The notes under the pieces: model-generated | What the model saw: the letters and a program-made list of their open reading frames with translations, nothing else | The model's database searches: none | Told to the model about the DNA's origin: nothing | Position numbers and translations under genes: made by a program | In this document: piece by piece, positions 1 to 64,000 of the stretch | How positions within the stretch are numbered: the stretch's first letter is position 1 | Layout of the letters: each line of letters begins with the position of its first letter | Source of the DNA: an uncultured Myxococcales bacterium | Lineage (GTDB): Bacteria; Myxococcota; UBA4151 | NCBI GenBank assembly: GCA_964013405.1 | Contig: CAXGWI010000007.1 | Coordinates: 1 to 64,000 of the forward strand | Direction: 5' to 3' | DNA: 64,000 nucleotides

Positions 1-55
1 CTAGACTCGTCCCAGGCGGACTGCCCCTTTCTAGACTCGTCCCAGGCGGACTGCC
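1..55. repeat. 30-bp-period tandem repeat, truncated by the window edge
   Basis: CTAGACTCGTCCCAGGCGGACTGCC is identical at 1-25 and 31-55. Confidence 0.85.
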
Positions 56-472
56 TCGACCGAGGTTGTTGGTTGGACCCGCCCGAATGGTGCGGGACCT
101 TTCGACTCTTGTGGGAGTGCAGTTGGCCAGAAGTGGCGGTCCTGCTCGGCTGAGCTCCGTCCCATCCGGGGCATGGAGATCGCCCGGTGGTGCCGGCCCA
201 CGGGTCGCACAGGTCACTTGAGCTTCATTCCGGTTGAACTGAAATCGTTCGGGTGAAGATCGTCCGGATAAAGATCTCGATTGCCTGGGGCCCGGGCCCG
301 GGGGTCCTGCCGCTCCCATCCCTCCTGGAGGAGCCTGGGCGCTATGTGCGCCTGACCCCCTGGCGGAGGGCACCGGAACCTCGCTCGCCCCGGGAGGCGC
401 AGACGAGCCGTCCCGCTGCAGCAAGCCGCAGTCGAGGACAGTGTCCGGTGGTTTTGGTGTGCGTTTTGACAT
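1..472 (-). CDS. possible Pro/Gly/Ser-rich hypothetical protein running off the window (partial)
   Basis: Manual translation from ATG 472 gives no stop before position 1 (MSKRTPKPPDTVLDCG...RGSPPGTSLERGSPPGTSL). No recognisable motif or clear RBS, so it may be non-coding. Confidence 0.25.
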   Translation of the reverse strand, partial: MSKRTPKPPDTVLDCGLLQRDGSSAPPGASEVPVPSARGSGAHSAQAPPGGMGAAGPPGPGPRQSRSLSGRSSPERFQFNRNEAQVTCATRGPAPPGDLHAPDGTELSRAGPPLLANCTPTRVERSRTIRAGPTNNLGRGSPPGTSLERGSPPGTSL

Positions 473-513
473 GATTAACTCGTCATTTCGTCAGGGTGAA
501 GTTCGCTCAGAGA

Positions 514-1341
514 TCAACCGCCCAGCAGTGCAAGGGCTGCTTGCGGAGCTGCGTTGGCCTGACCCAGAACGGCGGTGCCACTCTGGGTGAGGATCTGCAG
601 TCGAGTCATCCGACTGGTTTCCTCGGCGAAGTCCACGTCACGAATGCGGCTGTTAGAAGCAGTGGCATTCTCGATATCAGCTTCCAGGTTGCTGATGGCT
701 CGCTCAAGACGGTTCTGAACCGCGCCCAACTGGCTGCGGTACTGATTCACCTGCGAGAGGGCTGTACTGATCAGCGCGAGGGCGCCTTGCGCACTCCCCT
801 GCTGGGAAATCGTCGAATTCGAGATCCCCAGAGATGAGGCCTGCATCGAAAAGTCCACGGTGGCAGTGATCCGGTCATCACCGCTGTCGACAAAGCCGAC
901 CTGGAACGTGAGTTCGAGACTCGCGTTGATGGTCGCGCCGTTGTTGAAGGTGGTGGTCGCTGCAATGCGGCGCACCTCAGCGATCAACTGGGTGTACTCG
1001 AGATTGGACGCGTTCCGGTCCGCATTGTTGAGGGTGGCGTTACCAGCTCGCACTGCGAGTTCACGCATACGGTCCAGAATGGAACGGATCTGCTCGACGC
1101 CTCCCTCCAAGGTCTGGACGAGCGAGATGCCTTCCTGGGCATTGTGCTTTGCCGCCGCCTGTCCTCGAATTCGGTGTTCGAGTAGCGTACTGATCGCCAG
1201 GCCCGCAGCGTCATCGGCCGCGGAATTAATCCGAGCGCCACTGGCAAGCCTTTGAAAGGTCTTACCCAGTTGGTCGCTGGTTCGACTCAGACGGTGCTGC
1301 GAAAAGATCGAAGCGGGGTTTGTTCTAACGACGATAGCCAT
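514..1341 (-). CDS. fliC: flagellin, minimal D0/D1 type, 275 aa
   Basis: RLASGARINSAADDAAGLAI N-terminal motif; RSQLGAVQNRL and SRIRDVDFAEE C-terminal motifs; AAGGAGG RBS. Confidence 0.97.
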   Translation of the reverse strand: MAIVVRTNPASIFSQHRLSRTSDQLGKTFQRLASGARINSAADDAAGLAISTLLEHRIRGQAAAKHNAQEGISLVQTLEGGVEQIRSILDRMRELAVRAGNATLNNADRNASNLEYTQLIAEVRRIAATTTFNNGATINASLELTFQVGFVDSGDDRITATVDFSMQASSLGISNSTISQQGSAQGALALISTALSQVNQYRSQLGAVQNRLERAISNLEADIENATASNSRIRDVDFAEETSRMTRLQILTQSGTAVLGQANAAPQAALALLGG

Positions 1342-1344
1342 GAT

Positions 1345-1640
1345 GATTCCTCCTTGAATCGTTGGTGGTCGCTTCCTTGCGACCGATTTTTTGCGCAGTC
1401 GTCTTGCGCATAAACTACTGTTTTTGCTTATCCTTAATAATGTCCGGTGATGAACTCTTCCCGTTGCAGCCCGCTTCCTACAGGGCCGCCTGGTTATCCA
1501 GTTTTGGGTTGAGTCGATCCAGGACGCTTGTCGTGGCTCGCCCGATGGCGATCCGGGTCCTAAGTGCCTCTATCGAGTGGCATGATTTCCCCTTCCTTGG
1601 GTTTTAAGGCAGTCACCTCCCTGTGACTGCTGGGCGGTCC
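1345..1640 (-). promoter_or_regulatory. multi-GGA hairpin array (CsrA-binding sites) in the flagellin leader / fliS-fliC intergenic region
   Basis: mRNA-sense hairpins GAUUC-AAGGAG-GAAUC (1345-1360, covers the SD), GGUCGC-AAGGAA-GCGACC (1367-1384), CCC-AAGGAA-GGG (1590-1601) and GCAGUCAC-AGGGAG-GUGACUGC (1609-1630). Hand count: 15 GGA on the minus strand vs 1 on the plus strand. Confidence 0.8.
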
Positions 1641-1645
1641 GAGCG

Positions 1646-2053
1646 CTAAGCGCCGAGGACCCCCTGGTTACGGTTCGCTCTCTGCATACGAATTGCTTCG
1701 ACCCAAGCCTCCCGGAGCTCACCGAGCACCTTGCCCACGGGCTCAAGCAGCTCGGCATCACTCTTCAGGTTGGCCTGAATCATGCGGTCGATCATGAAAT
1801 CATAAAGTCGTCGAAGATTGTCTGCGATCTCTGGTGCCTTGTCCGGGCGCAAACTGTTGATGAGCTCGGTGAGCACCTTCACCCCATGGTCTAAGGCCTT
1901 GGCTTTGGCCCCCCGGTCCCCAGCCTCGATGGCCTCAACCGCGACGCGCACATCTTTAATGGCTGCATCGTAGAGCATGATCAGGAGTTGCTCCGGACTC
2001 GCCGAGCCGATCTTCGCCTGAGCATAGGGGTTGTTGTTCCGGGTGGGGATCAC
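1646..2053 (-). CDS. fliS: flagellar export chaperone FliS
   Basis: ASPEQLLIMLYDAAI and IADNLRRLYDFM motifs; downstream of fliD. Confidence 0.95.
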   Translation of the reverse strand: MIPTRNNNPYAQAKIGSASPEQLLIMLYDAAIKDVRVAVEAIEAGDRGAKAKALDHGVKVLTELINSLRPDKAPEIADNLRRLYDFMIDRMIQANLKSDAELLEPVGKVLGELREAWVEAIRMQRANRNQGVLGA

Positions 2054-2074
2054 AGGTCTATCCTTATGGTTTTA

Positions 2075-3382
2075 CTAACCCATGCGGGCCAGCGCACCTT
2101 GTTGTTGTTGTAATCCGGAGAGCAAACGCTCCATGGATGCAAATTGGCGCTTGAGTCGGGCTTCAACGGCCAAGACCCGTACTTCCATTCGCTCCACACG
2201 CTCCCCGAGGTCATCACTTCGATTGTTGTACATCTTTTTACGCTGGGTAAAGATCCCGTCCGACAGATTGAAATCATCGGCCAGGTCTCGCATCCGCTTG
2301 GCGAGGCCGTCAGTACTGTTTGAGATCAGACTGAGCGTCCCCTCATAATCATCGGCCAGAGCCTCTTTGAACTCGGTTTCATTGAGGGTCACATTACCAT
2401 AGCGATCCATACCAATACCGATCAGGCTGAAGGTATTGATGTCGCCGGAGCCACCCGTAACCTCCGTAATCAGGTCTTGGCTCATTCGGCCGCGCATCAT
2501 TCGTACGGACGAATCAAATGCGAGGATTGCAGCACCGTCCCGACTCGATTTCGAATAGGTCTTCGCTTTGCTCAAAGCTGCGTTCATCGCATCAACAAGT
2601 CCTCTGACATTGGCGACGGTCGCATCCACATCTTCCTCAACTTCGATCGTGGTCGCCACCGGCTTGCCATTCTCCAACTCACTCAGGCTATTGAGGTTCA
2701 GTGTAACGCCCTGGATGGCGTCTTCAATTGCGTTGTCGTCATGGGTGATGCTCAGTCCATCCAACTCGATTTCGGCCTTCTGCGAATTAGTGGTCGTGAA
2801 ATCGAGTTCATCAAAACCATCGCTGTAGGTCACCCGTTTGCCGGAGTCTTTGGCTGTGATCGATAAGTGGTAGTCGCTACCGTCAAAGATCGTGGTCGCC
2901 ACCACATTCGCATTGGCGGAGTTAATCGCTGAAACCAAACCAGAAACCGTCGCATCCGCTGGGTCTAACTCGAAGGTCAGTGAATCTTCGCCTTCCACAT
3001 CGATGGTATAACTTCCAGCCCGCACCGCGTTGGAGAGTGAGTCACCCATATTGGCCCGATCCTTTTGGGCCGCGGCGAGTTGGATGACTTTGACACCGAA
3101 GATACCAGGTCCGGCGGTTCCGAGAACACTGGCGCTGACCACGGTTTCGTCCGATGACTTCGCCGTCAGTTCGGAAACCTCCTCCGTTGTATCGATCTCG
3201 CCAGCTTTGGTTTGCATGGTGGTTAGCAGAGTTGATAGTTCACCGATGGCGGAGGCGGCGCGCAGGGCGTCAGCCTGGCGACGCTTGACCGCCAATTGGG
3301 GGGCTCTTTCGACCTGAATGAGCTGCTGAATCAGGCTCTTGGTGTCGATGCCACTTGCTAAACCGCCAACGCTAATCGCCAT
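2075..3382 (-). CDS. fliD: flagellar filament cap protein FliD
   Basis: GLASGIDTKSLIQQLI N-terminus, VIQLAAAQ, NAIEDAIQGVTLNL, RLKRQFASME C-terminus. Confidence 0.95.
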   Translation of the reverse strand: MAISVGGLASGIDTKSLIQQLIQVERAPQLAVKRRQADALRAASAIGELSTLLTTMQTKAGEIDTTEEVSELTAKSSDETVVSASVLGTAGPGIFGVKVIQLAAAQKDRANMGDSLSNAVRAGSYTIDVEGEDSLTFELDPADATVSGLVSAINSANANVVATTIFDGSDYHLSITAKDSGKRVTYSDGFDELDFTTTNSQKAEIELDGLSITHDDNAIEDAIQGVTLNLNSLSELENGKPVATTIEVEEDVDATVANVRGLVDAMNAALSKAKTYSKSSRDGAAILAFDSSVRMMRGRMSQDLITEVTGGSGDINTFSLIGIGMDRYGNVTLNETEFKEALADDYEGTLSLISNSTDGLAKRMRDLADDFNLSDGIFTQRKKMYNNRSDDLGERVERMEVRVLAVEARLKRQFASMERLLSGLQQQQGALARMG

Positions 3383-3384
3383 GT

Positions 3385-4215
3385 CTACCTCCTTAGGAGC
3401 TCAAGGGCGAGCCGACCCAACTCATTAGCCTGGGTCAGAATGCTCGCACCGGCTTTTAGTCGAACCTGTGCTTGGACGAGACTACCGGTTTCTTCTGCGT
3501 AATCGGTGTCTCGAATTACCGCACTGGTCCGCCCTAGATTCTCCATCTGATGGACGTTGACGTCAAACGCGACCTCTAACTCTTTATATCGAGAACCGAT
3601 TCGGGTCCGGTAATCGATCAACTGATTCATCGCACTCTCGATACGATCGAGAGCCGTGGCGGAACTTGTTTGAGTTGCAATATCGGCGGCGCCAGCGTCG
3701 ATTGAGAGTTGGGCCGGCCGCATGTCGGACATGGTGAGCACCACTTTGTTGTGCTGCCCCTCTCGGATACCCGTCTGAAAGGTCAAGGCGCCAGAGGTTG
3801 CTAGCCCTCGTACATTATTGATCTGGACCGTGTTGGCCAGTCGACTGAGCTCTTGCTGCAACGCGCCAAATTCCACCTGAGCCTGAACCCGATCAGAGTT
3901 GGTCATCGTGTCCGTGGCCGAGGCCACAGCAAGTTCTCGCATGCGGTCAAGCACATCGAGCATCTGGACGTTGGTCGACTCGATCGCACGACCGAGCGCC
4001 ATCCCCGTCTCGGCATTTTGCCGGGCCTGCTTGTAGATCTCCATGTCGCTCTTTAGGCGCTGACTCATGGAATACGCTGCCGTCCCATCGCCAGGGTGAT
4101 TCACCCGGTAGCCGGAAGAGAGGCGCTGGATCGATTGCTCTGAAGATCGGTAGGCCCGAGACAGGTTGAGGCGAGCATAGCCTGCGGGCAGATTGTGGTG
4201 CACGATGGCTGCCAT
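3385..4215 (-). CDS. fliC: divergent flagellin paralog, 276 aa
   Basis: RLSSGYRVN, LDRMRELAV, IRDTDYAEE and LTQAN flagellin motifs, with substitutions in otherwise conserved positions. Confidence 0.88.
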   Translation of the reverse strand: MAAIVHHNLPAGYARLNLSRAYRSSEQSIQRLSSGYRVNHPGDGTAAYSMSQRLKSDMEIYKQARQNAETGMALGRAIESTNVQMLDVLDRMRELAVASATDTMTNSDRVQAQVEFGALQQELSRLANTVQINNVRGLATSGALTFQTGIREGQHNKVVLTMSDMRPAQLSIDAGAADIATQTSSATALDRIESAMNQLIDYRTRIGSRYKELEVAFDVNVHQMENLGRTSAVIRDTDYAEETGSLVQAQVRLKAGASILTQANELGRLALELLRR

Positions 4216-4219
4216 CGCA

Positions 4220-4270
4220 CGCTCCTTGCGGACATCCGTGTCCTGTTATTGCCCAGCTTCCCTGCCGGAC
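4220..4270 (-). promoter_or_regulatory. three CsrA-type GGA hairpins in the leader of the second flagellin
   Basis: CGC-AAGGA-GCG (SD, 4220-4230), GGAC-ACGGAU-GUCC (4230-4243) and CCGGC-AGGGAA-GCUGG (4253-4268). Confidence 0.8.
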
Positions 4271-4277
4271 AATTCAG

Positions 4278-4309
4278 ACAACGGGCCACGGGGCAAAACT
4301 GTTTAGGCC
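4278..4309 (-). promoter_or_regulatory. putative sigma28 (FliA)-type promoter of the second flagellin-fliD-fliS unit
   Basis: GGCCTAAA-N16-CCCGTTGT on the minus strand; the same architecture occurs upstream of flgM. Confidence 0.55.
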
Positions 4310-4359
4310 TGCAGGCGAGACAGGCGACAAAACCCTGGACTTTATTTTATATTTAACGG

Positions 4360-4794
4360 CTAAAACAACGGCTTGCGCGTCTCGAGGTCTTTGTCCATCA
4401 AGACGGCTTGAATCCCACGGCGCTGACTCAAATCCAGAATAAGTGGAGCTGTCATGTTGGCTGTCGGCTTGCCATCGTGAAAGCTCACAAGAACCAACAC
4501 ACCCAGAGGCTCGTCTGGCTCGGCCCCAAGAATGGCAAGTTGATCAGCGGTCGGCTGGGGCCGATAACTCTCAAAGAACAGGTCTGGGTTGACCACCACA
4601 AAGGCAATATTCGGCTCATCGAGGGGCACCAACCACATGAACGCGGAGCCCCCCTCCTTGTGGGGCACCAATGCAAACTCGCGCAGTTGGTTGAAGCCCA
4701 GCAGACCTACGGGAAAATTCAGCAATACGTCGCGGCGAACTTCGATCTCGCCCAGGCGTCGATTCGTGAAGATGACCACTTCGGAATCAGTCAT
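4360..4794 (-). CDS. fliW: flagellar assembly factor FliW
   Basis: FPVGLLGF, FMWL, AFVVVNP and TANMTAPLIL motifs. Start moved to ATG 4794 (GGAG RBS, overlaps the csrA end). Confidence 0.93.
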   Translation of the reverse strand: MTDSEVVIFTNRRLGEIEVRRDVLLNFPVGLLGFNQLREFALVPHKEGGSAFMWLVPLDEPNIAFVVVNPDLFFESYRPQPTADQLAILGAEPDEPLGVLVLVSFHDGKPTANMTAPLILDLSQRRGIQAVLMDKDLETRKPLF

Positions 4795-5074
4795 CGTCTG
4801 CTCCGGATTGACCATGAGGTTCGGGCTCCATTTGCTGGCGTGCTTCAACCAATGCGCCGAGGGCATCGATGTCGATATCACCGGCAAGCGCTGCCTCAGC
4901 GGCTGCTCGGTTTTCTTCTTGGATTTTTAGCCAAAGTTCTTCTCGGAACACCTGGTGATGCCTGGGCGCCTCGATCCCCAATCGAACACTGCTCCCGCGG
5001 ATCTCAGTGACCACGATACGGATGTCATCGCCAATCCGTATGGCCGCGCCAACCCGGCGGCTCAAAGTCAGCAT
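4787..5074 (-). CDS. csrA: carbon storage regulator CsrA with C-terminal extension
   Basis: MLTLSRRVGAAIRIGDDI...VRLGIEAP...REEL...IQEENRAAA, the FliW-associated long form. Confidence 0.97.
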   Translation of the reverse strand: MLTLSRRVGAAIRIGDDIRIVVTEIRGSSVRLGIEAPRHHQVFREELWLKIQEENRAAAEAALAGDIDIDALGALVEARQQMEPEPHGQSGADDD

Positions 5075-5109
5075 TCAGGTTCCTCACTTCAGGCTGCTCA
5101 AGTCTTAGA

Positions 5110-6009
5110 TCACGACATGTAGTTGAGCAGGCTTAAACCCTGTACCCGAGCGGAGGATGCGAGGCTAGCCTCATATGCTGTTTGGCGAAGGGAAAGCTCA
5201 CTGGCCGCCTCTGCGAAGTCGGTATCTTGCAATGAAGCCCGAGTGCGCTCCAGCTCAACTGCAAAGACCTCGTTGATGTTTTTGTGGGTTTGTAGGCGCT
5301 TAAAGTTTGCCCCCAGATCGCTCTGAGCCTGAGTCACTTGGTCGATGGCTCGCTCCCACTCATCGAGGGTGGCTTGAACCGCTGTTTGGTCGTCAGCCTC
5401 TAGGGCATCTCGAAGCTGCTCGGTGAGTCGAAAGATATTGATACCGCCATCAGCACCATTGAGTCCCACAGTTGCATCGTGATTAATACGGACTCGACTG
5501 CCCTCGGCAACGTCCACCTCCAAGGCACCACTGTCGCCAACGAAGCCAACGTTGCGCGGGTCGACAGCGTCGTTCCCATAGGGTGCAGATGCATTCAGGT
5601 GACCACCAAAAACATAGAGCCCGTCAAACTGGGTATTAGCTAAGGCCTTCATGCTCTCCAGCATCGACTGAACCGTTGCTGCTTGGGATTGCCTCTCGCC
5701 ATCTTGGAAAGAGTCGGCCATCATGGTGGCCGTTGTACGGGCCTCGTTCAGCACGGTAATGATGGCTTGATAGGCATCGTTGGCCGTATTGATCATGCCC
5801 TCGCCGAAGTCGATGTTGCGCTGATAGCGCTCTAGGTCGCCTTCATAGCGTTCGATACGAACCAAGCGAGACATGGCGGCAGGGTCCTCGCCTGGCCGAC
5901 TGAAGCGGTGGCCACTCGCCAACTGCTTTTGCGTCGTATCAAGAGCTTCTCGGGCCCCACCCATGGCGGCGACTCGAGCGCGAAAATTGCCGTATTCCGA
6001 TACACGCAT
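5110..6009 (-). CDS. flgL: flagellar hook-associated protein 3 FlgL
   Basis: QLASGHRFSRPGEDP, ANTQFDGLYVFGG, AYEASLASSARVQGLSLLNYM; between flgK and csrA. Confidence 0.94.
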   Translation of the reverse strand: MRVSEYGNFRARVAAMGGAREALDTTQKQLASGHRFSRPGEDPAAMSRLVRIERYEGDLERYQRNIDFGEGMINTANDAYQAIITVLNEARTTATMMADSFQDGERQSQAATVQSMLESMKALANTQFDGLYVFGGHLNASAPYGNDAVDPRNVGFVGDSGALEVDVAEGSRVRINHDATVGLNGADGGINIFRLTEQLRDALEADDQTAVQATLDEWERAIDQVTQAQSDLGANFKRLQTHKNINEVFAVELERTRASLQDTDFAEAASELSLRQTAYEASLASSARVQGLSLLNYMS

Positions 6010-6019
6010 TCGCTCGCTC

Positions 6020-7531
6020 CTAGCGCTTCAGACTCAAGATCGTCTGTAGATTTTCGTCGGCGGTTGTCACCACCTTAGCCGCGGCCTCAAAAGCCCTCTG
6101 CACCCGGACGAGATCGGCCAACTCTTCGTCCATATTCACACCGCTGATGCTTTCTCGCACCTGCTGAGTTTGGTCTCGACGGGTCTCAGTTCGCTGGAGA
6201 TCGCGCCGAGCACGAGAGGCAGCATCTCCCAAGCTGCGGATCTCGTTCGCCCAACTGTCGTGCGCAGGCGACCCTGACGCAAAATCATCCAGGGGGTCAC
6301 CGCTGATAATACCCTTGAACTCCAACTCAGCGATTGCGAGCGCATTGCGGTTGTCACCGGGTGCAGAGTTGGCATCAACAGCTGCAGCCACCAGGGTTGC
6401 ATCGGCCACCACATTTGGATTCACCCGAATCTGCTGGGCCGGTGAACCATCGGGGTCGGCAAAGGTGAAAAAATCGCCGCCGGGGTTTCCATCCCGGTCA
6501 AACGCGGTGATCACGCCAGGGGGTGGGCCCGGATTGTTCAGATCGGGGCGTTGGCTATGGAACAGATTAATCTTCTCAACGAACTCTTCAACCATCGTGT
6601 CGAGACGCTCAAAGGCGGCACCAACGATTCCATCTCGCGCCTGAATCAGTCCACCGAGTTCACCGCCGCTGATTTGATCCGTGACATCAGCGCCTTTGGG
6701 AAGGGGGCGTCGGGCCGTTTGGTCAGCATCTCGAAAGATGATCCGAAACAGGCCATCATCGCGAGGGTTGTTCGGGTCGGCCTGGGGCGCTTCAGCCAAA
6801 AGGCTGCCCGAGCGACGCCCGGAGACCAGGGACTCGCCATGATCCATGACCACATGGACGTAGCCTTCATCATCGGTGAAGGTTTGAACCCGAACCGCAG
6901 CGGAAATCTCGCGAATCATCCGTTGGCGGGCGTCCCGCATATCGTTCGCCTGAGCCGAGCCGGCTTCAGCATCATGGATCTCTCGATTTAAGGTGGCGAT
7001 GTTCTCGGCGAGACGGGTCACCAAGTCGGCGGTTGCCGCCAGGTCGCCGTTCATGTCGCGCCGAAGAAAGTCTAGGCGCTCCGAGGCCCTGTTAAAGCGG
7101 TCGGCAATATCCTCGCCTCGGGCGATGACTTCCTCCCGGGCCACCATCGAAGCTGGGTTGGTACTGAGTTCCCGCCAGCCATTGAAGAAATTGGTGATGC
7201 CGGGGCCCACGCCGAAGCTTGCGTCCGTATAGACCACCTCCACCTGTGTGAGGAACTCATAACGGGCTCGCGCCTCATGAAAACTGCTCGTATCCTGATC
7301 GAGGCGGCGCTCGAGGATCACCTGGGCGTTTTGTCCTACCGATGCAATCTGAGCACCATTACCGAGAAAGCCTTGGGGGGTACTGTTGGCCTGGGCATCA
7401 TCGTAGTAGGCCAATTGCCGGCTGTAACCGGGAACCGCCGAATTGGCCATGTTGTGACTGATCACATCCAATGCGGTGCGATGGGCCCGCAGGGAGTTTC
7501 TACCGATGTATAGCGCCTGAAAGTTACTCAT
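6020..7531 (-). CDS. flgK: flagellar hook-associated protein 1 FlgK
   Basis: SHNMANSAVPGYSRQ N-terminus, ANDMRDAR, SGVNMDEELADL...QRAFEAAAKVV C-terminus. Confidence 0.96.
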   Translation of the reverse strand: MSNFQALYIGRNSLRAHRTALDVISHNMANSAVPGYSRQLAYYDDAQANSTPQGFLGNGAQIASVGQNAQVILERRLDQDTSSFHEARARYEFLTQVEVVYTDASFGVGPGITNFFNGWRELSTNPASMVAREEVIARGEDIADRFNRASERLDFLRRDMNGDLAATADLVTRLAENIATLNREIHDAEAGSAQANDMRDARQRMIREISAAVRVQTFTDDEGYVHVVMDHGESLVSGRRSGSLLAEAPQADPNNPRDDGLFRIIFRDADQTARRPLPKGADVTDQISGGELGGLIQARDGIVGAAFERLDTMVEEFVEKINLFHSQRPDLNNPGPPPGVITAFDRDGNPGGDFFTFADPDGSPAQQIRVNPNVVADATLVAAAVDANSAPGDNRNALAIAELEFKGIISGDPLDDFASGSPAHDSWANEIRSLGDAASRARRDLQRTETRRDQTQQVRESISGVNMDEELADLVRVQRAFEAAAKVVTTADENLQTILSLKR

Positions 7532-7544
7532 CGGCTGGTCTCGG

Positions 7545-7844
7545 TCAGGCTCGGTGATCGATCACTGAATGGGACCGACTGCGCACCTGAGCGTCGGGGC
7601 CATAGGAATCCTGACCTAAAACGGCCCGCAAAAGCGAAGCGCCTCCCCGGGCCAACTCGCCGTTAAATCGATTCAGATCACCCAATTCCTGGGCTTCCTC
7701 TCGACTGATTTCGGCGACGGCGAGTTCGGTGAGCACACCTTCTTTTTCGCTGGCACAAGCGAGGATTTGCTCCGCATCGCCGTCCCGGAGGGCAGACCGC
7801 TCTCGTTCAAGCAGGTCGCGCATCCGTTCGACGATGGTCATCAT
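7545..7844 (-). CDS. flgN: FlgN-family flagellar export chaperone
   Basis: LLERERSAL...EKE...LNRFNGEL helical pattern; between flgM and flgK. Confidence 0.75.
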   Translation of the reverse strand: MMTIVERMRDLLERERSALRDGDAEQILACASEKEGVLTELAVAEISREEAQELGDLNRFNGELARGGASLLRAVLGQDSYGPDAQVRSRSHSVIDHRA

Positions 7845-8152
7845 TCGTCGCCCTCTTCGACCTTCAGGTCTTCAAAGAAGGCCCGGTCTTCCAGCATCTC
7901 CCGAGCCATCCGTTCGGGATTGACCGGGTAGGTCCCCGAGGCGACGGCTTCCTTGAGAGCCGTCAACCGGGCCTCGTCAGCCTTGTCCAGCTTGGCTCGG
8001 CTGGCCTCGATCACTGGCTCAAACTTCTGTGCTCGTAAATCAACGGTCGCTGCAGGTTCCGTTCGAGGGGCTGGTTTGCCCAGTTCTTTGGGCTCGTTGG
8101 TCGGTTGAACCCGACCGACAACGCCAGCACCTTTTAAGGAATCGATACTCAT
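7841..8152 (-). CDS. flgM: anti-sigma28 factor FlgM
   Basis: RLTALKEAVASGTYPVNPERMAREML C-terminal motif; start moved to ATG 8152. Confidence 0.9.
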   Translation of the reverse strand: MSIDSLKGAGVVGRVQPTNEPKELGKPAPRTEPAATVDLRAQKFEPVIEASRAKLDKADEARLTALKEAVASGTYPVNPERMAREMLEDRAFFEDLKVEEGDE

Positions 8153-8164
8153 CTTCGTTCCCTC

Positions 8165-8176
8165 TCCATCCGTGGA
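8165..8176 (-). promoter_or_regulatory. CsrA-type hairpin in the flgM leader
   Basis: UCC-ACGGAU-GGA directly upstream of the flgM RBS. Confidence 0.6.
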
Positions 8177-8197
8177 TCGGCTGCTTCCACTCCCCAT

Positions 8198-8229
8198 ACA
8201 ACGACGCGTCGCACGAGAAACTATAGGCC
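8198..8229 (-). promoter_or_regulatory. putative sigma28 (FliA)-type promoter of the flgM operon
   Basis: GGCCTATA(GTTT)-N16-GTCGTTGT on the minus strand; resembles TAAAGTTT...GCCGATAA and the motif at 4278-4309. Confidence 0.55.
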
Positions 8230-8332
8230 CATAGTCCCGATCCAGACTATAGGGTCCTCCAGGTCGGTTAACGGAACAGGGTTAAAAATTGTTAAAAATA
8301 AAATTGCATTTTCCTGCATTTACAGCGGCTTA

Positions 8333-9700
8333 ATGATTCGTTCTGCGGGGGTTCTTTTACTTGAAAACCAGGGCGATGTCCTGGTGATACAACGGGCCCA
8401 GGAACTTCGCTTTCAGCCCGGCTACTGGAGCTATCCAGGTGGGGGCGTTGAAGCCGATGACTTCGGCGAGACCCAGATGGTCCAGGCGGCCCGGGCGGCG
8501 CGACGGGAATGCGAAGAGGAGGTGGGCATCAGCCTGCCAGAGGAATCCCTGGCCCAGATGCGTTATCTGGGCCGCTGGAAAACGCCTCCTTATGCAGGGC
8601 GGGGCTATGATACCTTCTTCTTTGCATTGCGGATCGACGGCGACCGCCCTGAGGTCTGCGGTAATGCTGAAGTTGCCGACTGGCAGTGGGTGCCGGCGAC
8701 GACTTTTCGACAGCAATGGCAGCAGGCCGAAAAGATTGCGGCGCTACCCGTCCTGCGGGCCCTCGATGCCCTCAAGGACAGTCATGGACCGCCCTTTCAC
8801 AGCGAGCAGCAACCCCGGGGTTTTCTTTCCATGGGGGGACCAGCCTCCTACCTGCCGTTAAAAACCGCGACCTTACCACCGGGCACCCATACCAATTGCG
8901 TCAGTCTACCGACCCCTGAGGGCTTCTATTTGGTGGACCCAGCACCGGTAGACCGGGATGAACGAGCTGTGCTCCTCGCCTGCCTTGCAGAACAGCAACA
9001 AGAACACGGGCCTCTCCTCGGCCTCATCCTCACCCATCTCCATTATGACCATCTGGGTGCGGCCGCCTGGCTTGCCAAACAACTCAACAAGCAGGTCCTC
9101 GCAAGTCAGGCGACGGCCGAGGACCTGGCGGCCGGAGCCGGTGGCGGCTTGAGTGCTGGCGGTGCCAGCGGTGGGGAGCCCCTCCGTGTGGATGCCTTTC
9201 TGCAAGAGGGGGATCAACTGGGCCCCTGGCAGGTTTTAGAAACCCCTGGTCACGCTCGGGGGCACCTCTGCTTTTTTGAGGCCCGTAGCCGAGTCCTGGT
9301 CTGTGGCGACATGTGCGCCGGCGAGGGCACCATCCTCATCGAGCCTAACCAAGGGGACATGACCCTCTACCTCGCTTCGCTCCAACGCTTGGCGGATTTA
9401 GAACCCCGTCTGGCCATCCCCGCCCACGGCCAGCCCCTTGCCGAGGCAGGCCGGGCGCTACGAGCCCTCAGAAACCACCGCCTGCAACGGGAACAAAAGG
9501 TTCTCAAGGCCCTGCAAAGCCAGGGCCCAGCAGGGGCTGAAGACCTCACACCGCTGGCCTATGCGGACGCAGATCCTATGGTCTGGCCTTTGGCTCGCTT
9601 GAGCGTGGAGAGTCACCTGCGGAAGCTGGCCAATGACGGTTGCGCCCGCCAAACCGGTGACGCATGGGTGGCGGTTGACGACGGATCCATCACACTGTAG
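8333..9700 (+). CDS. NUDIX + metallo-beta-lactamase-fold hydrolase + winged-helix fusion (LACTB2-like)
   Basis: Nudix box GGGVE...ARRECEEEVG; THLHYDH, TPGHARGH, GD and PAHG MBL motifs; C-terminal ESHLRKL. Confidence 0.88.
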   Translation: MIRSAGVLLLENQGDVLVIQRAQELRFQPGYWSYPGGGVEADDFGETQMVQAARAARRECEEEVGISLPEESLAQMRYLGRWKTPPYAGRGYDTFFFALRIDGDRPEVCGNAEVADWQWVPATTFRQQWQQAEKIAALPVLRALDALKDSHGPPFHSEQQPRGFLSMGGPASYLPLKTATLPPGTHTNCVSLPTPEGFYLVDPAPVDRDERAVLLACLAEQQQEHGPLLGLILTHLHYDHLGAAAWLAKQLNKQVLASQATAEDLAAGAGGGLSAGGASGGEPLRVDAFLQEGDQLGPWQVLETPGHARGHLCFFEARSRVLVCGDMCAGEGTILIEPNQGDMTLYLASLQRLADLEPRLAIPAHGQPLAEAGRALRALRNHRLQREQKVLKALQSQGPAGAEDLTPLAYADADPMVWPLARLSVESHLRKLANDGCARQTGDAWVAVDDGSITL

Positions 9701-9732
9701 CGCCGACCATGCACCCGGACAGGACCCAAAAC

Positions 9733-12909
<3,177 letters not shown>

Positions 12910-12913
<4 letters not shown>

Positions 12914-13401
12914 AGGTCCTTCCCTGGTCTGAGGTGGCGCTGCTCGCCCTCGACGTCGACGGTGTCCTCACCGATGGACATGTGCTCTTCGATGGCGCTG
13001 GCGGCGTTCTCAAAAGGTTTTTCGTTCGGGACGGCTCCGGTATTGTTCGCCTCCGTCGAGCCGGCGTGAAGGTCTGCTGGATTACCGGCCGGGCCGATGC
13101 GGCCACCCGCCAAAGGGCCGAGGAATTGAGCATCGACCGACTCATTGAGGGTTGTCACGAGAAAGCCGAGGCCCTGAGTCGCCTCTGCTTTCATTTCCAG
13201 TGCAAAGAGGAGCAGGTGGCCTACATCGGCGATGACCTCCTCGATCTCCCCGCATTGAAGCGATCGGGCATCGCCTGCGTCCCAGCCAATGCCCACGGCG
13301 AACTCTTCGACGTCGCGGATTATGTCTGCGAGGCCGCGGGGGGCTACGGTGCCGTGCGAGAAGTCTGCGATAAGATCCTCGCGGCGAAAAAGGAGGACTA
13401 A
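12910..13401 (+). CDS. kdsC: KDO-8-phosphate phosphatase
   Basis: DVDGVLTDG, GDDLLD, GGYGAVRE. Confidence 0.95.
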
Positions 13402-13827
13402 ATGATCATGCTCATGGCCTGGATGTTTGCGACCCCAGCGACGCCTCCCCCGCCGGTGACCTTCACCGCCGAGAAATGCCGCTACGGCCAGGCGATGCGA
13501 GTTGCCAGTTGCAAGGGCAAGGTGAAGGTGCGTCGGGGCGATGCTCATCTGCGCTGTAAAGAACTCACCGTGATCTTTGACGACAAGGGAACGATCTCTC
13601 GGCTCTCCTGTGTCGGCGCCGTCCAATTCACCCGCAATGAGGAGAAGGCCACCAGTCAGCGGGCAGACTACGAACGAGACCAGGCTCGGGTGGTCCTCAA
13701 AGGCCAAGCCCAACTCAAGCGGGGCCTCGCCAAACTAGCCGGCGAGCGAGTCATCTTCCTGCTCGATAAAGACGAGGTGCTCGTAGAGGGTGGCGCCCAA
13801 GGCCAGTGGCAGGAAACCTCTCCTTGA
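13402..13827 (+). CDS. lptA: LptA/OstA-family LPS transport periplasmic protein
   Basis: Beta-jellyroll-like pattern (GKVKVRRG...GAVQF...VVLKGQAQL...GERV); directly upstream of lptB. Confidence 0.8.
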   Translation: MIMLMAWMFATPATPPPPVTFTAEKCRYGQAMRVASCKGKVKVRRGDAHLRCKELTVIFDDKGTISRLSCVGAVQFTRNEEKATSQRADYERDQARVVLKGQAQLKRGLAKLAGERVIFLLDKDEVLVEGGAQGQWQETSP

Positions 13828-14537
13828 GTCTTCTTCTCGCCAAAGGTCTTGTTCGCCGCTTCGGCAACCGCCGCGTCGTGGATGGTGTTGATCTCACCTT
13901 AGAGCCTGGTCAAACTGTGGGCTTGCTTGGCCCCAATGGGGCAGGAAAAACGACGACCTTTCGCTTGATTGCGGGGCTGTTGCGCCCGGAGCAGGGGCGA
14001 ATCGAGTTCGATGGAAAGGATGTCTCCGACTGGCCCTTGCACCGCCGAGCACGGGCAGGCTTGGGTTATTTGGCCCAAGAATGCTCCCTGTTTCCCGGCA
14101 TGAGCGTCCGGGAGAACCTGCTGACCGCGGCGGCCCTCGGTGGCATTCGCAAGGATGAGGCGAGGGAGCGGGCAGATGCTTTGCTCGAGCGCTTGGATCT
14201 TGGCCGGGTGGAACACGCCCAGGATCACACCCTTTCCGGCGGCGAGCGGCGGCGAGCCGAGATCGGCCGGGCGCTGATGGTGAACCCCAAGGTTTTGCTC
14301 TTTGATGAGCCCTTTGCTGGCGTTGACCCGGTGGCCGTTGCATCCCTGCAAGAAGAGATTCAGAAGCTGGCCAGCACGGGGCTGGCGGTCCTGATTACCG
14401 ACCACGCCGTTGCGGCAACCTTTGCCATTTGTGATCAGGTTTCGATCTTGAATGAAGGCCGAGTCCTCGTCAGCGGTGCACCGGAGACCGTGAGTTCGGA
14501 CCCCCTCGTCCGTGCTGCCTATTTAGGGCCCGAGTAG
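13824..14537 (+). CDS. lptB: LPS export ABC transporter ATPase LptB
   Basis: GLLGPNGAGKTT, LSGGERRRAEI, DEPFAGVDP, LITDH; TTG start overlapping the lptA stop. Confidence 0.96.
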   Translation: MSLLLAKGLVRRFGNRRVVDGVDLTLEPGQTVGLLGPNGAGKTTTFRLIAGLLRPEQGRIEFDGKDVSDWPLHRRARAGLGYLAQECSLFPGMSVRENLLTAAALGGIRKDEARERADALLERLDLGRVEHAQDHTLSGGERRRAEIGRALMVNPKVLLFDEPFAGVDPVAVASLQEEIQKLASTGLAVLITDHAVAATFAICDQVSILNEGRVLVSGAPETVSSDPLVRAAYLGPE

Positions 14538-14615
14538 AGGCAAATTACGGCCGGGGGGCTTGCCATCAGGTCCCTCGGGCCCCATCATAGTGTGTGGAGG
14601 TCCTCTAGAACCCAC

Positions 14616-16082
14616 GTGTATCCCTCCCTGCAGCAAAACCTGAAGGTATCCCAGCAACTGCGGATGACCCCGCAGCTCCAGCAGGCCGTCAAACTCTTGC
14701 AGTACAACCGGGCCGAACTCAGCGAGTTTATCGCCAAGGAACTCGAGGAAAACCCCACCCTGGAAAGGAATGAAGACAGGCCAGAAGAGGTCTCTCTTGA
14801 GGAGGCCAACTACGAAGGCGCGCTGCAGGAAAAGTCGACCATTTCCGAAACGAGCAAAGAGCGAGTCGAAGCGACGGAGAACCAGCCCGAGATCGACTGG
14901 AACCGGGTCGACTTAAACGACCGCGTCCTTCGCCCAGCGCCGCCAAGCCGCCAAGACGACCTCCCAGGTTATGATCAAACGCTGACCCGGGAGGACACCC
15001 TCTCCGAGCACTTGGTTTGGCAACTTCGGATGCAACCGCTCACCCCAGAGGACTTCGCCCTGGGCGTCCAAATCATCGGCAACCTGGATGATCGAGGCTA
15101 TTTCACCGACGGCTTGGAGGGCTGGAACGCCTTTGTCGCCGCCGAGGCCCTTGATGGCGACCAAGCAGAAGCGGTCCGTCAAGGGATCATGTTGATGGAC
15201 CCTTTAGGGGCTGGCGCCCTCGACTTGAGAGAGTGCCTGCTCCTTCAACTCCAGTTGGCCGGCCACGAAGGTGACCTTGCCTGGCGACTGGTGGCCGACC
15301 ATCTTGAGGATTTGGGCTCATTAGATCTTCGCAAGTTGGCCCGCAGCGCCCGAGTGAGCGTGGAAGAACTCGAAGAAGCCAAGCAATTGATCAGCATGCT
15401 TGAGCCTTGCCCGGGCCGCCCATTTACGAACAGTGAAACCGAACGCAACCCCTTCATCACCCCCGACGTCTGCATTCTCAAGCAAGGGGGAGAGTGGGTT
15501 GTCCATCTCAACGAAGACGGCATGCCGCGACTTCGGGTGAGCAAATACTACCAAACAGCCTATCGTAGTGGGCGATTAGCCGGCGAAGAACGTAACTATG
15601 TCGTTGAGCGACTCCGTCGGGCCGAGTGGGTGACGAAGTCGATTCTGCAACGGCAACAGACTATTCGGAAAGTGGTCACGAGCCTGCTTCGTTTCCAAAG
15701 GGATTTCTTTGAGCGGGGTCCAGCCCATCTAAAACCGTTGGTGCTCAAGGATGTCGCTGAAGACATCGGCATGCACGAATCCACCGTCAGCCGAGTCACC
15801 TCAAACAAGTACGCTGAAACCCCCCAGGGGCTTTTTGAACTCAAGTATTTCTTTTCCGCGCGAATCCAAAGTCTCGGCGGGCGCGAAGACGTCAGCGCCG
15901 AGGCTGTCCGACAAAGAATCGGCTCCATCGTGGGCCGGGAAGATTGCACCAAGCCCTACAGCGATTCCGACCTGGTCCGCTTGCTTCGAGCGGAAGGAAT
16001 CGACATCGCCCGGCGAACCGTCGCCAAATATCGTGAACAACTCCGAATCCCCGCGGCAGGAAAGCGTCGGGTCCGGAGATAA
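14616..16082 (+). CDS. rpoN: RNA polymerase sigma-54 factor
   Basis: MTPQLQQAVKLLQ region I, HESTVSR HTH, ARRTVAKYRE RpoN box. Start GTG 14616 (alternative 14592). Confidence 0.98.
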   Translation: MYPSLQQNLKVSQQLRMTPQLQQAVKLLQYNRAELSEFIAKELEENPTLERNEDRPEEVSLEEANYEGALQEKSTISETSKERVEATENQPEIDWNRVDLNDRVLRPAPPSRQDDLPGYDQTLTREDTLSEHLVWQLRMQPLTPEDFALGVQIIGNLDDRGYFTDGLEGWNAFVAAEALDGDQAEAVRQGIMLMDPLGAGALDLRECLLLQLQLAGHEGDLAWRLVADHLEDLGSLDLRKLARSARVSVEELEEAKQLISMLEPCPGRPFTNSETERNPFITPDVCILKQGGEWVVHLNEDGMPRLRVSKYYQTAYRSGRLAGEERNYVVERLRRAEWVTKSILQRQQTIRKVVTSLLRFQRDFFERGPAHLKPLVLKDVAEDIGMHESTVSRVTSNKYAETPQGLFELKYFFSARIQSLGGREDVSAEAVRQRIGSIVGREDCTKPYSDSDLVRLLRAEGIDIARRTVAKYREQLRIPAAGKRRVRR

Positions 16083-16121
16083 TGCATCGCTGCCAATCAG
16101 CGATAGAAGAGGAGAAAATCG

Positions 16122-16694
16122 ATGCAAGTCCAAGTCACATTCCGCCATATGGAGCCTACGAGCGCACTCAAGAGCTATACCAGCGAGCGCATTGGCCGCA
16201 TCGAAAAACAACTGGCCAAAGAGAGTGCCGCTGAAGTCATTCTGAGCGTCGAGCGCCACCATCACATGGCCGATATCAAGTTACGCTCTGGCGGCGTGAA
16301 CATGCGTGGAAGGGAATCTTCAACGGACATGTACAACTCCATTGACCGGGCGATCGCAAAGATCGAGCGGCAATTGGGTCGCTACCAAGGTAAGCTCAGA
16401 CGGTTTATTCAGCCCCCCACCGCTCAACAGGTGGCGCTGCACACCCTGGAACAGCCCGACGACGTCGATGGCCAAGTCTCAGAGCAGGAACAGCCGGAAG
16501 TCGTCAGGACAACGCTGGTGGACGCCAAGCCACTGACCACGGAAGAGGCCATTATGCAGATGGACCTCCTGCACCGAGAGTTCCTCGTCTTTGTCGATGC
16601 GGACAGTCGGCAGATCAAAGTGCTCTACCGCATGGATGAAGGCAAACTCGGACTCATCGATACCGCTGGTGATGAGCCCATAGGCAACGCTTAG
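16122..16694 (+). CDS. hpf: ribosome hibernation promoting factor, long HPF
   Basis: VTFRHM, DMYNSID...KIERQL; C-terminal KPLTTEEAIMQMDLL...FLVF...VLYR domain. Confidence 0.95.
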   Translation: MQVQVTFRHMEPTSALKSYTSERIGRIEKQLAKESAAEVILSVERHHHMADIKLRSGGVNMRGRESSTDMYNSIDRAIAKIERQLGRYQGKLRRFIQPPTAQQVALHTLEQPDDVDGQVSEQEQPEVVRTTLVDAKPLTTEEAIMQMDLLHREFLVFVDADSRQIKVLYRMDEGKLGLIDTAGDEPIGNA

Positions 16695-16759
16695 AACAAG
16701 CAAAGCAACGCATGTAGAGAACGCTGCTTGAGAGGCTAGATCGGATGGAGGATGCCCCT

Positions 16760-17626
16760 ATGACCGCGGAACGCCTCGTGGTCGTTGCCGGACTCAGCGG
16801 GAGTGGGAAGTCGACGGTTTTAAACCGGCTAGAGGACTTGGGCTACCGGGTGGTCCATAACCTCCCTGTACCCCTTGTCGACGGGTGGTTATCCTGGGCT
16901 CGCACCATCGACCCCCACGCCCCCAAAGCCATCGGCTTGGACGCCAGTGGAGTGGATGATCTCGAGTCCATGACCTGGTTTCAGAACCAAAATCACGCCG
17001 AACTCAGCGACTTGGTCTTCTTGCGGGCCAGTGACGAAGAACTACTCAGGCGGTATTCAGTCACTCGACGTCGGCACCCCAACAGCGCCGAGGAAAAAAC
17101 CCTCAAGGAAGCCCTAGAACTCGAGCAAAGCCGCCTTCAACCCCTCAAGGAGGCCGCAAGCTATTGTCTCGACACGACAAAGATGACGGCCAGCCAACTC
17201 AAAGAATGGGTGGTTCAAGTCTTTGGTCAGAATCTACAGCAGGGTCTGCGAGTCACGCTTATGAGCTTCGGCTTTAAGTATGGGATTCCCACATACTTGG
17301 ACATCTGTGCGGATTTGAGGTTCCTCCTCAACCCCTACTATGATCTCGAACTCCGCCCGCTAACCGGCCACGATGCCGCAATCTATGACTACGTCATGGG
17401 CCAAGAAGACGCCCGACGATGGCTTGATGAGTTTACCGAGTCACTCCTGTGGCAGCATCAGGCTTTCGAGGCACGGGGGAAGGTTCATCTCTCCATTGGA
17501 CTCGGCTGTACCGGCGGACAGCACCGATCGGTCACCCTGGCTCGGGCCCTCGCTGAACGCCTACAAGAACAGGGCATCAGTGTTGACCTGCGACATCGAG
17601 AAACACCGGCACCCAAATCCCTTTAG
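16760..17626 (+). CDS. rapZ: RapZ/YvcJ-family P-loop RNase adapter protein
   Basis: GLSGSGKS, RRYSVTRRRHP, SFGFKYG, RFLLNPYY, GCTGGQHRSV; GGAGGA RBS before ATG 16760. Confidence 0.95.
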   Translation: MTAERLVVVAGLSGSGKSTVLNRLEDLGYRVVHNLPVPLVDGWLSWARTIDPHAPKAIGLDASGVDDLESMTWFQNQNHAELSDLVFLRASDEELLRRYSVTRRRHPNSAEEKTLKEALELEQSRLQPLKEAASYCLDTTKMTASQLKEWVVQVFGQNLQQGLRVTLMSFGFKYGIPTYLDICADLRFLLNPYYDLELRPLTGHDAAIYDYVMGQEDARRWLDEFTESLLWQHQAFEARGKVHLSIGLGCTGGQHRSVTLARALAERLQEQGISVDLRHRETPAPKSL

Positions 17627-17674
17627 GGCTCGGCCGGTCCGTGTTACGGGGCCCCGCCCCCTGGGAGGAAATCC

Positions 17675-18121
17675 TTGGTCTCCGTACTCCTCGTCACCCA
17701 CAGCCCCCTTGCGAACGCTCTGAGTGAAGCTGCTCGCTGGATTCTCGGCCGGGAGTTCGAGGACTTTCACGCACTGGACCTCGACCCTGCAGCCAGCCCC
17801 CAAGAACACTTGTCTGAATTGGAACGTACCCTCAGCCGATTGGATGGGGAGCAGGTGCTCATCCTTACCGACCTTTTTGGCGGCACACCCCACAACTTGG
17901 CACTCACCCAATTGGAACCAGGTCGCGTCGAAGTTGTTTCCGGCGCAAACCTCCCCATGATGTTGGCTTTGGATGGCTTACGAAAAGAGTGCAGCACTGT
18001 CGCCGAACTCGCACCGGCAATCGCAAAAAAAGGACGCCACGCTGTGGTGGATGCGGGGGGCAGCCTCAAGCGCCATCGCCACGAGTTTGGCACCGGTGAG
18101 ATCCCGGCTCTAGACCCATGA
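17675..18121 (+). CDS. PTS EIIA, mannose/fructose family
   Basis: LLVTH (phospho-His), LTDLFGGTP, GANLPM. Confidence 0.93.
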   Translation: MVSVLLVTHSPLANALSEAARWILGREFEDFHALDLDPAASPQEHLSELERTLSRLDGEQVLILTDLFGGTPHNLALTQLEPGRVEVVSGANLPMMLALDGLRKECSTVAELAPAIAKKGRHAVVDAGGSLKRHRHEFGTGEIPALDP

Positions 18122-18390
18122 AAATCGCACAAACATTTACCCTTAAAAACCAACTCGGACTACACGCTCGGGCTGCTGCCCGGCTGGTTTCCCTACTCAG
18201 CCAAGCCGAAGGCGATGTTTGGGTCCGCTATGGCGATCGGGAAGTGAACGGCAAGTCCATCCTGGGCCTCTTGACGCTGTCCGCCCCCAAATCGACAGCG
18301 ATTGAGATCGAAGTGGAGGGCGAAACCAGTCAAGACATCCTCGATGCCGTTGCCACCTTGATCGAGGATCGATTCGGCGAAGCCAATTGA
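18118..18390 (+). CDS. ptsH: phosphocarrier protein HPr
   Basis: GLHARAA and NGKSILGLLTL motifs. Confidence 0.95.
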   Translation: MKIAQTFTLKNQLGLHARAAARLVSLLSQAEGDVWVRYGDREVNGKSILGLLTLSAPKSTAIEIEVEGETSQDILDAVATLIEDRFGEAN

Positions 18391-20150
18391 CCGCGCCCTG
18401 GCGCGTTGCCCTGACGGGTCAACCCATTGGTATTGGTGCCCTTCGGGGCCGAGCTCGACGCCTGGATTCCGGTGATCGAGAGGCAAGTCACCGACACCTC
18501 AATACCGTCGATCTGGGGCCTGAGATCCAGAGGTTTGACCGGGCCGTCGATGTGGTGGCTCACGAACTCCAAATGGCCGCACAGGAGATCGCCAACCGCT
18601 CCGGTCTCACCGGGGAGGCCGCAGAAGTCCTCCAAGCCCACATCACGCTGGTACGAGACCCCGAGTTGCGGGGTCGGGTGGTCAGCCTCATGCGCAGTCA
18701 GGGGATCAATGCGAGTTGGGCTGTGGATCAGGTCTTGGATCAAGTCGGTCAGGAATTCCACGACGCTGGCGTTCCCTACTTGGCCGAACGGCAGGTCGAC
18801 ATTGTCCAAGTCGGCCGTCGATTGGTGGCCCAACTAGAGCGTAGATCGGTGCCCCCGATGGAATCGGAGGACTTCGAATCGATGATCGTCGTGGCCGATG
18901 ATCTAGGTCCCCATCAGGCACTGGAGCTACTGGATCAGGGTATTGCTGCCATCGTGGTTCAAAGCGGCTCGCCAACCTCCCACCTGGCATTGCTTTGCCG
19001 GGCTTTTGATTGTCCTGCGCTCATGGGCGTAGATGGTGCGCTCAACCTTCTTGCGGATGGTGACGACCTGCTCCTCGACCTCGACCGGAGCCTCTTGGTT
19101 CGAAACCCGGAGTCGACCGATCTAGAACCTCTCCAAACACGTCAGGGTATCAGCGACCTCGGGAGTGAGGCCCCCCAATCCCTATGCGGTGAAGCCATCA
19201 CCTTGCTCGCCAACGTGGATGTACGCCAGGCCTTGGATCTGGCCGAAGCACAGGGTGCTCAGGGCGTCGGCCTTTTCCGAAGTGAGTTTCTTTGGCGTGA
19301 CGGCAAAGAGCCCAGCGAAGGGCTCCAGTGTGAGACCTACGAGTTGCTCCTGCAACGCATGCCGAGCGTCACGGTTCGAACCTTCGATCTCGGCAGTGAC
19401 AAGATGCCTAGTTTGGGCCGACGGGAGGCGAATCCCGCCCTGGGACTACGGGCGCTGCGGCGCTACCAACGAGAGCCACTTGTCTTCGAGCGCCAAGTGC
19501 GTTGCTTGGTCGCCTCGGCCCGCTCCGCCGGCAAGCGGCTGGGTATTCTCCTTCCCATGGTTGATGGTCTCGATAGCTTTCGTTGGGCAAAAACGAGGAT
19601 CGAGAGCATCGCCAACCAACTTGGCTGTCAGCGGGGACAACACTATCAACTTGGGGTCATGATCGAGTTGCCTGCGGCGATCTTTCACATCGATGAACTC
19701 GCGGCAGTGGCTGATTTCTTTTGCTTAGGAAGTAACGACCTCGTCCAGTATCTGCTGGCTGTGGACCGGGAGAACCCCGAACTCTCCGAAGCGGCTGACC
19801 CTCGTCACCCGGCCGTGCTTGCAGCGATTCACCATGTCTACGATGCGGCCCGCAAAGCCGGCATTGATTGCACCTGTTGTGGAGATTTCGCAGCCACGGA
19901 GGCGGGCGCTGTCTTGCTGCTCGGATTTGGGGCTCGGCGCCTCAGCCTCCCCCCGGCCGAGTTGCAAGAGATGAATCGGTTTCTCAAGAACGTCGCCATG
20001 AAAGATGCTGAGATGATCGCCGAGCAGGCTCTGGCCATCCCAGATCGACGTCGGCTCCAGAATTATTTGGATCAGGTGATCCCAACGCTCGACTCAGGCC
20101 GCGGGCGAAGGGGCTTCGAAGGGGACCTGAGGGGCATCAGCCCAGAGTGA
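18387..20150 (+). CDS. ptsI: PEP-protein phosphotransferase (PTS enzyme I)
   Basis: SPTSHLA (phospho-His), GVGLFRSE, EANPALGLR, MIELP, GSNDLVQY, CGD. Confidence 0.95.
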   Translation: MTAPWRVALTGQPIGIGALRGRARRLDSGDREASHRHLNTVDLGPEIQRFDRAVDVVAHELQMAAQEIANRSGLTGEAAEVLQAHITLVRDPELRGRVVSLMRSQGINASWAVDQVLDQVGQEFHDAGVPYLAERQVDIVQVGRRLVAQLERRSVPPMESEDFESMIVVADDLGPHQALELLDQGIAAIVVQSGSPTSHLALLCRAFDCPALMGVDGALNLLADGDDLLLDLDRSLLVRNPESTDLEPLQTRQGISDLGSEAPQSLCGEAITLLANVDVRQALDLAEAQGAQGVGLFRSEFLWRDGKEPSEGLQCETYELLLQRMPSVTVRTFDLGSDKMPSLGRREANPALGLRALRRYQREPLVFERQVRCLVASARSAGKRLGILLPMVDGLDSFRWAKTRIESIANQLGCQRGQHYQLGVMIELPAAIFHIDELAAVADFFCLGSNDLVQYLLAVDRENPELSEAADPRHPAVLAAIHHVYDAARKAGIDCTCCGDFAATEAGAVLLLGFGARRLSLPPAELQEMNRFLKNVAMKDAEMIAEQALAIPDRRRLQNYLDQVIPTLDSGRGRRGFEGDLRGISPE

Positions 20151-20453
20151 CTCGATGTCGTAGTACATCCGGGCCGGCCGGTAGAAGAGATGGACAATAA
20201 CATCACCGAGATCGAGCAAGACCCAGTTACCCTGCTCGCCCCCCTCTTTGCCCAGACGCTCAAGCCCCACATCCGATGCAACCCGAGCCAGTCGCTCGGC
20301 CAAGGCATTCACATGACGATCTGAGGTCCCGGAGACGAGCAAGAGAATATCTGTGTAGGGACAGCGACCACGGACATCGATCAGATTGATTTCCTCACCC
20401 TTCATCTGGTCTGCCTCATTGGCCAGCCGCTTCGCTTGCTCGATGATATCGAT
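20094..20453 (-). CDS. rsfS: ribosome silencing factor RsfS (probable ATC start at 20453/20447; first ATG at 20405)
   Basis: KGEEINLIDV, SGTSDRHVNALA, WVLLDLGDVIVHLF, RMYYDIESLW. Confidence 0.93.
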   Translation of the reverse strand: MDIIEQAKRLANEADQMKGEEINLIDVRGRCPYTDILLLVSGTSDRHVNALAERLARVASDVGLERLGKEGGEQGNWVLLDLGDVIVHLFYRPARMYYDIESLWADAPQVPFEAPSPAA

Positions 20454-20461
20454 GGCGCCTC

Positions 20462-21535
20462 CTAGCGATTCCTCATCACGAGATCATCCCTGTGAATCAA
20501 GATCTGATCCGTGCATTCGCCCTGCCGTAATAGCTCATCCAGTGCCCCTCGGTCGAGTCGGATCAGTCCCCGGCCAAGTTCAAGCTCCGAAGCCGGGCCC
20601 TTAAGCACCACACTGTCGCCCCGGCGGAAATCCCCCTCCACTCCAGCGAGCCCGACCGCAAGCAGTGAGGCACCTCCGGTTTCCAGGGCCTGTTGAGCCC
20701 CCGCGTCGACCCGCAGTGCTCCCGCTGGCTCAAGGGTATTGGCGATCCAATCGCGGCGAGCGGGCCGTTGACGGCCCTGGGCTGGAATGACCGTCCCAAA
20801 GGCGGAGCCGCTCATCACAGCGGTCCAGTTATCGGGAAGCCGGCCCGAGGCGATGATGACCTCAATCCCCTGCTCCTGCGCGCGGCGGGCCGAACGCAAC
20901 TTACTCCCCATGCCGCCACAGCCAAGCGCGCCCGGTGGCCCCATCGCCGCGATCAACTCCTCGCTGATCGTCTCCAAACGATGGAGGCGTTGAGCTTCGG
21001 AGTTCGTCCGCGGGTCGGCGTCGTAAACGCCATCTTCCACCGTCATCAGGATCAACTGACCGGCCTCCACCATGGCCGCAACCTCAACGGCGAGGCGGTC
21101 GTTGTCGCCAAAGCGAAGGGCTTCATCCGAAACGACATCGTTCTCGTTGATCACAGGAACGATCCCGCTCTGGAGCAGCAAGCGCAAAACACCACAGGCT
21201 TGAAGGTAACGCCCGCGGTCCTGGATATCCGAGGGGGTAAGCAGGACTTGGGCTGGTTGCAGGCCGTAGACTTCAAAGGCCTCACGGTAGCGACTCATTA
21301 AGCGGGCCTGCCCCACCGCTGCAGACGCCTGCTTACGAACCAAAGCGGCGCCTCCGCTCCCCCGGAGCATCGGGCGCCCAAGGGCCACGGCACCGGAAGA
21401 AACCACAAGGCTGGGCTGACCTTCTTCCCATCGTTGGGCCACAGCCTGAGCCAGGGGTTCGAGGACTGCCTCGTCAAACTGGCCGGCTGTATCACTCAGC
21501 AAAGCCGAACCCAGTTTAATGACCAGGGGTTTCAT
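20462..21535 (-). CDS. proB: glutamate 5-kinase
   Basis: VIKLGS, VSSGAV, AAVGQ, PVINEND, FGDNDRLA, GGMGSKL; C-terminal PUA domain (IHRDDLV). Confidence 0.97.
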   Translation of the reverse strand: MKPLVIKLGSALLSDTAGQFDEAVLEPLAQAVAQRWEEGQPSLVVSSGAVALGRPMLRGSGGAALVRKQASAAVGQARLMSRYREAFEVYGLQPAQVLLTPSDIQDRGRYLQACGVLRLLLQSGIVPVINENDVVSDEALRFGDNDRLAVEVAAMVEAGQLILMTVEDGVYDADPRTNSEAQRLHRLETISEELIAAMGPPGALGCGGMGSKLRSARRAQEQGIEVIIASGRLPDNWTAVMSGSAFGTVIPAQGRQRPARRDWIANTLEPAGALRVDAGAQQALETGGASLLAVGLAGVEGDFRRGDSVVLKGPASELELGRGLIRLDRGALDELLRQGECTDQILIHRDDLVMRNR

Positions 21536-22500
21536 CCCGCGTCTGGGAGATGGGTCGCCTTCACGGGCCCCCCATCAAGAAAGCCCGTGGCTGGCCGGGC
21601 CCGCCGGGCCCGTTTTAAACTCTCAAGGTAATCTTCGGGCGCCTGAATTAGGGGCCCTGGTGGACCGATCGAGGTATAGCCCGCTTTGACGTCCATCGTC
21701 AGGTAGGCGGTCTGCCCGGATTCCACCTGCCGAGAAGCCCGAAAACTGAGACGACTGCTGACCACCGCACCCGTTTTGGGATCCATACAAAGAGCCCCTT
21801 TCACCTCCTCGAGCTTGAGACCTTTCCGCCACAGCTTGAGGTCCGCTCCGCTTCGCCGTTGAGGCTGGGTTTCAACTTGAAAGCCAAGGGGCTTGTCGCT
21901 GGCTTCGAAGGGCAGACAGATCACGTTGCGCCCAAGGGCATCCGCTGGCTTCGCCGGGCCCAACTTGATGAGATGCCCAACGAGATCGAGCCCCATCGCA
22001 GCCAAACCGAAGGCCTGATCCGCATGGTCCCAGCGCTGCCCATCCAAGTCCCGTTGGGCGATAAAGCGCCCCTGACTGTAGCGGCGATAAAGCATCCCAT
22101 TGGAATAAATGATTCGTTGGGCGAAGCCACCATCGTTCTTCACCAAAACATCGAGGGCGTCCTTTTCTGGATTGTCTTGGATTTCTGCCTCTTCGGTGAG
22201 GCTAAGCGAGGGTCCCCCAGCGACGGTGAAGCTGAGGCGGGCATCCCCCTGCCAGGTCAAGGATTGACCCAGCCGCAACCGAGCCTCCTGAAACGGCATG
22301 TATGCGAGTCTTGAAAAGAGCGTGCGATCACCGGGAAGCAAGGAGTGATCAAGGCGCTCGGCTGCGGCTTGGTGAAGCGGACTATGGCCCACATTGGCGC
22401 CAACACGGGCCTTCGCCTCCGCCTTTTTTGCGCGCCGCTCCCCATCACAGGAGCAGGCCGACCCCACGAGGCAAATCATCACAATGAAAAACCTGATCAC
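21532..22500 (-). CDS. hypothetical lipoprotein
   Basis: 322-aa ORF with signal/lipobox-like LVGSAC; its stop overlaps the proB start. Confidence 0.7.
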   Translation of the reverse strand: MIRFFIVMICLVGSACSCDGERRAKKAEAKARVGANVGHSPLHQAAAERLDHSLLPGDRTLFSRLAYMPFQEARLRLGQSLTWQGDARLSFTVAGGPSLSLTEEAEIQDNPEKDALDVLVKNDGGFAQRIIYSNGMLYRRYSQGRFIAQRDLDGQRWDHADQAFGLAAMGLDLVGHLIKLGPAKPADALGRNVICLPFEASDKPLGFQVETQPQRRSGADLKLWRKGLKLEEVKGALCMDPKTGAVVSSRLSFRASRQVESGQTAYLTMDVKAGYTSIGPPGPLIQAPEDYLESLKRARRARPATGFLDGGPVKATHLPDAG

Positions 22501-22506
22501 TGTGAC

Positions 22507-23268
22507 TCAATCATCCCCAGTGAGCTCGTCGAGCGCTTTGATCTTCGCCTTTTGTGCTTCCTCAGCTTGGCGAATAGCGTCTTTGGTTTTGCCCACCATC
22601 TCCAGGGGGGCTAAAAAGGGTTTTGAGACCGTCTCCTGGGCCGACTCCAGCGCCTCCTTCGTTCCCGTTTTTTCAACGACCTCGTCCACTTTCGCGCTCA
22701 CCTGCTTTGCCGCCGGTGACTCAGGGAAAGCTCGAACGAAACCGAAGAGGGTCAACACGAGTCCCAGTCCGATACTCGCCAGGCGCATGAAGCCCCGGAG
22801 CTTAGCGATTCCGATGAAGGCCAGGGCGAGGCCGGCAAGCAGAGGGATGTACCCGGCCCACGTCGGAGCGGGCGTGTCGGGCTCGGCCTTTTTCACCCCG
22901 CGAGCGGCCGGGTTCTTGGCGGGGGCCTCGGCCCGGGCTCGTTCCTTCAGTTCCTTGACGCTCGGTGCCGTCTCTCCCTTTTTCTTCGCCAGTGCTTCAA
23001 AGGTGATGATCTTATCCGTGCTGCCGGGCTTCTGCTTCGCTAGGGCATCATCGATCACATCCCGCACGTCGACATCATCGCTGGGCTTCGCCTCGCTCGC
23101 GACACCTACGGCCGAATGGCTATCCTCGCTAATCATCTTCATGCTGCGACGAAAACGAGGCGGCACCTCCTCCTTCGTCTCGACAACCTGAATGGTCCCC
23201 GTGTCATCGGTATATTGGTAGCTGATGGCAAGAAGTGGCAGACTCAAAATCGCAAGCAAGAGCGGCAT
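22507..23268 (-). CDS. hypothetical membrane protein with DUF4124-like N-terminus
   Basis: Signal peptide, YQYTDDTGTIQVV...VPPRFR motif, two TM helices; GGAGG RBS. Confidence 0.7.
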   Translation of the reverse strand: MPLLLAILSLPLLAISYQYTDDTGTIQVVETKEEVPPRFRRSMKMISEDSHSAVGVASEAKPSDDVDVRDVIDDALAKQKPGSTDKIITFEALAKKKGETAPSVKELKERARAEAPAKNPAARGVKKAEPDTPAPTWAGYIPLLAGLALAFIGIAKLRGFMRLASIGLGLVLTLFGFVRAFPESPAAKQVSAKVDEVVEKTGTKEALESAQETVSKPFLAPLEMVGKTKDAIRQAEEAQKAKIKALDELTGDD

Positions 23269-23401
23269 GTCTGACCTCCTCTACGGACCTAAGTTCTTGA
23301 GGCAGCCCAAGGCAAGCCCCGATGCGCTTCTCACTTCGGTCGTCCTTGCCAGGGCGGTCGGCTCTGCCTATTCGGTGGGCCAGACCAAGGGAGGGTGTGC
23401 T

Positions 23402-24133
23402 TTGATCTTTGGTTTATTTGGCAGCAAGATTGATCGCCTGCGCAAGCAGGTGCGAGAGCCCTATAGCCAGCACGAGAATCGCAAAGAGGCGATGATCAAG
23501 CTCATCAACATCGGCACCCCAGAAGCCTATGCGGCGCTCTTGAGTCGTTTCGGTGTCAACGCCAGTTCGGTCCACTATGATGAAGTCGAAAAGGACTGGC
23601 TCGCAGAGCGGGTCATCGAGCGGGGCGACGACGAGGATATGATGGTTGCTTTGCGCCAAATCATCCTGACCGAAGACCGCCTTTCGAAGGCCCTCGAAGC
23701 AGCCGAGCAAACCATGTCGGCCGAGGGTTACGAAGCTCTGGTCATGGAAGCACTCGAGCGGCGGATCGATGACCATCGAGCAGCCGATGCTAAAGTCGAT
23801 TTGCTTTCTGCACTCCGGGAACTAGGGGGCGACGCGGCCAGGCGGGCCGGTATTATCGCCCTCCAGGATCGAAGTGATGATGTCATTCTCGAAGGCATCG
23901 ACTTACTTGAGAGCACCGCGGCTGAGGATGAGACCGAGGCCCTGTGGGACTTGTTTCATGATCCCTTTCAAGCTCCCCGCATCCTGCGCCGGGCTGGCCT
24001 GTGCTTGGCCAACCTGGCCGTTATCGACCCAAAGGGAAGGGATGGCATCCCGGAGGCTCTACAGGAGGATTTCCGTTTAGAATCGGGCTGTCTTATCGCC
24101 CTCAGGGCAAGAACCCAACCTGTCCCCCATTGA
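23402..24133 (+). CDS. HEAT-repeat-like hypothetical protein
   Basis: TTG start (MIFGLFGSK) after a GGAGGG RBS; helical repeats such as ALQDRSDDVILEGIDLL. Confidence 0.7.
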   Translation: MIFGLFGSKIDRLRKQVREPYSQHENRKEAMIKLINIGTPEAYAALLSRFGVNASSVHYDEVEKDWLAERVIERGDDEDMMVALRQIILTEDRLSKALEAAEQTMSAEGYEALVMEALERRIDDHRAADAKVDLLSALRELGGDAARRAGIIALQDRSDDVILEGIDLLESTAAEDETEALWDLFHDPFQAPRILRRAGLCLANLAVIDPKGRDGIPEALQEDFRLESGCLIALRARTQPVPH

Positions 24134-24196
24134 CCAAAATACGTTTCGCGCGTGATAAGGCGGCGCGACAATAAATTTTCAAAGGAACCGAGGTTG

Positions 24197-25699
24197 ATGA
24201 AGCGCTTTTCGGTGATTCTATCCGCCCCTTTTCTCCTCGTCACTGCATGTGACAGCGCACCGATTACCAAGAGTTGGGATTATCGGTCGAAAGCACCGTC
24301 TGTCTCGACGCCGTTGGTGCTTAAGGATCGCGTCTACTTCGGGACGGAAGTCGGCTTAGATGCGATTAACCGCAAAGGTGGGCACGTCTGGCGGGTCGAC
24401 AAGCAGGGTATGGACGTCGTCGGTGGTCCGACCTTCTACAAGGACACGGTCCTTTATGGCTCGACGAACGGGAACTTTTACGCCGTCACGACCAAGGGCA
24501 CCCCGAGATGGGAGTATGCGACCGCTGCCCGGATCAAATCCGATCCAACCACCCATGAGGGCAATGTCATCTTCTCCAGCTACGACGGTCACGTCTACAA
24601 CATGACCATCGACAAGGGGAAGGGGAACTGGCGCTTTCCTGGCGCCACCGAAGAAGATCTCCCCGGGCCCCCCACCCTCCCGGTCGTTGCGGAATACCTG
24701 AAGAAGAAGGCTGACTGGGCAAATGAGCCCCATTGGGCCACGAAAATGCTCACTCAAGAGTCCGACCAAGGGGATGCGGAGAAGATCAACGAGGTCACGG
24801 TCCAGTGCGAGGAGGCCAAAGCCCAGGCAGACGCCGCCGGCTCGGCCCCACCGGATTGCTGGAGGTGGCGCATGGAGCAACTCGGCAGAGAGCCGATGCC
24901 TCCCCACCCGCCCAGCAAGAAGCAGATCGATTCGAAGTGCGGTAAAGATGCAGCCTGTCGAGACCTGGAAAGCCAAGCCTGGGAATGGCCCCCCGGCGAT
25001 TTCGCCTACTCATCCCCCCTTGTGGTTCCCGAGGAGAATCTCGTCGTCTTGGGTAACATGGACTGGCACGTCTACGCCATTGACCTACAAAGCGGCAAAC
25101 TCCGCTGGCGTACCCGCCTGGTGGGTCACGTCACCTCGACCCCAGTGCTCCACAACGGCATGATCTTTATTGGCAGCAACGGCCGATTGGGAGGCAAGAA
25201 GCCCATCAACGGGAAAGTCTACGCCCTCGATGTCAAGACGGGCGCGGTGGTCAGTAGCTATGAAGAGATCACCAACGAGGTGAACTCCTCTGCGGCCATC
25301 GATGGGGACGACCTCTACATCGGTGACCTCGATGGCACTCTGCATGCGGTGGACATCAACACCTTTAAGCCTTCTAAGACCTGCTCGAAAGCTGATGAAT
25401 GTGGCGAAGGTGTGGCTTGTACTGCTGGCATTTGCCAATCCAAGCCGGTGAACCGCTGGAAGTTTCAAACCACGGGCCCGATCCGCGGTCGGCCGGTGAT
25501 CTACAAGAGCCTTGTATTCATCGGTAGCGGCACGGACGATCAGCACATGTATGCGATCAAGCGCTCCGATGGCACCGTCTATTGGAAGTATCGGACCGGT
25601 GGCAAAATCGAGTCGGACCCTGTGGTATTCGAAGATGAGCTGTTCTTTACCAGCGCGGATAAGAAGCTTTACGCCTTCAAGATTCGCCAGACCCCCTAG
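24197..25699 (+). CDS. PQQ-like/BamB-type beta-propeller lipoprotein with Cys-containing insertions
   Basis: Lipobox LVTAC; repeated SSP..V.G..DG..YA.D..G...W blades. Confidence 0.85.
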   Translation: MKRFSVILSAPFLLVTACDSAPITKSWDYRSKAPSVSTPLVLKDRVYFGTEVGLDAINRKGGHVWRVDKQGMDVVGGPTFYKDTVLYGSTNGNFYAVTTKGTPRWEYATAARIKSDPTTHEGNVIFSSYDGHVYNMTIDKGKGNWRFPGATEEDLPGPPTLPVVAEYLKKKADWANEPHWATKMLTQESDQGDAEKINEVTVQCEEAKAQADAAGSAPPDCWRWRMEQLGREPMPPHPPSKKQIDSKCGKDAACRDLESQAWEWPPGDFAYSSPLVVPEENLVVLGNMDWHVYAIDLQSGKLRWRTRLVGHVTSTPVLHNGMIFIGSNGRLGGKKPINGKVYALDVKTGAVVSSYEEITNEVNSSAAIDGDDLYIGDLDGTLHAVDINTFKPSKTCSKADECGEGVACTAGICQSKPVNRWKFQTTGPIRGRPVIYKSLVFIGSGTDDQHMYAIKRSDGTVYWKYRTGGKIESDPVVFEDELFFTSADKKLYAFKIRQTP

Positions 25700-25740
25700 G
25701 CTGGGTTAACAGGGCTGAACAGGGGGAGGCTTCTTAGGCC

Positions 25741-26499
25741 TTGGATCTAGCGACGCTCATCGGTGGCGTAACCGCCTTTGGTTTGGTCTTCGGCTCCATC
25801 GCTATGGGCGGGGGCATGGCGTTCCTAGACATGGCTTCGGCCATGATCGTCCTGGGCGGTACCTTCGGCGCCATGCTGCTGGCCACAAGCCTTGATAAGT
25901 TCAAAGGGATCATGGCCGTCACCAGCAAGGCCTTTAAGCAGCCCAGCTATGACCTCAACCGCTCGGCAGCATCCATGGTTGAGTACGCCCAAATCGCCCG
26001 CCGAGAAGGGATCCTCGGGCTTGAGAAAGCCATCAACAACGCGGACCCCTTTCTCGCCAACGGGTTGCAGATGTCCATCGATGGCTACCCCCCTGAAGCC
26101 ATCGAGGAGATCCTTGAGACCGACCTCGATTATCTCAAGAAGCGCCACAAAGAGGGCAGTGACCTGCTCCTTATCGGCGGAACTTTTGCGCCAGCACTGG
26201 GCCTCATTGGCACCCTGATCGGCTTGGTGCAGATGCTGCAGAACATGAGCGACCCCTCCACCATTGGCCCAGCCATGGCGATCGCCTTGCTGACAACATT
26301 TTATGGGGCGCTCTTGGCCAACCTGCTGTTCACACCCCTGGCGACGAAGCTCAAAATGCGCAGCGACGAGGAGCTCAAAAGTCGGGAACTGATGATCTAC
26401 GGCGTCCTCTGTATTGCCAACGGCGATAGCCCTCGCCTCGTCGAAAAGAAGGTCAATGCGATCCTCGACCCCGACGACCGCCTGAATATGTTCGAATAG
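25741..26499 (+). CDS. motA: flagellar stator A subunit (MotA/PomA-like)
   Basis: MDLATLIG, RREGILGLE, APALGLIGTLIGLVQML, ALLTTFYG. Confidence 0.97.
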   Translation: MDLATLIGGVTAFGLVFGSIAMGGGMAFLDMASAMIVLGGTFGAMLLATSLDKFKGIMAVTSKAFKQPSYDLNRSAASMVEYAQIARREGILGLEKAINNADPFLANGLQMSIDGYPPEAIEEILETDLDYLKKRHKEGSDLLLIGGTFAPALGLIGTLIGLVQMLQNMSDPSTIGPAMAIALLTTFYGALLANLLFTPLATKLKMRSDEELKSRELMIYGVLCIANGDSPRLVEKKVNAILDPDDRLNMFE

Positions 26500-26522
26500 C
26501 GAGTAGTCTACAGACTGCTGCC

Positions 26523-26542
26523 AGGGGCCTTCGGGTCTTTTT
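26523..26542 (+). terminator. intrinsic terminator-like hairpin between motA and motB
   Basis: AGGGGCC-TTCG-GGTCTTT stem with a cUUCGg tetraloop, ending in a T run. Confidence 0.55.
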
Positions 26543-26595
26543 CATGGGCCGCCCTTCGCGCTATGGTAGCCTAGCAACAGGGTGATGCTGAACCC

Positions 26596-27297
26596 ATGGC
26601 GAAGAAAAAGAAGAAGGTCATCTACGCAGACCATGAGGTGAACGGTTTTACCGTCATGTTCACGGCCTTGAGTATGATCGTCCTGGCCTTCTTCATCGTC
26701 CTGAATGCACTGGCCACCATTAACAACCTGAAGGTCAAAAAGGCACTCGCCTCCCTCTATGGCTCCTTCGGCCCCCTTTCTGGCGGCAAAAATATCGAGC
26801 CTGAAAAGGTTCTCAGGGTCCACGAGAAGGCAGCGATCAAGCAGCAAAAGGCCAACCAGAACTATCGGAGTTTTCTCAGTCGCCAGCAGCTCGATCCAGG
26901 GATCGAGTTTCTTGAGCGGGACGATAGTTTCACGGTCGCCCTACGGGATGATCTTCTCTTCCGTGCGGGCATCACGAAGGTGAATCCACGCATGTTCAAG
27001 GAACTCAACAAAATTGGCCGGATCATAGCTGAAATTGGCCAGCCCGTGACGATCGCAGGGTACTCGGACCCAAGCACACCTGGGCGGGGCGTGAGCAATC
27101 AGGAACTCAGCATCCGCCGAGCCCTCTTGGTGCGAAATTACCTCGTCAACGCGGCAGGGGTCGATCCGACAAAGCTCTTTGTCGAAGGGCGAGGTGTTGA
27201 GATGAGCCCAAGCCTGGCCGCCGACCCAACTTTTGATCCCAAGGTCCACTTCCACCGCCGACGGCGGGTGGAACTCATCTGGGGAAATACAGACTGA
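26596..27297 (+). CDS. motB: MotB-like stator subunit 1: no TM Asp, intact OmpA-like peptidoglycan-binding domain
   Basis: Basic N-terminus, TM FTVMFTALSMIVLAFFIVL, plug-like helix, GYSD...NQELSIRRA...RRRVEL. Confidence 0.88.
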   Translation: MAKKKKKVIYADHEVNGFTVMFTALSMIVLAFFIVLNALATINNLKVKKALASLYGSFGPLSGGKNIEPEKVLRVHEKAAIKQQKANQNYRSFLSRQQLDPGIEFLERDDSFTVALRDDLLFRAGITKVNPRMFKELNKIGRIIAEIGQPVTIAGYSDPSTPGRGVSNQELSIRRALLVRNYLVNAAGVDPTKLFVEGRGVEMSPSLAADPTFDPKVHFHRRRRVELIWGNTD

Positions 27298-28025
27298 TGG
27301 CAAAGCAAGAGGTTGAGATTCGCCCGCCAGAAGGTGCCGACCCAACGGCATGGATGCTGACCTTTTCAGATCTACTGACCCTGATGCTGACCTTTTTCGT
27401 TTTGCTCTTTTCCATGAGCAGCCTCGACTCGAAAGCGATCAAGGAGATCACCGACGTCGACATCCTTGCTGGTGGCGATGGCGTGCTCGAAGCAGGTGAT
27501 CCGGATCGCATCCAAAAACCTGAAACAGTGAAAGCCGTGAAGGTGCTGCGAACCTTTGAAACCACCCTGACCGCTTCGATGGCGCAATACTTGCGAACGA
27601 TCGGGCGTGGAAAAAGCGATGCGGCAAGGCGTCACCTCGAAGAGCGGCTCGCCAATCGTAAAATGCAGCAAGACGTGGAGGTTCGCGTGCTCGATGACGG
27701 CTTGGAATTATCCTTCGACGAAGACGAAGAATTCTTTGCGAAGTCCGGCCGAGACCAACTCGACGACCGGGCACGAGCGAAACTGCAACTCATCAGCGAT
27801 ACCATGGTAGAGTCGGGGGCTCGCTCGGTCATCAGCATGCCAACGACCGGCACCGGCTTGAGCCAATGGCTTGCGGCGGGAAAGAAATCCAGCCAGGTCG
27901 CTGTGCACCTGCGACGACAATCCGGTGTTGGCGTGGGCCGCTCTAGAGTCAGTGTTTATACCCCTGAACCCAATGGTCCGAGGAAAGTCCGCATCAAGCT
28001 GACCATGCCCCAATACAGTGAATGA
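27297..28025 (+). CDS. motB: MotB-like stator subunit 2: TM Asp present, degenerate OmpA-like domain
   Basis: WMLTFSDLLTLMLTFFVLLFSMS. The C-terminal domain lacks GHTD and NxxLSxxRA. TGATG coupling to the upstream motB. Confidence 0.9.
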   Translation: MAKQEVEIRPPEGADPTAWMLTFSDLLTLMLTFFVLLFSMSSLDSKAIKEITDVDILAGGDGVLEAGDPDRIQKPETVKAVKVLRTFETTLTASMAQYLRTIGRGKSDAARRHLEERLANRKMQQDVEVRVLDDGLELSFDEDEEFFAKSGRDQLDDRARAKLQLISDTMVESGARSVISMPTTGTGLSQWLAAGKKSSQVAVHLRRQSGVGVGRSRVSVYTPEPNGPRKVRIKLTMPQYSE

Positions 28026-28035
28026 GGAGTAGCCG

Positions 28036-28560
28036 ATGGCTGAAGAAGAAGACATCGAAGAAGAAAAGGGCAAATCCGGCAACGGCATGATCATGGCGAT
28101 GCTTGGTGTCAACATGTTGGCGATCATCATCGTCGCCCTCGTTGCGACCGGTATCATCAAGACCGGTGGCAGCAACACGGCACCACCCCCACCGGGGGCA
28201 ATGGATGGGACGGGAGCGCCTGTGCAAGCGGCCCCAACAACAGCCGTGGGCCCGCCCTGGTCCATTGAAGATATGATCGTTAACCTCCGAGTCCCCGACG
28301 GAAATAAATACCTCAAGGTCAGCTTCGAATTCGAACTGACCTCTGAGGAAATGGTGACGATTGCAGATACCCGGAAGGCGACCGTCAAAGCACGGATCAA
28401 CAACTTTCTCTCAGACCTCACCGTCGACGAGACGGTGGGCTCGCAAAACCGCCAGTTTATCGCCGAGCGCTTACTGGCCCGACTGAACAACGACATGGAA
28501 CGCTACGCCAACGGCCCCATGTTCCGCTCCGTCGTCTTCCCGGTCTTTCTCGTGCAGTAA
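28036..28560 (+). CDS. fliL: flagellar basal body-associated protein FliL
   Basis: N-terminal TM, MIVNL...YLKV, VVFPVFLVQ end; upstream of fliM. Confidence 0.88.
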   Translation: MAEEEDIEEEKGKSGNGMIMAMLGVNMLAIIIVALVATGIIKTGGSNTAPPPPGAMDGTGAPVQAAPTTAVGPPWSIEDMIVNLRVPDGNKYLKVSFEFELTSEEMVTIADTRKATVKARINNFLSDLTVDETVGSQNRQFIAERLLARLNNDMERYANGPMFRSVVFPVFLVQ

Positions 28561-28562
28561 AA

Positions 28563-29618
28563 ATGGCCGAGCAGATTCTCAGTCAGGATGAGGTCGAAGC
28601 CCTCCTCTCCGCCATCAAGACCGATGAGGTGGAAACCGGTGATACCAGTGATACCGGCGGCCTTTCGGAGCGCCGACAGGCCAGTGGTGAGGCCCAGCTT
28701 TGCGACCTCACCTCTGACGATCGAATCACGAAGCTGCAAATGCCCAGTCTGGAGGCCCTCGCTGAACGAACGGGGGTTGCCTTCGGTCAAAGCCTTGAGG
28801 GTATGATTCGCAGACCGGTCCGTATTCATCATGATGGTACGGGGCCGATGAAGATGAGCGAGTTTCTCAACTACTTGCCCGTCCCCTCCTGTTTGAATTT
28901 GGTCCGTCTTGAGCCGCTCTGGGGCGTCTGCCTTCTCGCGGTGGAAGCCCGGATTCTCTACGCCATGCTCGAGGGCTTCTTTGGTGGCCACGGCTCGGGT
29001 CAACTCCGGCCTGAAAACCACACCTTCACCGCCATCGAACTGACCTTTGTCCGCAAGTTAGTGGCCTTGTTCGGGGGTGACCTCTCCGAAAGCTGGGACA
29101 ACTTTATGAAGATTCATCTGGAGTATATCCGGACCGAATCCAGCCCCCAGTATGCGGCGATCGTCCAGCCCGAAGACATCGTCGTGGTCACCACCTATAA
29201 CGTGGAATTACCGAGCCTTCGGGGCAAGATTCACCTGGCCATCCCTTTCACCACGTTGGAGCCGTATAAAAAGCAACTCACCGCCGGAATCCAAGTGCAA
29301 CAGGACCATCGGAGTAACGAATGGGCCCAAGCCTTGCAGCGGCAGATGGGTGAGTTTGTCGTCAATGGAGCGGTGGATCTAGGCAAAGCGGAAATGTCGA
29401 TCAGAGAACTCCTCTCGCTGGAGACCGGCTCGGTGATCATGCTCGATCGACCGGCCGATAGTCCTCTCGTCATGGAGATCGAAGGCATACCGAAGATGCA
29501 AGGTCGCCCTGTTCTTCACCGGAAGCACGTAGGCTTCATGGTCGGCGAACTCCTCGAAACCGAAGGAGTGAGCGATGACGGAGGAAGAACAACAGGGCTC
29601 GATGGAGCCACAGACTGA
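28563..29618 (+). CDS. fliM: flagellar motor switch protein FliM
   Basis: ILSQDEVEALL CheY-binding peptide, FGGHG, FTAIE, C-terminal SpoA domain. Confidence 0.96.
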   Translation: MAEQILSQDEVEALLSAIKTDEVETGDTSDTGGLSERRQASGEAQLCDLTSDDRITKLQMPSLEALAERTGVAFGQSLEGMIRRPVRIHHDGTGPMKMSEFLNYLPVPSCLNLVRLEPLWGVCLLAVEARILYAMLEGFFGGHGSGQLRPENHTFTAIELTFVRKLVALFGGDLSESWDNFMKIHLEYIRTESSPQYAAIVQPEDIVVVTTYNVELPSLRGKIHLAIPFTTLEPYKKQLTAGIQVQQDHRSNEWAQALQRQMGEFVVNGAVDLGKAEMSIRELLSLETGSVIMLDRPADSPLVMEIEGIPKMQGRPVLHRKHVGFMVGELLETEGVSDDGGRTTGLDGATD

Positions 29619-29883
29619 GGGCATTGACCTCATTCTCGACATCCCCCTGGAGGTCAGCGTCCAACTGGGACGGACCCGGATGCCCATCCAACAACTCTTA
29701 GGGCTTGCCCCGGGCTCAGTCATCGACCTCGACAAGCTCAGTGGTGAACCACTGGACATCCTCTTGAACAACCGCCTCGTAGCCCGCGGCGAGGCGGTGG
29801 TTGTCAATGATCGCTACGGTGTCCGCATCGTTGAAATCCTGTCCGCTGCGGATCGGATTTCAGGGCTAGGAAAGCTCCCATGA
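29575..29883 (+). CDS. fliN: flagellar motor switch protein FliN
   Basis: DIPLEVSVQLGRT, LDKLSGEPLDI, GEAVVVNDRYGVRI. Confidence 0.97.
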   Translation: MTEEEQQGSMEPQTEGIDLILDIPLEVSVQLGRTRMPIQQLLGLAPGSVIDLDKLSGEPLDILLNNRLVARGEAVVVNDRYGVRIVEILSAADRISGLGKLP

Positions 29884-31010
29884 GTGCCCTCTTCGCCCTT
29901 GTCCTGGCCGCCCAGCCCCAAGAATTGCTGAGGGCCGAGTTGGTACGGGTAGAAAAAGGCAGTGCGCTCGTGCTCACGTTCAAGAACCCAGTGGGTCGTC
30001 GCAGTCTCCCCGTGGTCCCCAATGGCCGACGCATCACCGTCAAACTACCGGTGCCGGCACCGGCCCATCTGACAGGGCAACGGGAGCCGATCGGGATGGT
30101 TCGCGGGCTGCGCTTGCGGGGCCGGCGGATCACATTGCAGTTGAACCGCGATGCGAAGGCCGTCGCGAATGAAGGGGTGGTTCTGGCCCGACGGCGCGTC
30201 TGGTACCTGCGCATGGTCGATCCGACCGCAAGCCGGGATCTGGCCGACGTGCTTCTCGGAACCACGCCGAAGCACTCGCGGGACGGGGATGATCACTATC
30301 AACCCATCGACCTCCCCCCCGTCAAAATCTCGGCGAAACAAGAGTCTGAGGAGACAACAGACGAGGAGGCTGAAGAGAAAACGGCAGCAGGCGCCTTAGC
30401 CGCAGTGGCCAGCGCAGCCGGGGGCAAGCCGGAGGCAGCGTCACCCAGTGGCGAAACAGGAACAGGCGAAGGAACGACACCTGGAGCCGATGGCACCGAC
30501 CCCCTGGCGCCGCCCCCCCCCAGCCCCCTGGGCCAATGGTTGCGAATTGGCGCGGGTGTCGCCCTCCTCCTCTTTGGTCTCATCGGCTTCTTCCTCTACC
30601 GGCGCCGACGGGACGAGCACGAAGAGGCTTTTGGCCTCAAAGTGGTGAGTCGTTCCCGTCTGGATACCAAGAATTCCGTCGCCGTCTTGGAAGTGGGCGG
30701 GGCCGTCCTGGTGGTTGGGCTCTCCGACGCAGGCCCCACCCTACTCACACGCCTCGATGAAGAAACCGGCCTGAGCCAGGACGACGAGTTAGCTAGGCTC
30801 CGGCGCCTGGTGGCCGATAATCCGGGCCAGCGTATCGAGAGTTGGCTCTCCCATGTTCGCCATGACGAGGCCCAGCCAGCTGGAGTTCAGCCTGAAGCCC
30901 GCCCACGGGCTGCCTCACCGATGGAGGCAGCACCGCCACGGACCCAACCCTTTACCGAGGTCGAAGACCTGCGGGCTCGGCTCGCTGAAATTCGGATGAA
31001 GGTCGGCTGA
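29880..31010 (+). CDS. fliO: FliO-family protein with long N-terminal periplasmic extension
   Basis: Between fliN and fliP; TM followed by LKVVSRSRLDTKNSVAVLEVGGAVLVVGLS...TLLTRL FliO motif. Confidence 0.8.
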   Translation: MSALFALVLAAQPQELLRAELVRVEKGSALVLTFKNPVGRRSLPVVPNGRRITVKLPVPAPAHLTGQREPIGMVRGLRLRGRRITLQLNRDAKAVANEGVVLARRRVWYLRMVDPTASRDLADVLLGTTPKHSRDGDDHYQPIDLPPVKISAKQESEETTDEEAEEKTAAGALAAVASAAGGKPEAASPSGETGTGEGTTPGADGTDPLAPPPPSPLGQWLRIGAGVALLLFGLIGFFLYRRRRDEHEEAFGLKVVSRSRLDTKNSVAVLEVGGAVLVVGLSDAGPTLLTRLDEETGLSQDDELARLRRLVADNPGQRIESWLSHVRHDEAQPAGVQPEARPRAASPMEAAPPRTQPFTEVEDLRARLAEIRMKVG

Positions 31011-31017
31011 CTCGGTC

Positions 31018-31776
31018 ATGATCAGGGCCCTTCTCGCTGCAATGGCCTTCTTGGTGCCCACCATCGCCTGGGCCCAAATCGACCCAAGCCCAGCCATTAC
31101 GATGCCCGAACTCAACGTGAAGTTGGGTGGCGGCGACGGTAACTTCGTCGACGCCCTCAAGGTCATGGGCGTGCTGACGGTCCTCTCCCTGGCCCCGGCG
31201 ATCATCATCTCCGTCACCAGCTTCACCCGAATCATTATCGTCTTCTCCTTCTTGCGGACCGCCCTGGGAACCCAGGGCTCTCCGCCAAACCAGGTTCTCG
31301 TCTCCCTCGCCCTTTTTCTCACCGCCGCGGTCATGACGCCCACAGCCACCCAGGTTTGGGAAAAAGGAGTCACACCTTACCAAGCCGGGCAAATCAACGA
31401 CAGCCAGCTCATGGACATAACGGTCCAAGAGATCCGCACCTTTCTCCTCGTACACACCCGACAAAAAGAGCTGGTCACGGTCTTTAGCATGGCCAACTAC
31501 GACCGCCCTACCTCCCGGGATGACGTGCCTATTCACCTCCTGATCCCGGCCTTCATGCTCTCCGAACTCAAGCTGGCCTTTCAGATTGGCTTTCTCGTCG
31601 CCCTCCCCTTCCTCATCGTCGACCTCGTCGTCGCAACACTCCTGATGAGCATGGGCATGATGATGCTGCCACCGGTGATGGTCTCCCTTCCTTTTAAGGT
31701 GCTGATCTTCCTCTTGGCCGACGGATGGAATCTCATCGTCGCAAACCTGGGCCGAAGCTTCGGGATGGACATCTGA
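31018..31776 (+). CDS. fliP: flagellar export pore protein FliP
   Basis: TSFTRIIIVFSFLR, PPNQVL, PAFMLSELK, MGMMMLPP, DGW. Confidence 0.98.
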   Translation: MIRALLAAMAFLVPTIAWAQIDPSPAITMPELNVKLGGGDGNFVDALKVMGVLTVLSLAPAIIISVTSFTRIIIVFSFLRTALGTQGSPPNQVLVSLALFLTAAVMTPTATQVWEKGVTPYQAGQINDSQLMDITVQEIRTFLLVHTRQKELVTVFSMANYDRPTSRDDVPIHLLIPAFMLSELKLAFQIGFLVALPFLIVDLVVATLLMSMGMMMLPPVMVSLPFKVLIFLLADGWNLIVANLGRSFGMDI

Positions 31777-32048
31777 TGTCGACGGATATGGTCATCAGTA
31801 TTTTGGCCAACTCGATCATCGCATCGATGGAGATCGCCGGACCCTTTCTCATTATCGGGCTTGTGGTCGGGCTTATCATGAGCCTCTTTCAGACCCTCAC
31901 GCAGCTTCAAGAGCCAAGCCTCGTCTTCGTGCCCAAGGTTGCGGCCGTGGTGGGCCTCGCCGCACTCATCGGCCCCTGGAGTTTGGATGTGATGGTGGGT
32001 TTTGTCACCGAAACCTTCAACTTGATCGGCCCGGTGGCCGGGCCATGA
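31776..32048 (+). CDS. fliQ: flagellar export protein FliQ
   Basis: GLVVGLIMSLFQTLTQLQEPSLVFVPK; ATG overlaps the fliP stop. Confidence 0.96.
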   Translation: MSTDMVISILANSIIASMEIAGPFLIIGLVVGLIMSLFQTLTQLQEPSLVFVPKVAAVVGLAALIGPWSLDVMVGFVTETFNLIGPVAGP

Positions 32049-32794
32049 ACTCCTTCTTTCTTCAGCCCGAATGGATCGTTGGATTCGGTGCAGTGTTGAG
32101 CCGTCTTGTCGGCCTCATCATGCTTCTGCCTACCTTGCCCCAAATGGGTGCTGGACTCCGGATGCGGGGCGCATTCGCTGTGTGGCTCGCTTGGATTATC
32201 CAAATGAGTTCTCCCGCAGCGGTCATGGGCACGGGCCCCGTCGAAATCGGCGTTGAACTCGTCGGCGGCTTTCTCATCGGCCTGGTCCTGGGCCTTGCCA
32301 TCCAACTCGCGGTGGCCGGCTTTCACTTCGGCGGGGAGGTGGCAGGCGTCAACATGGGCCTAGGCATGGCGGCCGTGGTGGATCCCTCCTCCGGATCTCG
32401 AGTCAACCCGCTCTCAAGACTGCTTCAGTGGGGTGCTATTCTCTTATTATTCGTCAGCAACGCCCATCTCGTGATCCTCGAACTCCTCGTCCGCAGCCTG
32501 GAGTGGCGCCCCCATTATGAACTCTGGCTTTGGGGACCCCGAGAGGCTGCGATCTCGCTCATCGGCAACGGGATTAAGCTGGCCCTACCTGTGGTCGGTT
32601 GTGTAACCTTGATCTACTTGATCTTCGGCGTCCTCGCTCGCGTCGCACCCCAGGTCCAAATCTTTCAAATTGCTTACGCCATCACGATGGTCGCTGGTTT
32701 TCTCGTCCTCGGTGCGGAAATGCAGGCCCTTCCCGATCTGACGAACGCCTTCATTCAGCAAACGCTCTCTCGCCTAACCCAACTCTTTCACTGA
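32045..32794 (+). CDS. fliR: flagellar export protein FliR
   Basis: Hydrophobic; GGEVAGVNMGLGMAAVVDP, RVAPQVQIF. Confidence 0.93.
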   Translation: MNSFFLQPEWIVGFGAVLSRLVGLIMLLPTLPQMGAGLRMRGAFAVWLAWIIQMSSPAAVMGTGPVEIGVELVGGFLIGLVLGLAIQLAVAGFHFGGEVAGVNMGLGMAAVVDPSSGSRVNPLSRLLQWGAILLLFVSNAHLVILELLVRSLEWRPHYELWLWGPREAAISLIGNGIKLALPVVGCVTLIYLIFGVLARVAPQVQIFQIAYAITMVAGFLVLGAEMQALPDLTNAFIQQTLSRLTQLFH

Positions 32795-32805
32795 GGGGGT
32801 AGAAG

Positions 32806-33873
32806 GTGGCTGAGGACGAAGAAAAGGACTCAAAAACAGAGCCGGCGACGCCGGATAAAATCAATAAGGCTCGAGAAAAAGGACAGGTTCCCTTTAGCCG
32901 AGAGATCGGCAGTGTGGTCATGATCTTTGGGGCAGCATTGGCGGCTCTGGCCCTCGGTGGCCCACTGGCGGAAGGCCTCATTCTCCTCGTCCACCGAAGC
33001 TACGAGCGTATCGCCCGCGCTCACGAACCGCTGACTGGCGTCGGTTCAGACCTGCTGTTTTTGGTGCTCATTCCGCTGGGCGCGGTGATGCTGATGAGCA
33101 GCGGCCTTGTATTGGCATCAGCCTTCGCTCAGGTGGGCAGTCTCGTCACCTTTGAGCCTCTAAAACCCGACATCAAGAAGCTCAATCCGATCTCCAAATT
33201 CAAGCAGATGTTCGGTGGAGTGAAGGCTTTTGCCGAATTCGCCAAAAGTATCGCCAAAGTCGCCGGTTTAGCTTTCGTCGGCTATCTGGTCATCGGTAGT
33301 TTCTGGCACGTCTTTCCGACCCTCGTCTTTATGACGCCCTCTCAAGGGCTCACCGAGCTCGCCGAAATGGGACTGGTCCTCGTCTTTGCCTTAGGGGCAC
33401 TGCTGGCCATCATCGGTGCCAGCGATCTTCTCTATCAGCGCTGGAGACATCTCGAAGATCTGAAGATGACGCCCAAAGAGGTCAAAGACGAGTTCAAAAA
33501 CCGCGAAGGCTCACCAGAGGTTCGTTCCAAACGACGGGAAAAAGCCATGTTGCTCGCCTCTCAGCGCTTGGGCGCCGCCGTGCCCTCCGCCGATGTGGTG
33601 GTGACCAATCCCACTCATTTCGCCGTGGCACTCCGGTACCAGCCCGACCGGGATGAAGCCCCCATTGTGGTGGCAAAAGGTGCGGACCTGCTCGCCAAAA
33701 GGATTCGGGAGCTGGCCCGCGAGCACGGTGTTTCGGTTGTCGAGAACCGATACCTGGCGCGGATCTTGTATGCCAAGGTGAAGGTCGGTGGCGAAGTTCC
33801 CCGTAGCCTTTGGCAGGCCGTGGCTGAGGTACTGACACGGATTCAACAGATTCGAGAGCGTATGAGTCAATGA
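32806..33873 (+). CDS. flhB: flagellar export switch protein FlhB
   Basis: KTEPATP, REKGQVPFSRE, NPTH autocleavage motif, APIVVAKG. Confidence 0.98.
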   Translation: MAEDEEKDSKTEPATPDKINKAREKGQVPFSREIGSVVMIFGAALAALALGGPLAEGLILLVHRSYERIARAHEPLTGVGSDLLFLVLIPLGAVMLMSSGLVLASAFAQVGSLVTFEPLKPDIKKLNPISKFKQMFGGVKAFAEFAKSIAKVAGLAFVGYLVIGSFWHVFPTLVFMTPSQGLTELAEMGLVLVFALGALLAIIGASDLLYQRWRHLEDLKMTPKEVKDEFKNREGSPEVRSKRREKAMLLASQRLGAAVPSADVVVTNPTHFAVALRYQPDRDEAPIVVAKGADLLAKRIRELAREHGVSVVENRYLARILYAKVKVGGEVPRSLWQAVAEVLTRIQQIRERMSQ

Positions 33874-35945
33874 ACGAGATCAGCAAACCTCCCGGGCGGG
33901 GGAATATAGCGACCGCCACGGGGCTGGTCCTTATCGTGTTGTTGATGATCCTCCCGGTGCCACCGGCGATGATGGACGCACTTCTTGCCCTGTCGATCAG
34001 TGTGGCGATGGTCATTCTCGTGGGCACCCTCTACATCGAGCGTCCTTCCGATTTCTCGGTCTTTCCGGCCCTTTTGCTGGGCACGACGCTCTTGCGGCTA
34101 TCCCTCAACGTGGGCACGACTCGCCTCATTCTCCTTCACGGCCATGAGGGCACGGAGGCTGCGGGCCGGGTCATCTCCACGTTCGGCACCTTCGTCGTCG
34201 GCGGCAACTACGTCGTCGGTGTCATCGTCTTTCTGATTCTGATCATCATCAACTTCATGGTCATCACCAAGGGCGCTGGCCGAATCGCTGAAGTGTCCGC
34301 TCGGTTTACCCTCGATGCGATGCCCGGCAAACAGATGGCGATCGACGCGGATCTCGGCGCCGGCATCATCGACGACCGAGAGGCCAAGAGGCGGCGGGAG
34401 GAGATTCGTCAGGAAGCCGATTTTTATGGCTCCATGGACGGTGCATCCAAGTTTGTTCGCGGAGATGCCATCGCCGGCCTGATGATCACGGCCATCAATA
34501 TTATCGCTGGGTTGATTATCGGCGTGGCCCAACGGGAAATGCCCCTGGCGGCAGCGGCTACAAACTACACCGTCCTCACCATTGGTGACGGCCTGGTCAG
34601 TCAGATGCCAGCCCTGTTGATCTCGGTGGCGGCCGGTATCGTGGTCGCCCGGGCCGGCTCCAAGGGACTTGTGAGCGAAGAGCTGACGAGCCAACTCTTT
34701 CAAAGCGGGCAGAAACTGCGGGTGGTCTCGGTCGTCGTCGCTGGCATGGCCTTGATCCCTGGCATGCCAACGATCCCCTTCCTTGTTCTCGGTGGCGGCT
34801 TCTTCTACCTCGCACAGCGGGCCTCGGGAAAAGAGGAAGAAGAGGCAAGCGCAGAGGCCCAAAGCCTGAAATCTAAAGAACTAGAAGGCCTCAGCGAGCG
34901 GGAGCGACTTGAGCGCATGCTCCCGGTGGACATGATCGCCCTTGAGGTGAGCTACCCACTGATTCCTTTGGTGGATGCCAGTCGGGATGGTGATTTGCTG
35001 GACCGGATCATGGCGGTGCGCAAGCAAGTCGCTTTACAGTTAGGACTGATCATTCCCCAGATCCATATTCGGGATAACGTGGAGCTCCCGGCCAATGAGT
35101 ACCGGATCCTTATCAAGGGGGTAGAGGTGGCAAAAGGTGAGAGCCTCTACGGCCAATTCCTCGCCATGGACCCTGGTCATGTCATCGAGACCATCGAGGG
35201 GATCCCCACCGTGGAACCGGCCTTCGGTCTCGACGCCCTTTGGATCGATGCCAGCAAACGGGACGAGGCCGAGCTCAGTGGCTACACCGTCGTGGACAGT
35301 TCCACGGTCATCGCCACCCACCTAACGGAGGTGATCTCCAATCATGTCAGCGAATTGTTGGGCAGCCAGGAGTTGGACGACATCCTCCGAGTCACGGCCA
35401 AGAGTGCACCCAAGCTTGTGGACGATCTGGTGCCGGCCAAACTCAGCAATGGCGAATTGCTCCGGATCCTACGCAACCTGGTTCGCGAGAAGGTAAGCAT
35501 CCGGGACATGAGGACCATCTTGGAGACCCTCGCCGACCGAATTTCCGAGACCCGCAACACCGATATCCTCACCGAATATATTCGCTATCGGCTCGGCCCG
35601 GCCATTTGCACGGAACTAGCCGATGAGGAGCGTACCATCCACGGCATCGTTCTCAGTGGCGGCGCCGCACAGGCGATCAGGGAGTCCTTAACGGCCATTG
35701 ATTCGGAGATTCACGTGGGGCTCCAACCGGAGACGGCACGTACCTTGCTGCAGACATTGCAGGACCAAATGGAGCGCTTCGCCTTGAGTGGACGGCAACC
35801 CCTTGTGATCGTACCGGCTGAAATTCGGCGCCCTCTGCGGGATTTCGTCGCCCGGCACCTGAGCAATCTGGTCGTCTTAAGTCATCGGGAAGTGCCCTCC
35901 CACTTTCGTTTAGAGGTGATCGGTGAAGTCCCGATCACAAACTGA
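33870..35945 (+). CDS. flhA: flagellar export gate protein FlhA
   Basis: RIAEVSARFTLDAMPGKQMAIDADL, FYGSMDGASKFVRGDA, IGDGLVSQ. Confidence 0.99.
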   Translation: MNEISKPPGRGNIATATGLVLIVLLMILPVPPAMMDALLALSISVAMVILVGTLYIERPSDFSVFPALLLGTTLLRLSLNVGTTRLILLHGHEGTEAAGRVISTFGTFVVGGNYVVGVIVFLILIIINFMVITKGAGRIAEVSARFTLDAMPGKQMAIDADLGAGIIDDREAKRRREEIRQEADFYGSMDGASKFVRGDAIAGLMITAINIIAGLIIGVAQREMPLAAAATNYTVLTIGDGLVSQMPALLISVAAGIVVARAGSKGLVSEELTSQLFQSGQKLRVVSVVVAGMALIPGMPTIPFLVLGGGFFYLAQRASGKEEEEASAEAQSLKSKELEGLSERERLERMLPVDMIALEVSYPLIPLVDASRDGDLLDRIMAVRKQVALQLGLIIPQIHIRDNVELPANEYRILIKGVEVAKGESLYGQFLAMDPGHVIETIEGIPTVEPAFGLDALWIDASKRDEAELSGYTVVDSSTVIATHLTEVISNHVSELLGSQELDDILRVTAKSAPKLVDDLVPAKLSNGELLRILRNLVREKVSIRDMRTILETLADRISETRNTDILTEYIRYRLGPAICTELADEERTIHGIVLSGGAAQAIRESLTAIDSEIHVGLQPETARTLLQTLQDQMERFALSGRQPLVIVPAEIRRPLRDFVARHLSNLVVLSHREVPSHFRLEVIGEVPITN

Positions 35946-35958
35946 GAGATCACCCTAA

Positions 35959-37230
35959 GTGCAGATTCGTACCTTCGCAGGAAGTAGCATCAAGGAAGCC
36001 CTCCGACAGGTCCGAGAGCAGCTCGGCACCGAGGCGGTGATTCTTGAGACTCGTCAATGCGATGACGGCCGCCATGAAAAATTCGAGGTTCGAGCGGGAG
36101 TTAACGAGTCTGACCGCGGTGAGGATGTCACACCGCTCTTTCCAAAAGCAGATCAGCGTTTTGGCGCAGCCGCGTACCAGCAGGCCGAGAAAACCGAGCC
36201 TGTCGCCCCCCCCAAAGCCTCTAAAGGGAAGCAAAGGAAGACGCCTGAGCAAGCGGAGTCGGTGACCGAAGAGCTCAAAGCGCTACGCCGAGAAGTCAAA
36301 CGAATGACCCTCTCGCCCCAGCCGGCCTTCGAGGATCAGACCAACGGCCAACTCACAGAACTCGGACGCCACCTGGACCAAGGCTTAAGCGAAACGACCG
36401 ATCTCTTGAGGGCCGTTCTTGCGGAGGTTCGCTGCCAAGGCGGCATGGGCTTCTCTCCAGCCCAAGCACGACTGTACTCGCTGCTCACCTACAATGGCGT
36501 CGAGGATGTCCTGGCTGAAGACATGGTTCGGAGCCTTGAGGGTTTCGAAGCCGACGACCACCAAGGTCTGCGGCGCGCCCTCGCTAGAGACTTATTGCAG
36601 CGCATTCAGTTGGCGCCACCGCTCTCCCGCCGACCAGGGAAACGGGTCGTCGCTTTCCTGGGTCCGACGGGGGTTGGTAAGACGACAACCATCGCCAAGA
36701 TCGCCGCGGACGCGACCATTCGATTTGGTCGGAAAGTTGGCTTGATCACGCTGGATACCTACCGGATTGCCGCTGTCGAACAACTCGCCGCCTACAGCGA
36801 AATTATGGGGCTTGAGTTAAAGGTTGCCCGCAGCGTCGAGGAGTTACGTAAAGCGATTGCAGCCCTCGCAAGCTGTGACCTCATCCTCATCGATAGTGCC
36901 GGCAGGAACCCAAAGGATGAACGGGCGCTTACGGAGTTGGGCGACCTCCTCGACGGACATCGGGCTACGGACCGAGTCCTCTGCCTTGCGGCGGGCACAA
37001 ACCCAAGGACGCTGGCTGAAATCACCCGGGCCTTTTCGCCCCTGAACTATCGTGAGCTCGTGATTACAAAGATGGATGAATGCGTTGGGCATGGCAGTAT
37101 ACTGAATGCGCACCTTCGAACGGATCGTCCCTTGACGTACTTTACAACTGGTCAACGCGTCCCCGAGGATATCGAACCGGCAACGGCGGAGCGACTCGTT
37201 CGACTGATTCTGGAGCAATGGAACCCCTAA
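35959..37230 (+). CDS. flhF: flagellar SRP-family GTPase FlhF
   Basis: GPTGVGKTTT, DTYRIAAVEQL, DSAGR, TKMDE, GQRVPEDI. Confidence 0.97.
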   Translation: MQIRTFAGSSIKEALRQVREQLGTEAVILETRQCDDGRHEKFEVRAGVNESDRGEDVTPLFPKADQRFGAAAYQQAEKTEPVAPPKASKGKQRKTPEQAESVTEELKALRREVKRMTLSPQPAFEDQTNGQLTELGRHLDQGLSETTDLLRAVLAEVRCQGGMGFSPAQARLYSLLTYNGVEDVLAEDMVRSLEGFEADDHQGLRRALARDLLQRIQLAPPLSRRPGKRVVAFLGPTGVGKTTTIAKIAADATIRFGRKVGLITLDTYRIAAVEQLAAYSEIMGLELKVARSVEELRKAIAALASCDLILIDSAGRNPKDERALTELGDLLDGHRATDRVLCLAAGTNPRTLAEITRAFSPLNYRELVITKMDECVGHGSILNAHLRTDRPLTYFTTGQRVPEDIEPATAERLVRLILEQWNP

Positions 37231-38117
37231 TGTCAGCTTCGGATCAGGCAAAAACACTGCGTGACCTTCAGCAACTCGCCAGCAACCGGCGGGAAGAGAA
37301 ACGTGCGGCGAACAAGCCGCCACGGGTCATTGCGGTCACCAGCGGCAAAGGCGGGGTCGGTAAATCAAACGTAGTGGCGAACCTCGCCGTCGAAATGAGC
37401 CGGCGAGGCCGACGGGTGCTGGTTCTCGATGCGGATCTCGGCTTAGCCAATGTGGACATTCTCCTCGGCCTGGCGCCCGTGGGCCATCTCGGCGATGTGG
37501 TGAGCGGCAATCGGGATATCGACGATATCATTCTCCATGGGCCGCAAGACGTGGACGTGCTGCCGGCGGCCTCAGGCATGAGCGAAATTACAACGCTGAG
37601 CGAGGCCCAAAAAGGCCGGCTTCTGGTCGCCCTCGATCGCCTGAAGTCTCGCTATGACACTCTGCTCGTCGACACAGGGGCTGGCATCAGCTCCAACGTC
37701 ATCTTCTTTGCCGGTGGCGCCCACGAGGTGGTGGTGGTGGTCAACCCGGAGCCTACCGCCTTGGCCGATGCCTATGCGGTCATCAAGGTGTTGCGTCAGC
37801 GGAAGGATATCCAGCGCTTCCAACTGCTGGTCAACTCCGTGCGTCAATCCAGTGCTGCTCAGGTGGTTCACGAGCGCTTGGAGCGGGTCGCTGGTCGATT
37901 CCTCGACGTGGACATCCAACTCTTAGGCCATGTCTATTACGACCAAGCCGTTCAAAAGGCGGTGATGGGCCAGGAGCCTGTCGTCCTACGTTTCCCCTCG
38001 GCTCCAGCCTCCCGCTGCCTAGCCCAGTTGGCCCAGCGCCTCGACATGATGGAGGCCCCCGACGAGCAAGAAGGTCGTTTCTGGGAGCAACTGGCCGAGG
38101 ATGGGGTGAGCCCATGA
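37230..38117 (+). CDS. flhG: MinD-like ATPase FlhG/FleN
   Basis: DQA N-terminal motif, SGKGGVGKS, DADLGLAN, DTGAG, PEPTALADAYA. Start moved to 37230 (alternative 37218). Confidence 0.96.
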   Translation: MSASDQAKTLRDLQQLASNRREEKRAANKPPRVIAVTSGKGGVGKSNVVANLAVEMSRRGRRVLVLDADLGLANVDILLGLAPVGHLGDVVSGNRDIDDIILHGPQDVDVLPAASGMSEITTLSEAQKGRLLVALDRLKSRYDTLLVDTGAGISSNVIFFAGGAHEVVVVVNPEPTALADAYAVIKVLRQRKDIQRFQLLVNSVRQSSAAQVVHERLERVAGRFLDVDIQLLGHVYYDQAVQKAVMGQEPVVLRFPSAPASRCLAQLAQRLDMMEAPDEQEGRFWEQLAEDGVSP

Positions 38118-38854
38118 CTGGAGCCTATCCCTTTGCCCAAACCGACAATGATCGGGCCCGGCGGATCGAACAGTTCATGCCGCTGGTTCGGCGGGTCGCT
38201 CGGCGAATCGTCCGTCGACTCCCGGCGGTTGTCGACCTTGCGGACCTTGAGCAGGTCGGGGTGATTGGCCTCATCGACGCAATCGACCGTTACGATGCCA
38301 GTCGTTCAGAGCGCTTTGATGCCTATGCCGAATACCGAATCAAGGGGGCGATCCTCGATGACCTGCGCAAGAAGGATCATCTCAGCCGTCGTCACCGGGG
38401 CCGCATCAACAGCCTGCGTCAGGCCCAAGATCAGTTGAAGGCCGAGCTCGGCCGCGAGGCTGACGCCGCCGAGTTAGCCAAGGCGCTCTCCATCAGTCCG
38501 GCGGAGGTGGAAGATCTACGGGCCGAAGCCAACAGCAGTTGGCTGGTCTACGACGAGACCGGTGGTGATGACGAGCGCTCCCGTAGCGGCGGCGCCATTC
38601 TCGCTTCTCTCAACACAACATCCGATATCCACGAAGAAGTGGCCTCTCGGCAGGCCCAAGGCATGCTCGCCGAATCCATTGGCCACTTACCCGAGCGACT
38701 CCAATTGCTCCTCGCGCTCTATTATCAGGAAGATCTGACCTACCGCGAGATCGCAGAAGTCCTCGGCGTCACCGTGGGGCGGGTCTCCCAACTCCACAGC
38801 GAAGCCACCCGCAAACTCCGCGGCATGCTTGAGCGGCGTATGGGGGTGGCGTGA
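38114..38854 (+). CDS. fliA: flagellar sigma factor sigma28
   Basis: DLEQVGVIGLIDA, YAEYRIKGAILDDLR, LYYQEDLTYREIAEVLGVTVGRVSQLH. Confidence 0.96.
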   Translation: MTGAYPFAQTDNDRARRIEQFMPLVRRVARRIVRRLPAVVDLADLEQVGVIGLIDAIDRYDASRSERFDAYAEYRIKGAILDDLRKKDHLSRRHRGRINSLRQAQDQLKAELGREADAAELAKALSISPAEVEDLRAEANSSWLVYDETGGDDERSRSGGAILASLNTTSDIHEEVASRQAQGMLAESIGHLPERLQLLLALYYQEDLTYREIAEVLGVTVGRVSQLHSEATRKLRGMLERRMGVA

Positions 38855-39261
38855 AGCGCTTTCGCTTCCGACTCGACGCACTCCTCAGATTAAAACAACG
38901 CAAACGCCAAGAAGCGGAACAGCTTTTCGCGTCCTGCCAGCGGGACCTCATCGCGGGCATTGACGCCCTCGGGCGCCTTGATGAACGACTAGGCCAAGGT
39001 TTCACCACCCACGATCCCCAGCTCATTCGAACGGAGGAAGCCTTCCTTGGCCGCCTTCGCGTCGAGCGACGGGCCCAGGCTGAGCGGGTGGCCGAACTCC
39101 AAAAGCGGCTACAGAAGGCCAGTGAGGCGATGCTGCAGGCCAAACGAGAGGAAGAGTCCGTCCTCAGCCTGCGAGACAAAGCAAAGGCTGCTTGGCGAAA
39201 AGATGCCTTGAAGGAAGTTCAGAGCCAACTGGACGATCTAGGCTACCGCTCAGGCCTCTAA
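38851..39261 (+). CDS. fliJ: FliJ-family flagellar export protein
   Basis: MKRFRFRLDALLRLK N-terminus, coiled coil, EVQSQLDD end. Confidence 0.78.
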   Translation: MKRFRFRLDALLRLKQRKRQEAEQLFASCQRDLIAGIDALGRLDERLGQGFTTHDPQLIRTEEAFLGRLRVERRAQAERVAELQKRLQKASEAMLQAKREEESVLSLRDKAKAAWRKDALKEVQSQLDDLGYRSGL

Positions 39262-39285
39262 ACTTTTTTCCCAGCCTGCCGAGCG
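39259..39285 (+). promoter_or_regulatory. putative sigma28 promoter upstream of flgF
   Basis: TAAA-N15-GCCGAGCG (consensus TAAA-N15-GCCGATAA). Confidence 0.5.
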
Positions 39286-39291
39286 CCTCCC

Positions 39292-39306
39292 TGGCACGTG
39301 GCTTGC
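39292..39306 (+). promoter_or_regulatory. sigma54 -24/-12 promoter of the flgF operon
   Basis: TGGCACGTGGCTTGC matches TGGCACG-N4-TTGC, 32 nt upstream of the flgF ATG. Confidence 0.85.
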
Positions 39307-39338
39307 CTTTCCAAAGGTGAAAGGAAGGAGCAGAGCTT

Positions 39339-40097
39339 ATGGCCAACGGAATTTGGACCTCAATGTCTGGTGCCCTCGCTCGGGAAGAGCGTCTCCACCA
39401 TGTGGCCAACGACCTGGCAAACCTCGCCTCCGTTGGCTACCGGCGTCACGCAGTCTCCTTCAAAGAGCATTTGCCCGGGGAGCAGCACGATATCGTCGAG
39501 CAGGCCCCTTTGGACATGAGTTTACGGGTCGTGAACCGAGACACGTCGATGGTGAAAGTCGACGAGTCGCGAATCCGAGAGGAACAAGGGGCCCTCAGTG
39601 AAACCGGCAACCAACTGGACCTCGCCCTGCGGGGTAACAAAGCCTATTTCGTTGTCGAAGGGGCCGACGGCCAGGAACTCATCACCCGGGATGGTCGCTT
39701 TCGCCAGCGGGCCGATGGCCAACTCACCACCATCGATGGACTTTTGGTCCTAGGATCTGGCGGCCCCTTGACGGTACCGCCAGACACCGCGCGCATTTCG
39801 GTGACCGCTGCCGGTGAAGTGCGGGCTGCGGACGCCCTCATCGGCAACCTCCGACTGGCCTACGCTCCCCCCGAATCCCTGAGACATGTGGGCGGTAACC
39901 GCTTCGAAGCCGATGATCTCCAAGTCGCAGAGGACGTAGAGGTCGCCCAAGGATACCTAGAAGAGTCTACCGTCAATGCAGTGGCGGCGATGGTGGACCT
40001 CATCGCTCTGCATCGGAGCTTCCAGGCCCAACTCAAGGGCATCGAACAATACAAACAAATGGATACGGCGGCCATTGGCTTGCTGCGCCGATTCTAA
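39339..40097 (+). CDS. flgF: flagellar basal-body rod protein FlgF
   Basis: VANDLAN...GYR, TGNQLDLALRG, TRDGRF, QGYLEESTVN; upstream of flgG. Confidence 0.9.
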   Translation: MANGIWTSMSGALAREERLHHVANDLANLASVGYRRHAVSFKEHLPGEQHDIVEQAPLDMSLRVVNRDTSMVKVDESRIREEQGALSETGNQLDLALRGNKAYFVVEGADGQELITRDGRFRQRADGQLTTIDGLLVLGSGGPLTVPPDTARISVTAAGEVRAADALIGNLRLAYAPPESLRHVGGNRFEADDLQVAEDVEVAQGYLEESTVNAVAAMVDLIALHRSFQAQLKGIEQYKQMDTAAIGLLRRF

Positions 40098-40123
40098 CAC
40101 CACGAGCTAAGGAGAGCTTCATT

Positions 40124-40909
40124 ATGTTACGGAGTCTACACATCGCATCGACGGGTATGGATGCCCAGCAGCGTAAACTGGATGTCACGTCGAACAATCT
40201 GGCCAACGTCAATACCACCGGCTTCAAGCGGGGCCGGGCCGAGTTCCAAGATCTCCTCTATCAGACCATCAAGGCCCCCGGTGAAGCCACCGGGCAGGGC
40301 GTGGAGAGTCCATCGGGGATTCAGACGGGCCTGGGCGTGCGCCATGTGGCCACAAGCCGAGACTTTGCCCAAGGCAGCCTGAAAAACACCGCCAATATCC
40401 TCGATCTGGCGGTGGAGGGGAATGGCTTCTTCCAGGTGACTCGTCCCAATGGCGAGATCGCCTATACCCGAGCCGGAAACTTTGGGCGGGATGCTCAAGG
40501 CCGCGTGGTCAATCCAGATGGTCTCCCCATCGAGCCACAAATCGTCCTGCCACCGGACACCCTGAGCATGAACATCTCCGCCGATGGCATCGTCAGCGTG
40601 ACCCAGGCCGGGCAAACCCAGGCCACCGAAGTGGGACAAATCCAGCTGGCCAACTTTATCAACCCATCGGGTTTGCGGGCCCTAGGCCGCAACCTGCTCG
40701 CCCAAACCAACGCATCGGGCACCGCCGTGGTGGGCAATCCGGGCGACACGGGCCTCGGCACCCTAGCCCAAGGCTTCTTGGAGACCGCCAACGTCAGCGT
40801 CGTCGATGAAATGGTGAACCTGATCACGGGACAGCGCACCTACGAAGCGAACTCGAAGATCATTTCGGCCAGCGATGAAATGCTGCGCTCCGCAGTTCAG
40901 TTACGCTAA
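40124..40909 (+). CDS. flgG: flagellar distal rod protein FlgG
   Basis: SNNLANVNTTGFK...FQDLLYQ, YTRAGNF, QRTYEANSK. Confidence 0.98.
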   Translation: MLRSLHIASTGMDAQQRKLDVTSNNLANVNTTGFKRGRAEFQDLLYQTIKAPGEATGQGVESPSGIQTGLGVRHVATSRDFAQGSLKNTANILDLAVEGNGFFQVTRPNGEIAYTRAGNFGRDAQGRVVNPDGLPIEPQIVLPPDTLSMNISADGIVSVTQAGQTQATEVGQIQLANFINPSGLRALGRNLLAQTNASGTAVVGNPGDTGLGTLAQGFLETANVSVVDEMVNLITGQRTYEANSKIISASDEMLRSAVQLR

Positions 40910-41823
40910 TGACTGGTATCCTCATCGGCCTGGTGCTGTTTGGCAACAGCCTCCCTGCAGAGGTCACCGTCAATGGGGGCGACGTGACCGTCGCGGATCT
41001 CATCCCCGCGGAGCAAGGTGTCCGTGGTGCGCTGCTCCAGCAGTATGCTGCGATCGGATTGGGTCGGGCGCCAGATCACGGCAAGAAGCGCCGGATCTCC
41101 GGTCGCTACATCCGCCGGCTCCTTCGGGCCTCTGGGCTTCCGGGCATCACGGTCCCCGAGACCGTCACTCTCATCGGCGCCAGCGGCAGCATCACCGAAG
41201 CCCAACAACTGACCTTCATCAAAAAGCAGTTACAGCGGCAATATGGCCCCCACCTCCAATTGGAGCGAGTCGAGGCCATGGGTCGCCTGCAAACCCTACA
41301 GGTTCCCCCCGGCAGCCGACCGGGTCGAGTCCGGCTTGCCCCCGGTGCCAGGCTTGGACCACGCACAAGCGTTCGACTGGACATCATGGCCGGACGCCGC
41401 CTGGTGCAAAAGCGCATCCTTCAGGTTCGCCTCGTCGGCACGGCTCAGGTCACGGTGACCACCGAGGCTTTCGATCGCCATCATGTGTTGAGCCCGGGGG
41501 ACTACCAAAAAGTACAGCGCAGCCTGGACCTGCTGCCCCGCAACTTCCGTCTGAAGGCCTTCTCGATCAACGGTCAAGTGCTCCGGCGCCCCCTGCCTCT
41601 CGGCACGGTGCTCCGTCCCAATCTGCTGCGCCCGCCGGTGGTGGTGAATCGTGGCGACCTCGTCCAACTGGAGTTGCGCCAGGCCGGGATGGTGCTTCGG
41701 GCCCGGGGCAAGGCTCTGGCCAACGGTGCTGTGGGTCAGATGATCGCCGTCCTCAATGCCGGCAGCGGCAAACGGATTCAGGGGCGAGTCAAAAGCCCCG
41801 GCGTCGTGGAGGTACGCCCATGA
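40909..41823 (+). CDS. flgA: P-ring assembly chaperone FlgA
   Basis: SAF-like region and VVNRGDLV...GKALANGAVGQMIAVLN..SGKRI. Confidence 0.92.
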   Translation: MTGILIGLVLFGNSLPAEVTVNGGDVTVADLIPAEQGVRGALLQQYAAIGLGRAPDHGKKRRISGRYIRRLLRASGLPGITVPETVTLIGASGSITEAQQLTFIKKQLQRQYGPHLQLERVEAMGRLQTLQVPPGSRPGRVRLAPGARLGPRTSVRLDIMAGRRLVQKRILQVRLVGTAQVTVTTEAFDRHHVLSPGDYQKVQRSLDLLPRNFRLKAFSINGQVLRRPLPLGTVLRPNLLRPPVVVNRGDLVQLELRQAGMVLRARGKALANGAVGQMIAVLNAGSGKRIQGRVKSPGVVEVRP

Positions 41824-42533
41824 AGACTCAAACCACTGCCACCGCTTCCCTTGGCCTGCTGTTGCTCATTCAGGGCTGCATGGTGCGACACATCGAGCCC
41901 TATGCAGCCAAAAAGAGGGACTGGAACCGGCTCCCTCAGGTCCAAATGGAGACCCAAAAAGACGATCACCAACGGAGCAAAGGCAGCCTATTCACCGACG
42001 ATGGCGATGATCTCTTTGTCTATCGCCGGGCTCGGCGACCAGGGGACATTCTCAGTGTGAAGATCTCCGAAAGTAGCCTTGCCGATGGTCGGGCCAACAC
42101 CAAACTGGACCGTCAGGTCAGCGAGTCAGCGGCCATCTCTGCCCTCCTGGGCCTGATGCAACAGATCAATACAGAAGACCCACGAATCACCCCCACCGGG
42201 CTGGTCGGTGCGGAGACGAAGCGTACTTTTCAAGGCAAGGGCACATCGGATCGAAGCACCAAGGTCGAAGCGGTGATCCCGGCCCGAGTGATCGCCCGAG
42301 AACCCAGCGGCAATTTGAGAATCGAAGGTCGAAGAGTCCTTCTCGTCAACGATGAGGAACACCATTTCTACCTCTCCGGTCTGATCCGGGTGGAAGATAT
42401 CGATTCAGCCAACACGATCGACAGCACCAAGATTGCCGAAGCAGAGATGGAATTCACGGGCAGAGGCAACATTACGTCAAAGAACCGACAGGGCTGGCTC
42501 GCCAGCACACTGGACTGGCTCTGGCCTTTCTAG
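41820..42533 (+). CDS. flgH: flagellar L-ring lipoprotein FlgH
   Basis: Lipobox LIQGC, RARRPGDILSVKISE, SGNLRIEG, SGLIRVEDI, QGWL...WPF. True start ATG 41820 (ATGA overlap with flgA). Confidence 0.95.
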   Translation: MKTQTTATASLGLLLLIQGCMVRHIEPYAAKKRDWNRLPQVQMETQKDDHQRSKGSLFTDDGDDLFVYRRARRPGDILSVKISESSLADGRANTKLDRQVSESAAISALLGLMQQINTEDPRITPTGLVGAETKRTFQGKGTSDRSTKVEAVIPARVIAREPSGNLRIEGRRVLLVNDEEHHFYLSGLIRVEDIDSANTIDSTKIAEAEMEFTGRGNITSKNRQGWLASTLDWLWPF

Positions 42534-42545
42534 AAAGCGAATATC

Positions 42546-43631
42546 ATGCGTCTTTCCCTCCTCGTACTCGCCCTACTTGTCGCCCTGCCCTCCCAGGCAT
42601 CTCGGGTGAAGGAACTCGTTAAAATTGAGGGACTTAGAGCCAACCATCTCGTGGGTTATGGCCTGGTTGTCGGCCTAGATGGACAAGGGGACAACGATTC
42701 GGCCCGCTTCACGGTCAAAAGCATCGCAGCCCTCATGCAGCGCCAGGGTGTTCAGGTCAAAGAACGAGAGATTCGCGTCAAGAATGTGGCTGCCGTCATG
42801 GTCACCTCTCAACTCCCTCCCTTCGCCAAGGCCGGTAACAATCTTGATGTCCAAGTCAGCTCCATCGGCAACGCCAAGAGCCTGCAAGGAGGCACTCTCC
42901 TCATGACCCGGATGAAGGGAGCCGACGGCAAGACCTATGCGCTCGCCCAAGGACCGGTAAGCGTCGGTGGGTTTTCCCTCGGCGGTGGTGGTGGCAAGGT
43001 CCAAAAAAATCACCCTACAGCGGGCCGGGTTCCCTCCGGCGCCACCGTTGAGCGCCCGGCCCCGAGCCAAATAGAGGCGGGCAAACCACTGATGCTGCAC
43101 CTCAACCGTCCTGACTTTACCACCGCGGCGCGCATTGCCCGAGCCATCAACGAGGCCCTTGGCAGCGTATCGGCTCAGGCCATGGACCCGGGCCAAGTGA
43201 AGGTGAGTATTCCCGAGCCCTATAAGAACCGCTCTGTCGACTTGGTGGCCGGTATCGAGTCCTTAGAGGTCCTGTCCGACCAACGGGCCCGGGTCGTGCT
43301 CAACGAACGTACGGGGACCGTCGTGATGGGGCACAAGGTCCGGATCAAGACCGTCGCCATCTCCCATGGCAGCCTGATGCTGAGTGTGAGCGGCGATGAA
43401 CAGGTTGTCCAACCGGAAGCCTTCAGCGAAGGCACCACCGCGACCCAGAAGAATTCGAAGGTCGAAGTCAAAGAAGGCTCCAGCGGTTTGGCGATGGTCA
43501 AGTCTGGCCCCACCCTCGGACAAGTGGTGAACGCGCTCAACGCCCTGGGCGTCACGACCCGTGACCTCATCGCTATCCTCCAAGCGATGCGAGCTGCGGG
43601 CGCCTTGGACGCTGAGATCGAGTTGCTATGA
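42546..43631 (+). CDS. flgI: flagellar P-ring protein FlgI
   Basis: NHLVGYGLVVGLDGQGD, KNVAAVMVT, SLQGGTLLMT, NERTGTVV, AAGALDAEI. Confidence 0.98.
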   Translation: MRLSLLVLALLVALPSQASRVKELVKIEGLRANHLVGYGLVVGLDGQGDNDSARFTVKSIAALMQRQGVQVKEREIRVKNVAAVMVTSQLPPFAKAGNNLDVQVSSIGNAKSLQGGTLLMTRMKGADGKTYALAQGPVSVGGFSLGGGGGKVQKNHPTAGRVPSGATVERPAPSQIEAGKPLMLHLNRPDFTTAARIARAINEALGSVSAQAMDPGQVKVSIPEPYKNRSVDLVAGIESLEVLSDQRARVVLNERTGTVVMGHKVRIKTVAISHGSLMLSVSGDEQVVQPEAFSEGTTATQKNSKVEVKEGSSGLAMVKSGPTLGQVVNALNALGVTTRDLIAILQAMRAAGALDAEIELL

Positions 43632-44362
43632 AGTTCGACCCCAACCAACTTATTAGGCCACGGCAGTCGCTGGATGAACAGCGGATCCAGGCCCTCCGAG
43701 AGCGTCACAGCCACGGCGGCGAGCAAGAGCGACTCGAAGAAGTGGCCGAGGCCTTCGAGGGTATTTTCGTCAAGATGCTCCTGGACCGGATGCCCGAGGA
43801 AGATCCAGAGGGGATCATGAGCTCCGGCTATGGTGGGCAGATGTTCAAAGGCATGCTCCACTCTGAATACGCGGACCGGGCCGCCAACCGGACCAACTTT
43901 GGCATTGCCGAGGCCATTCTCCGGCAACTCCAGCAAGGGCACCAAGATCATCCTGTCGCGCCCGTCGACAATGCTCGGCTGAGTAGCAACTACGGGCTTC
44001 GGTCCGATCCATTTCACGGGCATCAGCAACACCACAGTGGCATCGACTTTGCGGCGCCTTTGGGCACCCCGGTTAAAGGCGTGCTGGCTGGGCGAGTTAT
44101 GCGGGCCGGACCCGCGGGTAACTACGGCAATCTCGTTGAGATCCGGCACAGCGATGGCCGCCGGACCCGCTATGCCCACTTAGACGAGATCAAAGTCGAA
44201 GTGGGGCAATGGCTCGAGAAGGGCCAAACCCTTGGCACCGTCGGCCAGACCGGCCGATCCACTGGACCTCACCTGCACTTTGAACTTCGCGATGGCGACC
44301 ACAGCGTCAACCCGTCCCAATTGCTAAAGCTGGTCCCCGGTGCAGGCCATGAAGACCACTAG
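43628..44362 (+). CDS. flgJ: FlgJ rod-binding domain fused to an M23 metallopeptidase
   Basis: LEEVAEAFEGIFVKMLLDRM...FGIAEAILRQL; HSGIDF, YAHL and STGPHLHFE M23 motifs. Confidence 0.9.
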   Translation: MKFDPNQLIRPRQSLDEQRIQALRERHSHGGEQERLEEVAEAFEGIFVKMLLDRMPEEDPEGIMSSGYGGQMFKGMLHSEYADRAANRTNFGIAEAILRQLQQGHQDHPVAPVDNARLSSNYGLRSDPFHGHQQHHSGIDFAAPLGTPVKGVLAGRVMRAGPAGNYGNLVEIRHSDGRRTRYAHLDEIKVEVGQWLEKGQTLGTVGQTGRSTGPHLHFELRDGDHSVNPSQLLKLVPGAGHEDH

Positions 44363-44490
44363 TCGGCTAAACCGGACGGCAGCGCTCCCAACCAGCCCCC
44401 TTAAAATTCCTAGAACTCCTCGATCGAGCGCAACCTGGCCACTGGCGCAGGGGCTTATGATATGATCTTCTTGGTTAGGGAGGGTTGATC

Positions 44491-45696
44491 ATGGCCTTGG
44501 ATACCATCAAGTCGAATGCGTCCCATCTTTACAAGGGTCGGGAGCTGAAGAAAGCAATCGATTGGAGTGAAGAGGAGTGGGCCCACTGGGGCTGGCACCA
44601 GCGGCACCGTATCCGAAACCTGGAACAACTCGCCCAGTGGATCGATGTCACCGAAGATGAAGAAGAGGCCTTTATCAAGACTGACCCGGTCTTTCACATG
44701 GGCATCACCCCCTATTACGCTTCGCTCATCGACCCCTACGACGAAAACTGCCCGATTCGCCTGCAGGCGGTTCCCAAGATGCCGGAGCTGGACATCAGCA
44801 ACTGGGATCTCGACGACCCGCTGGGTGAGGAAAGCGACATGGTGGTTCCGGGACTGACCCACCGCTACCCGGACCGGGTCCTCTTCTACACCAATCACAA
44901 CTGCGCCATGTACTGCCGGTTCTGCACCCGAAAGCGCAAAGTGAGCGATCCGACCTCGATGACGAACAAGCGGGCCTATCAAGAGATCTACGACTATCTC
45001 GCCGAGCATCCCGAGGTGAATGATGTTGTCATTTCGGGCGGTGATCCGCTCTCCCTTGCGGACAAGCGACTCGCCGATATTTTCGAGGAATTCTCGAAGA
45101 TTCCTCACATCAAGTACTGCCGACTGGGCAGTCGTAACCTAGTCACCCTGCCACAAAGAGTGACCGACGACTTTGCCCACCTCCTCAAAACCTATCAAAG
45201 TCGCCATCTGAGCATCTTCTTCAATACCCACTACAACCACCCCAAAGAGTGCACTGAAGAAGCCTGGGACGCCTGCGATCGAGTCGCGCTTTCCGGGACG
45301 CCGATGAACAATCAGATGGTGCTGATGAAGGGGGTCAACGACTCCGTGGAGACGGTCAGCGAGCTCAACCGCAAGCTACTGCAGATGCGTGTTCGCCCCT
45401 ACTACATCTACCAATGCGACCTGGCCGAGGGCGTGAGCCACTTCCGCACCAGCGTGAAGACGGGTATCGAGATTGTTCGAGGGCTGCGGGGCTATATGAG
45501 CGGTATGGCCGTGCCCCAATTCGTTGTCGATGCGCCAGGTGGTGGTGGTAAAGTTCCGGTCAACCCTAACTATATCGTGGATCTGGATGGCGACTCCATC
45601 GTGCTACGCAATTTCCAGGGCAAGATTTATCGCTACCCAGAAACCGAACTCGGTTTCGATCAGATCACACCAGAAGTGATGCTCCCCGAGAGCTAG
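44491..45696 (+). CDS. KamA-family radical SAM protein (lysine 2,3-aminomutase-like)
   Basis: THRYPDRVL, CAMYCRFCTRKR, SGGDPL, HYNHPKE, DAPGGGGK (PLP lysine). Confidence 0.95.
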   Translation: MALDTIKSNASHLYKGRELKKAIDWSEEEWAHWGWHQRHRIRNLEQLAQWIDVTEDEEEAFIKTDPVFHMGITPYYASLIDPYDENCPIRLQAVPKMPELDISNWDLDDPLGEESDMVVPGLTHRYPDRVLFYTNHNCAMYCRFCTRKRKVSDPTSMTNKRAYQEIYDYLAEHPEVNDVVISGGDPLSLADKRLADIFEEFSKIPHIKYCRLGSRNLVTLPQRVTDDFAHLLKTYQSRHLSIFFNTHYNHPKECTEEAWDACDRVALSGTPMNNQMVLMKGVNDSVETVSELNRKLLQMRVRPYYIYQCDLAEGVSHFRTSVKTGIEIVRGLRGYMSGMAVPQFVVDAPGGGGKVPVNPNYIVDLDGDSIVLRNFQGKIYRYPETELGFDQITPEVMLPES

Positions 45697-45708
45697 GCGC
45701 TGATCCCC

Positions 45709-46758
45709 TTAGGGGACGGCGGGCAGCAGGCCGGCCAGTCCCCTCGACTCCGGTAGCCCCAGGGCGAGATTGAGGGCCTGAATTGCGCCCCCCGAAGACC
45801 CCTTGCACAGATTATCCAAAGCGCAGGTCACCACCACCAATCCATTGTTCGGGTCGGCGACCACTTGCAGTTCCACCCGATTGGTCCCAGCGACCCGGGC
45901 AAGACTCGGCTGTTGCCCCCCGGGCAGAAGACGAACGAACGGGCTGCCTTCATAAAATGCAGTGACTGCCTCCCGAATCACGGCCTCCTCATCAATCTCG
46001 ATGGGCACGTAACAGGTGGCTAAAATACCACGGCGAACGGGCAACAGGTGAGGCGTAAAGCGCAAGCGAACATCGCCATCAGTGAGCCAAGTCAGGTTGC
46101 GTACGATCTCTGGCTGGTGTCGATGTCCAACGACCTTATAGGCTTGAATGGTATCGGCCACGGCACAGTAATGACTGCCTGGCTTGGCCTGAATACCAGC
46201 CCCCGTCACACCGGACTTACAATCGGCGATCACAACCCCGGTCCTCGCCACCATGCCAGCGGCAAAAAGCGGTGCGACCGCCAAGGTGACCGTGGTGGGA
46301 TAACAGCCCGGACCCGCGATCAGTGATGCGCCAACGAGGCTCTCTCGACAGTCGGGTAACTCGGGCAAACCGTAAACTGCTTTGGTGAAATGCTCCGGAC
46401 AAGGATGGGGACCATAGTGCTGCTCGTATAAGGCCAAATCGAGGCGAAAGTCGGCCGAGAGGTCAACCACACGAACACCGGCGGCCAACAGGGCTCCAGC
46501 GACGCTCGCACTTTGGCCATGGGGCAAAGCCAATAGAGCCCACTGGGCTCGGTTGGCGATCACATCCACATCAACCGCTTCGATCTGGCTCGGCAAGCCC
46601 ACAGCTGCAAGCTGGGGCCAGTGGTCCTCTAGGCGCTGGCCCGCACTCCGGTGTCCAAACAAGCCTGTGACGGAAAAGTCCGGATGGCCCACCAAGATGC
46701 GCAAGGCCTCCGCGCCCGTATAACCCGAGGCCCCGAGAACAACGATGGACTGGGACAT
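45709..46758 (-). CDS. argC: N-acetyl-gamma-glutamyl-phosphate reductase
   Basis: GASGYTG, LALPHG, DLSADFR, GPGCYPT, SGVTGAG, HRHQPE, DNLCKG. Confidence 0.97.
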   Translation of the reverse strand: MSQSIVVLGASGYTGAEALRILVGHPDFSVTGLFGHRSAGQRLEDHWPQLAAVGLPSQIEAVDVDVIANRAQWALLALPHGQSASVAGALLAAGVRVVDLSADFRLDLALYEQHYGPHPCPEHFTKAVYGLPELPDCRESLVGASLIAGPGCYPTTVTLAVAPLFAAGMVARTGVVIADCKSGVTGAGIQAKPGSHYCAVADTIQAYKVVGHRHQPEIVRNLTWLTDGDVRLRFTPHLLPVRRGILATCYVPIEIDEEAVIREAVTAFYEGSPFVRLLPGGQQPSLARVAGTNRVELQVVADPNNGLVVVTCALDNLCKGSSGGAIQALNLALGLPESRGLAGLLPAVP

Positions 46759-47429
46759 CAGAAGGTCTCCAAGTGCTTCGCCAACCCAGGTAGATCAAGA
46801 AACAGCGGCGTATAGCCCTGGGCCGCCAGGCCTTCGCCCTGATCCATACCCCATCGGACCCCGAGAAAGTGGCAGCCTGCTGCTTGGGCCGCGGCCGCAT
46901 CGGTCGGTGTATCGCCAATATGAAGGTGCTGGCTTGGGCGAGCACCGAGGCGATCCATACAGACATGAATCATCTCTGGATCGGGCTTAGCGAGCCCATC
47001 GTCACCGCAGTGAACGCTGTCGAAGAGCGGCCCCCAATTCAAATCCTCAAGGATCCGCTCGGTAAACCGGCGCGGCTTGTTGGTGGCCAAGGCCTGCTTA
47101 ATCCCCGCTGCCCGCATGGCCCGACTGTACTCAAGAACACCTGGATAGGCCTGCGTCGTTTCACTGCAGCCCAGGAGGTAATGGTCGAGAAATCGACCCA
47201 CGGTGGCTTCCAACTCTGTTTCGCCTAGGCCCGCGTCGAGACAGTTGCTCACCAACCAGCGGGCGCCGCGCCCCACATGGCGAGCCACCTCAGGAACGGG
47301 CAAGGCTGGCAGATCTTTCTCGAGCCGGGTCTTGTTCAAGGCCCGGGCCAAATCCACCGAGGTGTCCGCGAAGGTGCCGTCCAGATCCCAACTGACACTG
47401 ATGAGGCCGCGGGGCAGATGGGTGCTCAA
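46758..47429 (-). CDS. HAD-family hydrolase (phosphoglycolate phosphatase-like)
   Basis: DLDGT, ATNK, KPDP, IGDT..D. TTG start at 47429 overlaps the stop of the upstream gene (TTGA). Confidence 0.9.
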   Translation of the reverse strand: MSTHLPRGLISVSWDLDGTFADTSVDLARALNKTRLEKDLPALPVPEVARHVGRGARWLVSNCLDAGLGETELEATVGRFLDHYLLGCSETTQAYPGVLEYSRAMRAAGIKQALATNKPRRFTERILEDLNWGPLFDSVHCGDDGLAKPDPEMIHVCMDRLGARPSQHLHIGDTPTDAAAAQAAGCHFLGVRWGMDQGEGLAAQGYTPLFLDLPGLAKHLETF

Positions 47430-48421
47430 CGACAGTTCGGTACGAGGGGGCTGCAGCACTTGGGACGCCGGCGTACCCAGCCACAGTCTTCCTTGCTCGC
47501 GCAGGCCTGGCCATCCATGCGACCATTGACGCAAAGGCCATTTTCACAGTCGGGATTGGTCTCCGCGTCGGCCTTCAAATGGATGAAGGCTCGAATGGAA
47601 CCGTCTTCCGACTTTTGGATGTCATCTGGGCGAGCGCCAGGCGGGCCGATCTCCTCATCGAACTTACAGAGGTAGCCTTTGTCGTGGTAAAGGATTTCGA
47701 TCTTATGTCGGATGGGTGATCCCCGATCGTAGTTCATGACGGCCTTCATATAGGCCCCGCCTTCAGCCTTGTTGATGTCCGCATCCGGATCCTGCTCGAG
47801 GATAAAGGATTCAAACTGACCGCTAACTACTTCCCATTTCGACAGATCTAAGGCCCAGGCGTAGGGGGTGGGGTTCCGTTCTGGGAGAAGCGCAAGGTTC
47901 GTCCGATAGCGCTGCTCGCCATCGTGGGGCGCCTTGCGAGATTCGGTCCATGGCGCCAGGTTGACCAACCAGGAGTTGGCCACAAGGTTCATGTCGGGAT
48001 GCTCCCGAAACAGATCCCAGGTGTTCTCGGCGACCAATTGGAAGATATTGTCCCAGTTCTCGGGAATGCAGTAGGTGACGGAACCGCCGCCTAGCTCCTC
48101 TCGCACGTTCAGCTCCCTCGCCGCCGTACCGAGGGGGCATTCATCCTCTTGCTTGTCCGGAATCTTCTCGGTGACGAGAATATCCTGATACCAAGTGCCC
48201 TGGCGCTCACAGGCATCGTTCACATGCCCCTCTGCGCAGCCCTGGGTCACGGCGATCAGCCCCTGATAACGAAACTGATCTCCTGGATAGATCGGCAACT
48301 CATGGGGGGCCGGCCCTGCATCGACAATCCGTGGTGGCCCACCATCACCACGACCCAAAATGTCATCTTCAGGACATGCGGTGATGAGAGGGATGAGACT
48401 CAAAAGTAGGAGATGGCGCAT
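47426..48421 (-). CDS. hypothetical lipoprotein with Cys-rich C-terminus
   Basis: Lipobox LITAC, DGG/DAG linker, AAAGGGAG RBS, paired cysteines. Confidence 0.75.
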   Translation of the reverse strand: MRHLLLLSLIPLITACPEDDILGRGDGGPPRIVDAGPAPHELPIYPGDQFRYQGLIAVTQGCAEGHVNDACERQGTWYQDILVTEKIPDKQEDECPLGTAARELNVREELGGGSVTYCIPENWDNIFQLVAENTWDLFREHPDMNLVANSWLVNLAPWTESRKAPHDGEQRYRTNLALLPERNPTPYAWALDLSKWEVVSGQFESFILEQDPDADINKAEGGAYMKAVMNYDRGSPIRHKIEILYHDKGYLCKFDEEIGPPGARPDDIQKSEDGSIRAFIHLKADAETNPDCENGLCVNGRMDGQACASKEDCGWVRRRPKCCSPLVPNCR

Positions 48422-48473
48422 GCGACTCCCTTTCCTTGGAGGGAGTCATGCCACGCTGAAAGGGCGCTGTCGA

Positions 48474-49451
48474 TCAGTGGAGTGGACCAGCGAGACGTCC
48501 CTCCGGTTGCTTGACCTGCATGGGCAACTGCAAGTTGACGCCCACTGCGGGCCAGCGACTACGGGTAGCGAGGGCCTCGACATAGGAGGTGAGTTTCTGA
48601 TCGACAACCCGACCCCAGCCCTCCCGGGAGGCATGGCGGATCACGGTGACCCCTCCCGGTTGAGTCGGCTGGATCACGATACCCACATGGGAGATGCGCA
48701 CGGGATTGTATTTGCGGGGCGCACGCACGAGCAGCAAGAGGGTGCCCGTGGGGATGGAGCGAGCCCGGGCCTTCAAAGCATACCAAGGCAGTGTGGGGAG
48801 TTCATGACGACCTGCGGGGGCCATGGACAACTGAAAATGGAGCGGTAGCTTGGAAGGGGGGACGCTCTTCCAGTCGAGGACATCATAATCTTGAACCACC
48901 GTGGTCAGACTCGCTCCGGCCACCGCAGCAGTAATATCCTTGAGTAAGCCGAGGCGGTGCTGGTTCGGGAGCCACTGGGACAACATGAAGTGGTTGCGAT
49001 GCTCGTAGGCCACCCGATCACCGGCGTAACGAATCCTGTCCATCCACCGGCTCGCCTCCTTCAAATTGGGTGCTAGACTCAGGGCCATCACCGTCTCCAC
49101 GAAGGTGAGACAGTCCACAGGCGCCAACTGCAGTCGGGGGTCTTGATCCCATAGACCGCCCTCGCCCTCCCCTAAGGGGTCATCCCGATAGTGGGCGCCG
49201 AGAAGCCCATGGGAGTGGGACAGCATGCGCTCCCGGAGGCTATGCTTTCTCGCCACCCGGCGAAGTCGGCGGTTGATTTGTGTCTTGGACAACTTGCCGT
49301 AGCGACTCCGGTCCCGGACCTTTTTGGGAAAGACAGGCCGGCGGGTCACGGGATCACGGGGTCTTTCCCCTGGCGGTGGGAGCGCCTGGGCCTGGTTGAC
49401 CGGAAGTTCAACCCCAAGCAGAAACAATGACACAGCAACAAGGCGATACAT
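48474..49451 (-). CDS. DUF1460-like NlpC/P60-fold amidase
   Basis: Signal peptide from ATG 49451; LGEG, VDCLTFVET (Cys), IRY, RNHF..W, SHVGIV (His), IRHAS. Confidence 0.85.
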   Translation of the reverse strand: MYRLVAVSLFLLGVELPVNQAQALPPPGERPRDPVTRRPVFPKKVRDRSRYGKLSKTQINRRLRRVARKHSLRERMLSHSHGLLGAHYRDDPLGEGEGGLWDQDPRLQLAPVDCLTFVETVMALSLAPNLKEASRWMDRIRYAGDRVAYEHRNHFMLSQWLPNQHRLGLLKDITAAVAGASLTTVVQDYDVLDWKSVPPSKLPLHFQLSMAPAGRHELPTLPWYALKARARSIPTGTLLLLVRAPRKYNPVRISHVGIVIQPTQPGGVTVIRHASREGWGRVVDQKLTSYVEALATRSRWPAVGVNLQLPMQVKQPEGRLAGPLH

Positions 49452-50223
49452 GCTCGTGGGACCCAACCGACAGACCTTTCGACTGCTCGCAAGAATCCTG
49501 CCGATCTCGCTGTGCTTTCTCGCCTGCACCACTGCGCAAAGTCACAGTCGACTTCGACTCCAGCGACAAGGCAGCCAACCGCGCTGGGAAAAAATACCCT
49601 GGCAAGCCGTTGAGACGCCCTGGTTCGGCGAGGGTTTTCCGGCCACTGAAGCGCTGGAGAAACAACTTCAGGCCCGTTTGAATCAGGACTTAAATGGGAG
49701 GGCGTTGCCCGAGAAAAAGCCCCTCCACCTGGTCCTTGGTCGACCCCGGCTCGATTGTGAGCCGGGCCCGAAACGCTGGCGCTGTTATGCCCAAGTGATC
49801 GTTGAGATGCGGGGGCGCCGAGGCCAAGTAGCCCTATGGGCGGCGGAAGGGCTCGCCTGGATCGAGCTCGATGGTCAGCCCCGGTCCGGGCAGCGGCCCG
49901 TTTTGGCCCATACCTTGGTAACGACAGCCATTCAGGCAATTCGGGAAGGCCCCCAGATACGAACGAAGTCGTCAGGCTCTGGGCCTCTCGCCCTCGCCAT
50001 CCGTGCGGGCAGCGCAGATCCCTTAGCCGACTGGTTTGACGAACTCGGCGCCGAAGGGAGCACAGAAGCCCGACGGGTCGCCCTCTGGCTCGCCATTGGA
50101 CACCTCGCTAAAGAAAGGCATCGACTTCAGATCGAGAACACGAAGCCCCGCTCTGCGCGGGAAACCAAGGCTCGACAATTAGCCCTCGATTGGCTCGATG
50201 AGCTTCCAGACCCGGCCCGATAG
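49450..50223 (+). CDS. hypothetical lipoprotein
   Basis: Lipobox-like FLAC after a hydrophobic stretch; start uncertain. Confidence 0.6.
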   Translation: MLVGPNRQTFRLLARILPISLCFLACTTAQSHSRLRLQRQGSQPRWEKIPWQAVETPWFGEGFPATEALEKQLQARLNQDLNGRALPEKKPLHLVLGRPRLDCEPGPKRWRCYAQVIVEMRGRRGQVALWAAEGLAWIELDGQPRSGQRPVLAHTLVTTAIQAIREGPQIRTKSSGSGPLALAIRAGSADPLADWFDELGAEGSTEARRVALWLAIGHLAKERHRLQIENTKPRSARETKARQLALDWLDELPDPAR

Positions 50224-50275
50224 GCCAATAGTCCTTCCCTCATCGACAGCTAGCGTGGGGGCGATTCTCTGTGTA

Positions 50276-51379
50276 ATGTCCCCGCGCAACCGGAGAGTAC
50301 TTTTGCGTTACGCTTGGCTATTGGCCCTGTTGAACGTCGCCTGCCTGCCGACCCCACCACCGCCACCGGGCAGTGATGCGGGCCAAGGTGGTCCCGTTGA
50401 CGCCGGTTGGCCTGAAGCGGGGCCGGCCCGGGACGCAGGTATCGCCGACGTGGCACAGCAAGATGCGGCACCCCTTTGTGGCCCCCAAACGGTCCTCTTC
50501 GGCCCCGAATGCCCGGAAGAAGGCTGTCGCTATGGCGACTCCTGCGGTGAGACGGGCTGTGGCACCTTCCTCTGTGCCCAAGATGGGACGCTGCAATGCT
50601 TTTACGACGAGGCAAACCTGTGCGGCGGCTGTGGTGAAGTCGACACGAGTGCCGGTATGCCAGGCGCGGTCTGCGGCGAGTACAGTTGCGGCAGCATCGT
50701 CTGCAACGCCGATCAGGATGCGACGCTCTGCGTGGGAGACCACCCACTGAACATTTGCGGCGGCTGCTCGCTGCAGATCGACCCCGTTGGCCTGCCCTGT
50801 ATCGACGATCTCGATTGCGGCGAAAATAGCGCCTGCGTCCAAGATCCCAATGCGCCCCTCGCAGGTCGATTTTGTGCACCGGGAGGCCCTTGCTCTAGCC
50901 AGTTCGATCAATGCGGCACCGGTGAGACCCGCTGTAGCCGGGATGGTGAACGCTTTATTTGCTTCCGGGGACGCGCGCCAACGTCCTGCGGTGGCTGCGA
51001 CCGCTGTATCCTCTACCAAGCGGAAATGGATCAGCGCTTTGGCGGCAACTATATTCGAATCGGCACCCGGGCCATCATTGAGAATGTTCAGCGGAGCCCC
51101 AGTCGGAATGTGCTCGTCTTTGACCCCCTTCGTCTTGGCGAGGGTGCCGACGCCCTCCCCAATGCGACGGTCTACATCCTTAATGAAGAGCGCCAGGGCT
51201 TTGTCCTGGGCACCTTCGCTCGGGCCGCAGACGGGCGCCTGCCCGATTACATCGAAAGTTACGAGGTCCCGGACAATGACTTCAGTCAAGGAACGTGGTT
51301 CGTTTCCATCCACGACAGTATTCTGGGGATGATCAGCCAAGGGCGCTTGGTGGTCGAAGAAGGTCCTCAAGACCCCTGA
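50276..51379 (+). CDS. Cys-rich lipoprotein with CGGC repeats and possible DM13-like C-terminal domain
   Basis: Lipobox NVAC, four DAG/DAA motifs, NLCGGC/NICGGC/TSCGGC repeats. Confidence 0.78.
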   Translation: MSPRNRRVLLRYAWLLALLNVACLPTPPPPPGSDAGQGGPVDAGWPEAGPARDAGIADVAQQDAAPLCGPQTVLFGPECPEEGCRYGDSCGETGCGTFLCAQDGTLQCFYDEANLCGGCGEVDTSAGMPGAVCGEYSCGSIVCNADQDATLCVGDHPLNICGGCSLQIDPVGLPCIDDLDCGENSACVQDPNAPLAGRFCAPGGPCSSQFDQCGTGETRCSRDGERFICFRGRAPTSCGGCDRCILYQAEMDQRFGGNYIRIGTRAIIENVQRSPSRNVLVFDPLRLGEGADALPNATVYILNEERQGFVLGTFARAADGRLPDYIESYEVPDNDFSQGTWFVSIHDSILGMISQGRLVVEEGPQDP

Positions 51380-51444
51380 ATCGCCCATTGCGCCGACATG
51401 GCTGCTTATGGCAGGCAGAATTGCCGAACCGTTAAGGAGTTAGA

Positions 51445-51768
51445 ATGGGCCGCATCGGGTTCTTCTGCCTCGCAATGTCATTGATGGGCTGTGGGCCGGT
51501 CATTGCGACCAGTAACATCATCCAGGCTGATGCTGCCCTAGAAGAGGCCAGACTCCTCAACGCCCAGACCTATGCCCCCTACTGGTTTCATAGTGCGACA
51601 ATCTACCTCAAGAAGGCCCGTAGCCTTGATGGCAAAAGCGAATATCAACACGCTTCCAACTATGCGGGGATTGCGCTGAGCCGAGCACAAAAGGCGCTGG
51701 AACTGACCCGCCGTAAGATCCGGAGCACTCCGGTCGGCGCGGTCGGCGGCGAGGGGATAGGTTTTTGA
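51445..51768 (+). CDS. DUF4398-like small lipoprotein
   Basis: Lipobox LMGC; ADAALEEARLLNAQTYAPYWFHSA..YL.KA helical hairpin; AAGGAG RBS. Confidence 0.78.
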   Translation: MGRIGFFCLAMSLMGCGPVIATSNIIQADAALEEARLLNAQTYAPYWFHSATIYLKKARSLDGKSEYQHASNYAGIALSRAQKALELTRRKIRSTPVGAVGGEGIGF

Positions 51769-53615
51769 AGCACTTGAAACTGCTCATCGGGGCGCTTTCC
51801 CTGGCTGCATGTGCCATGCCGTCACCCTACCGCGCGACCGGGGTTGTCGAGGTGGACGAACCTGTCGACCGGGTGCTCAATCACCTTCGCCCCATCGAAC
51901 AGATGGAAGAAGCGATTTGCTCCCTCCACGACTTTCGCGACCAGGCAGCCCGACTCCAAGGCGTGATCACCCTCAAAGGCAAGAAGATCAACCTCAACAC
52001 CGACAAGGCGGCGAAGCTACCGCCGGTTCTTCGGGTGAGCGTGAGCAAGATGGATCAGGGGATCGATGCAGTCGGCAAGGCCCGTCAGGAACTGAGCCAG
52101 CTACAACAAAGCATCGATGGCCTGGTGAAGAAGTACCAAAAGAGCAGCGATGCGGCGGTGCAAGCACGCCTGAAGCTGGCCACCGACGAACTCGACAGTG
52201 TGGGCCCTCGCCTCAAGGAACTCGCCCGGGAGTCGGCCAACCTGCTTGCTCAGGTCGAGCGGGGTATCCTTTGGCCCAAGCCACGCCTTTGCCAAGCTGT
52301 CGAAACCCGAAGAGCAGCCCAATTGGTTGCCATGCAGGGTGCGGATGAGAGCGGTAGCGTCAGTCGGGTTCTTGCCCGAATCAAAGCCTACGAGGAACGC
52401 TTAGAACAAGCCCGACAAATGAACGCCGACCGCTGTGCGCCCAAGCACCTCGCGGAGGCGGAGGCCTATGCGGATTTTGCCCGCCTCGAGATCCGTCTGG
52501 GGAACTGGTTCAAGGCCCAGGAAGCAGCCAAGGCCGCCGGCGTGGCTGCCATTCGAACCCTTGAAGAAGCACGCCCGTGTGCGCCCAAGCCGAAGAAGCC
52601 AAAGCTGCCTGCCGTGGTGGAAAAGAAGGACAGCGACAACGACGGTATCGTGGACCTAGAGGACAAGTGTCCCGACCTTCCCGGTCTATCCAAGTACGAG
52701 GGCTGTCCACCGCCTGATCGAGATGGTGATGGCTTCCTTGACGAAGAGGACAAATGCCCAGAGCAGCCTGAAGACTTCGATGGTAATCAGGATACCGACG
52801 GCTGTCCCGAACAAGAGGATACCGACTCGGATAACGATGGCATCCTTGATGCCGATGACAAATGCCCAACCGATCCAGAAGATCGAGATGGGTTTGAAGA
52901 GACGGATGGCTGCCCGGACCGAGACAACGATAGCGATGGTGTCCTCGATGCGGACGACCACTGCCCGGGCTCAGACGGTGCCATCGGTCCCGACGTCCAA
53001 GAAGATCGAGACGGCTATCAAGACACCGATGGCTGCCCCGATCCCGACAACGACGGTGACGGCATTCCTGACGACAGGGATCAATGTAAGAACGACAAGG
53101 AAGACATCGACCAGTTCCAGGATGAGGATGGCTGCCCCGAGCGCGATAATGACCAAGACGGCGTGCCCGATGAGAAGGATAAGTGCCCCACTGAGAAGGA
53201 GGTCATCAACGGCGTTAATGATGACGATGGCTGCCCGGACAAGAAGTACACGCTCATTAAAGTCACCAAAGAAGCCATTAAGATCACCCAGAAAATCCAG
53301 TTTGCGAGTGGGAAGGCGAAGATCAAAAAGGTGAGTCATCCCATCCTCGACGAGGTGGCCGATGCCATCGTGACCCACCGCATTCAGAAGATTTTGGTCG
53401 AAGGCCACACCGATGACGTCGGCCGGGACTCCTACAACTTGCGCCTCAGTCAAAAGCGCGCCGATGCCGTCAGAAACTACCTCATTCGCAAGGGTGTCAA
53501 AGCGGAGCGCTTGGATGCGATCGGCTTCGGTGAGACCCGACCCTTGGTGAAGGGCAAGAGTCGCAAGGCTCGGGCCACGAATCGCCGCGTTGAGTTCAAG
53601 ATTATCGAACGCTGA
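51765..53615 (+). CDS. lipoprotein with coiled-coil/DUF4398-like region, six thrombospondin type-3-like repeats and an OmpA C-terminal domain
   Basis: Lipobox LAAC; DxDxDGxxDxxDxCP repeats; EGHTDD...NLRLSQKRA...NRRVEF. Confidence 0.92.
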   Translation: MKHLKLLIGALSLAACAMPSPYRATGVVEVDEPVDRVLNHLRPIEQMEEAICSLHDFRDQAARLQGVITLKGKKINLNTDKAAKLPPVLRVSVSKMDQGIDAVGKARQELSQLQQSIDGLVKKYQKSSDAAVQARLKLATDELDSVGPRLKELARESANLLAQVERGILWPKPRLCQAVETRRAAQLVAMQGADESGSVSRVLARIKAYEERLEQARQMNADRCAPKHLAEAEAYADFARLEIRLGNWFKAQEAAKAAGVAAIRTLEEARPCAPKPKKPKLPAVVEKKDSDNDGIVDLEDKCPDLPGLSKYEGCPPPDRDGDGFLDEEDKCPEQPEDFDGNQDTDGCPEQEDTDSDNDGILDADDKCPTDPEDRDGFEETDGCPDRDNDSDGVLDADDHCPGSDGAIGPDVQEDRDGYQDTDGCPDPDNDGDGIPDDRDQCKNDKEDIDQFQDEDGCPERDNDQDGVPDEKDKCPTEKEVINGVNDDDGCPDKKYTLIKVTKEAIKITQKIQFASGKAKIKKVSHPILDEVADAIVTHRIQKILVEGHTDDVGRDSYNLRLSQKRADAVRNYLIRKGVKAERLDAIGFGETRPLVKGKSRKARATNRRVEFKIIER

Positions 53616-56097
53616 TCCGGGACCCCGTCGGCTCGCCTGGGCTCTGCTTCTGCTTCTGGCGGGCCTGACCGGCGGCCTGTTTTTGCCCGCGGCCGCGAGC
53701 ATCAACTTCGACTTCAGCGTCGATCGGCTTTTCCACTCCGATTCCCCGGAGATAGAACAGGCGAGACAGGCTGATGCCGTCTTCCCGCCCAGCGACCGGG
53801 AATTCATGGTGGTCGTCCAGCGTAAGCAAGGCTGGTTCGACAAGGCGGGCCTGCAGGCCTTCGCTGATCTGCATCAACGCCTTGAGGCCATTCCCATTAA
53901 GGAGACCGATCGAGGGCAAACACAGAGCTCATCGTGTCGAGACGAAGCCACCTGGCGGGGGCCGCCAGCGCAAGCTCTAGAGCGCTTCGCGAGTATTCGC
54001 CAGGTCCAACTGGTGGAAGGCGAGGGCGAACAGGCCGTATTGAAGCGAGCCTGGCCCGAAGACGGCCCAGCCCCCGACCCGGCCGACTTTAAGACTCGCC
54101 TCCTCAACGATCGCCTGACCACGGGCAAGCTCCTCAGCCTGGACGGCGACACCCTGCTCATCAAAGCCCAGCTGGTCTGCGGCATCCACGAGGGGGAGAT
54201 TCGACTCGACTATCTGGATGCGATTCGGGCCGAGACAGCGGCCTGGCAGGACCCCCTTGATGGCGCCCGTGTCATCCTTTCTGGGCTCCCCTTTATTCAA
54301 GATGAAGTGATCGACTCCCTCCGGGGGGATTTTATCACCCTGCAGCCCTTGACGGTCATCGTCATGGTGAGCCTCCTCGTCCTCGCATTTGGTAGTTTGC
54401 GGGCAGCGATGATGCCCTTCCTTGCAACACTCTTCGGTTGCATTTGGTGCTTGGGCCTCATGGCCCTGGCCGGCGAAGCGATCAACGTGGTCAATTTCGC
54501 CATCACTGTGGTGATCCTGGTCATCGGCGCCGGTGATGGGATCCACATCGTCGCGCGCTACCAAGAAGAGTTGGAGGCAGAAACAGACCCCTGGCTGGCC
54601 ATGAAGGCGACCCTCAAACCCATGTTTCTCGCCTGTGGGCTGACGACGGCCACGACGCTCATCGGCTTCCTCTCCCTGCGTCTCGCTAAAGTGGAGATGA
54701 TCAAGTCCTTTGGCCTGTGGGCCGCAGTCGGTGTCGGCGTGACGTGGGTCTTTACGATGATCATGATCCCTTCGCTCATGCTGCTCATCGGGGTGGGAAA
54801 ACCCCAACGAAGTGGCCTGGGGCGCTGGCTGGAAGACCACTGGCTGCCCAAACTCGCCCACTGGGTCTTGCTTCGCCGCAAGATCCTCATCGGGGTCAGC
54901 CTCACAGCCCTCGTCGGCGGTCTCTTGACCGCCAGTCAATTGACCCCCTTCTCCAGGGCATTAGAGGAGTTTCCCCACGATCACCCGGCCCGGGCCAACC
55001 TCCAAACGGTCGAAGACGAACTCACCGGCGTTCTTCCCTTCATCATTACGGTTGAAGGGCCTCGGGATAAGGTCTTGGCCCCAGCGACCCTGGAGACCAT
55101 CGCGGCCATCCAAAATGAGTTGGAGACCAAGGAAGCTGGCCTGAGCACTTTTGCGCTCACAGATCTTGTGTCTGCCCTCCACAGCCATTGGGTCGATGGT
55201 CGCCAGGGCGAACGCCAAGATCTCCCGGAGCGGGCCGATCAACTGGCGGCCCTCTTGGCGACCCTTAAACTCTCCGACAACGCTGACCTCATTCTCTCAC
55301 CCCTGCTTTACGACCCCCACCCGCCCAAGGCCGTGCTTGGCCCCGAAGGCAGCGTCGATGGCGAAGAGGAGATCATGGGTTTTGAAGAGGATGATGGCTT
55401 TGACGAGCCCAGCCCCGAGGCGACCAAGGCAGCCGCGCCGGGACCGGCCCGGGCGACCTTGCGGATCAATGGCTTAAAGCACGACTCCGGTTCAACCCAG
55501 TGGCGCCGTGTCGTCCCCTGGCTCCAGGAGCGCCTCAAGTCGCTGCCCCCGGGTGTGAGCGCACAAATCGGCGGCTCTGCGACCATCGTCAATCAAGCCA
55601 TCCACTTCATTGTGACCGACCTGCTCACCAGTCTGCTCTTTGCCTTTGCACTCATCACCCTCCTGATGGGCTTGCTGATGCGCTCCGCTCGAGTGGGCTT
55701 GGCAGCCATGGTTCCCAATGTGATCCCCCTGGTACTCACGATGGCCGTCATGGTGGTCGCCGGCATTCATCTGCGTATTTCGACGGTCATCACCTTTGCC
55801 ATGTGCATGGGCATCGTCGTCGATGACTCGATTCACTTCCTCGTCCGTTGGCGGGAGGAGCAAGGCCGGAGTACGAACGATGAGGAAGGCATGATCCAAA
55901 CCATCCGATTCGCTGGAAGGCCAGTCATCTTCACCACCGTCATGCTGGCAACAGGCTTTGCCGTGCTCATCACAAGCACCTTCCGGGGGCTCCATGATTT
56001 CGGTGTCCTTGCAGTCATCACCATTGCCCTTGCGCTGGTGGCCGACCTCCTGATTCTGCCGGCCTTGCTCCTGGGCGCGAAACGACGACCCCAGTGA
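53590..56097 (+). CDS. MMPL/RND-family transporter
   Basis: Two repeats of 1+5 TM helices with large periplasmic loops; GAGDGIH and GIVVDDSIHF motifs. Confidence 0.9.
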   Translation: MSSRLSNADPGPRRLAWALLLLLAGLTGGLFLPAAASINFDFSVDRLFHSDSPEIEQARQADAVFPPSDREFMVVVQRKQGWFDKAGLQAFADLHQRLEAIPIKETDRGQTQSSSCRDEATWRGPPAQALERFASIRQVQLVEGEGEQAVLKRAWPEDGPAPDPADFKTRLLNDRLTTGKLLSLDGDTLLIKAQLVCGIHEGEIRLDYLDAIRAETAAWQDPLDGARVILSGLPFIQDEVIDSLRGDFITLQPLTVIVMVSLLVLAFGSLRAAMMPFLATLFGCIWCLGLMALAGEAINVVNFAITVVILVIGAGDGIHIVARYQEELEAETDPWLAMKATLKPMFLACGLTTATTLIGFLSLRLAKVEMIKSFGLWAAVGVGVTWVFTMIMIPSLMLLIGVGKPQRSGLGRWLEDHWLPKLAHWVLLRRKILIGVSLTALVGGLLTASQLTPFSRALEEFPHDHPARANLQTVEDELTGVLPFIITVEGPRDKVLAPATLETIAAIQNELETKEAGLSTFALTDLVSALHSHWVDGRQGERQDLPERADQLAALLATLKLSDNADLILSPLLYDPHPPKAVLGPEGSVDGEEEIMGFEEDDGFDEPSPEATKAAAPGPARATLRINGLKHDSGSTQWRRVVPWLQERLKSLPPGVSAQIGGSATIVNQAIHFIVTDLLTSLLFAFALITLLMGLLMRSARVGLAAMVPNVIPLVLTMAVMVVAGIHLRISTVITFAMCMGIVVDDSIHFLVRWREEQGRSTNDEEGMIQTIRFAGRPVIFTTVMLATGFAVLITSTFRGLHDFGVLAVITIALALVADLLILPALLLGAKRRPQ

Positions 56098-56465
56098 GCA
56101 TCCGACTGCTCATTCTGGGACTCTTCATCAGCGGCTGTCCGTCGGCCGGGCCAAACCCAGAGACCATCGCACAGCAATTCTTAACCCATCTGAGTCGAAG
56201 TGAGGGAGCCCAGGCCCATGGCCTGCTTTGCAAGAGGGACCAGGCGATGCTCGCGGCCCTCTCGAGCCGGCTTGGCAGCGACCCGATCAAGAGCTTGAGT
56301 GCACTTCAGTTGCGGGCCGGAGCGACCTTTCAGGTGCAGCCCGGCAAAGTCACCGCCGATTCAGCGGAGGTGCACGTCCTGGCCACGGGGGATATGAGCT
56401 TTTCCCTGCACCTTAGCCCTCAGGCTTCCTCTTGGTGCCTGCATCTCCCCCACCTGGACCCCTAA
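56094..56465 (+). CDS. small hypothetical lipoprotein
   Basis: Lipobox ISGC; GTGA overlap with the MMPL gene. Confidence 0.65.
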   Translation: MSIRLLILGLFISGCPSAGPNPETIAQQFLTHLSRSEGAQAHGLLCKRDQAMLAALSSRLGSDPIKSLSALQLRAGATFQVQPGKVTADSAEVHVLATGDMSFSLHLSPQASSWCLHLPHLDP

Positions 56466-57550
56466 GGAGTGGAGCAGGTCCCGTCAGGCTGGCACATACC
56501 GCCGCCCATCAAGAGGCAGATCAACTGTCCGCCGATGAGGTCGGCTGGGTCGCAGCGAGGCATGCACAGGCTTTGACCACCGAGCTGAAGGCATTGCTGG
56601 TCGGCCGCACAGTCGCTGTGGTCATTGCACTGGGGAACACCCATGCCTGGCGGCATCCCGCCACCACCGCCATCACCGCCCACGCACTGGCCGGTTTGGG
56701 GATTACAGAATTCACCTTGGGGGCAGTCCTCCTGGCCACGACATGCGCCGTCACCGCCTTCGCACTGCCCGGCGTTGCAGGTGCCACCACCGGGGCAGTC
56801 CGCATCCTCCTCGCATTGACCTTCTGGCATCCGGCAGGACTCCGAGATGCACTGGCGGGGAGCTGGGCACTCCGCATCGGAGGTGCAATCAACGCAGCGA
56901 CCAATCGTGCGCCCCTCGGCGATGTTGCAAGTCCCCTCACAGACGGAGTCATCACGGCACGCGCCGGGCGGGAGCGGGTTACACGTCCCATCCCGACGGT
57001 TGCAGAAACTGTCCATGGGGCAGTCGGCTTCGCTTTGGCAGTCGCCCTGCCCACCCTCGTCTTCGCAAACGCCGTTGAAGCAGCGCTCTCCTGCGGCACA
57101 GTCACCGGCGTCGCGGCATTCCGGCGTGCTGGCGTCCTCGCACTGACCCCCCACACAAATCTGGTCGCCCGAGCAGTCATTGTCACCGCGGCAACGCCCA
57201 TCGTTCGGCTCACCGGTGCAGCGCCCCTGCTCGCAGCTCTGACCGGCCCGGCAATCGGCTTCGCTCGTGCATTCAGGAACCTCGATCTCACAGTTCCCGT
57301 TACGGCAGACCTCATCGGCGGCGCAGTCTCCATCGCCACCACAGGCCGGCTGAACACCACCATCGTTTGTCCCTGGACCGGCATCACCGCCCGTACCCGC
57401 CTCGATGCACGATGCATTGAAACAGACAAATCCAGTGGAGCAGTCGGCATCTCGACTACAGGTCGACACGCCGTCTTCACTGCCGTTACAGGCAACGAAA
57501 AAGCCGGCAGTGACGGCGAACAGAAGGGGAAGATAAAGTTGAGACCTCAT
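56462..57550 (-). CDS. Cys-rich tandem-repeat lipoprotein
   Basis: Lipobox FVAC; about ten C-x(4)-[DE]-C-x(4)-C-x(4-6)-C modules; GGAG RBS. Confidence 0.85.
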   Translation of the reverse strand: MRSQLYLPLLFAVTAGFFVACNGSEDGVSTCSRDADCSTGFVCFNASCIEAGTGGDAGPGTNDGGVQPACGGDGDCAADEVCRNGNCEIEVPECTSEADCRAGQSCEQGRCTGEPNDGRCRGDNDCSGDQICVGGQCEDASTPECRDAGDCAAGERCFNGVCEDEGGQGDCQSEADCPMDSFCNRRDGTCNPLPPGACRDDSVCEGTCNIAEGRTIGRCVDCTSDAECPAPRQCISESCRMPEGQCEEDADCPGGGTCNAGQCEGGDGACRGQEDCPQGEFCNPQTGQCVGGDGGGGGMPPGMGVPQCNDHSDCAADQQCLQLGGQSLCMPRCDPADLIGGQLICLLMGGGMCQPDGTCSTP

Positions 57551-57575
57551 AACGCGCTCCTATGCCGCCGCCTGT

Positions 57576-58916
57576 CTAAGGCAAGCAGAGATTAACCAGC
57601 GCCGCTGGCGGTCCCTCCAAAAAGTTCGTCAGGCAAACAGACGTTCCTGAGCATTCGGAATGACCACAGCAGCTATCAAGGCAAAAGCCCTGATCCTCGC
57701 CCTGGGGTACGAGACAGCGTGCACTACGACAATCGGTCGGTTGTCGGCAGGAGGCCCCGGCCTGGGCCCGACCCGGCTGGGTTCCCCCCTGAGTCGGAAG
57801 ACAAATGGTGGCCATACGAGTGGTCTCAGCGTCGAGCGCAAAGGACTGTAGGGAACAGACCTCACCACCGGGACAGTCACTGCTATTGCAACAGATCGAG
57901 CGACAAACATTCTCGATGCAGGCACCACTGACACACTCGTCATGCCCCATACAAAAGGAGCCAGGGCCACTGCGCCCAGGCCGACCACCAAACTCACCGG
58001 GCTCAGCGCACAGATCGACCATAAAGGACGTGCCATCCTCTCGCATGCCCTGGAAAAGGTGACAGTTCTGACCCGCCTGACAGTGATTATCCCGTGAGCA
58101 GTTGCTGCGGCAGGTGGTCTGGATTTGGCCCAAACAAAGAAGGCTCTGACAGACCCGGGCCGCATTCTCCTGAACACATTGATCGCCAGTCCTCAGGTCT
58201 GCCGTGGCCGCCGGCTGAAGCAGCCGGTCGTCGAGACAGATCCGGCCGCCGGCCAGGTTGTAGCAAAAGTAGCCGGAAGGGCAGTCATCTCCCCGCCCAC
58301 AGGCTTGGGTACAGATGGTGTCCGTATCGGTGACCCGTAGGCAGGTCTCACCGCTGCCGCACTCCTGCTCATCACCACAATCCTCACCCAGACGACTCGG
58401 AAGACGGACGCAGTTGCCGTCCTGGCAACTCAGGCTCGCAGGACAATCCTGACGATCCACACAGTCCCCATCGGGCAGGCCAATACAGCGGCCGTCCTCA
58501 CATCGTTCACCGGCGCCACAGTCACCATCGCCCACACAGCCCGAGCCGCCGCCACCGCCACCGCAGGTTCCAATGGAGCGTCCCTCAGCGATCTCGCAAC
58601 GTTCGTCCGCTCGACACTGAGCATCTGTTCGGCAGCCTGGTGGCTCTAAGTCACGGCACTCGGCCGTTCCCAGGTAGCAATACTGATGGTCTGGACAGTC
58701 GGCGGTCACACGGCAATGAACGGGGCCACCGCCACCGCCACCGCCACCGCCACCGCCACCGGCATCAGCCTGGCGACTGAAGTCTTCGATGCAAGCTGCA
58801 TTGTGGCAGATCATACCGGGCGCACAATCGGCAGAAGTCGAGCACTGACCACTCTCAGAACCGACACAAGCACCGGTCCAAAGAAACAAGCCAATGATCA
58901 AGAATCGACAGTACAT
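57576..58916 (-). CDS. Cys-rich tandem-repeat lipoprotein with poly-Gly linker
   Basis: Start moved to ATG 58916; lipobox TGAC; many CxxxxDC repeats. Confidence 0.85.
   Translation of the reverse strand: MYCRFLIIGLFLWTGACVGSESGQCSTSADCAPGMICHNAACIEDFSRQADAGGGGGGGGGGGGPVHCRVTADCPDHQYCYLGTAECRDLEPPGCRTDAQCRADERCEIAEGRSIGTCGGGGGGSGCVGDGDCGAGERCEDGRCIGLPDGDCVDRQDCPASLSCQDGNCVRLPSRLGEDCGDEQECGSGETCLRVTDTDTICTQACGRGDDCPSGYFCYNLAGGRICLDDRLLQPAATADLRTGDQCVQENAARVCQSLLCLGQIQTTCRSNCSRDNHCQAGQNCHLFQGMREDGTSFMVDLCAEPGEFGGRPGRSGPGSFCMGHDECVSGACIENVCRSICCNSSDCPGGEVCSLQSFALDAETTRMATICLPTQGGTQPGRAQAGASCRQPTDCRSARCLVPQGEDQGFCLDSCCGHSECSGTSVCLTNFLEGPPAALVNLCLP
58725..58760. repeat. (GCCACC)6 hexanucleotide microsatellite encoding Gly12
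   Basis: Six perfect GCCACC units (GGTGGC on the coding strand). Confidence 0.9.
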
Positions 58917-58979
58917 GACCGGGCCAAACCCCTCTCGAATGGTTCGTAGTCTACACGCATATGCGCCGGCGCGCACCCG

Positions 58980-59567
58980 TCAGTCTCCCCGCCGGCGAGG
59001 GGACCAAAGCTGGGCGGTGTCGCCTGTCGCATGGAGCACCCACCTAGAGACTGCAAAAAGGAAGTCTGAAAGGCGATTGAGGTAGATCACAGGGAGCGTT
59101 CGAAGCGCTTCTTCGCGCCCCAAAGCCACCGTCAAACGCTCCGCCCGACGGCACACGGTCCGGGCCTGATGCAAATGGGCATTCACGTAACTGCCACCGG
59201 GAAGAAGAAAACTGGTCAAGGGCTCTAGGGGGCTGAGGGCCTCCTCGATCCATGACTCAAGCTGTTCCACATCGGCCATCTCAAGACTTCCGCCGGCCCC
59301 AGGCCGACCGTCGGCCAGTTCAGCCCCCAAATCGAAGAGTCGTTGCTGGATGAGGCGCAACTGGCCCTGCCATGCTCCCGCCGGTGCGCCGGGGCATTCA
59401 AGACAGAGCCCGAGCAAGGCGTTAAGTTCGTCAACGGTGCCATAGGTCTCGATCCGAAGATGGTCCTTGGGGACCCTTATTCCGCCGATGAGCGAGGTGT
59501 CTCCAGCATCACCGCCTCGGGTCACGAGTTGATCGAGTTTAACGACGACCTTGTTGTCCTTTGTCAT
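58980..59567 (-). CDS. ATP:cob(I)alamin adenosyltransferase, PduO type
   Basis: TRGGDAGDTSL, YGTVDELN, FDLGAEL, FLLPGG, ARTVCRRAER, YLNRLSD; ATGA overlap with nadE. Confidence 0.95.
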   Translation of the reverse strand: MTKDNKVVVKLDQLVTRGGDAGDTSLIGGIRVPKDHLRIETYGTVDELNALLGLCLECPGAPAGAWQGQLRLIQQRLFDLGAELADGRPGAGGSLEMADVEQLESWIEEALSPLEPLTSFLLPGGSYVNAHLHQARTVCRRAERLTVALGREEALRTLPVIYLNRLSDFLFAVSRWVLHATGDTAQLWSPRRRGD

Positions 59568-61174
59568 GATCGCTCCCAATGCCGCCAGACCAAGGGGATC
59601 CGGCGCCCTGTACCAAAAGCCTTCCGACTCACCCGCAAGACGGGGGCCGCCTGCCAACGCTTAAACTCAGTCACCTTGAGCAGGTGGGCAATCCGTAAGA
59701 CGAGATCCCGATCTTCCCCCTGCTCGATGATCCACTGAGGGCTTCGACGAGCCTCTACAAGTTGAAAGAGGATGCGATCGAGATCTTCATAAGGAGGCAG
59801 GCTGTCTTCGTCTTTTTGCTCCGGCCGCAGCTCGGCCGAAGGGGCTGCCTCTTGAATACTGGCAGGGATCACACCCTCGTCCCCTGGACTGATCCGTTGG
59901 CAGAGATCGTAGACTGCGGTCTTGTACAGATCGCCGATGGGCGCCAATCCGCCGCACATATCGCCATAGAGCGTGCAATAGCCGACGGCTAACTCGCTCT
60001 TGTTTCCGGTGGCGAGTGCCATCGCACCACTGCTGTTGGAAACACCCATGACCAAGGCCCCTCGAATGCGGGCCTGTATGTTTTCATCGGTGAGGCCACT
60101 GGCATCGACGATACGACTCAATGTTGTCGACAACGCATCGTGCACCCCGTGAATGCTCAACGTTTCTAAGCCCATACCGAGACGGTCACAAAGGTCTCGA
60201 GCATCCAACACGCTCCGGTCGCTAGAAAATCGACTGGGCATGGCAATACCGAGGACCCGCTCCGGACCGAGGGCTGCCACTGCGATCTCGGCGACGAGGG
60301 CCGAGTCGATCCCACCACTGACCCCAAGGACGACATTGTGGAGGGATGATTTCTCGAGATAATCGGACAGGCCGAGCATTAAGGCCCGCCGGTCGGAGCG
60401 GAGGGGGTCTGGCAGTGGGTCGACCGGCGCGCCGTAGCCAACGGCCTCCTCGAAGCTCGGCAGACCGTAAAACTCGCCATCGGGCCGCACATAAACGCTA
60501 CCACCATCAAAGATCAGTTCGTCGTTTGCTCCCACCTGGTTCACCATGGCGATCGGCCGCCCCAGTCGCCGGGCAACGGCCTTCAGCACCTCTCGCCGCC
60601 GCTTGGGCTTGCCCCGGCTGTAAGGACTCGCAGAGAGGTTGACGAGGAGGTCGCACTGATCGGCCAGTTGATGGACCGGTCGCAGACCGTAATCCTGTGC
60701 CTCTTCTAGGTCCTCACCGGCCCAGAGGTCTTCACAAATCGTGATGGCAACTCGCCGGCCGGCGATCTCGACGACCGTCGCCCGCTCACCCCGTTCAAAG
60801 TGTCGTCGTTCATCGAACACATCGTAGACCGGCAACAACACTTTGTCGTGCACAGGTCGGGCCAGCCCCCCCTCAAGGAGCCAGGCCGAATTGGTAAGGC
60901 GACCCATACGCTGGGCCGGCGCACCGATCAGGACCGGACCCACCTCTTCAAACTCTGTCGCTAACTGGTGGCAGAGGGCAATTGAAGCCTCGACAAATCC
61001 CTGCTGGGCCAGAAGATCCCGAGGTGGGTAGCCTGTCAGAGCAAGCTCCGGCAGGATGGCGAGGTCAAAGGACGAAAAGGCGGCGAGAGCCTGTCTGATC
61101 TTCGCGGCATTGCCATCCAGATCGCCGACCACGGGATTGATTTGGACCAAAAGCGGTTTCAAGGACGGGGGCAT
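59564..61174 (-). CDS. nadE: glutamine-dependent NAD+ synthetase
   Basis: Nitrilase triad (PEL, K..LP.Y..FDE, ICEDLW); SGGIDS, ENIQARIRG, TGNKSE, PSAEL. Confidence 0.97.
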   Translation of the reverse strand: MPPSLKPLLVQINPVVGDLDGNAAKIRQALAAFSSFDLAILPELALTGYPPRDLLAQQGFVEASIALCHQLATEFEEVGPVLIGAPAQRMGRLTNSAWLLEGGLARPVHDKVLLPVYDVFDERRHFERGERATVVEIAGRRVAITICEDLWAGEDLEEAQDYGLRPVHQLADQCDLLVNLSASPYSRGKPKRRREVLKAVARRLGRPIAMVNQVGANDELIFDGGSVYVRPDGEFYGLPSFEEAVGYGAPVDPLPDPLRSDRRALMLGLSDYLEKSSLHNVVLGVSGGIDSALVAEIAVAALGPERVLGIAMPSRFSSDRSVLDARDLCDRLGMGLETLSIHGVHDALSTTLSRIVDASGLTDENIQARIRGALVMGVSNSSGAMALATGNKSELAVGYCTLYGDMCGGLAPIGDLYKTAVYDLCQRISPGDEGVIPASIQEAAPSAELRPEQKDEDSLPPYEDLDRILFQLVEARRSPQWIIEQGEDRDLVLRIAHLLKVTEFKRWQAAPVLRVSRKAFGTGRRIPLVWRHWERS

Positions 61175-61182
61175 TCCTCACA

Positions 61183-61740
61183 GTGGGCAAATCATTCACG
61201 AGCAACAAGGAACAGGCAAGCTCAAGGCTGCGGCTGCTCCAGCAAGCCCGCAAACTGCTGGGCGCTCATGTAGGTCCTGATTGGGACTGGCGCCAGGGGG
61301 ATCTAACGGCCATCGATGTGGCTGCTTTTTCTGCCGGAGCCAGATTTCAGGCCGAATTGAAGTCGGACTTTGCCCGTGATCCGGCCAGCTACAGAAAGCT
61401 CGGAGGCGTCGCAAACACCCCTGACGCACCCTACTTTTTCCGCCGCTACAGCAACTTAATACACTTCATGCGGCGCCGAGATTGCTTCTATCCTCGGGGA
61501 AGCGCAGTCCCCTCTCCTGGCATGGTGATGGTCTTGGATTGGCCCGAGGAGCGAGGGCGCTTTAACTTTTCACCAGATCGAATCGGCGTTGTCCTCGAAG
61601 TCGACGGCGAGCGGGTCAGCAAAGGGATTCTCGCACTGCCAGCTCCCGCTGGCTGGGTGGTCGCCGAGGTTCACCTTCTTGCCAACAGCCCCTCGGATCG
61701 CTTGGTGATCGGCTACGGCGACCTCCCCTGCGACACCTAG
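61183..61740 (+). CDS. hypothetical protein, remote DUF1287 (NlpC/P60-like) resemblance
   Basis: AIDV...QAELKSDF...Y...FFRRYSNLIHFM...PG.V...RIGVV parallels the DUF1287 motif order as recalled. Confidence 0.6.
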   Translation: MGKSFTSNKEQASSRLRLLQQARKLLGAHVGPDWDWRQGDLTAIDVAAFSAGARFQAELKSDFARDPASYRKLGGVANTPDAPYFFRRYSNLIHFMRRRDCFYPRGSAVPSPGMVMVLDWPEERGRFNFSPDRIGVVLEVDGERVSKGILALPAPAGWVVAEVHLLANSPSDRLVIGYGDLPCDT

Positions 61741-61750
61741 CCCCAGCGGC

Positions 61751-63481
61751 CTAGCGACCCCTTCTTCGCTTTTTGCTCTTTGCCTTTTCCAGTTCGGCGA
61801 GTCGTTCTTGTTCGGTCATGATATGGCGCCGATGAATCGACAGGAGTTTAAGGGGGCGAGCCACTTGGCCATCGGGCCCCATGGTCCAGGGTCCCGTGAT
61901 CGCATCGAACTCGGCGAGTGAACTGAGATGGCCCCGAAGCTGATATCGGTCGGTCAACTTAGAATTCTTGAGTAACTCCCCCGTCAATCGGCCGAGATCG
62001 AACGCTGTGGCCTCCAAGAGACCAGGCTTACGCTTGTAACGCTTATAATAGGCCCGAGCATACTGCCCTGCTAAGACGTGCTCTTTTCCCTGGGGGTAAA
62101 AAGCGTCGACAAAAAGGGTGCCGTCCACAGCGAAGCGGGTTCTCTTTGCCAAATGGTTGGAGTTGAGTTGCCGCAGACCCAGAATGGGGGTCGGCTGCAG
62201 CTCCTTATTGGAAGTCGCTTTTCGAGTCTTCCACAGGGCTCGCTCATCCAGGCTGGCCACCATGTCTGACTGCTCAAGAAAGGCCATCAACTGGCGTACT
62301 GTCCGCAGGTCGTCCGGGACAAAGATCGCATCGAAATCCACGACGGGGGCGGTGTGATCCCGACAGCCCTCCCAGGCTCGCTTTTTCCGTAACCCCTTTG
62401 CGGTTTCTGGAATCTCGCTAACGCATTTTCGGAAATCACGGCGCCGATTTAGACTGGATTCATCTCGACCCACCATGACCTCAACCAAGCTCGTAAATGT
62501 TCGCTCCCCCTTCATGTAGGGCTGAAGGTAGACCACCTCGGCCCCCGCGCGACCCACCTGCTCACTAAACGCTTCCGCTGACTGCCAGCCGTCACGACTG
62601 CGAGGAAACAACACTGCAAAGCGACGATAGCCGCGCAAGTCGATGGCACCTTTCACCAAAGCCTCGATCTGGTGACGGTTCGGCAAGCCAACTTGGAAGA
62701 CCCAGGGCGAAATGCTCGGCAGCGTGTCATCTCGCCCCATCGAAATCAGCGGCATCCCCAAAATCGCTGCGCGCTGAGCTGCCCGCTCGGTACGGGAAAG
62801 GTATGGGCCCGTAATCACCAAGGGGCAGCCCGCCTGGGCAAAGCCCTCGATGGCCGCCTCCGGTTGCTCACTGGAACGAACGTCGAGCTCCCAATCACCC
62901 TTGTCTTCCCCCAAGCCCAGGGTGAAGTTTTCTTGAAGGCTTGTGCCCATATCCCCTTTGTCCAAGGGCAGGAGAAGGCAGAGCCTGCGGGAGGGGGATG
63001 GCAAACGAAGACCATGAACACGGTCATGGAGGGCCTGAAACTCGATGGCTGGGGGCTGTGCGGGCAAGGGACCAAGGGGCAAGCCCCGGTGGTGTCGAAT
63101 CAACGCCTGGCGATAACGAAGGAGACTCTTCGCTGGCTCGGGCATGTCCAACTCGCCAAGACCCAACAACTCATCCTCATCACCCTCATCCAAGCGGTCG
63201 AGAAATTGAGCTACCGTATCCCCCTCGCCCGCTTGCAGCCAAGCCTGCACAACCCCATCGAGAGGACGAGTCGGTGTCACCAGCTCTTGTGGGCTCTCTT
63301 CGGTGGTCACTGGCCCCGTTGTCACAGGCTCTCGTACCGGATCCTCCCGACCTAAAAGGTCGCCCGCTGTCATGCTATGAGTTCCGGGGTCTTGATCCCG
63401 TTCGGTGGTCGTGCTGACCTTCGGCAGGGATACGCATGCCGCGCATAGTGCGAGGCCAAGGAGCGCGCCGTGATGAGTCAC
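61751..63481 (-). CDS. LpoA/LppC-like penicillin-binding protein activator lipoprotein
   Basis: GTG 63481 with GGAGG RBS, lipobox CAAC; LLLPL, FAVLFP, VDFDAIFVPD, FVDAF, ATAFD, ITG periplasmic-binding-protein type 1 pattern. Confidence 0.82.
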   Translation of the reverse strand: MTHHGALLGLALCAACVSLPKVSTTTERDQDPGTHSMTAGDLLGREDPVREPVTTGPVTTEESPQELVTPTRPLDGVVQAWLQAGEGDTVAQFLDRLDEGDEDELLGLGELDMPEPAKSLLRYRQALIRHHRGLPLGPLPAQPPAIEFQALHDRVHGLRLPSPSRRLCLLLPLDKGDMGTSLQENFTLGLGEDKGDWELDVRSSEQPEAAIEGFAQAGCPLVITGPYLSRTERAAQRAAILGMPLISMGRDDTLPSISPWVFQVGLPNRHQIEALVKGAIDLRGYRRFAVLFPRSRDGWQSAEAFSEQVGRAGAEVVYLQPYMKGERTFTSLVEVMVGRDESSLNRRRDFRKCVSEIPETAKGLRKKRAWEGCRDHTAPVVDFDAIFVPDDLRTVRQLMAFLEQSDMVASLDERALWKTRKATSNKELQPTPILGLRQLNSNHLAKRTRFAVDGTLFVDAFYPQGKEHVLAGQYARAYYKRYKRKPGLLEATAFDLGRLTGELLKNSKLTDRYQLRGHLSSLAEFDAITGPWTMGPDGQVARPLKLLSIHRRHIMTEQERLAELEKAKSKKRRRGR

Positions 63482-63523
63482 TGGAAGCCCCTCCACGTCA
63501 GGAAGCACAAGGGCCTCCTAGCC

Positions 63524-64000
63524 TTGTTTATCCACCCCCGGCAATGGCTAGTCATTGCAGGCTTTCTCCTGGTGGTGTGGACCCTCGGAGCAACGGCTTG
63601 TCGCAGCGATCATTCCCCAGCGGCGATCAAGCCGGACCAAGGCCTTGTGGCACCCCAGCCCACCGCCACTCATGAGCCTCCGCGCCTACTCACCGTCGCC
63701 ATGGTGGCTTCGGCCCCCGATTACTTTGTCTATCGAGGTCGACCCCGGGGCTTTCTTCTCGATCTCTCCCAGCTCCTTGCTCGGCGATGGCAAAGACGCC
63801 TTCAGGTCGAAGTCGCTCAAGATGAATCTGAAGCCCTCGACTGGCTGGCGTCGGGCCAGGTCGACCTGGCTGCGATCGGCGTCCCTCTTTCGGCGGCATC
63901 CAGACCGAACTTAATTGCGGGGCCGGCCATGGAGCACAGCGATTCCGTCCTCGTGACAAAGAAGGGGGCCGCGGCCCAGGTGATCGCTGCCCTCTCCGGC
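63524..64000 (+). CDS. MltF-like / family-3 substrate-binding domain lipoprotein (partial, runs off window)
   Basis: Manual translation: ...LGATAC...DYFVYRGRPRGFLLDL...LDWLASGQVDLAA; open to the window end. Confidence 0.75.
   Translation, partial: MFIHPRQWLVIAGFLLVVWTLGATACRSDHSPAAIKPDQGLVAPQPTATHEPPRLLTVAMVASAPDYFVYRGRPRGFLLDLSQLLARRWQRRLQVEVAQDESEALDWLASGQVDLAAIGVPLSAASRPNLIAGPAMEHSDSVLVTKKGAAAQVIAALSG

Follow-up and report, generated by a model that had tools for sequence, protein, structure and literature searches.

The window, a stretch of 64,000 nucleotides beginning at base 1 of contig C7 in the genome of an uncultured Myxococcales bacterium (3.9 Mb, 94% complete), carries a flagellar gene cluster on its minus strand with the order flgM, flgN, flgK, flagellin-family gene, csrA, fliW, fla2, fliD, fliS and fliC. 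The flagellin-family gene behind flgK is flgL, judged by its position. A single copy of csrA (4787-5074) is followed by fliW (4360-4887, Pfam FliW), fla2 (3385-4215), fliD (2075-3382, Pfam FliD_N and FliD_C), fliS (1646-2053, Pfam FliS) and the flagellin gene fliC (514-1341, Pfam Flagellin_N and Flagellin_C), all on the minus strand. fla2 is a second flagellin-family gene with its own ANGGA operator and is likely the first gene of an operon; a putative FliA (sigma-28)-type promoter of fla2-fliD-fliS-fliC, with a motif common to relatives, was located at 4278-4306 on the same strand, and the FliA gene lies at 38165-38830. The encoded CsrA possesses R44, N55 and a C-terminal tail which by sequence comparison resemble those of the FliW-binding CsrA of PDB 5DMB, and for B. 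subtilis it has been described that FliW binding needs CsrA N55 (bioRxiv 10.1101/2020.07.02.184341).

The same gene order was found at 16 loci of the family, 15 of them complete with a fliS-fliC spacer of 252-304 nt. csrA was present in 6/6 family genomes, and CsrA was matched in 29 of the 301 genomes searched. Tandem flagellin genes are a feature of the family. In the window, an open frame rich in Pro, Gly, Ser and Arg with short tandem repeats lies 3' of fliC (2-472, minus strand) and gave no Pfam match. Its repeat unit also ends contig C116, which harbors three further flagellin genes, and contigs C7 and C116 likely adjoin in the genome. Relatives carry a shorter Arg/Pro/Gly-rich ORF in the same gap after fliC.

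The fliS-fliC spacer (1342-1645, minus strand) extends over 304 nt from the fliS stop to the fliC ATG and had been described in a sequence-only reading as a CsrB/RsmZ-like array of GGA hairpins that may act as a CsrA sponge RNA. The length and the count of 15 GGA on the transcribed strand against 1 on the other were confirmed, and the enrichment held in 5000 dinucleotide shuffles (15 versus a mean of 8.8, p(≥15) = 0.003). CANGGA was likewise enriched in these shuffles (4 versus 0.77 expected, p = 0.006); ANGGA alone was not significantly enriched (5 versus 2.7, p = 0.12). At least 15 GGA were reached by 0.06% of 153,288 genome windows of 304 nt. Four hairpins with perfect stems and ANGGAN hexaloops were detected where the earlier reading had placed them, all on the minus strand: HP1 (1609-1630, 8 pairs, 14/14 spacers), HP2 (1589-1601, 3 pairs), HP3 (1367-1384, 6 pairs) and HP4 (1345-1360, 5 pairs), the last of which lies over the fliC Shine-Dalgarno (SD) sequence. 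Four such hairpins occurred in 0/5000 shuffles, and of 1132 found genome-wide, four lie within about 300 nt at the fliS-fliC spacer only. The rest of the assembly thus yielded no larger hexaloop cluster of the CsrB kind. The spacer as a whole folds more stably than shuffled sequence (z = -3.49 versus 100 shuffles).

The two weaker hairpins that had been proposed fared differently. At 1469-1486 a hairpin does form, as an optional mid-spacer element (1466-1488, minus strand) with an unpaired AGGA in a 5-nt loop and no ANGGA, its GGA being kept in 1/2 close relatives; the one at 1428-1437 did not form in local folds, was kept in 0/12 relatives and is lost in an RNA contig of a related strain. A further 6-pair hairpin with A-rich flanks and no GGA (1392-1410, minus strand) is invariant in 4/4 close relatives. 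On the plus strand, the antisense of HP3 together with a T run (1366-1395) scores as a terminator-like site for antisense transcription.

To compare the spacer among relatives, five family genomes and 11 metagenome loci with at least 61% FliS identity (of 18 returned) were used. One locus ending inside fliS, one identical to the window and one single-base variant of another locus were left out. This yielded 14 distinct spacers, including one that breaks off at the fliC SD. Three of them group closely with the window and the other 11 belong to a sister group, metagenome loci having been assigned by FliS identity rather than by taxonomy; the 14 spacers are kin and not independent. In a 13-row alignment the GGA at 1620, 1596, 1590, 1353 and 1350 were kept in 12/12 relatives, those at 1554 and 1433 in 0/12, and the remaining ones in some. 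Of the 15 GGA, four are hairpin sites that are conserved, and a further two are SD motifs adjoining them. Across the 14 distinct spacers the conserved sites fall into an upstream pair (HP1 and HP2) and a downstream pair (HP3 and HP4), separated by about 220 nt, and judged from this comparison most of the other GGA are incidental. The hairpins of the earlier reading are real, conserved and designed like CsrA sites, with stem changes on both sides; the array is not supported, as only two pairs are kept. No Rfam family matched the window at gathering score, and within 1250-1750 two unrelated chance matches lie on the other strand (E 0.64 and 3.9). Since conservation is limited to two pairs and no Rfam match exists, the spacer is not CsrB-like.

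HP1 shows two-sided changes at 3/7 pairs in the sister group. The loop of HP2 overlaps an SD-like G run; its GGA is kept in 12/12 aligned relatives and the strict hexaloop rule applies in 13/14 spacers. The whole upstream module of the sister group is 92% paired, compared with 17-45% in slid controls, and 3/14 of its pairs changed on both sides. In HP3 one pair changed from G-C to A-U in close relatives and in strain X4, which was seen in RNA contigs; the four close-relative spacers are otherwise too similar to reveal covariation. In the sister group, site 1 of the fliC operator is at the HP3 position in 3/11 spacers and in a hairpin about 30 nt upstream in 8/11, never at both. That the fliC operator keeps two sites though the first one moves is consistent with selection for a two-site arrangement of the kind a CsrA dimer would occupy. 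The downstream pair is, by its design, an ordinary operator of the hag/flaA type on the fliC ribosome site.

Behind the upstream pair lies a micro-ORF which the sequence-only reading had overlooked. It spans 1560-1583 (minus strand), has seven codons (MPLDRGT) and ends in TAG, and its ATG lies 5 nt behind the SD-like G run that overlaps the HP2 loop. The succession of upstream hairpin pair, SD, ATG and in-frame TAG is found in 14/14 distinct spacers. The micro-ORF was sought with a targeted script, and an unfiltered listing of every ATG shows the same ORF; two spacers have an additional in-frame ATG two codons earlier. Its length is seven codons in the close group and five in the sister group, i.e. 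exactly two codons apart. Within the sister group, pairwise identity is 0.73 inside the micro-ORF compared with 0.41 over the following 18 nt, and downstream of the stop only 4/91 well-filled columns are invariant. Against what we take to be the anti-SD motif, the micro-ORF SD scored -10.7 to -11.2 kcal/mol in 11/11 sister-group spacers, whereas the fliC SD was weaker, at -4.9 to -9.5 kcal/mol, in 4/10. The SD of the micro-ORF is thus better conserved in this group than that of fliC itself. A non-coding RNA of the CsrB type is not supported by these data, as the upstream hairpins coincide with a putative ribosome-binding site that leads into the conserved micro-ORF in 14/14 spacers.

Pairwise codon differences within the micro-ORF amount to 79 non-synonymous and 20 synonymous ones. 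As the inner codons vary freely, the act of translation is favored over the peptide as what matters. An active peptide of 5-7 residues, for instance one that stalls as a nascent chain or serves as a signal, would account for the Asp/Asn and the last Ser/Thr before TAG, which recur in 14/14 micro-ORFs, but the peptide is very short and most codon differences alter a residue, and we regard this explanation as extremely improbable. From its conservation the micro-ORF is likely translated, and the anatomy of two operators with a translated micro-ORF in the first is, on the comparison of the spacers, a probable one in which we have good confidence. Two other explanations of the ORF were rejected. 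Read-through of TAG into fliC does not fit, as the micro-ORF shares the fliC frame in just 3/15 complete loci, and a disguised sigma-28 promoter does not fit either, as a CGAT core is found there in few spacers and is absent from most.

The stop codon lies in a predicted stem (1520-1562, minus strand) in which 1562-1557 pair with 1525-1520 and enclose a hairpin at 1538-1551. Its six pairs are invariant in 4/4 close relatives, without covariation, and in most of the sister group a local hairpin replaces it. A stem at or just past the stop codon, seen in most spacers, may be a switch element which a terminating ribosome could open. The stem also bears on a purely structural explanation, in which the four sites would form a long-range operator to which two CsrA dimers bind cooperatively or by looping so as to repress fliC, with ATG and TAG kept for RNA structure and not to be translated. 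In sister-group local folds the ATG is able to pair with the 3' arm of HP1, so that it could be conserved without translation; the stop codon within the invariant stem of the close relatives and the excess of non-synonymous changes point in the same direction. However, the frame is preserved across a length difference of 6 nt, the micro-ORF SD is the better conserved of the two SDs, and the T and A of the stop lie outside the following stem in most sister-group spacers. Nor was any long-range pairing to the fliC start predicted. When the micro-ORF was forced single-stranded, the accessibility of the fliC ribosome site shifted by at most 0.07 (13 spacers), leaving structural coupling to the fliC start unsupported. 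A long-range operator is on this balance quite unlikely. The window stop lies 218 nt before fliC, and across spacers the micro-ORF ends 176-218 nt before it. It neither overlaps nor abuts the fliC start, unlike translationally coupled upstream ORFs, and the earlier statement that the upstream sites are too distant from the fliC start for direct occlusion was upheld.

Neither fliS nor the spacer yielded a promoter candidate, and along 1-4500 the minus strand is devoid of terminator-like sites. The promoter-like motif 5' of fla2 recurs in 5/5 genomes examined and 5' of another flagellin. Its form in the family is TAAAC, 15 nt and a YCGWTG-type box, and we infer FliA as its sigma factor; a different form, TCAAG...GCCGAT, was seen 5' of flagellins from other Myxococcota families. 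A matrix trained on six family sites, a small set that includes window 4278-4306, gave nothing above 5.0 in fliS and spacer of the window compared with 22-27 for the training sites, and 1/16 loci scored above 10. A sigma-54 pattern was found in 0/14 spacers and a sigma-70 pattern in 2/14. Elsewhere, the gap before the last flagellin gene (L040-L043 in the relatives, C116 in the window's genome) holds a conserved TTGAC-type promoter-like motif and, a long way 5' of the start, a lone AGGAGG-type motif in 5/5 genomes. The four relatives also have a hairpin followed by a T run there that resembles a terminator, suggesting from the sequence that this gene has a separate housekeeping promoter and a long leader.

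Contigs from seven marine RNA runs of five studies, found by matching the window stretch, were used as RNA evidence; such contigs carry no information on strand, true ends or single transcripts, and their depths were not used for ranking genes. Spacer contigs were found in 7/7 runs, and the upstream module was covered in 6/7. One contig (1255-1674) joins the spacer to 87 nt of fliC, and another from a related strain in a different study (1387-1852) joins it to 207 nt of fliS; absent cover over most of fliS proves nothing. Cover of 1-20000 in run X1 is uneven (11/30 bins empty), a picture closer to RNA than to DNA though no proof of it. The presence of 1400-1645 in RNA libraries suggests, if weakly, that it is transcribed, a lack of transcription having been named beforehand as evidence against the sponge. 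As the contigs join the spacer to both fliC and fliS, it looks like an internal leader of the flagellin operon, and with the gene order this makes it likely that the spacer is the internal leader of fla2-fliD-fliS-fliC. For the separate RNA of the earlier reading, neither a promoter of its own nor a terminator on the transcribed strand was found, and the RNA contigs run into both neighbors.

The upstream ends of these contigs lie at 1631, 1644, 1674, 1674, 1707 and 1852. Four of the contigs, drawn from three studies, end between 1644 and 1707, close to where fliS ends, and processing of the leader there is possible. This would suit a built-in decoy, in which the upstream pair mimics the flagellin ribosome site, soaks up a second CsrA dimer and sets a CsrA threshold; it would act on the mRNA or as a processed fragment, and the micro-ORF would merely clear CsrA or stabilize the piece. 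The cover of the upstream module in the RNA runs is consistent with it, and in C. jejuni the flaA leader titrates CsrA beside FliW, as already published (PMC4894983). On the other hand, no 5' end is common to the studies and one contig extends well into fliS, the spacer yielded neither a promoter nor a terminator, and the conserved in-frame stop is unneeded by a pure decoy. The upstream module adds just two conserved sites, compared with 22 GGA described for CsrB (PMC7652899). A decoy as the main role is therefore in our judgment somewhat unlikely, while CsrA sponging by the spacer is plausible as a side role. The FliW partner switch is, as the earlier reading had stated, encoded close by, with the genes for CsrA and FliW in the same cluster. 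For the FliW-bearing Geobacter sulfurreducens no CsrB-family RNA has been characterized (PMC13407953), and the excerpted text of PMC13443453 makes no mention of Myxococcota.

The resemblance of the upstream module to flagellin starts was supported by a covariance model built on the sister group. After the training set, flagellin ribosome-site modules were the next-best matches, indicating that the upstream module copies a flagellin start, a likeness which also favors the decoy. At E ≤ 1 the model does not detect the upstream module of the window itself, so that the two groups are linked as homologous by position and design. Strong matches were obtained in four sister-genus genomes, only the fliC operator was matched in the window's genome, and nothing in its congener. 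Among 145 other genomes of the phylum, seven weak matches (E 0.01-0.04) were returned, at loci without a match to flagellar or CsrA queries, and by this search the module was not found outside the window's family. On visual inspection, a duplicated module was absent from seven flagellin leaders in four genomes that carry CsrA and represent two other families; in one of these genomes, three short ORFs of 9-11 codons are preceded by an SD. A further family is represented by five genomes (L066-L070) in which csrA adjoins fliW, and no flagellin, fliD or fliS match lies within 15-16 kb around the two genes.

Within the window's genome, six modules of a hairpin pair plus a start were found, located at three flagellin starts, one protein kinase, one 43-codon frame and the micro-ORF. 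The kinase module is a flagellin-type two-hairpin ANGGA module on the start of a Ser/Thr kinase gene (Pfam Pkinase) on contig C22 near 11431 (L071:184-1185), and in a relative (G005:C23 near 9434-9501, L059) a similar module lies 5' of a kinase-like ORF. These sequences hint at a CsrA target outside the flagellum, and CsrA-type modules 5' of a kinase gene would suggest further targets for a decoy to buffer.

Outside the window's family the position of the leader is taken by an ORF. An 82-126 aa FliT-like ORF lies directly 3' of fliS in 12/12 outside-family loci (picked from 21), one of which matches Pfam FliT weakly; Pfam FliT was not found in the window's genome. Together with the tandem flagellin genes of the family, this would be in line with a relic without a present role, either a leader left behind when a flagellin copy was deleted or the remnant of a fliT-like gene. 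Yet the outside ORFs begin a few bases past the end of fliS, but the ATG of the micro-ORF comes about 60 nt further on and has an operator of its own in front of it. The micro-ORF peptide is unlike a flagellin N-terminus, the stems covary, and ATG, TAG and SD were kept while adjacent sequence drifted. We hold a relic to be very unlikely.

In the published switch, the target of CsrA is a single operator with two sites at the flagellin start, and CsrA is freed once flagellin takes FliW (PMC7652899, PMC4894983). The leaders of B. subtilis hag and C. jejuni flaA have two ANGGA hairpin loops, the second of them on the flagellin SD, as is found here for the downstream pair, and the cluster resembles these systems also in having csrA with N55 and a C-terminal extension and fliW side by side. 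The flaA leader is 45 nt long with one module (PMC4894983); the leader described here is about 300 nt long, seemingly intra-operonic, and unlike those of hag and flaA includes a further module, placed on a micro-ORF some 220 nt upstream of the first. In E. coli, CsrA sites over the start of a short upstream ORF are described for iraD/idlP (ORF27), but idlP overlaps iraD and acts by translational coupling (PMC7652899), while the micro-ORF is distant from fliC, which has its own operator. The E. coli pgaA leader is similarly long and multi-site with SD-proximal and distal CsrA sites, and differs in that refolding driven by CsrA exposes rut sites there (PMC7652899); in the spacer, by contrast, it is a start codon that the distal sites cover, and the sequence shows no strong rut signal. 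CsrB/CsrC and RsmX/Y/Z share the CANGGA-type motifs in hairpin loops, whereas the spacer has two separate pairs, an internal ORF and FliW nearby, and yielded no promoter, terminator or Rfam match. Searches of the open-access literature brought up no flagellin leader with a micro-ORF gated by CsrA.

Taken together, we tentatively favor a mechanism, to which as a whole we give slightly less than an even chance, in which two-site CsrA operators on the fliC and micro-ORF starts act jointly and translation of the micro-ORF gates the fate of the leader. The hairpins, their pairing in two modules, the conservation of the micro-ORF and the genes for CsrA, FliA, FliW, Rho and RNase E/G are what the sequences show. 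With little free flagellin, FliW would hold CsrA and ribosomes would load at both starts, and a ribosome on the micro-ORF would shield the beginning of the long leader. Once flagellin accumulates and takes FliW, free CsrA would close the fliC and micro-ORF starts. With the downstream pair occupied by CsrA, fliC translation would stop; the emptied micro-ORF would leave about 200 untranslated nt open to cleavage by RNase E/Y or to Rho, and cleavage or termination in the leader would result in less mRNA for fliC and the flagellin genes behind it. That CsrA would block ribosome loading follows from the design of the sites and from the published systems (PMC7652899, PMC4894983). CsrA binding, micro-ORF translation and the decay or termination step are the parts of this scheme that we infer.

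For the two kinds of step, CsrA acting via a short ORF (iraD/idlP) and via Rho (pgaA), precedents are described in E. coli (PMC7652899). A gene for an RNase Y-like protein scores slightly below cut-off in the window's genome. A version with a 5' roadblock to RNase J is weakened, as no RNase J gene was found in this 94%-complete genome. C exceeds G after the micro-ORF stop in 12/14 spacers (24 C versus 18 G in the window), in a region that is about half paired; this bias is mild and thus weak for a Rho site. In a variant that we consider unlikely, the upstream module would be cut out or stabilized as a ribosome-gated CsrA decoy whose lifetime is set by translation of the micro-ORF. If this were true, one transcript would be both the flagellin message and a tunable RNA antagonist beside FliW, and ribosomes and CsrA would compete on a dummy flagellin start.

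As the module was not found outside the family in the genomes searched, the reach of the finding is limited. Within the family, the combination of CsrA-type operators in tandem and a conserved micro-ORF inside a flagellin operon would, on the present comparison of sequences, represent a new form of hag/flaA-like control. A second operator on an ORF of 5-7 codons would mean that the flagellin-FliW-CsrA switch also governs the fate of the transcript, or that it includes a titrating dummy start, and the tandem operator may explain how a promoterless flagellin gene is tuned apart from the upstream fliD and fliS.
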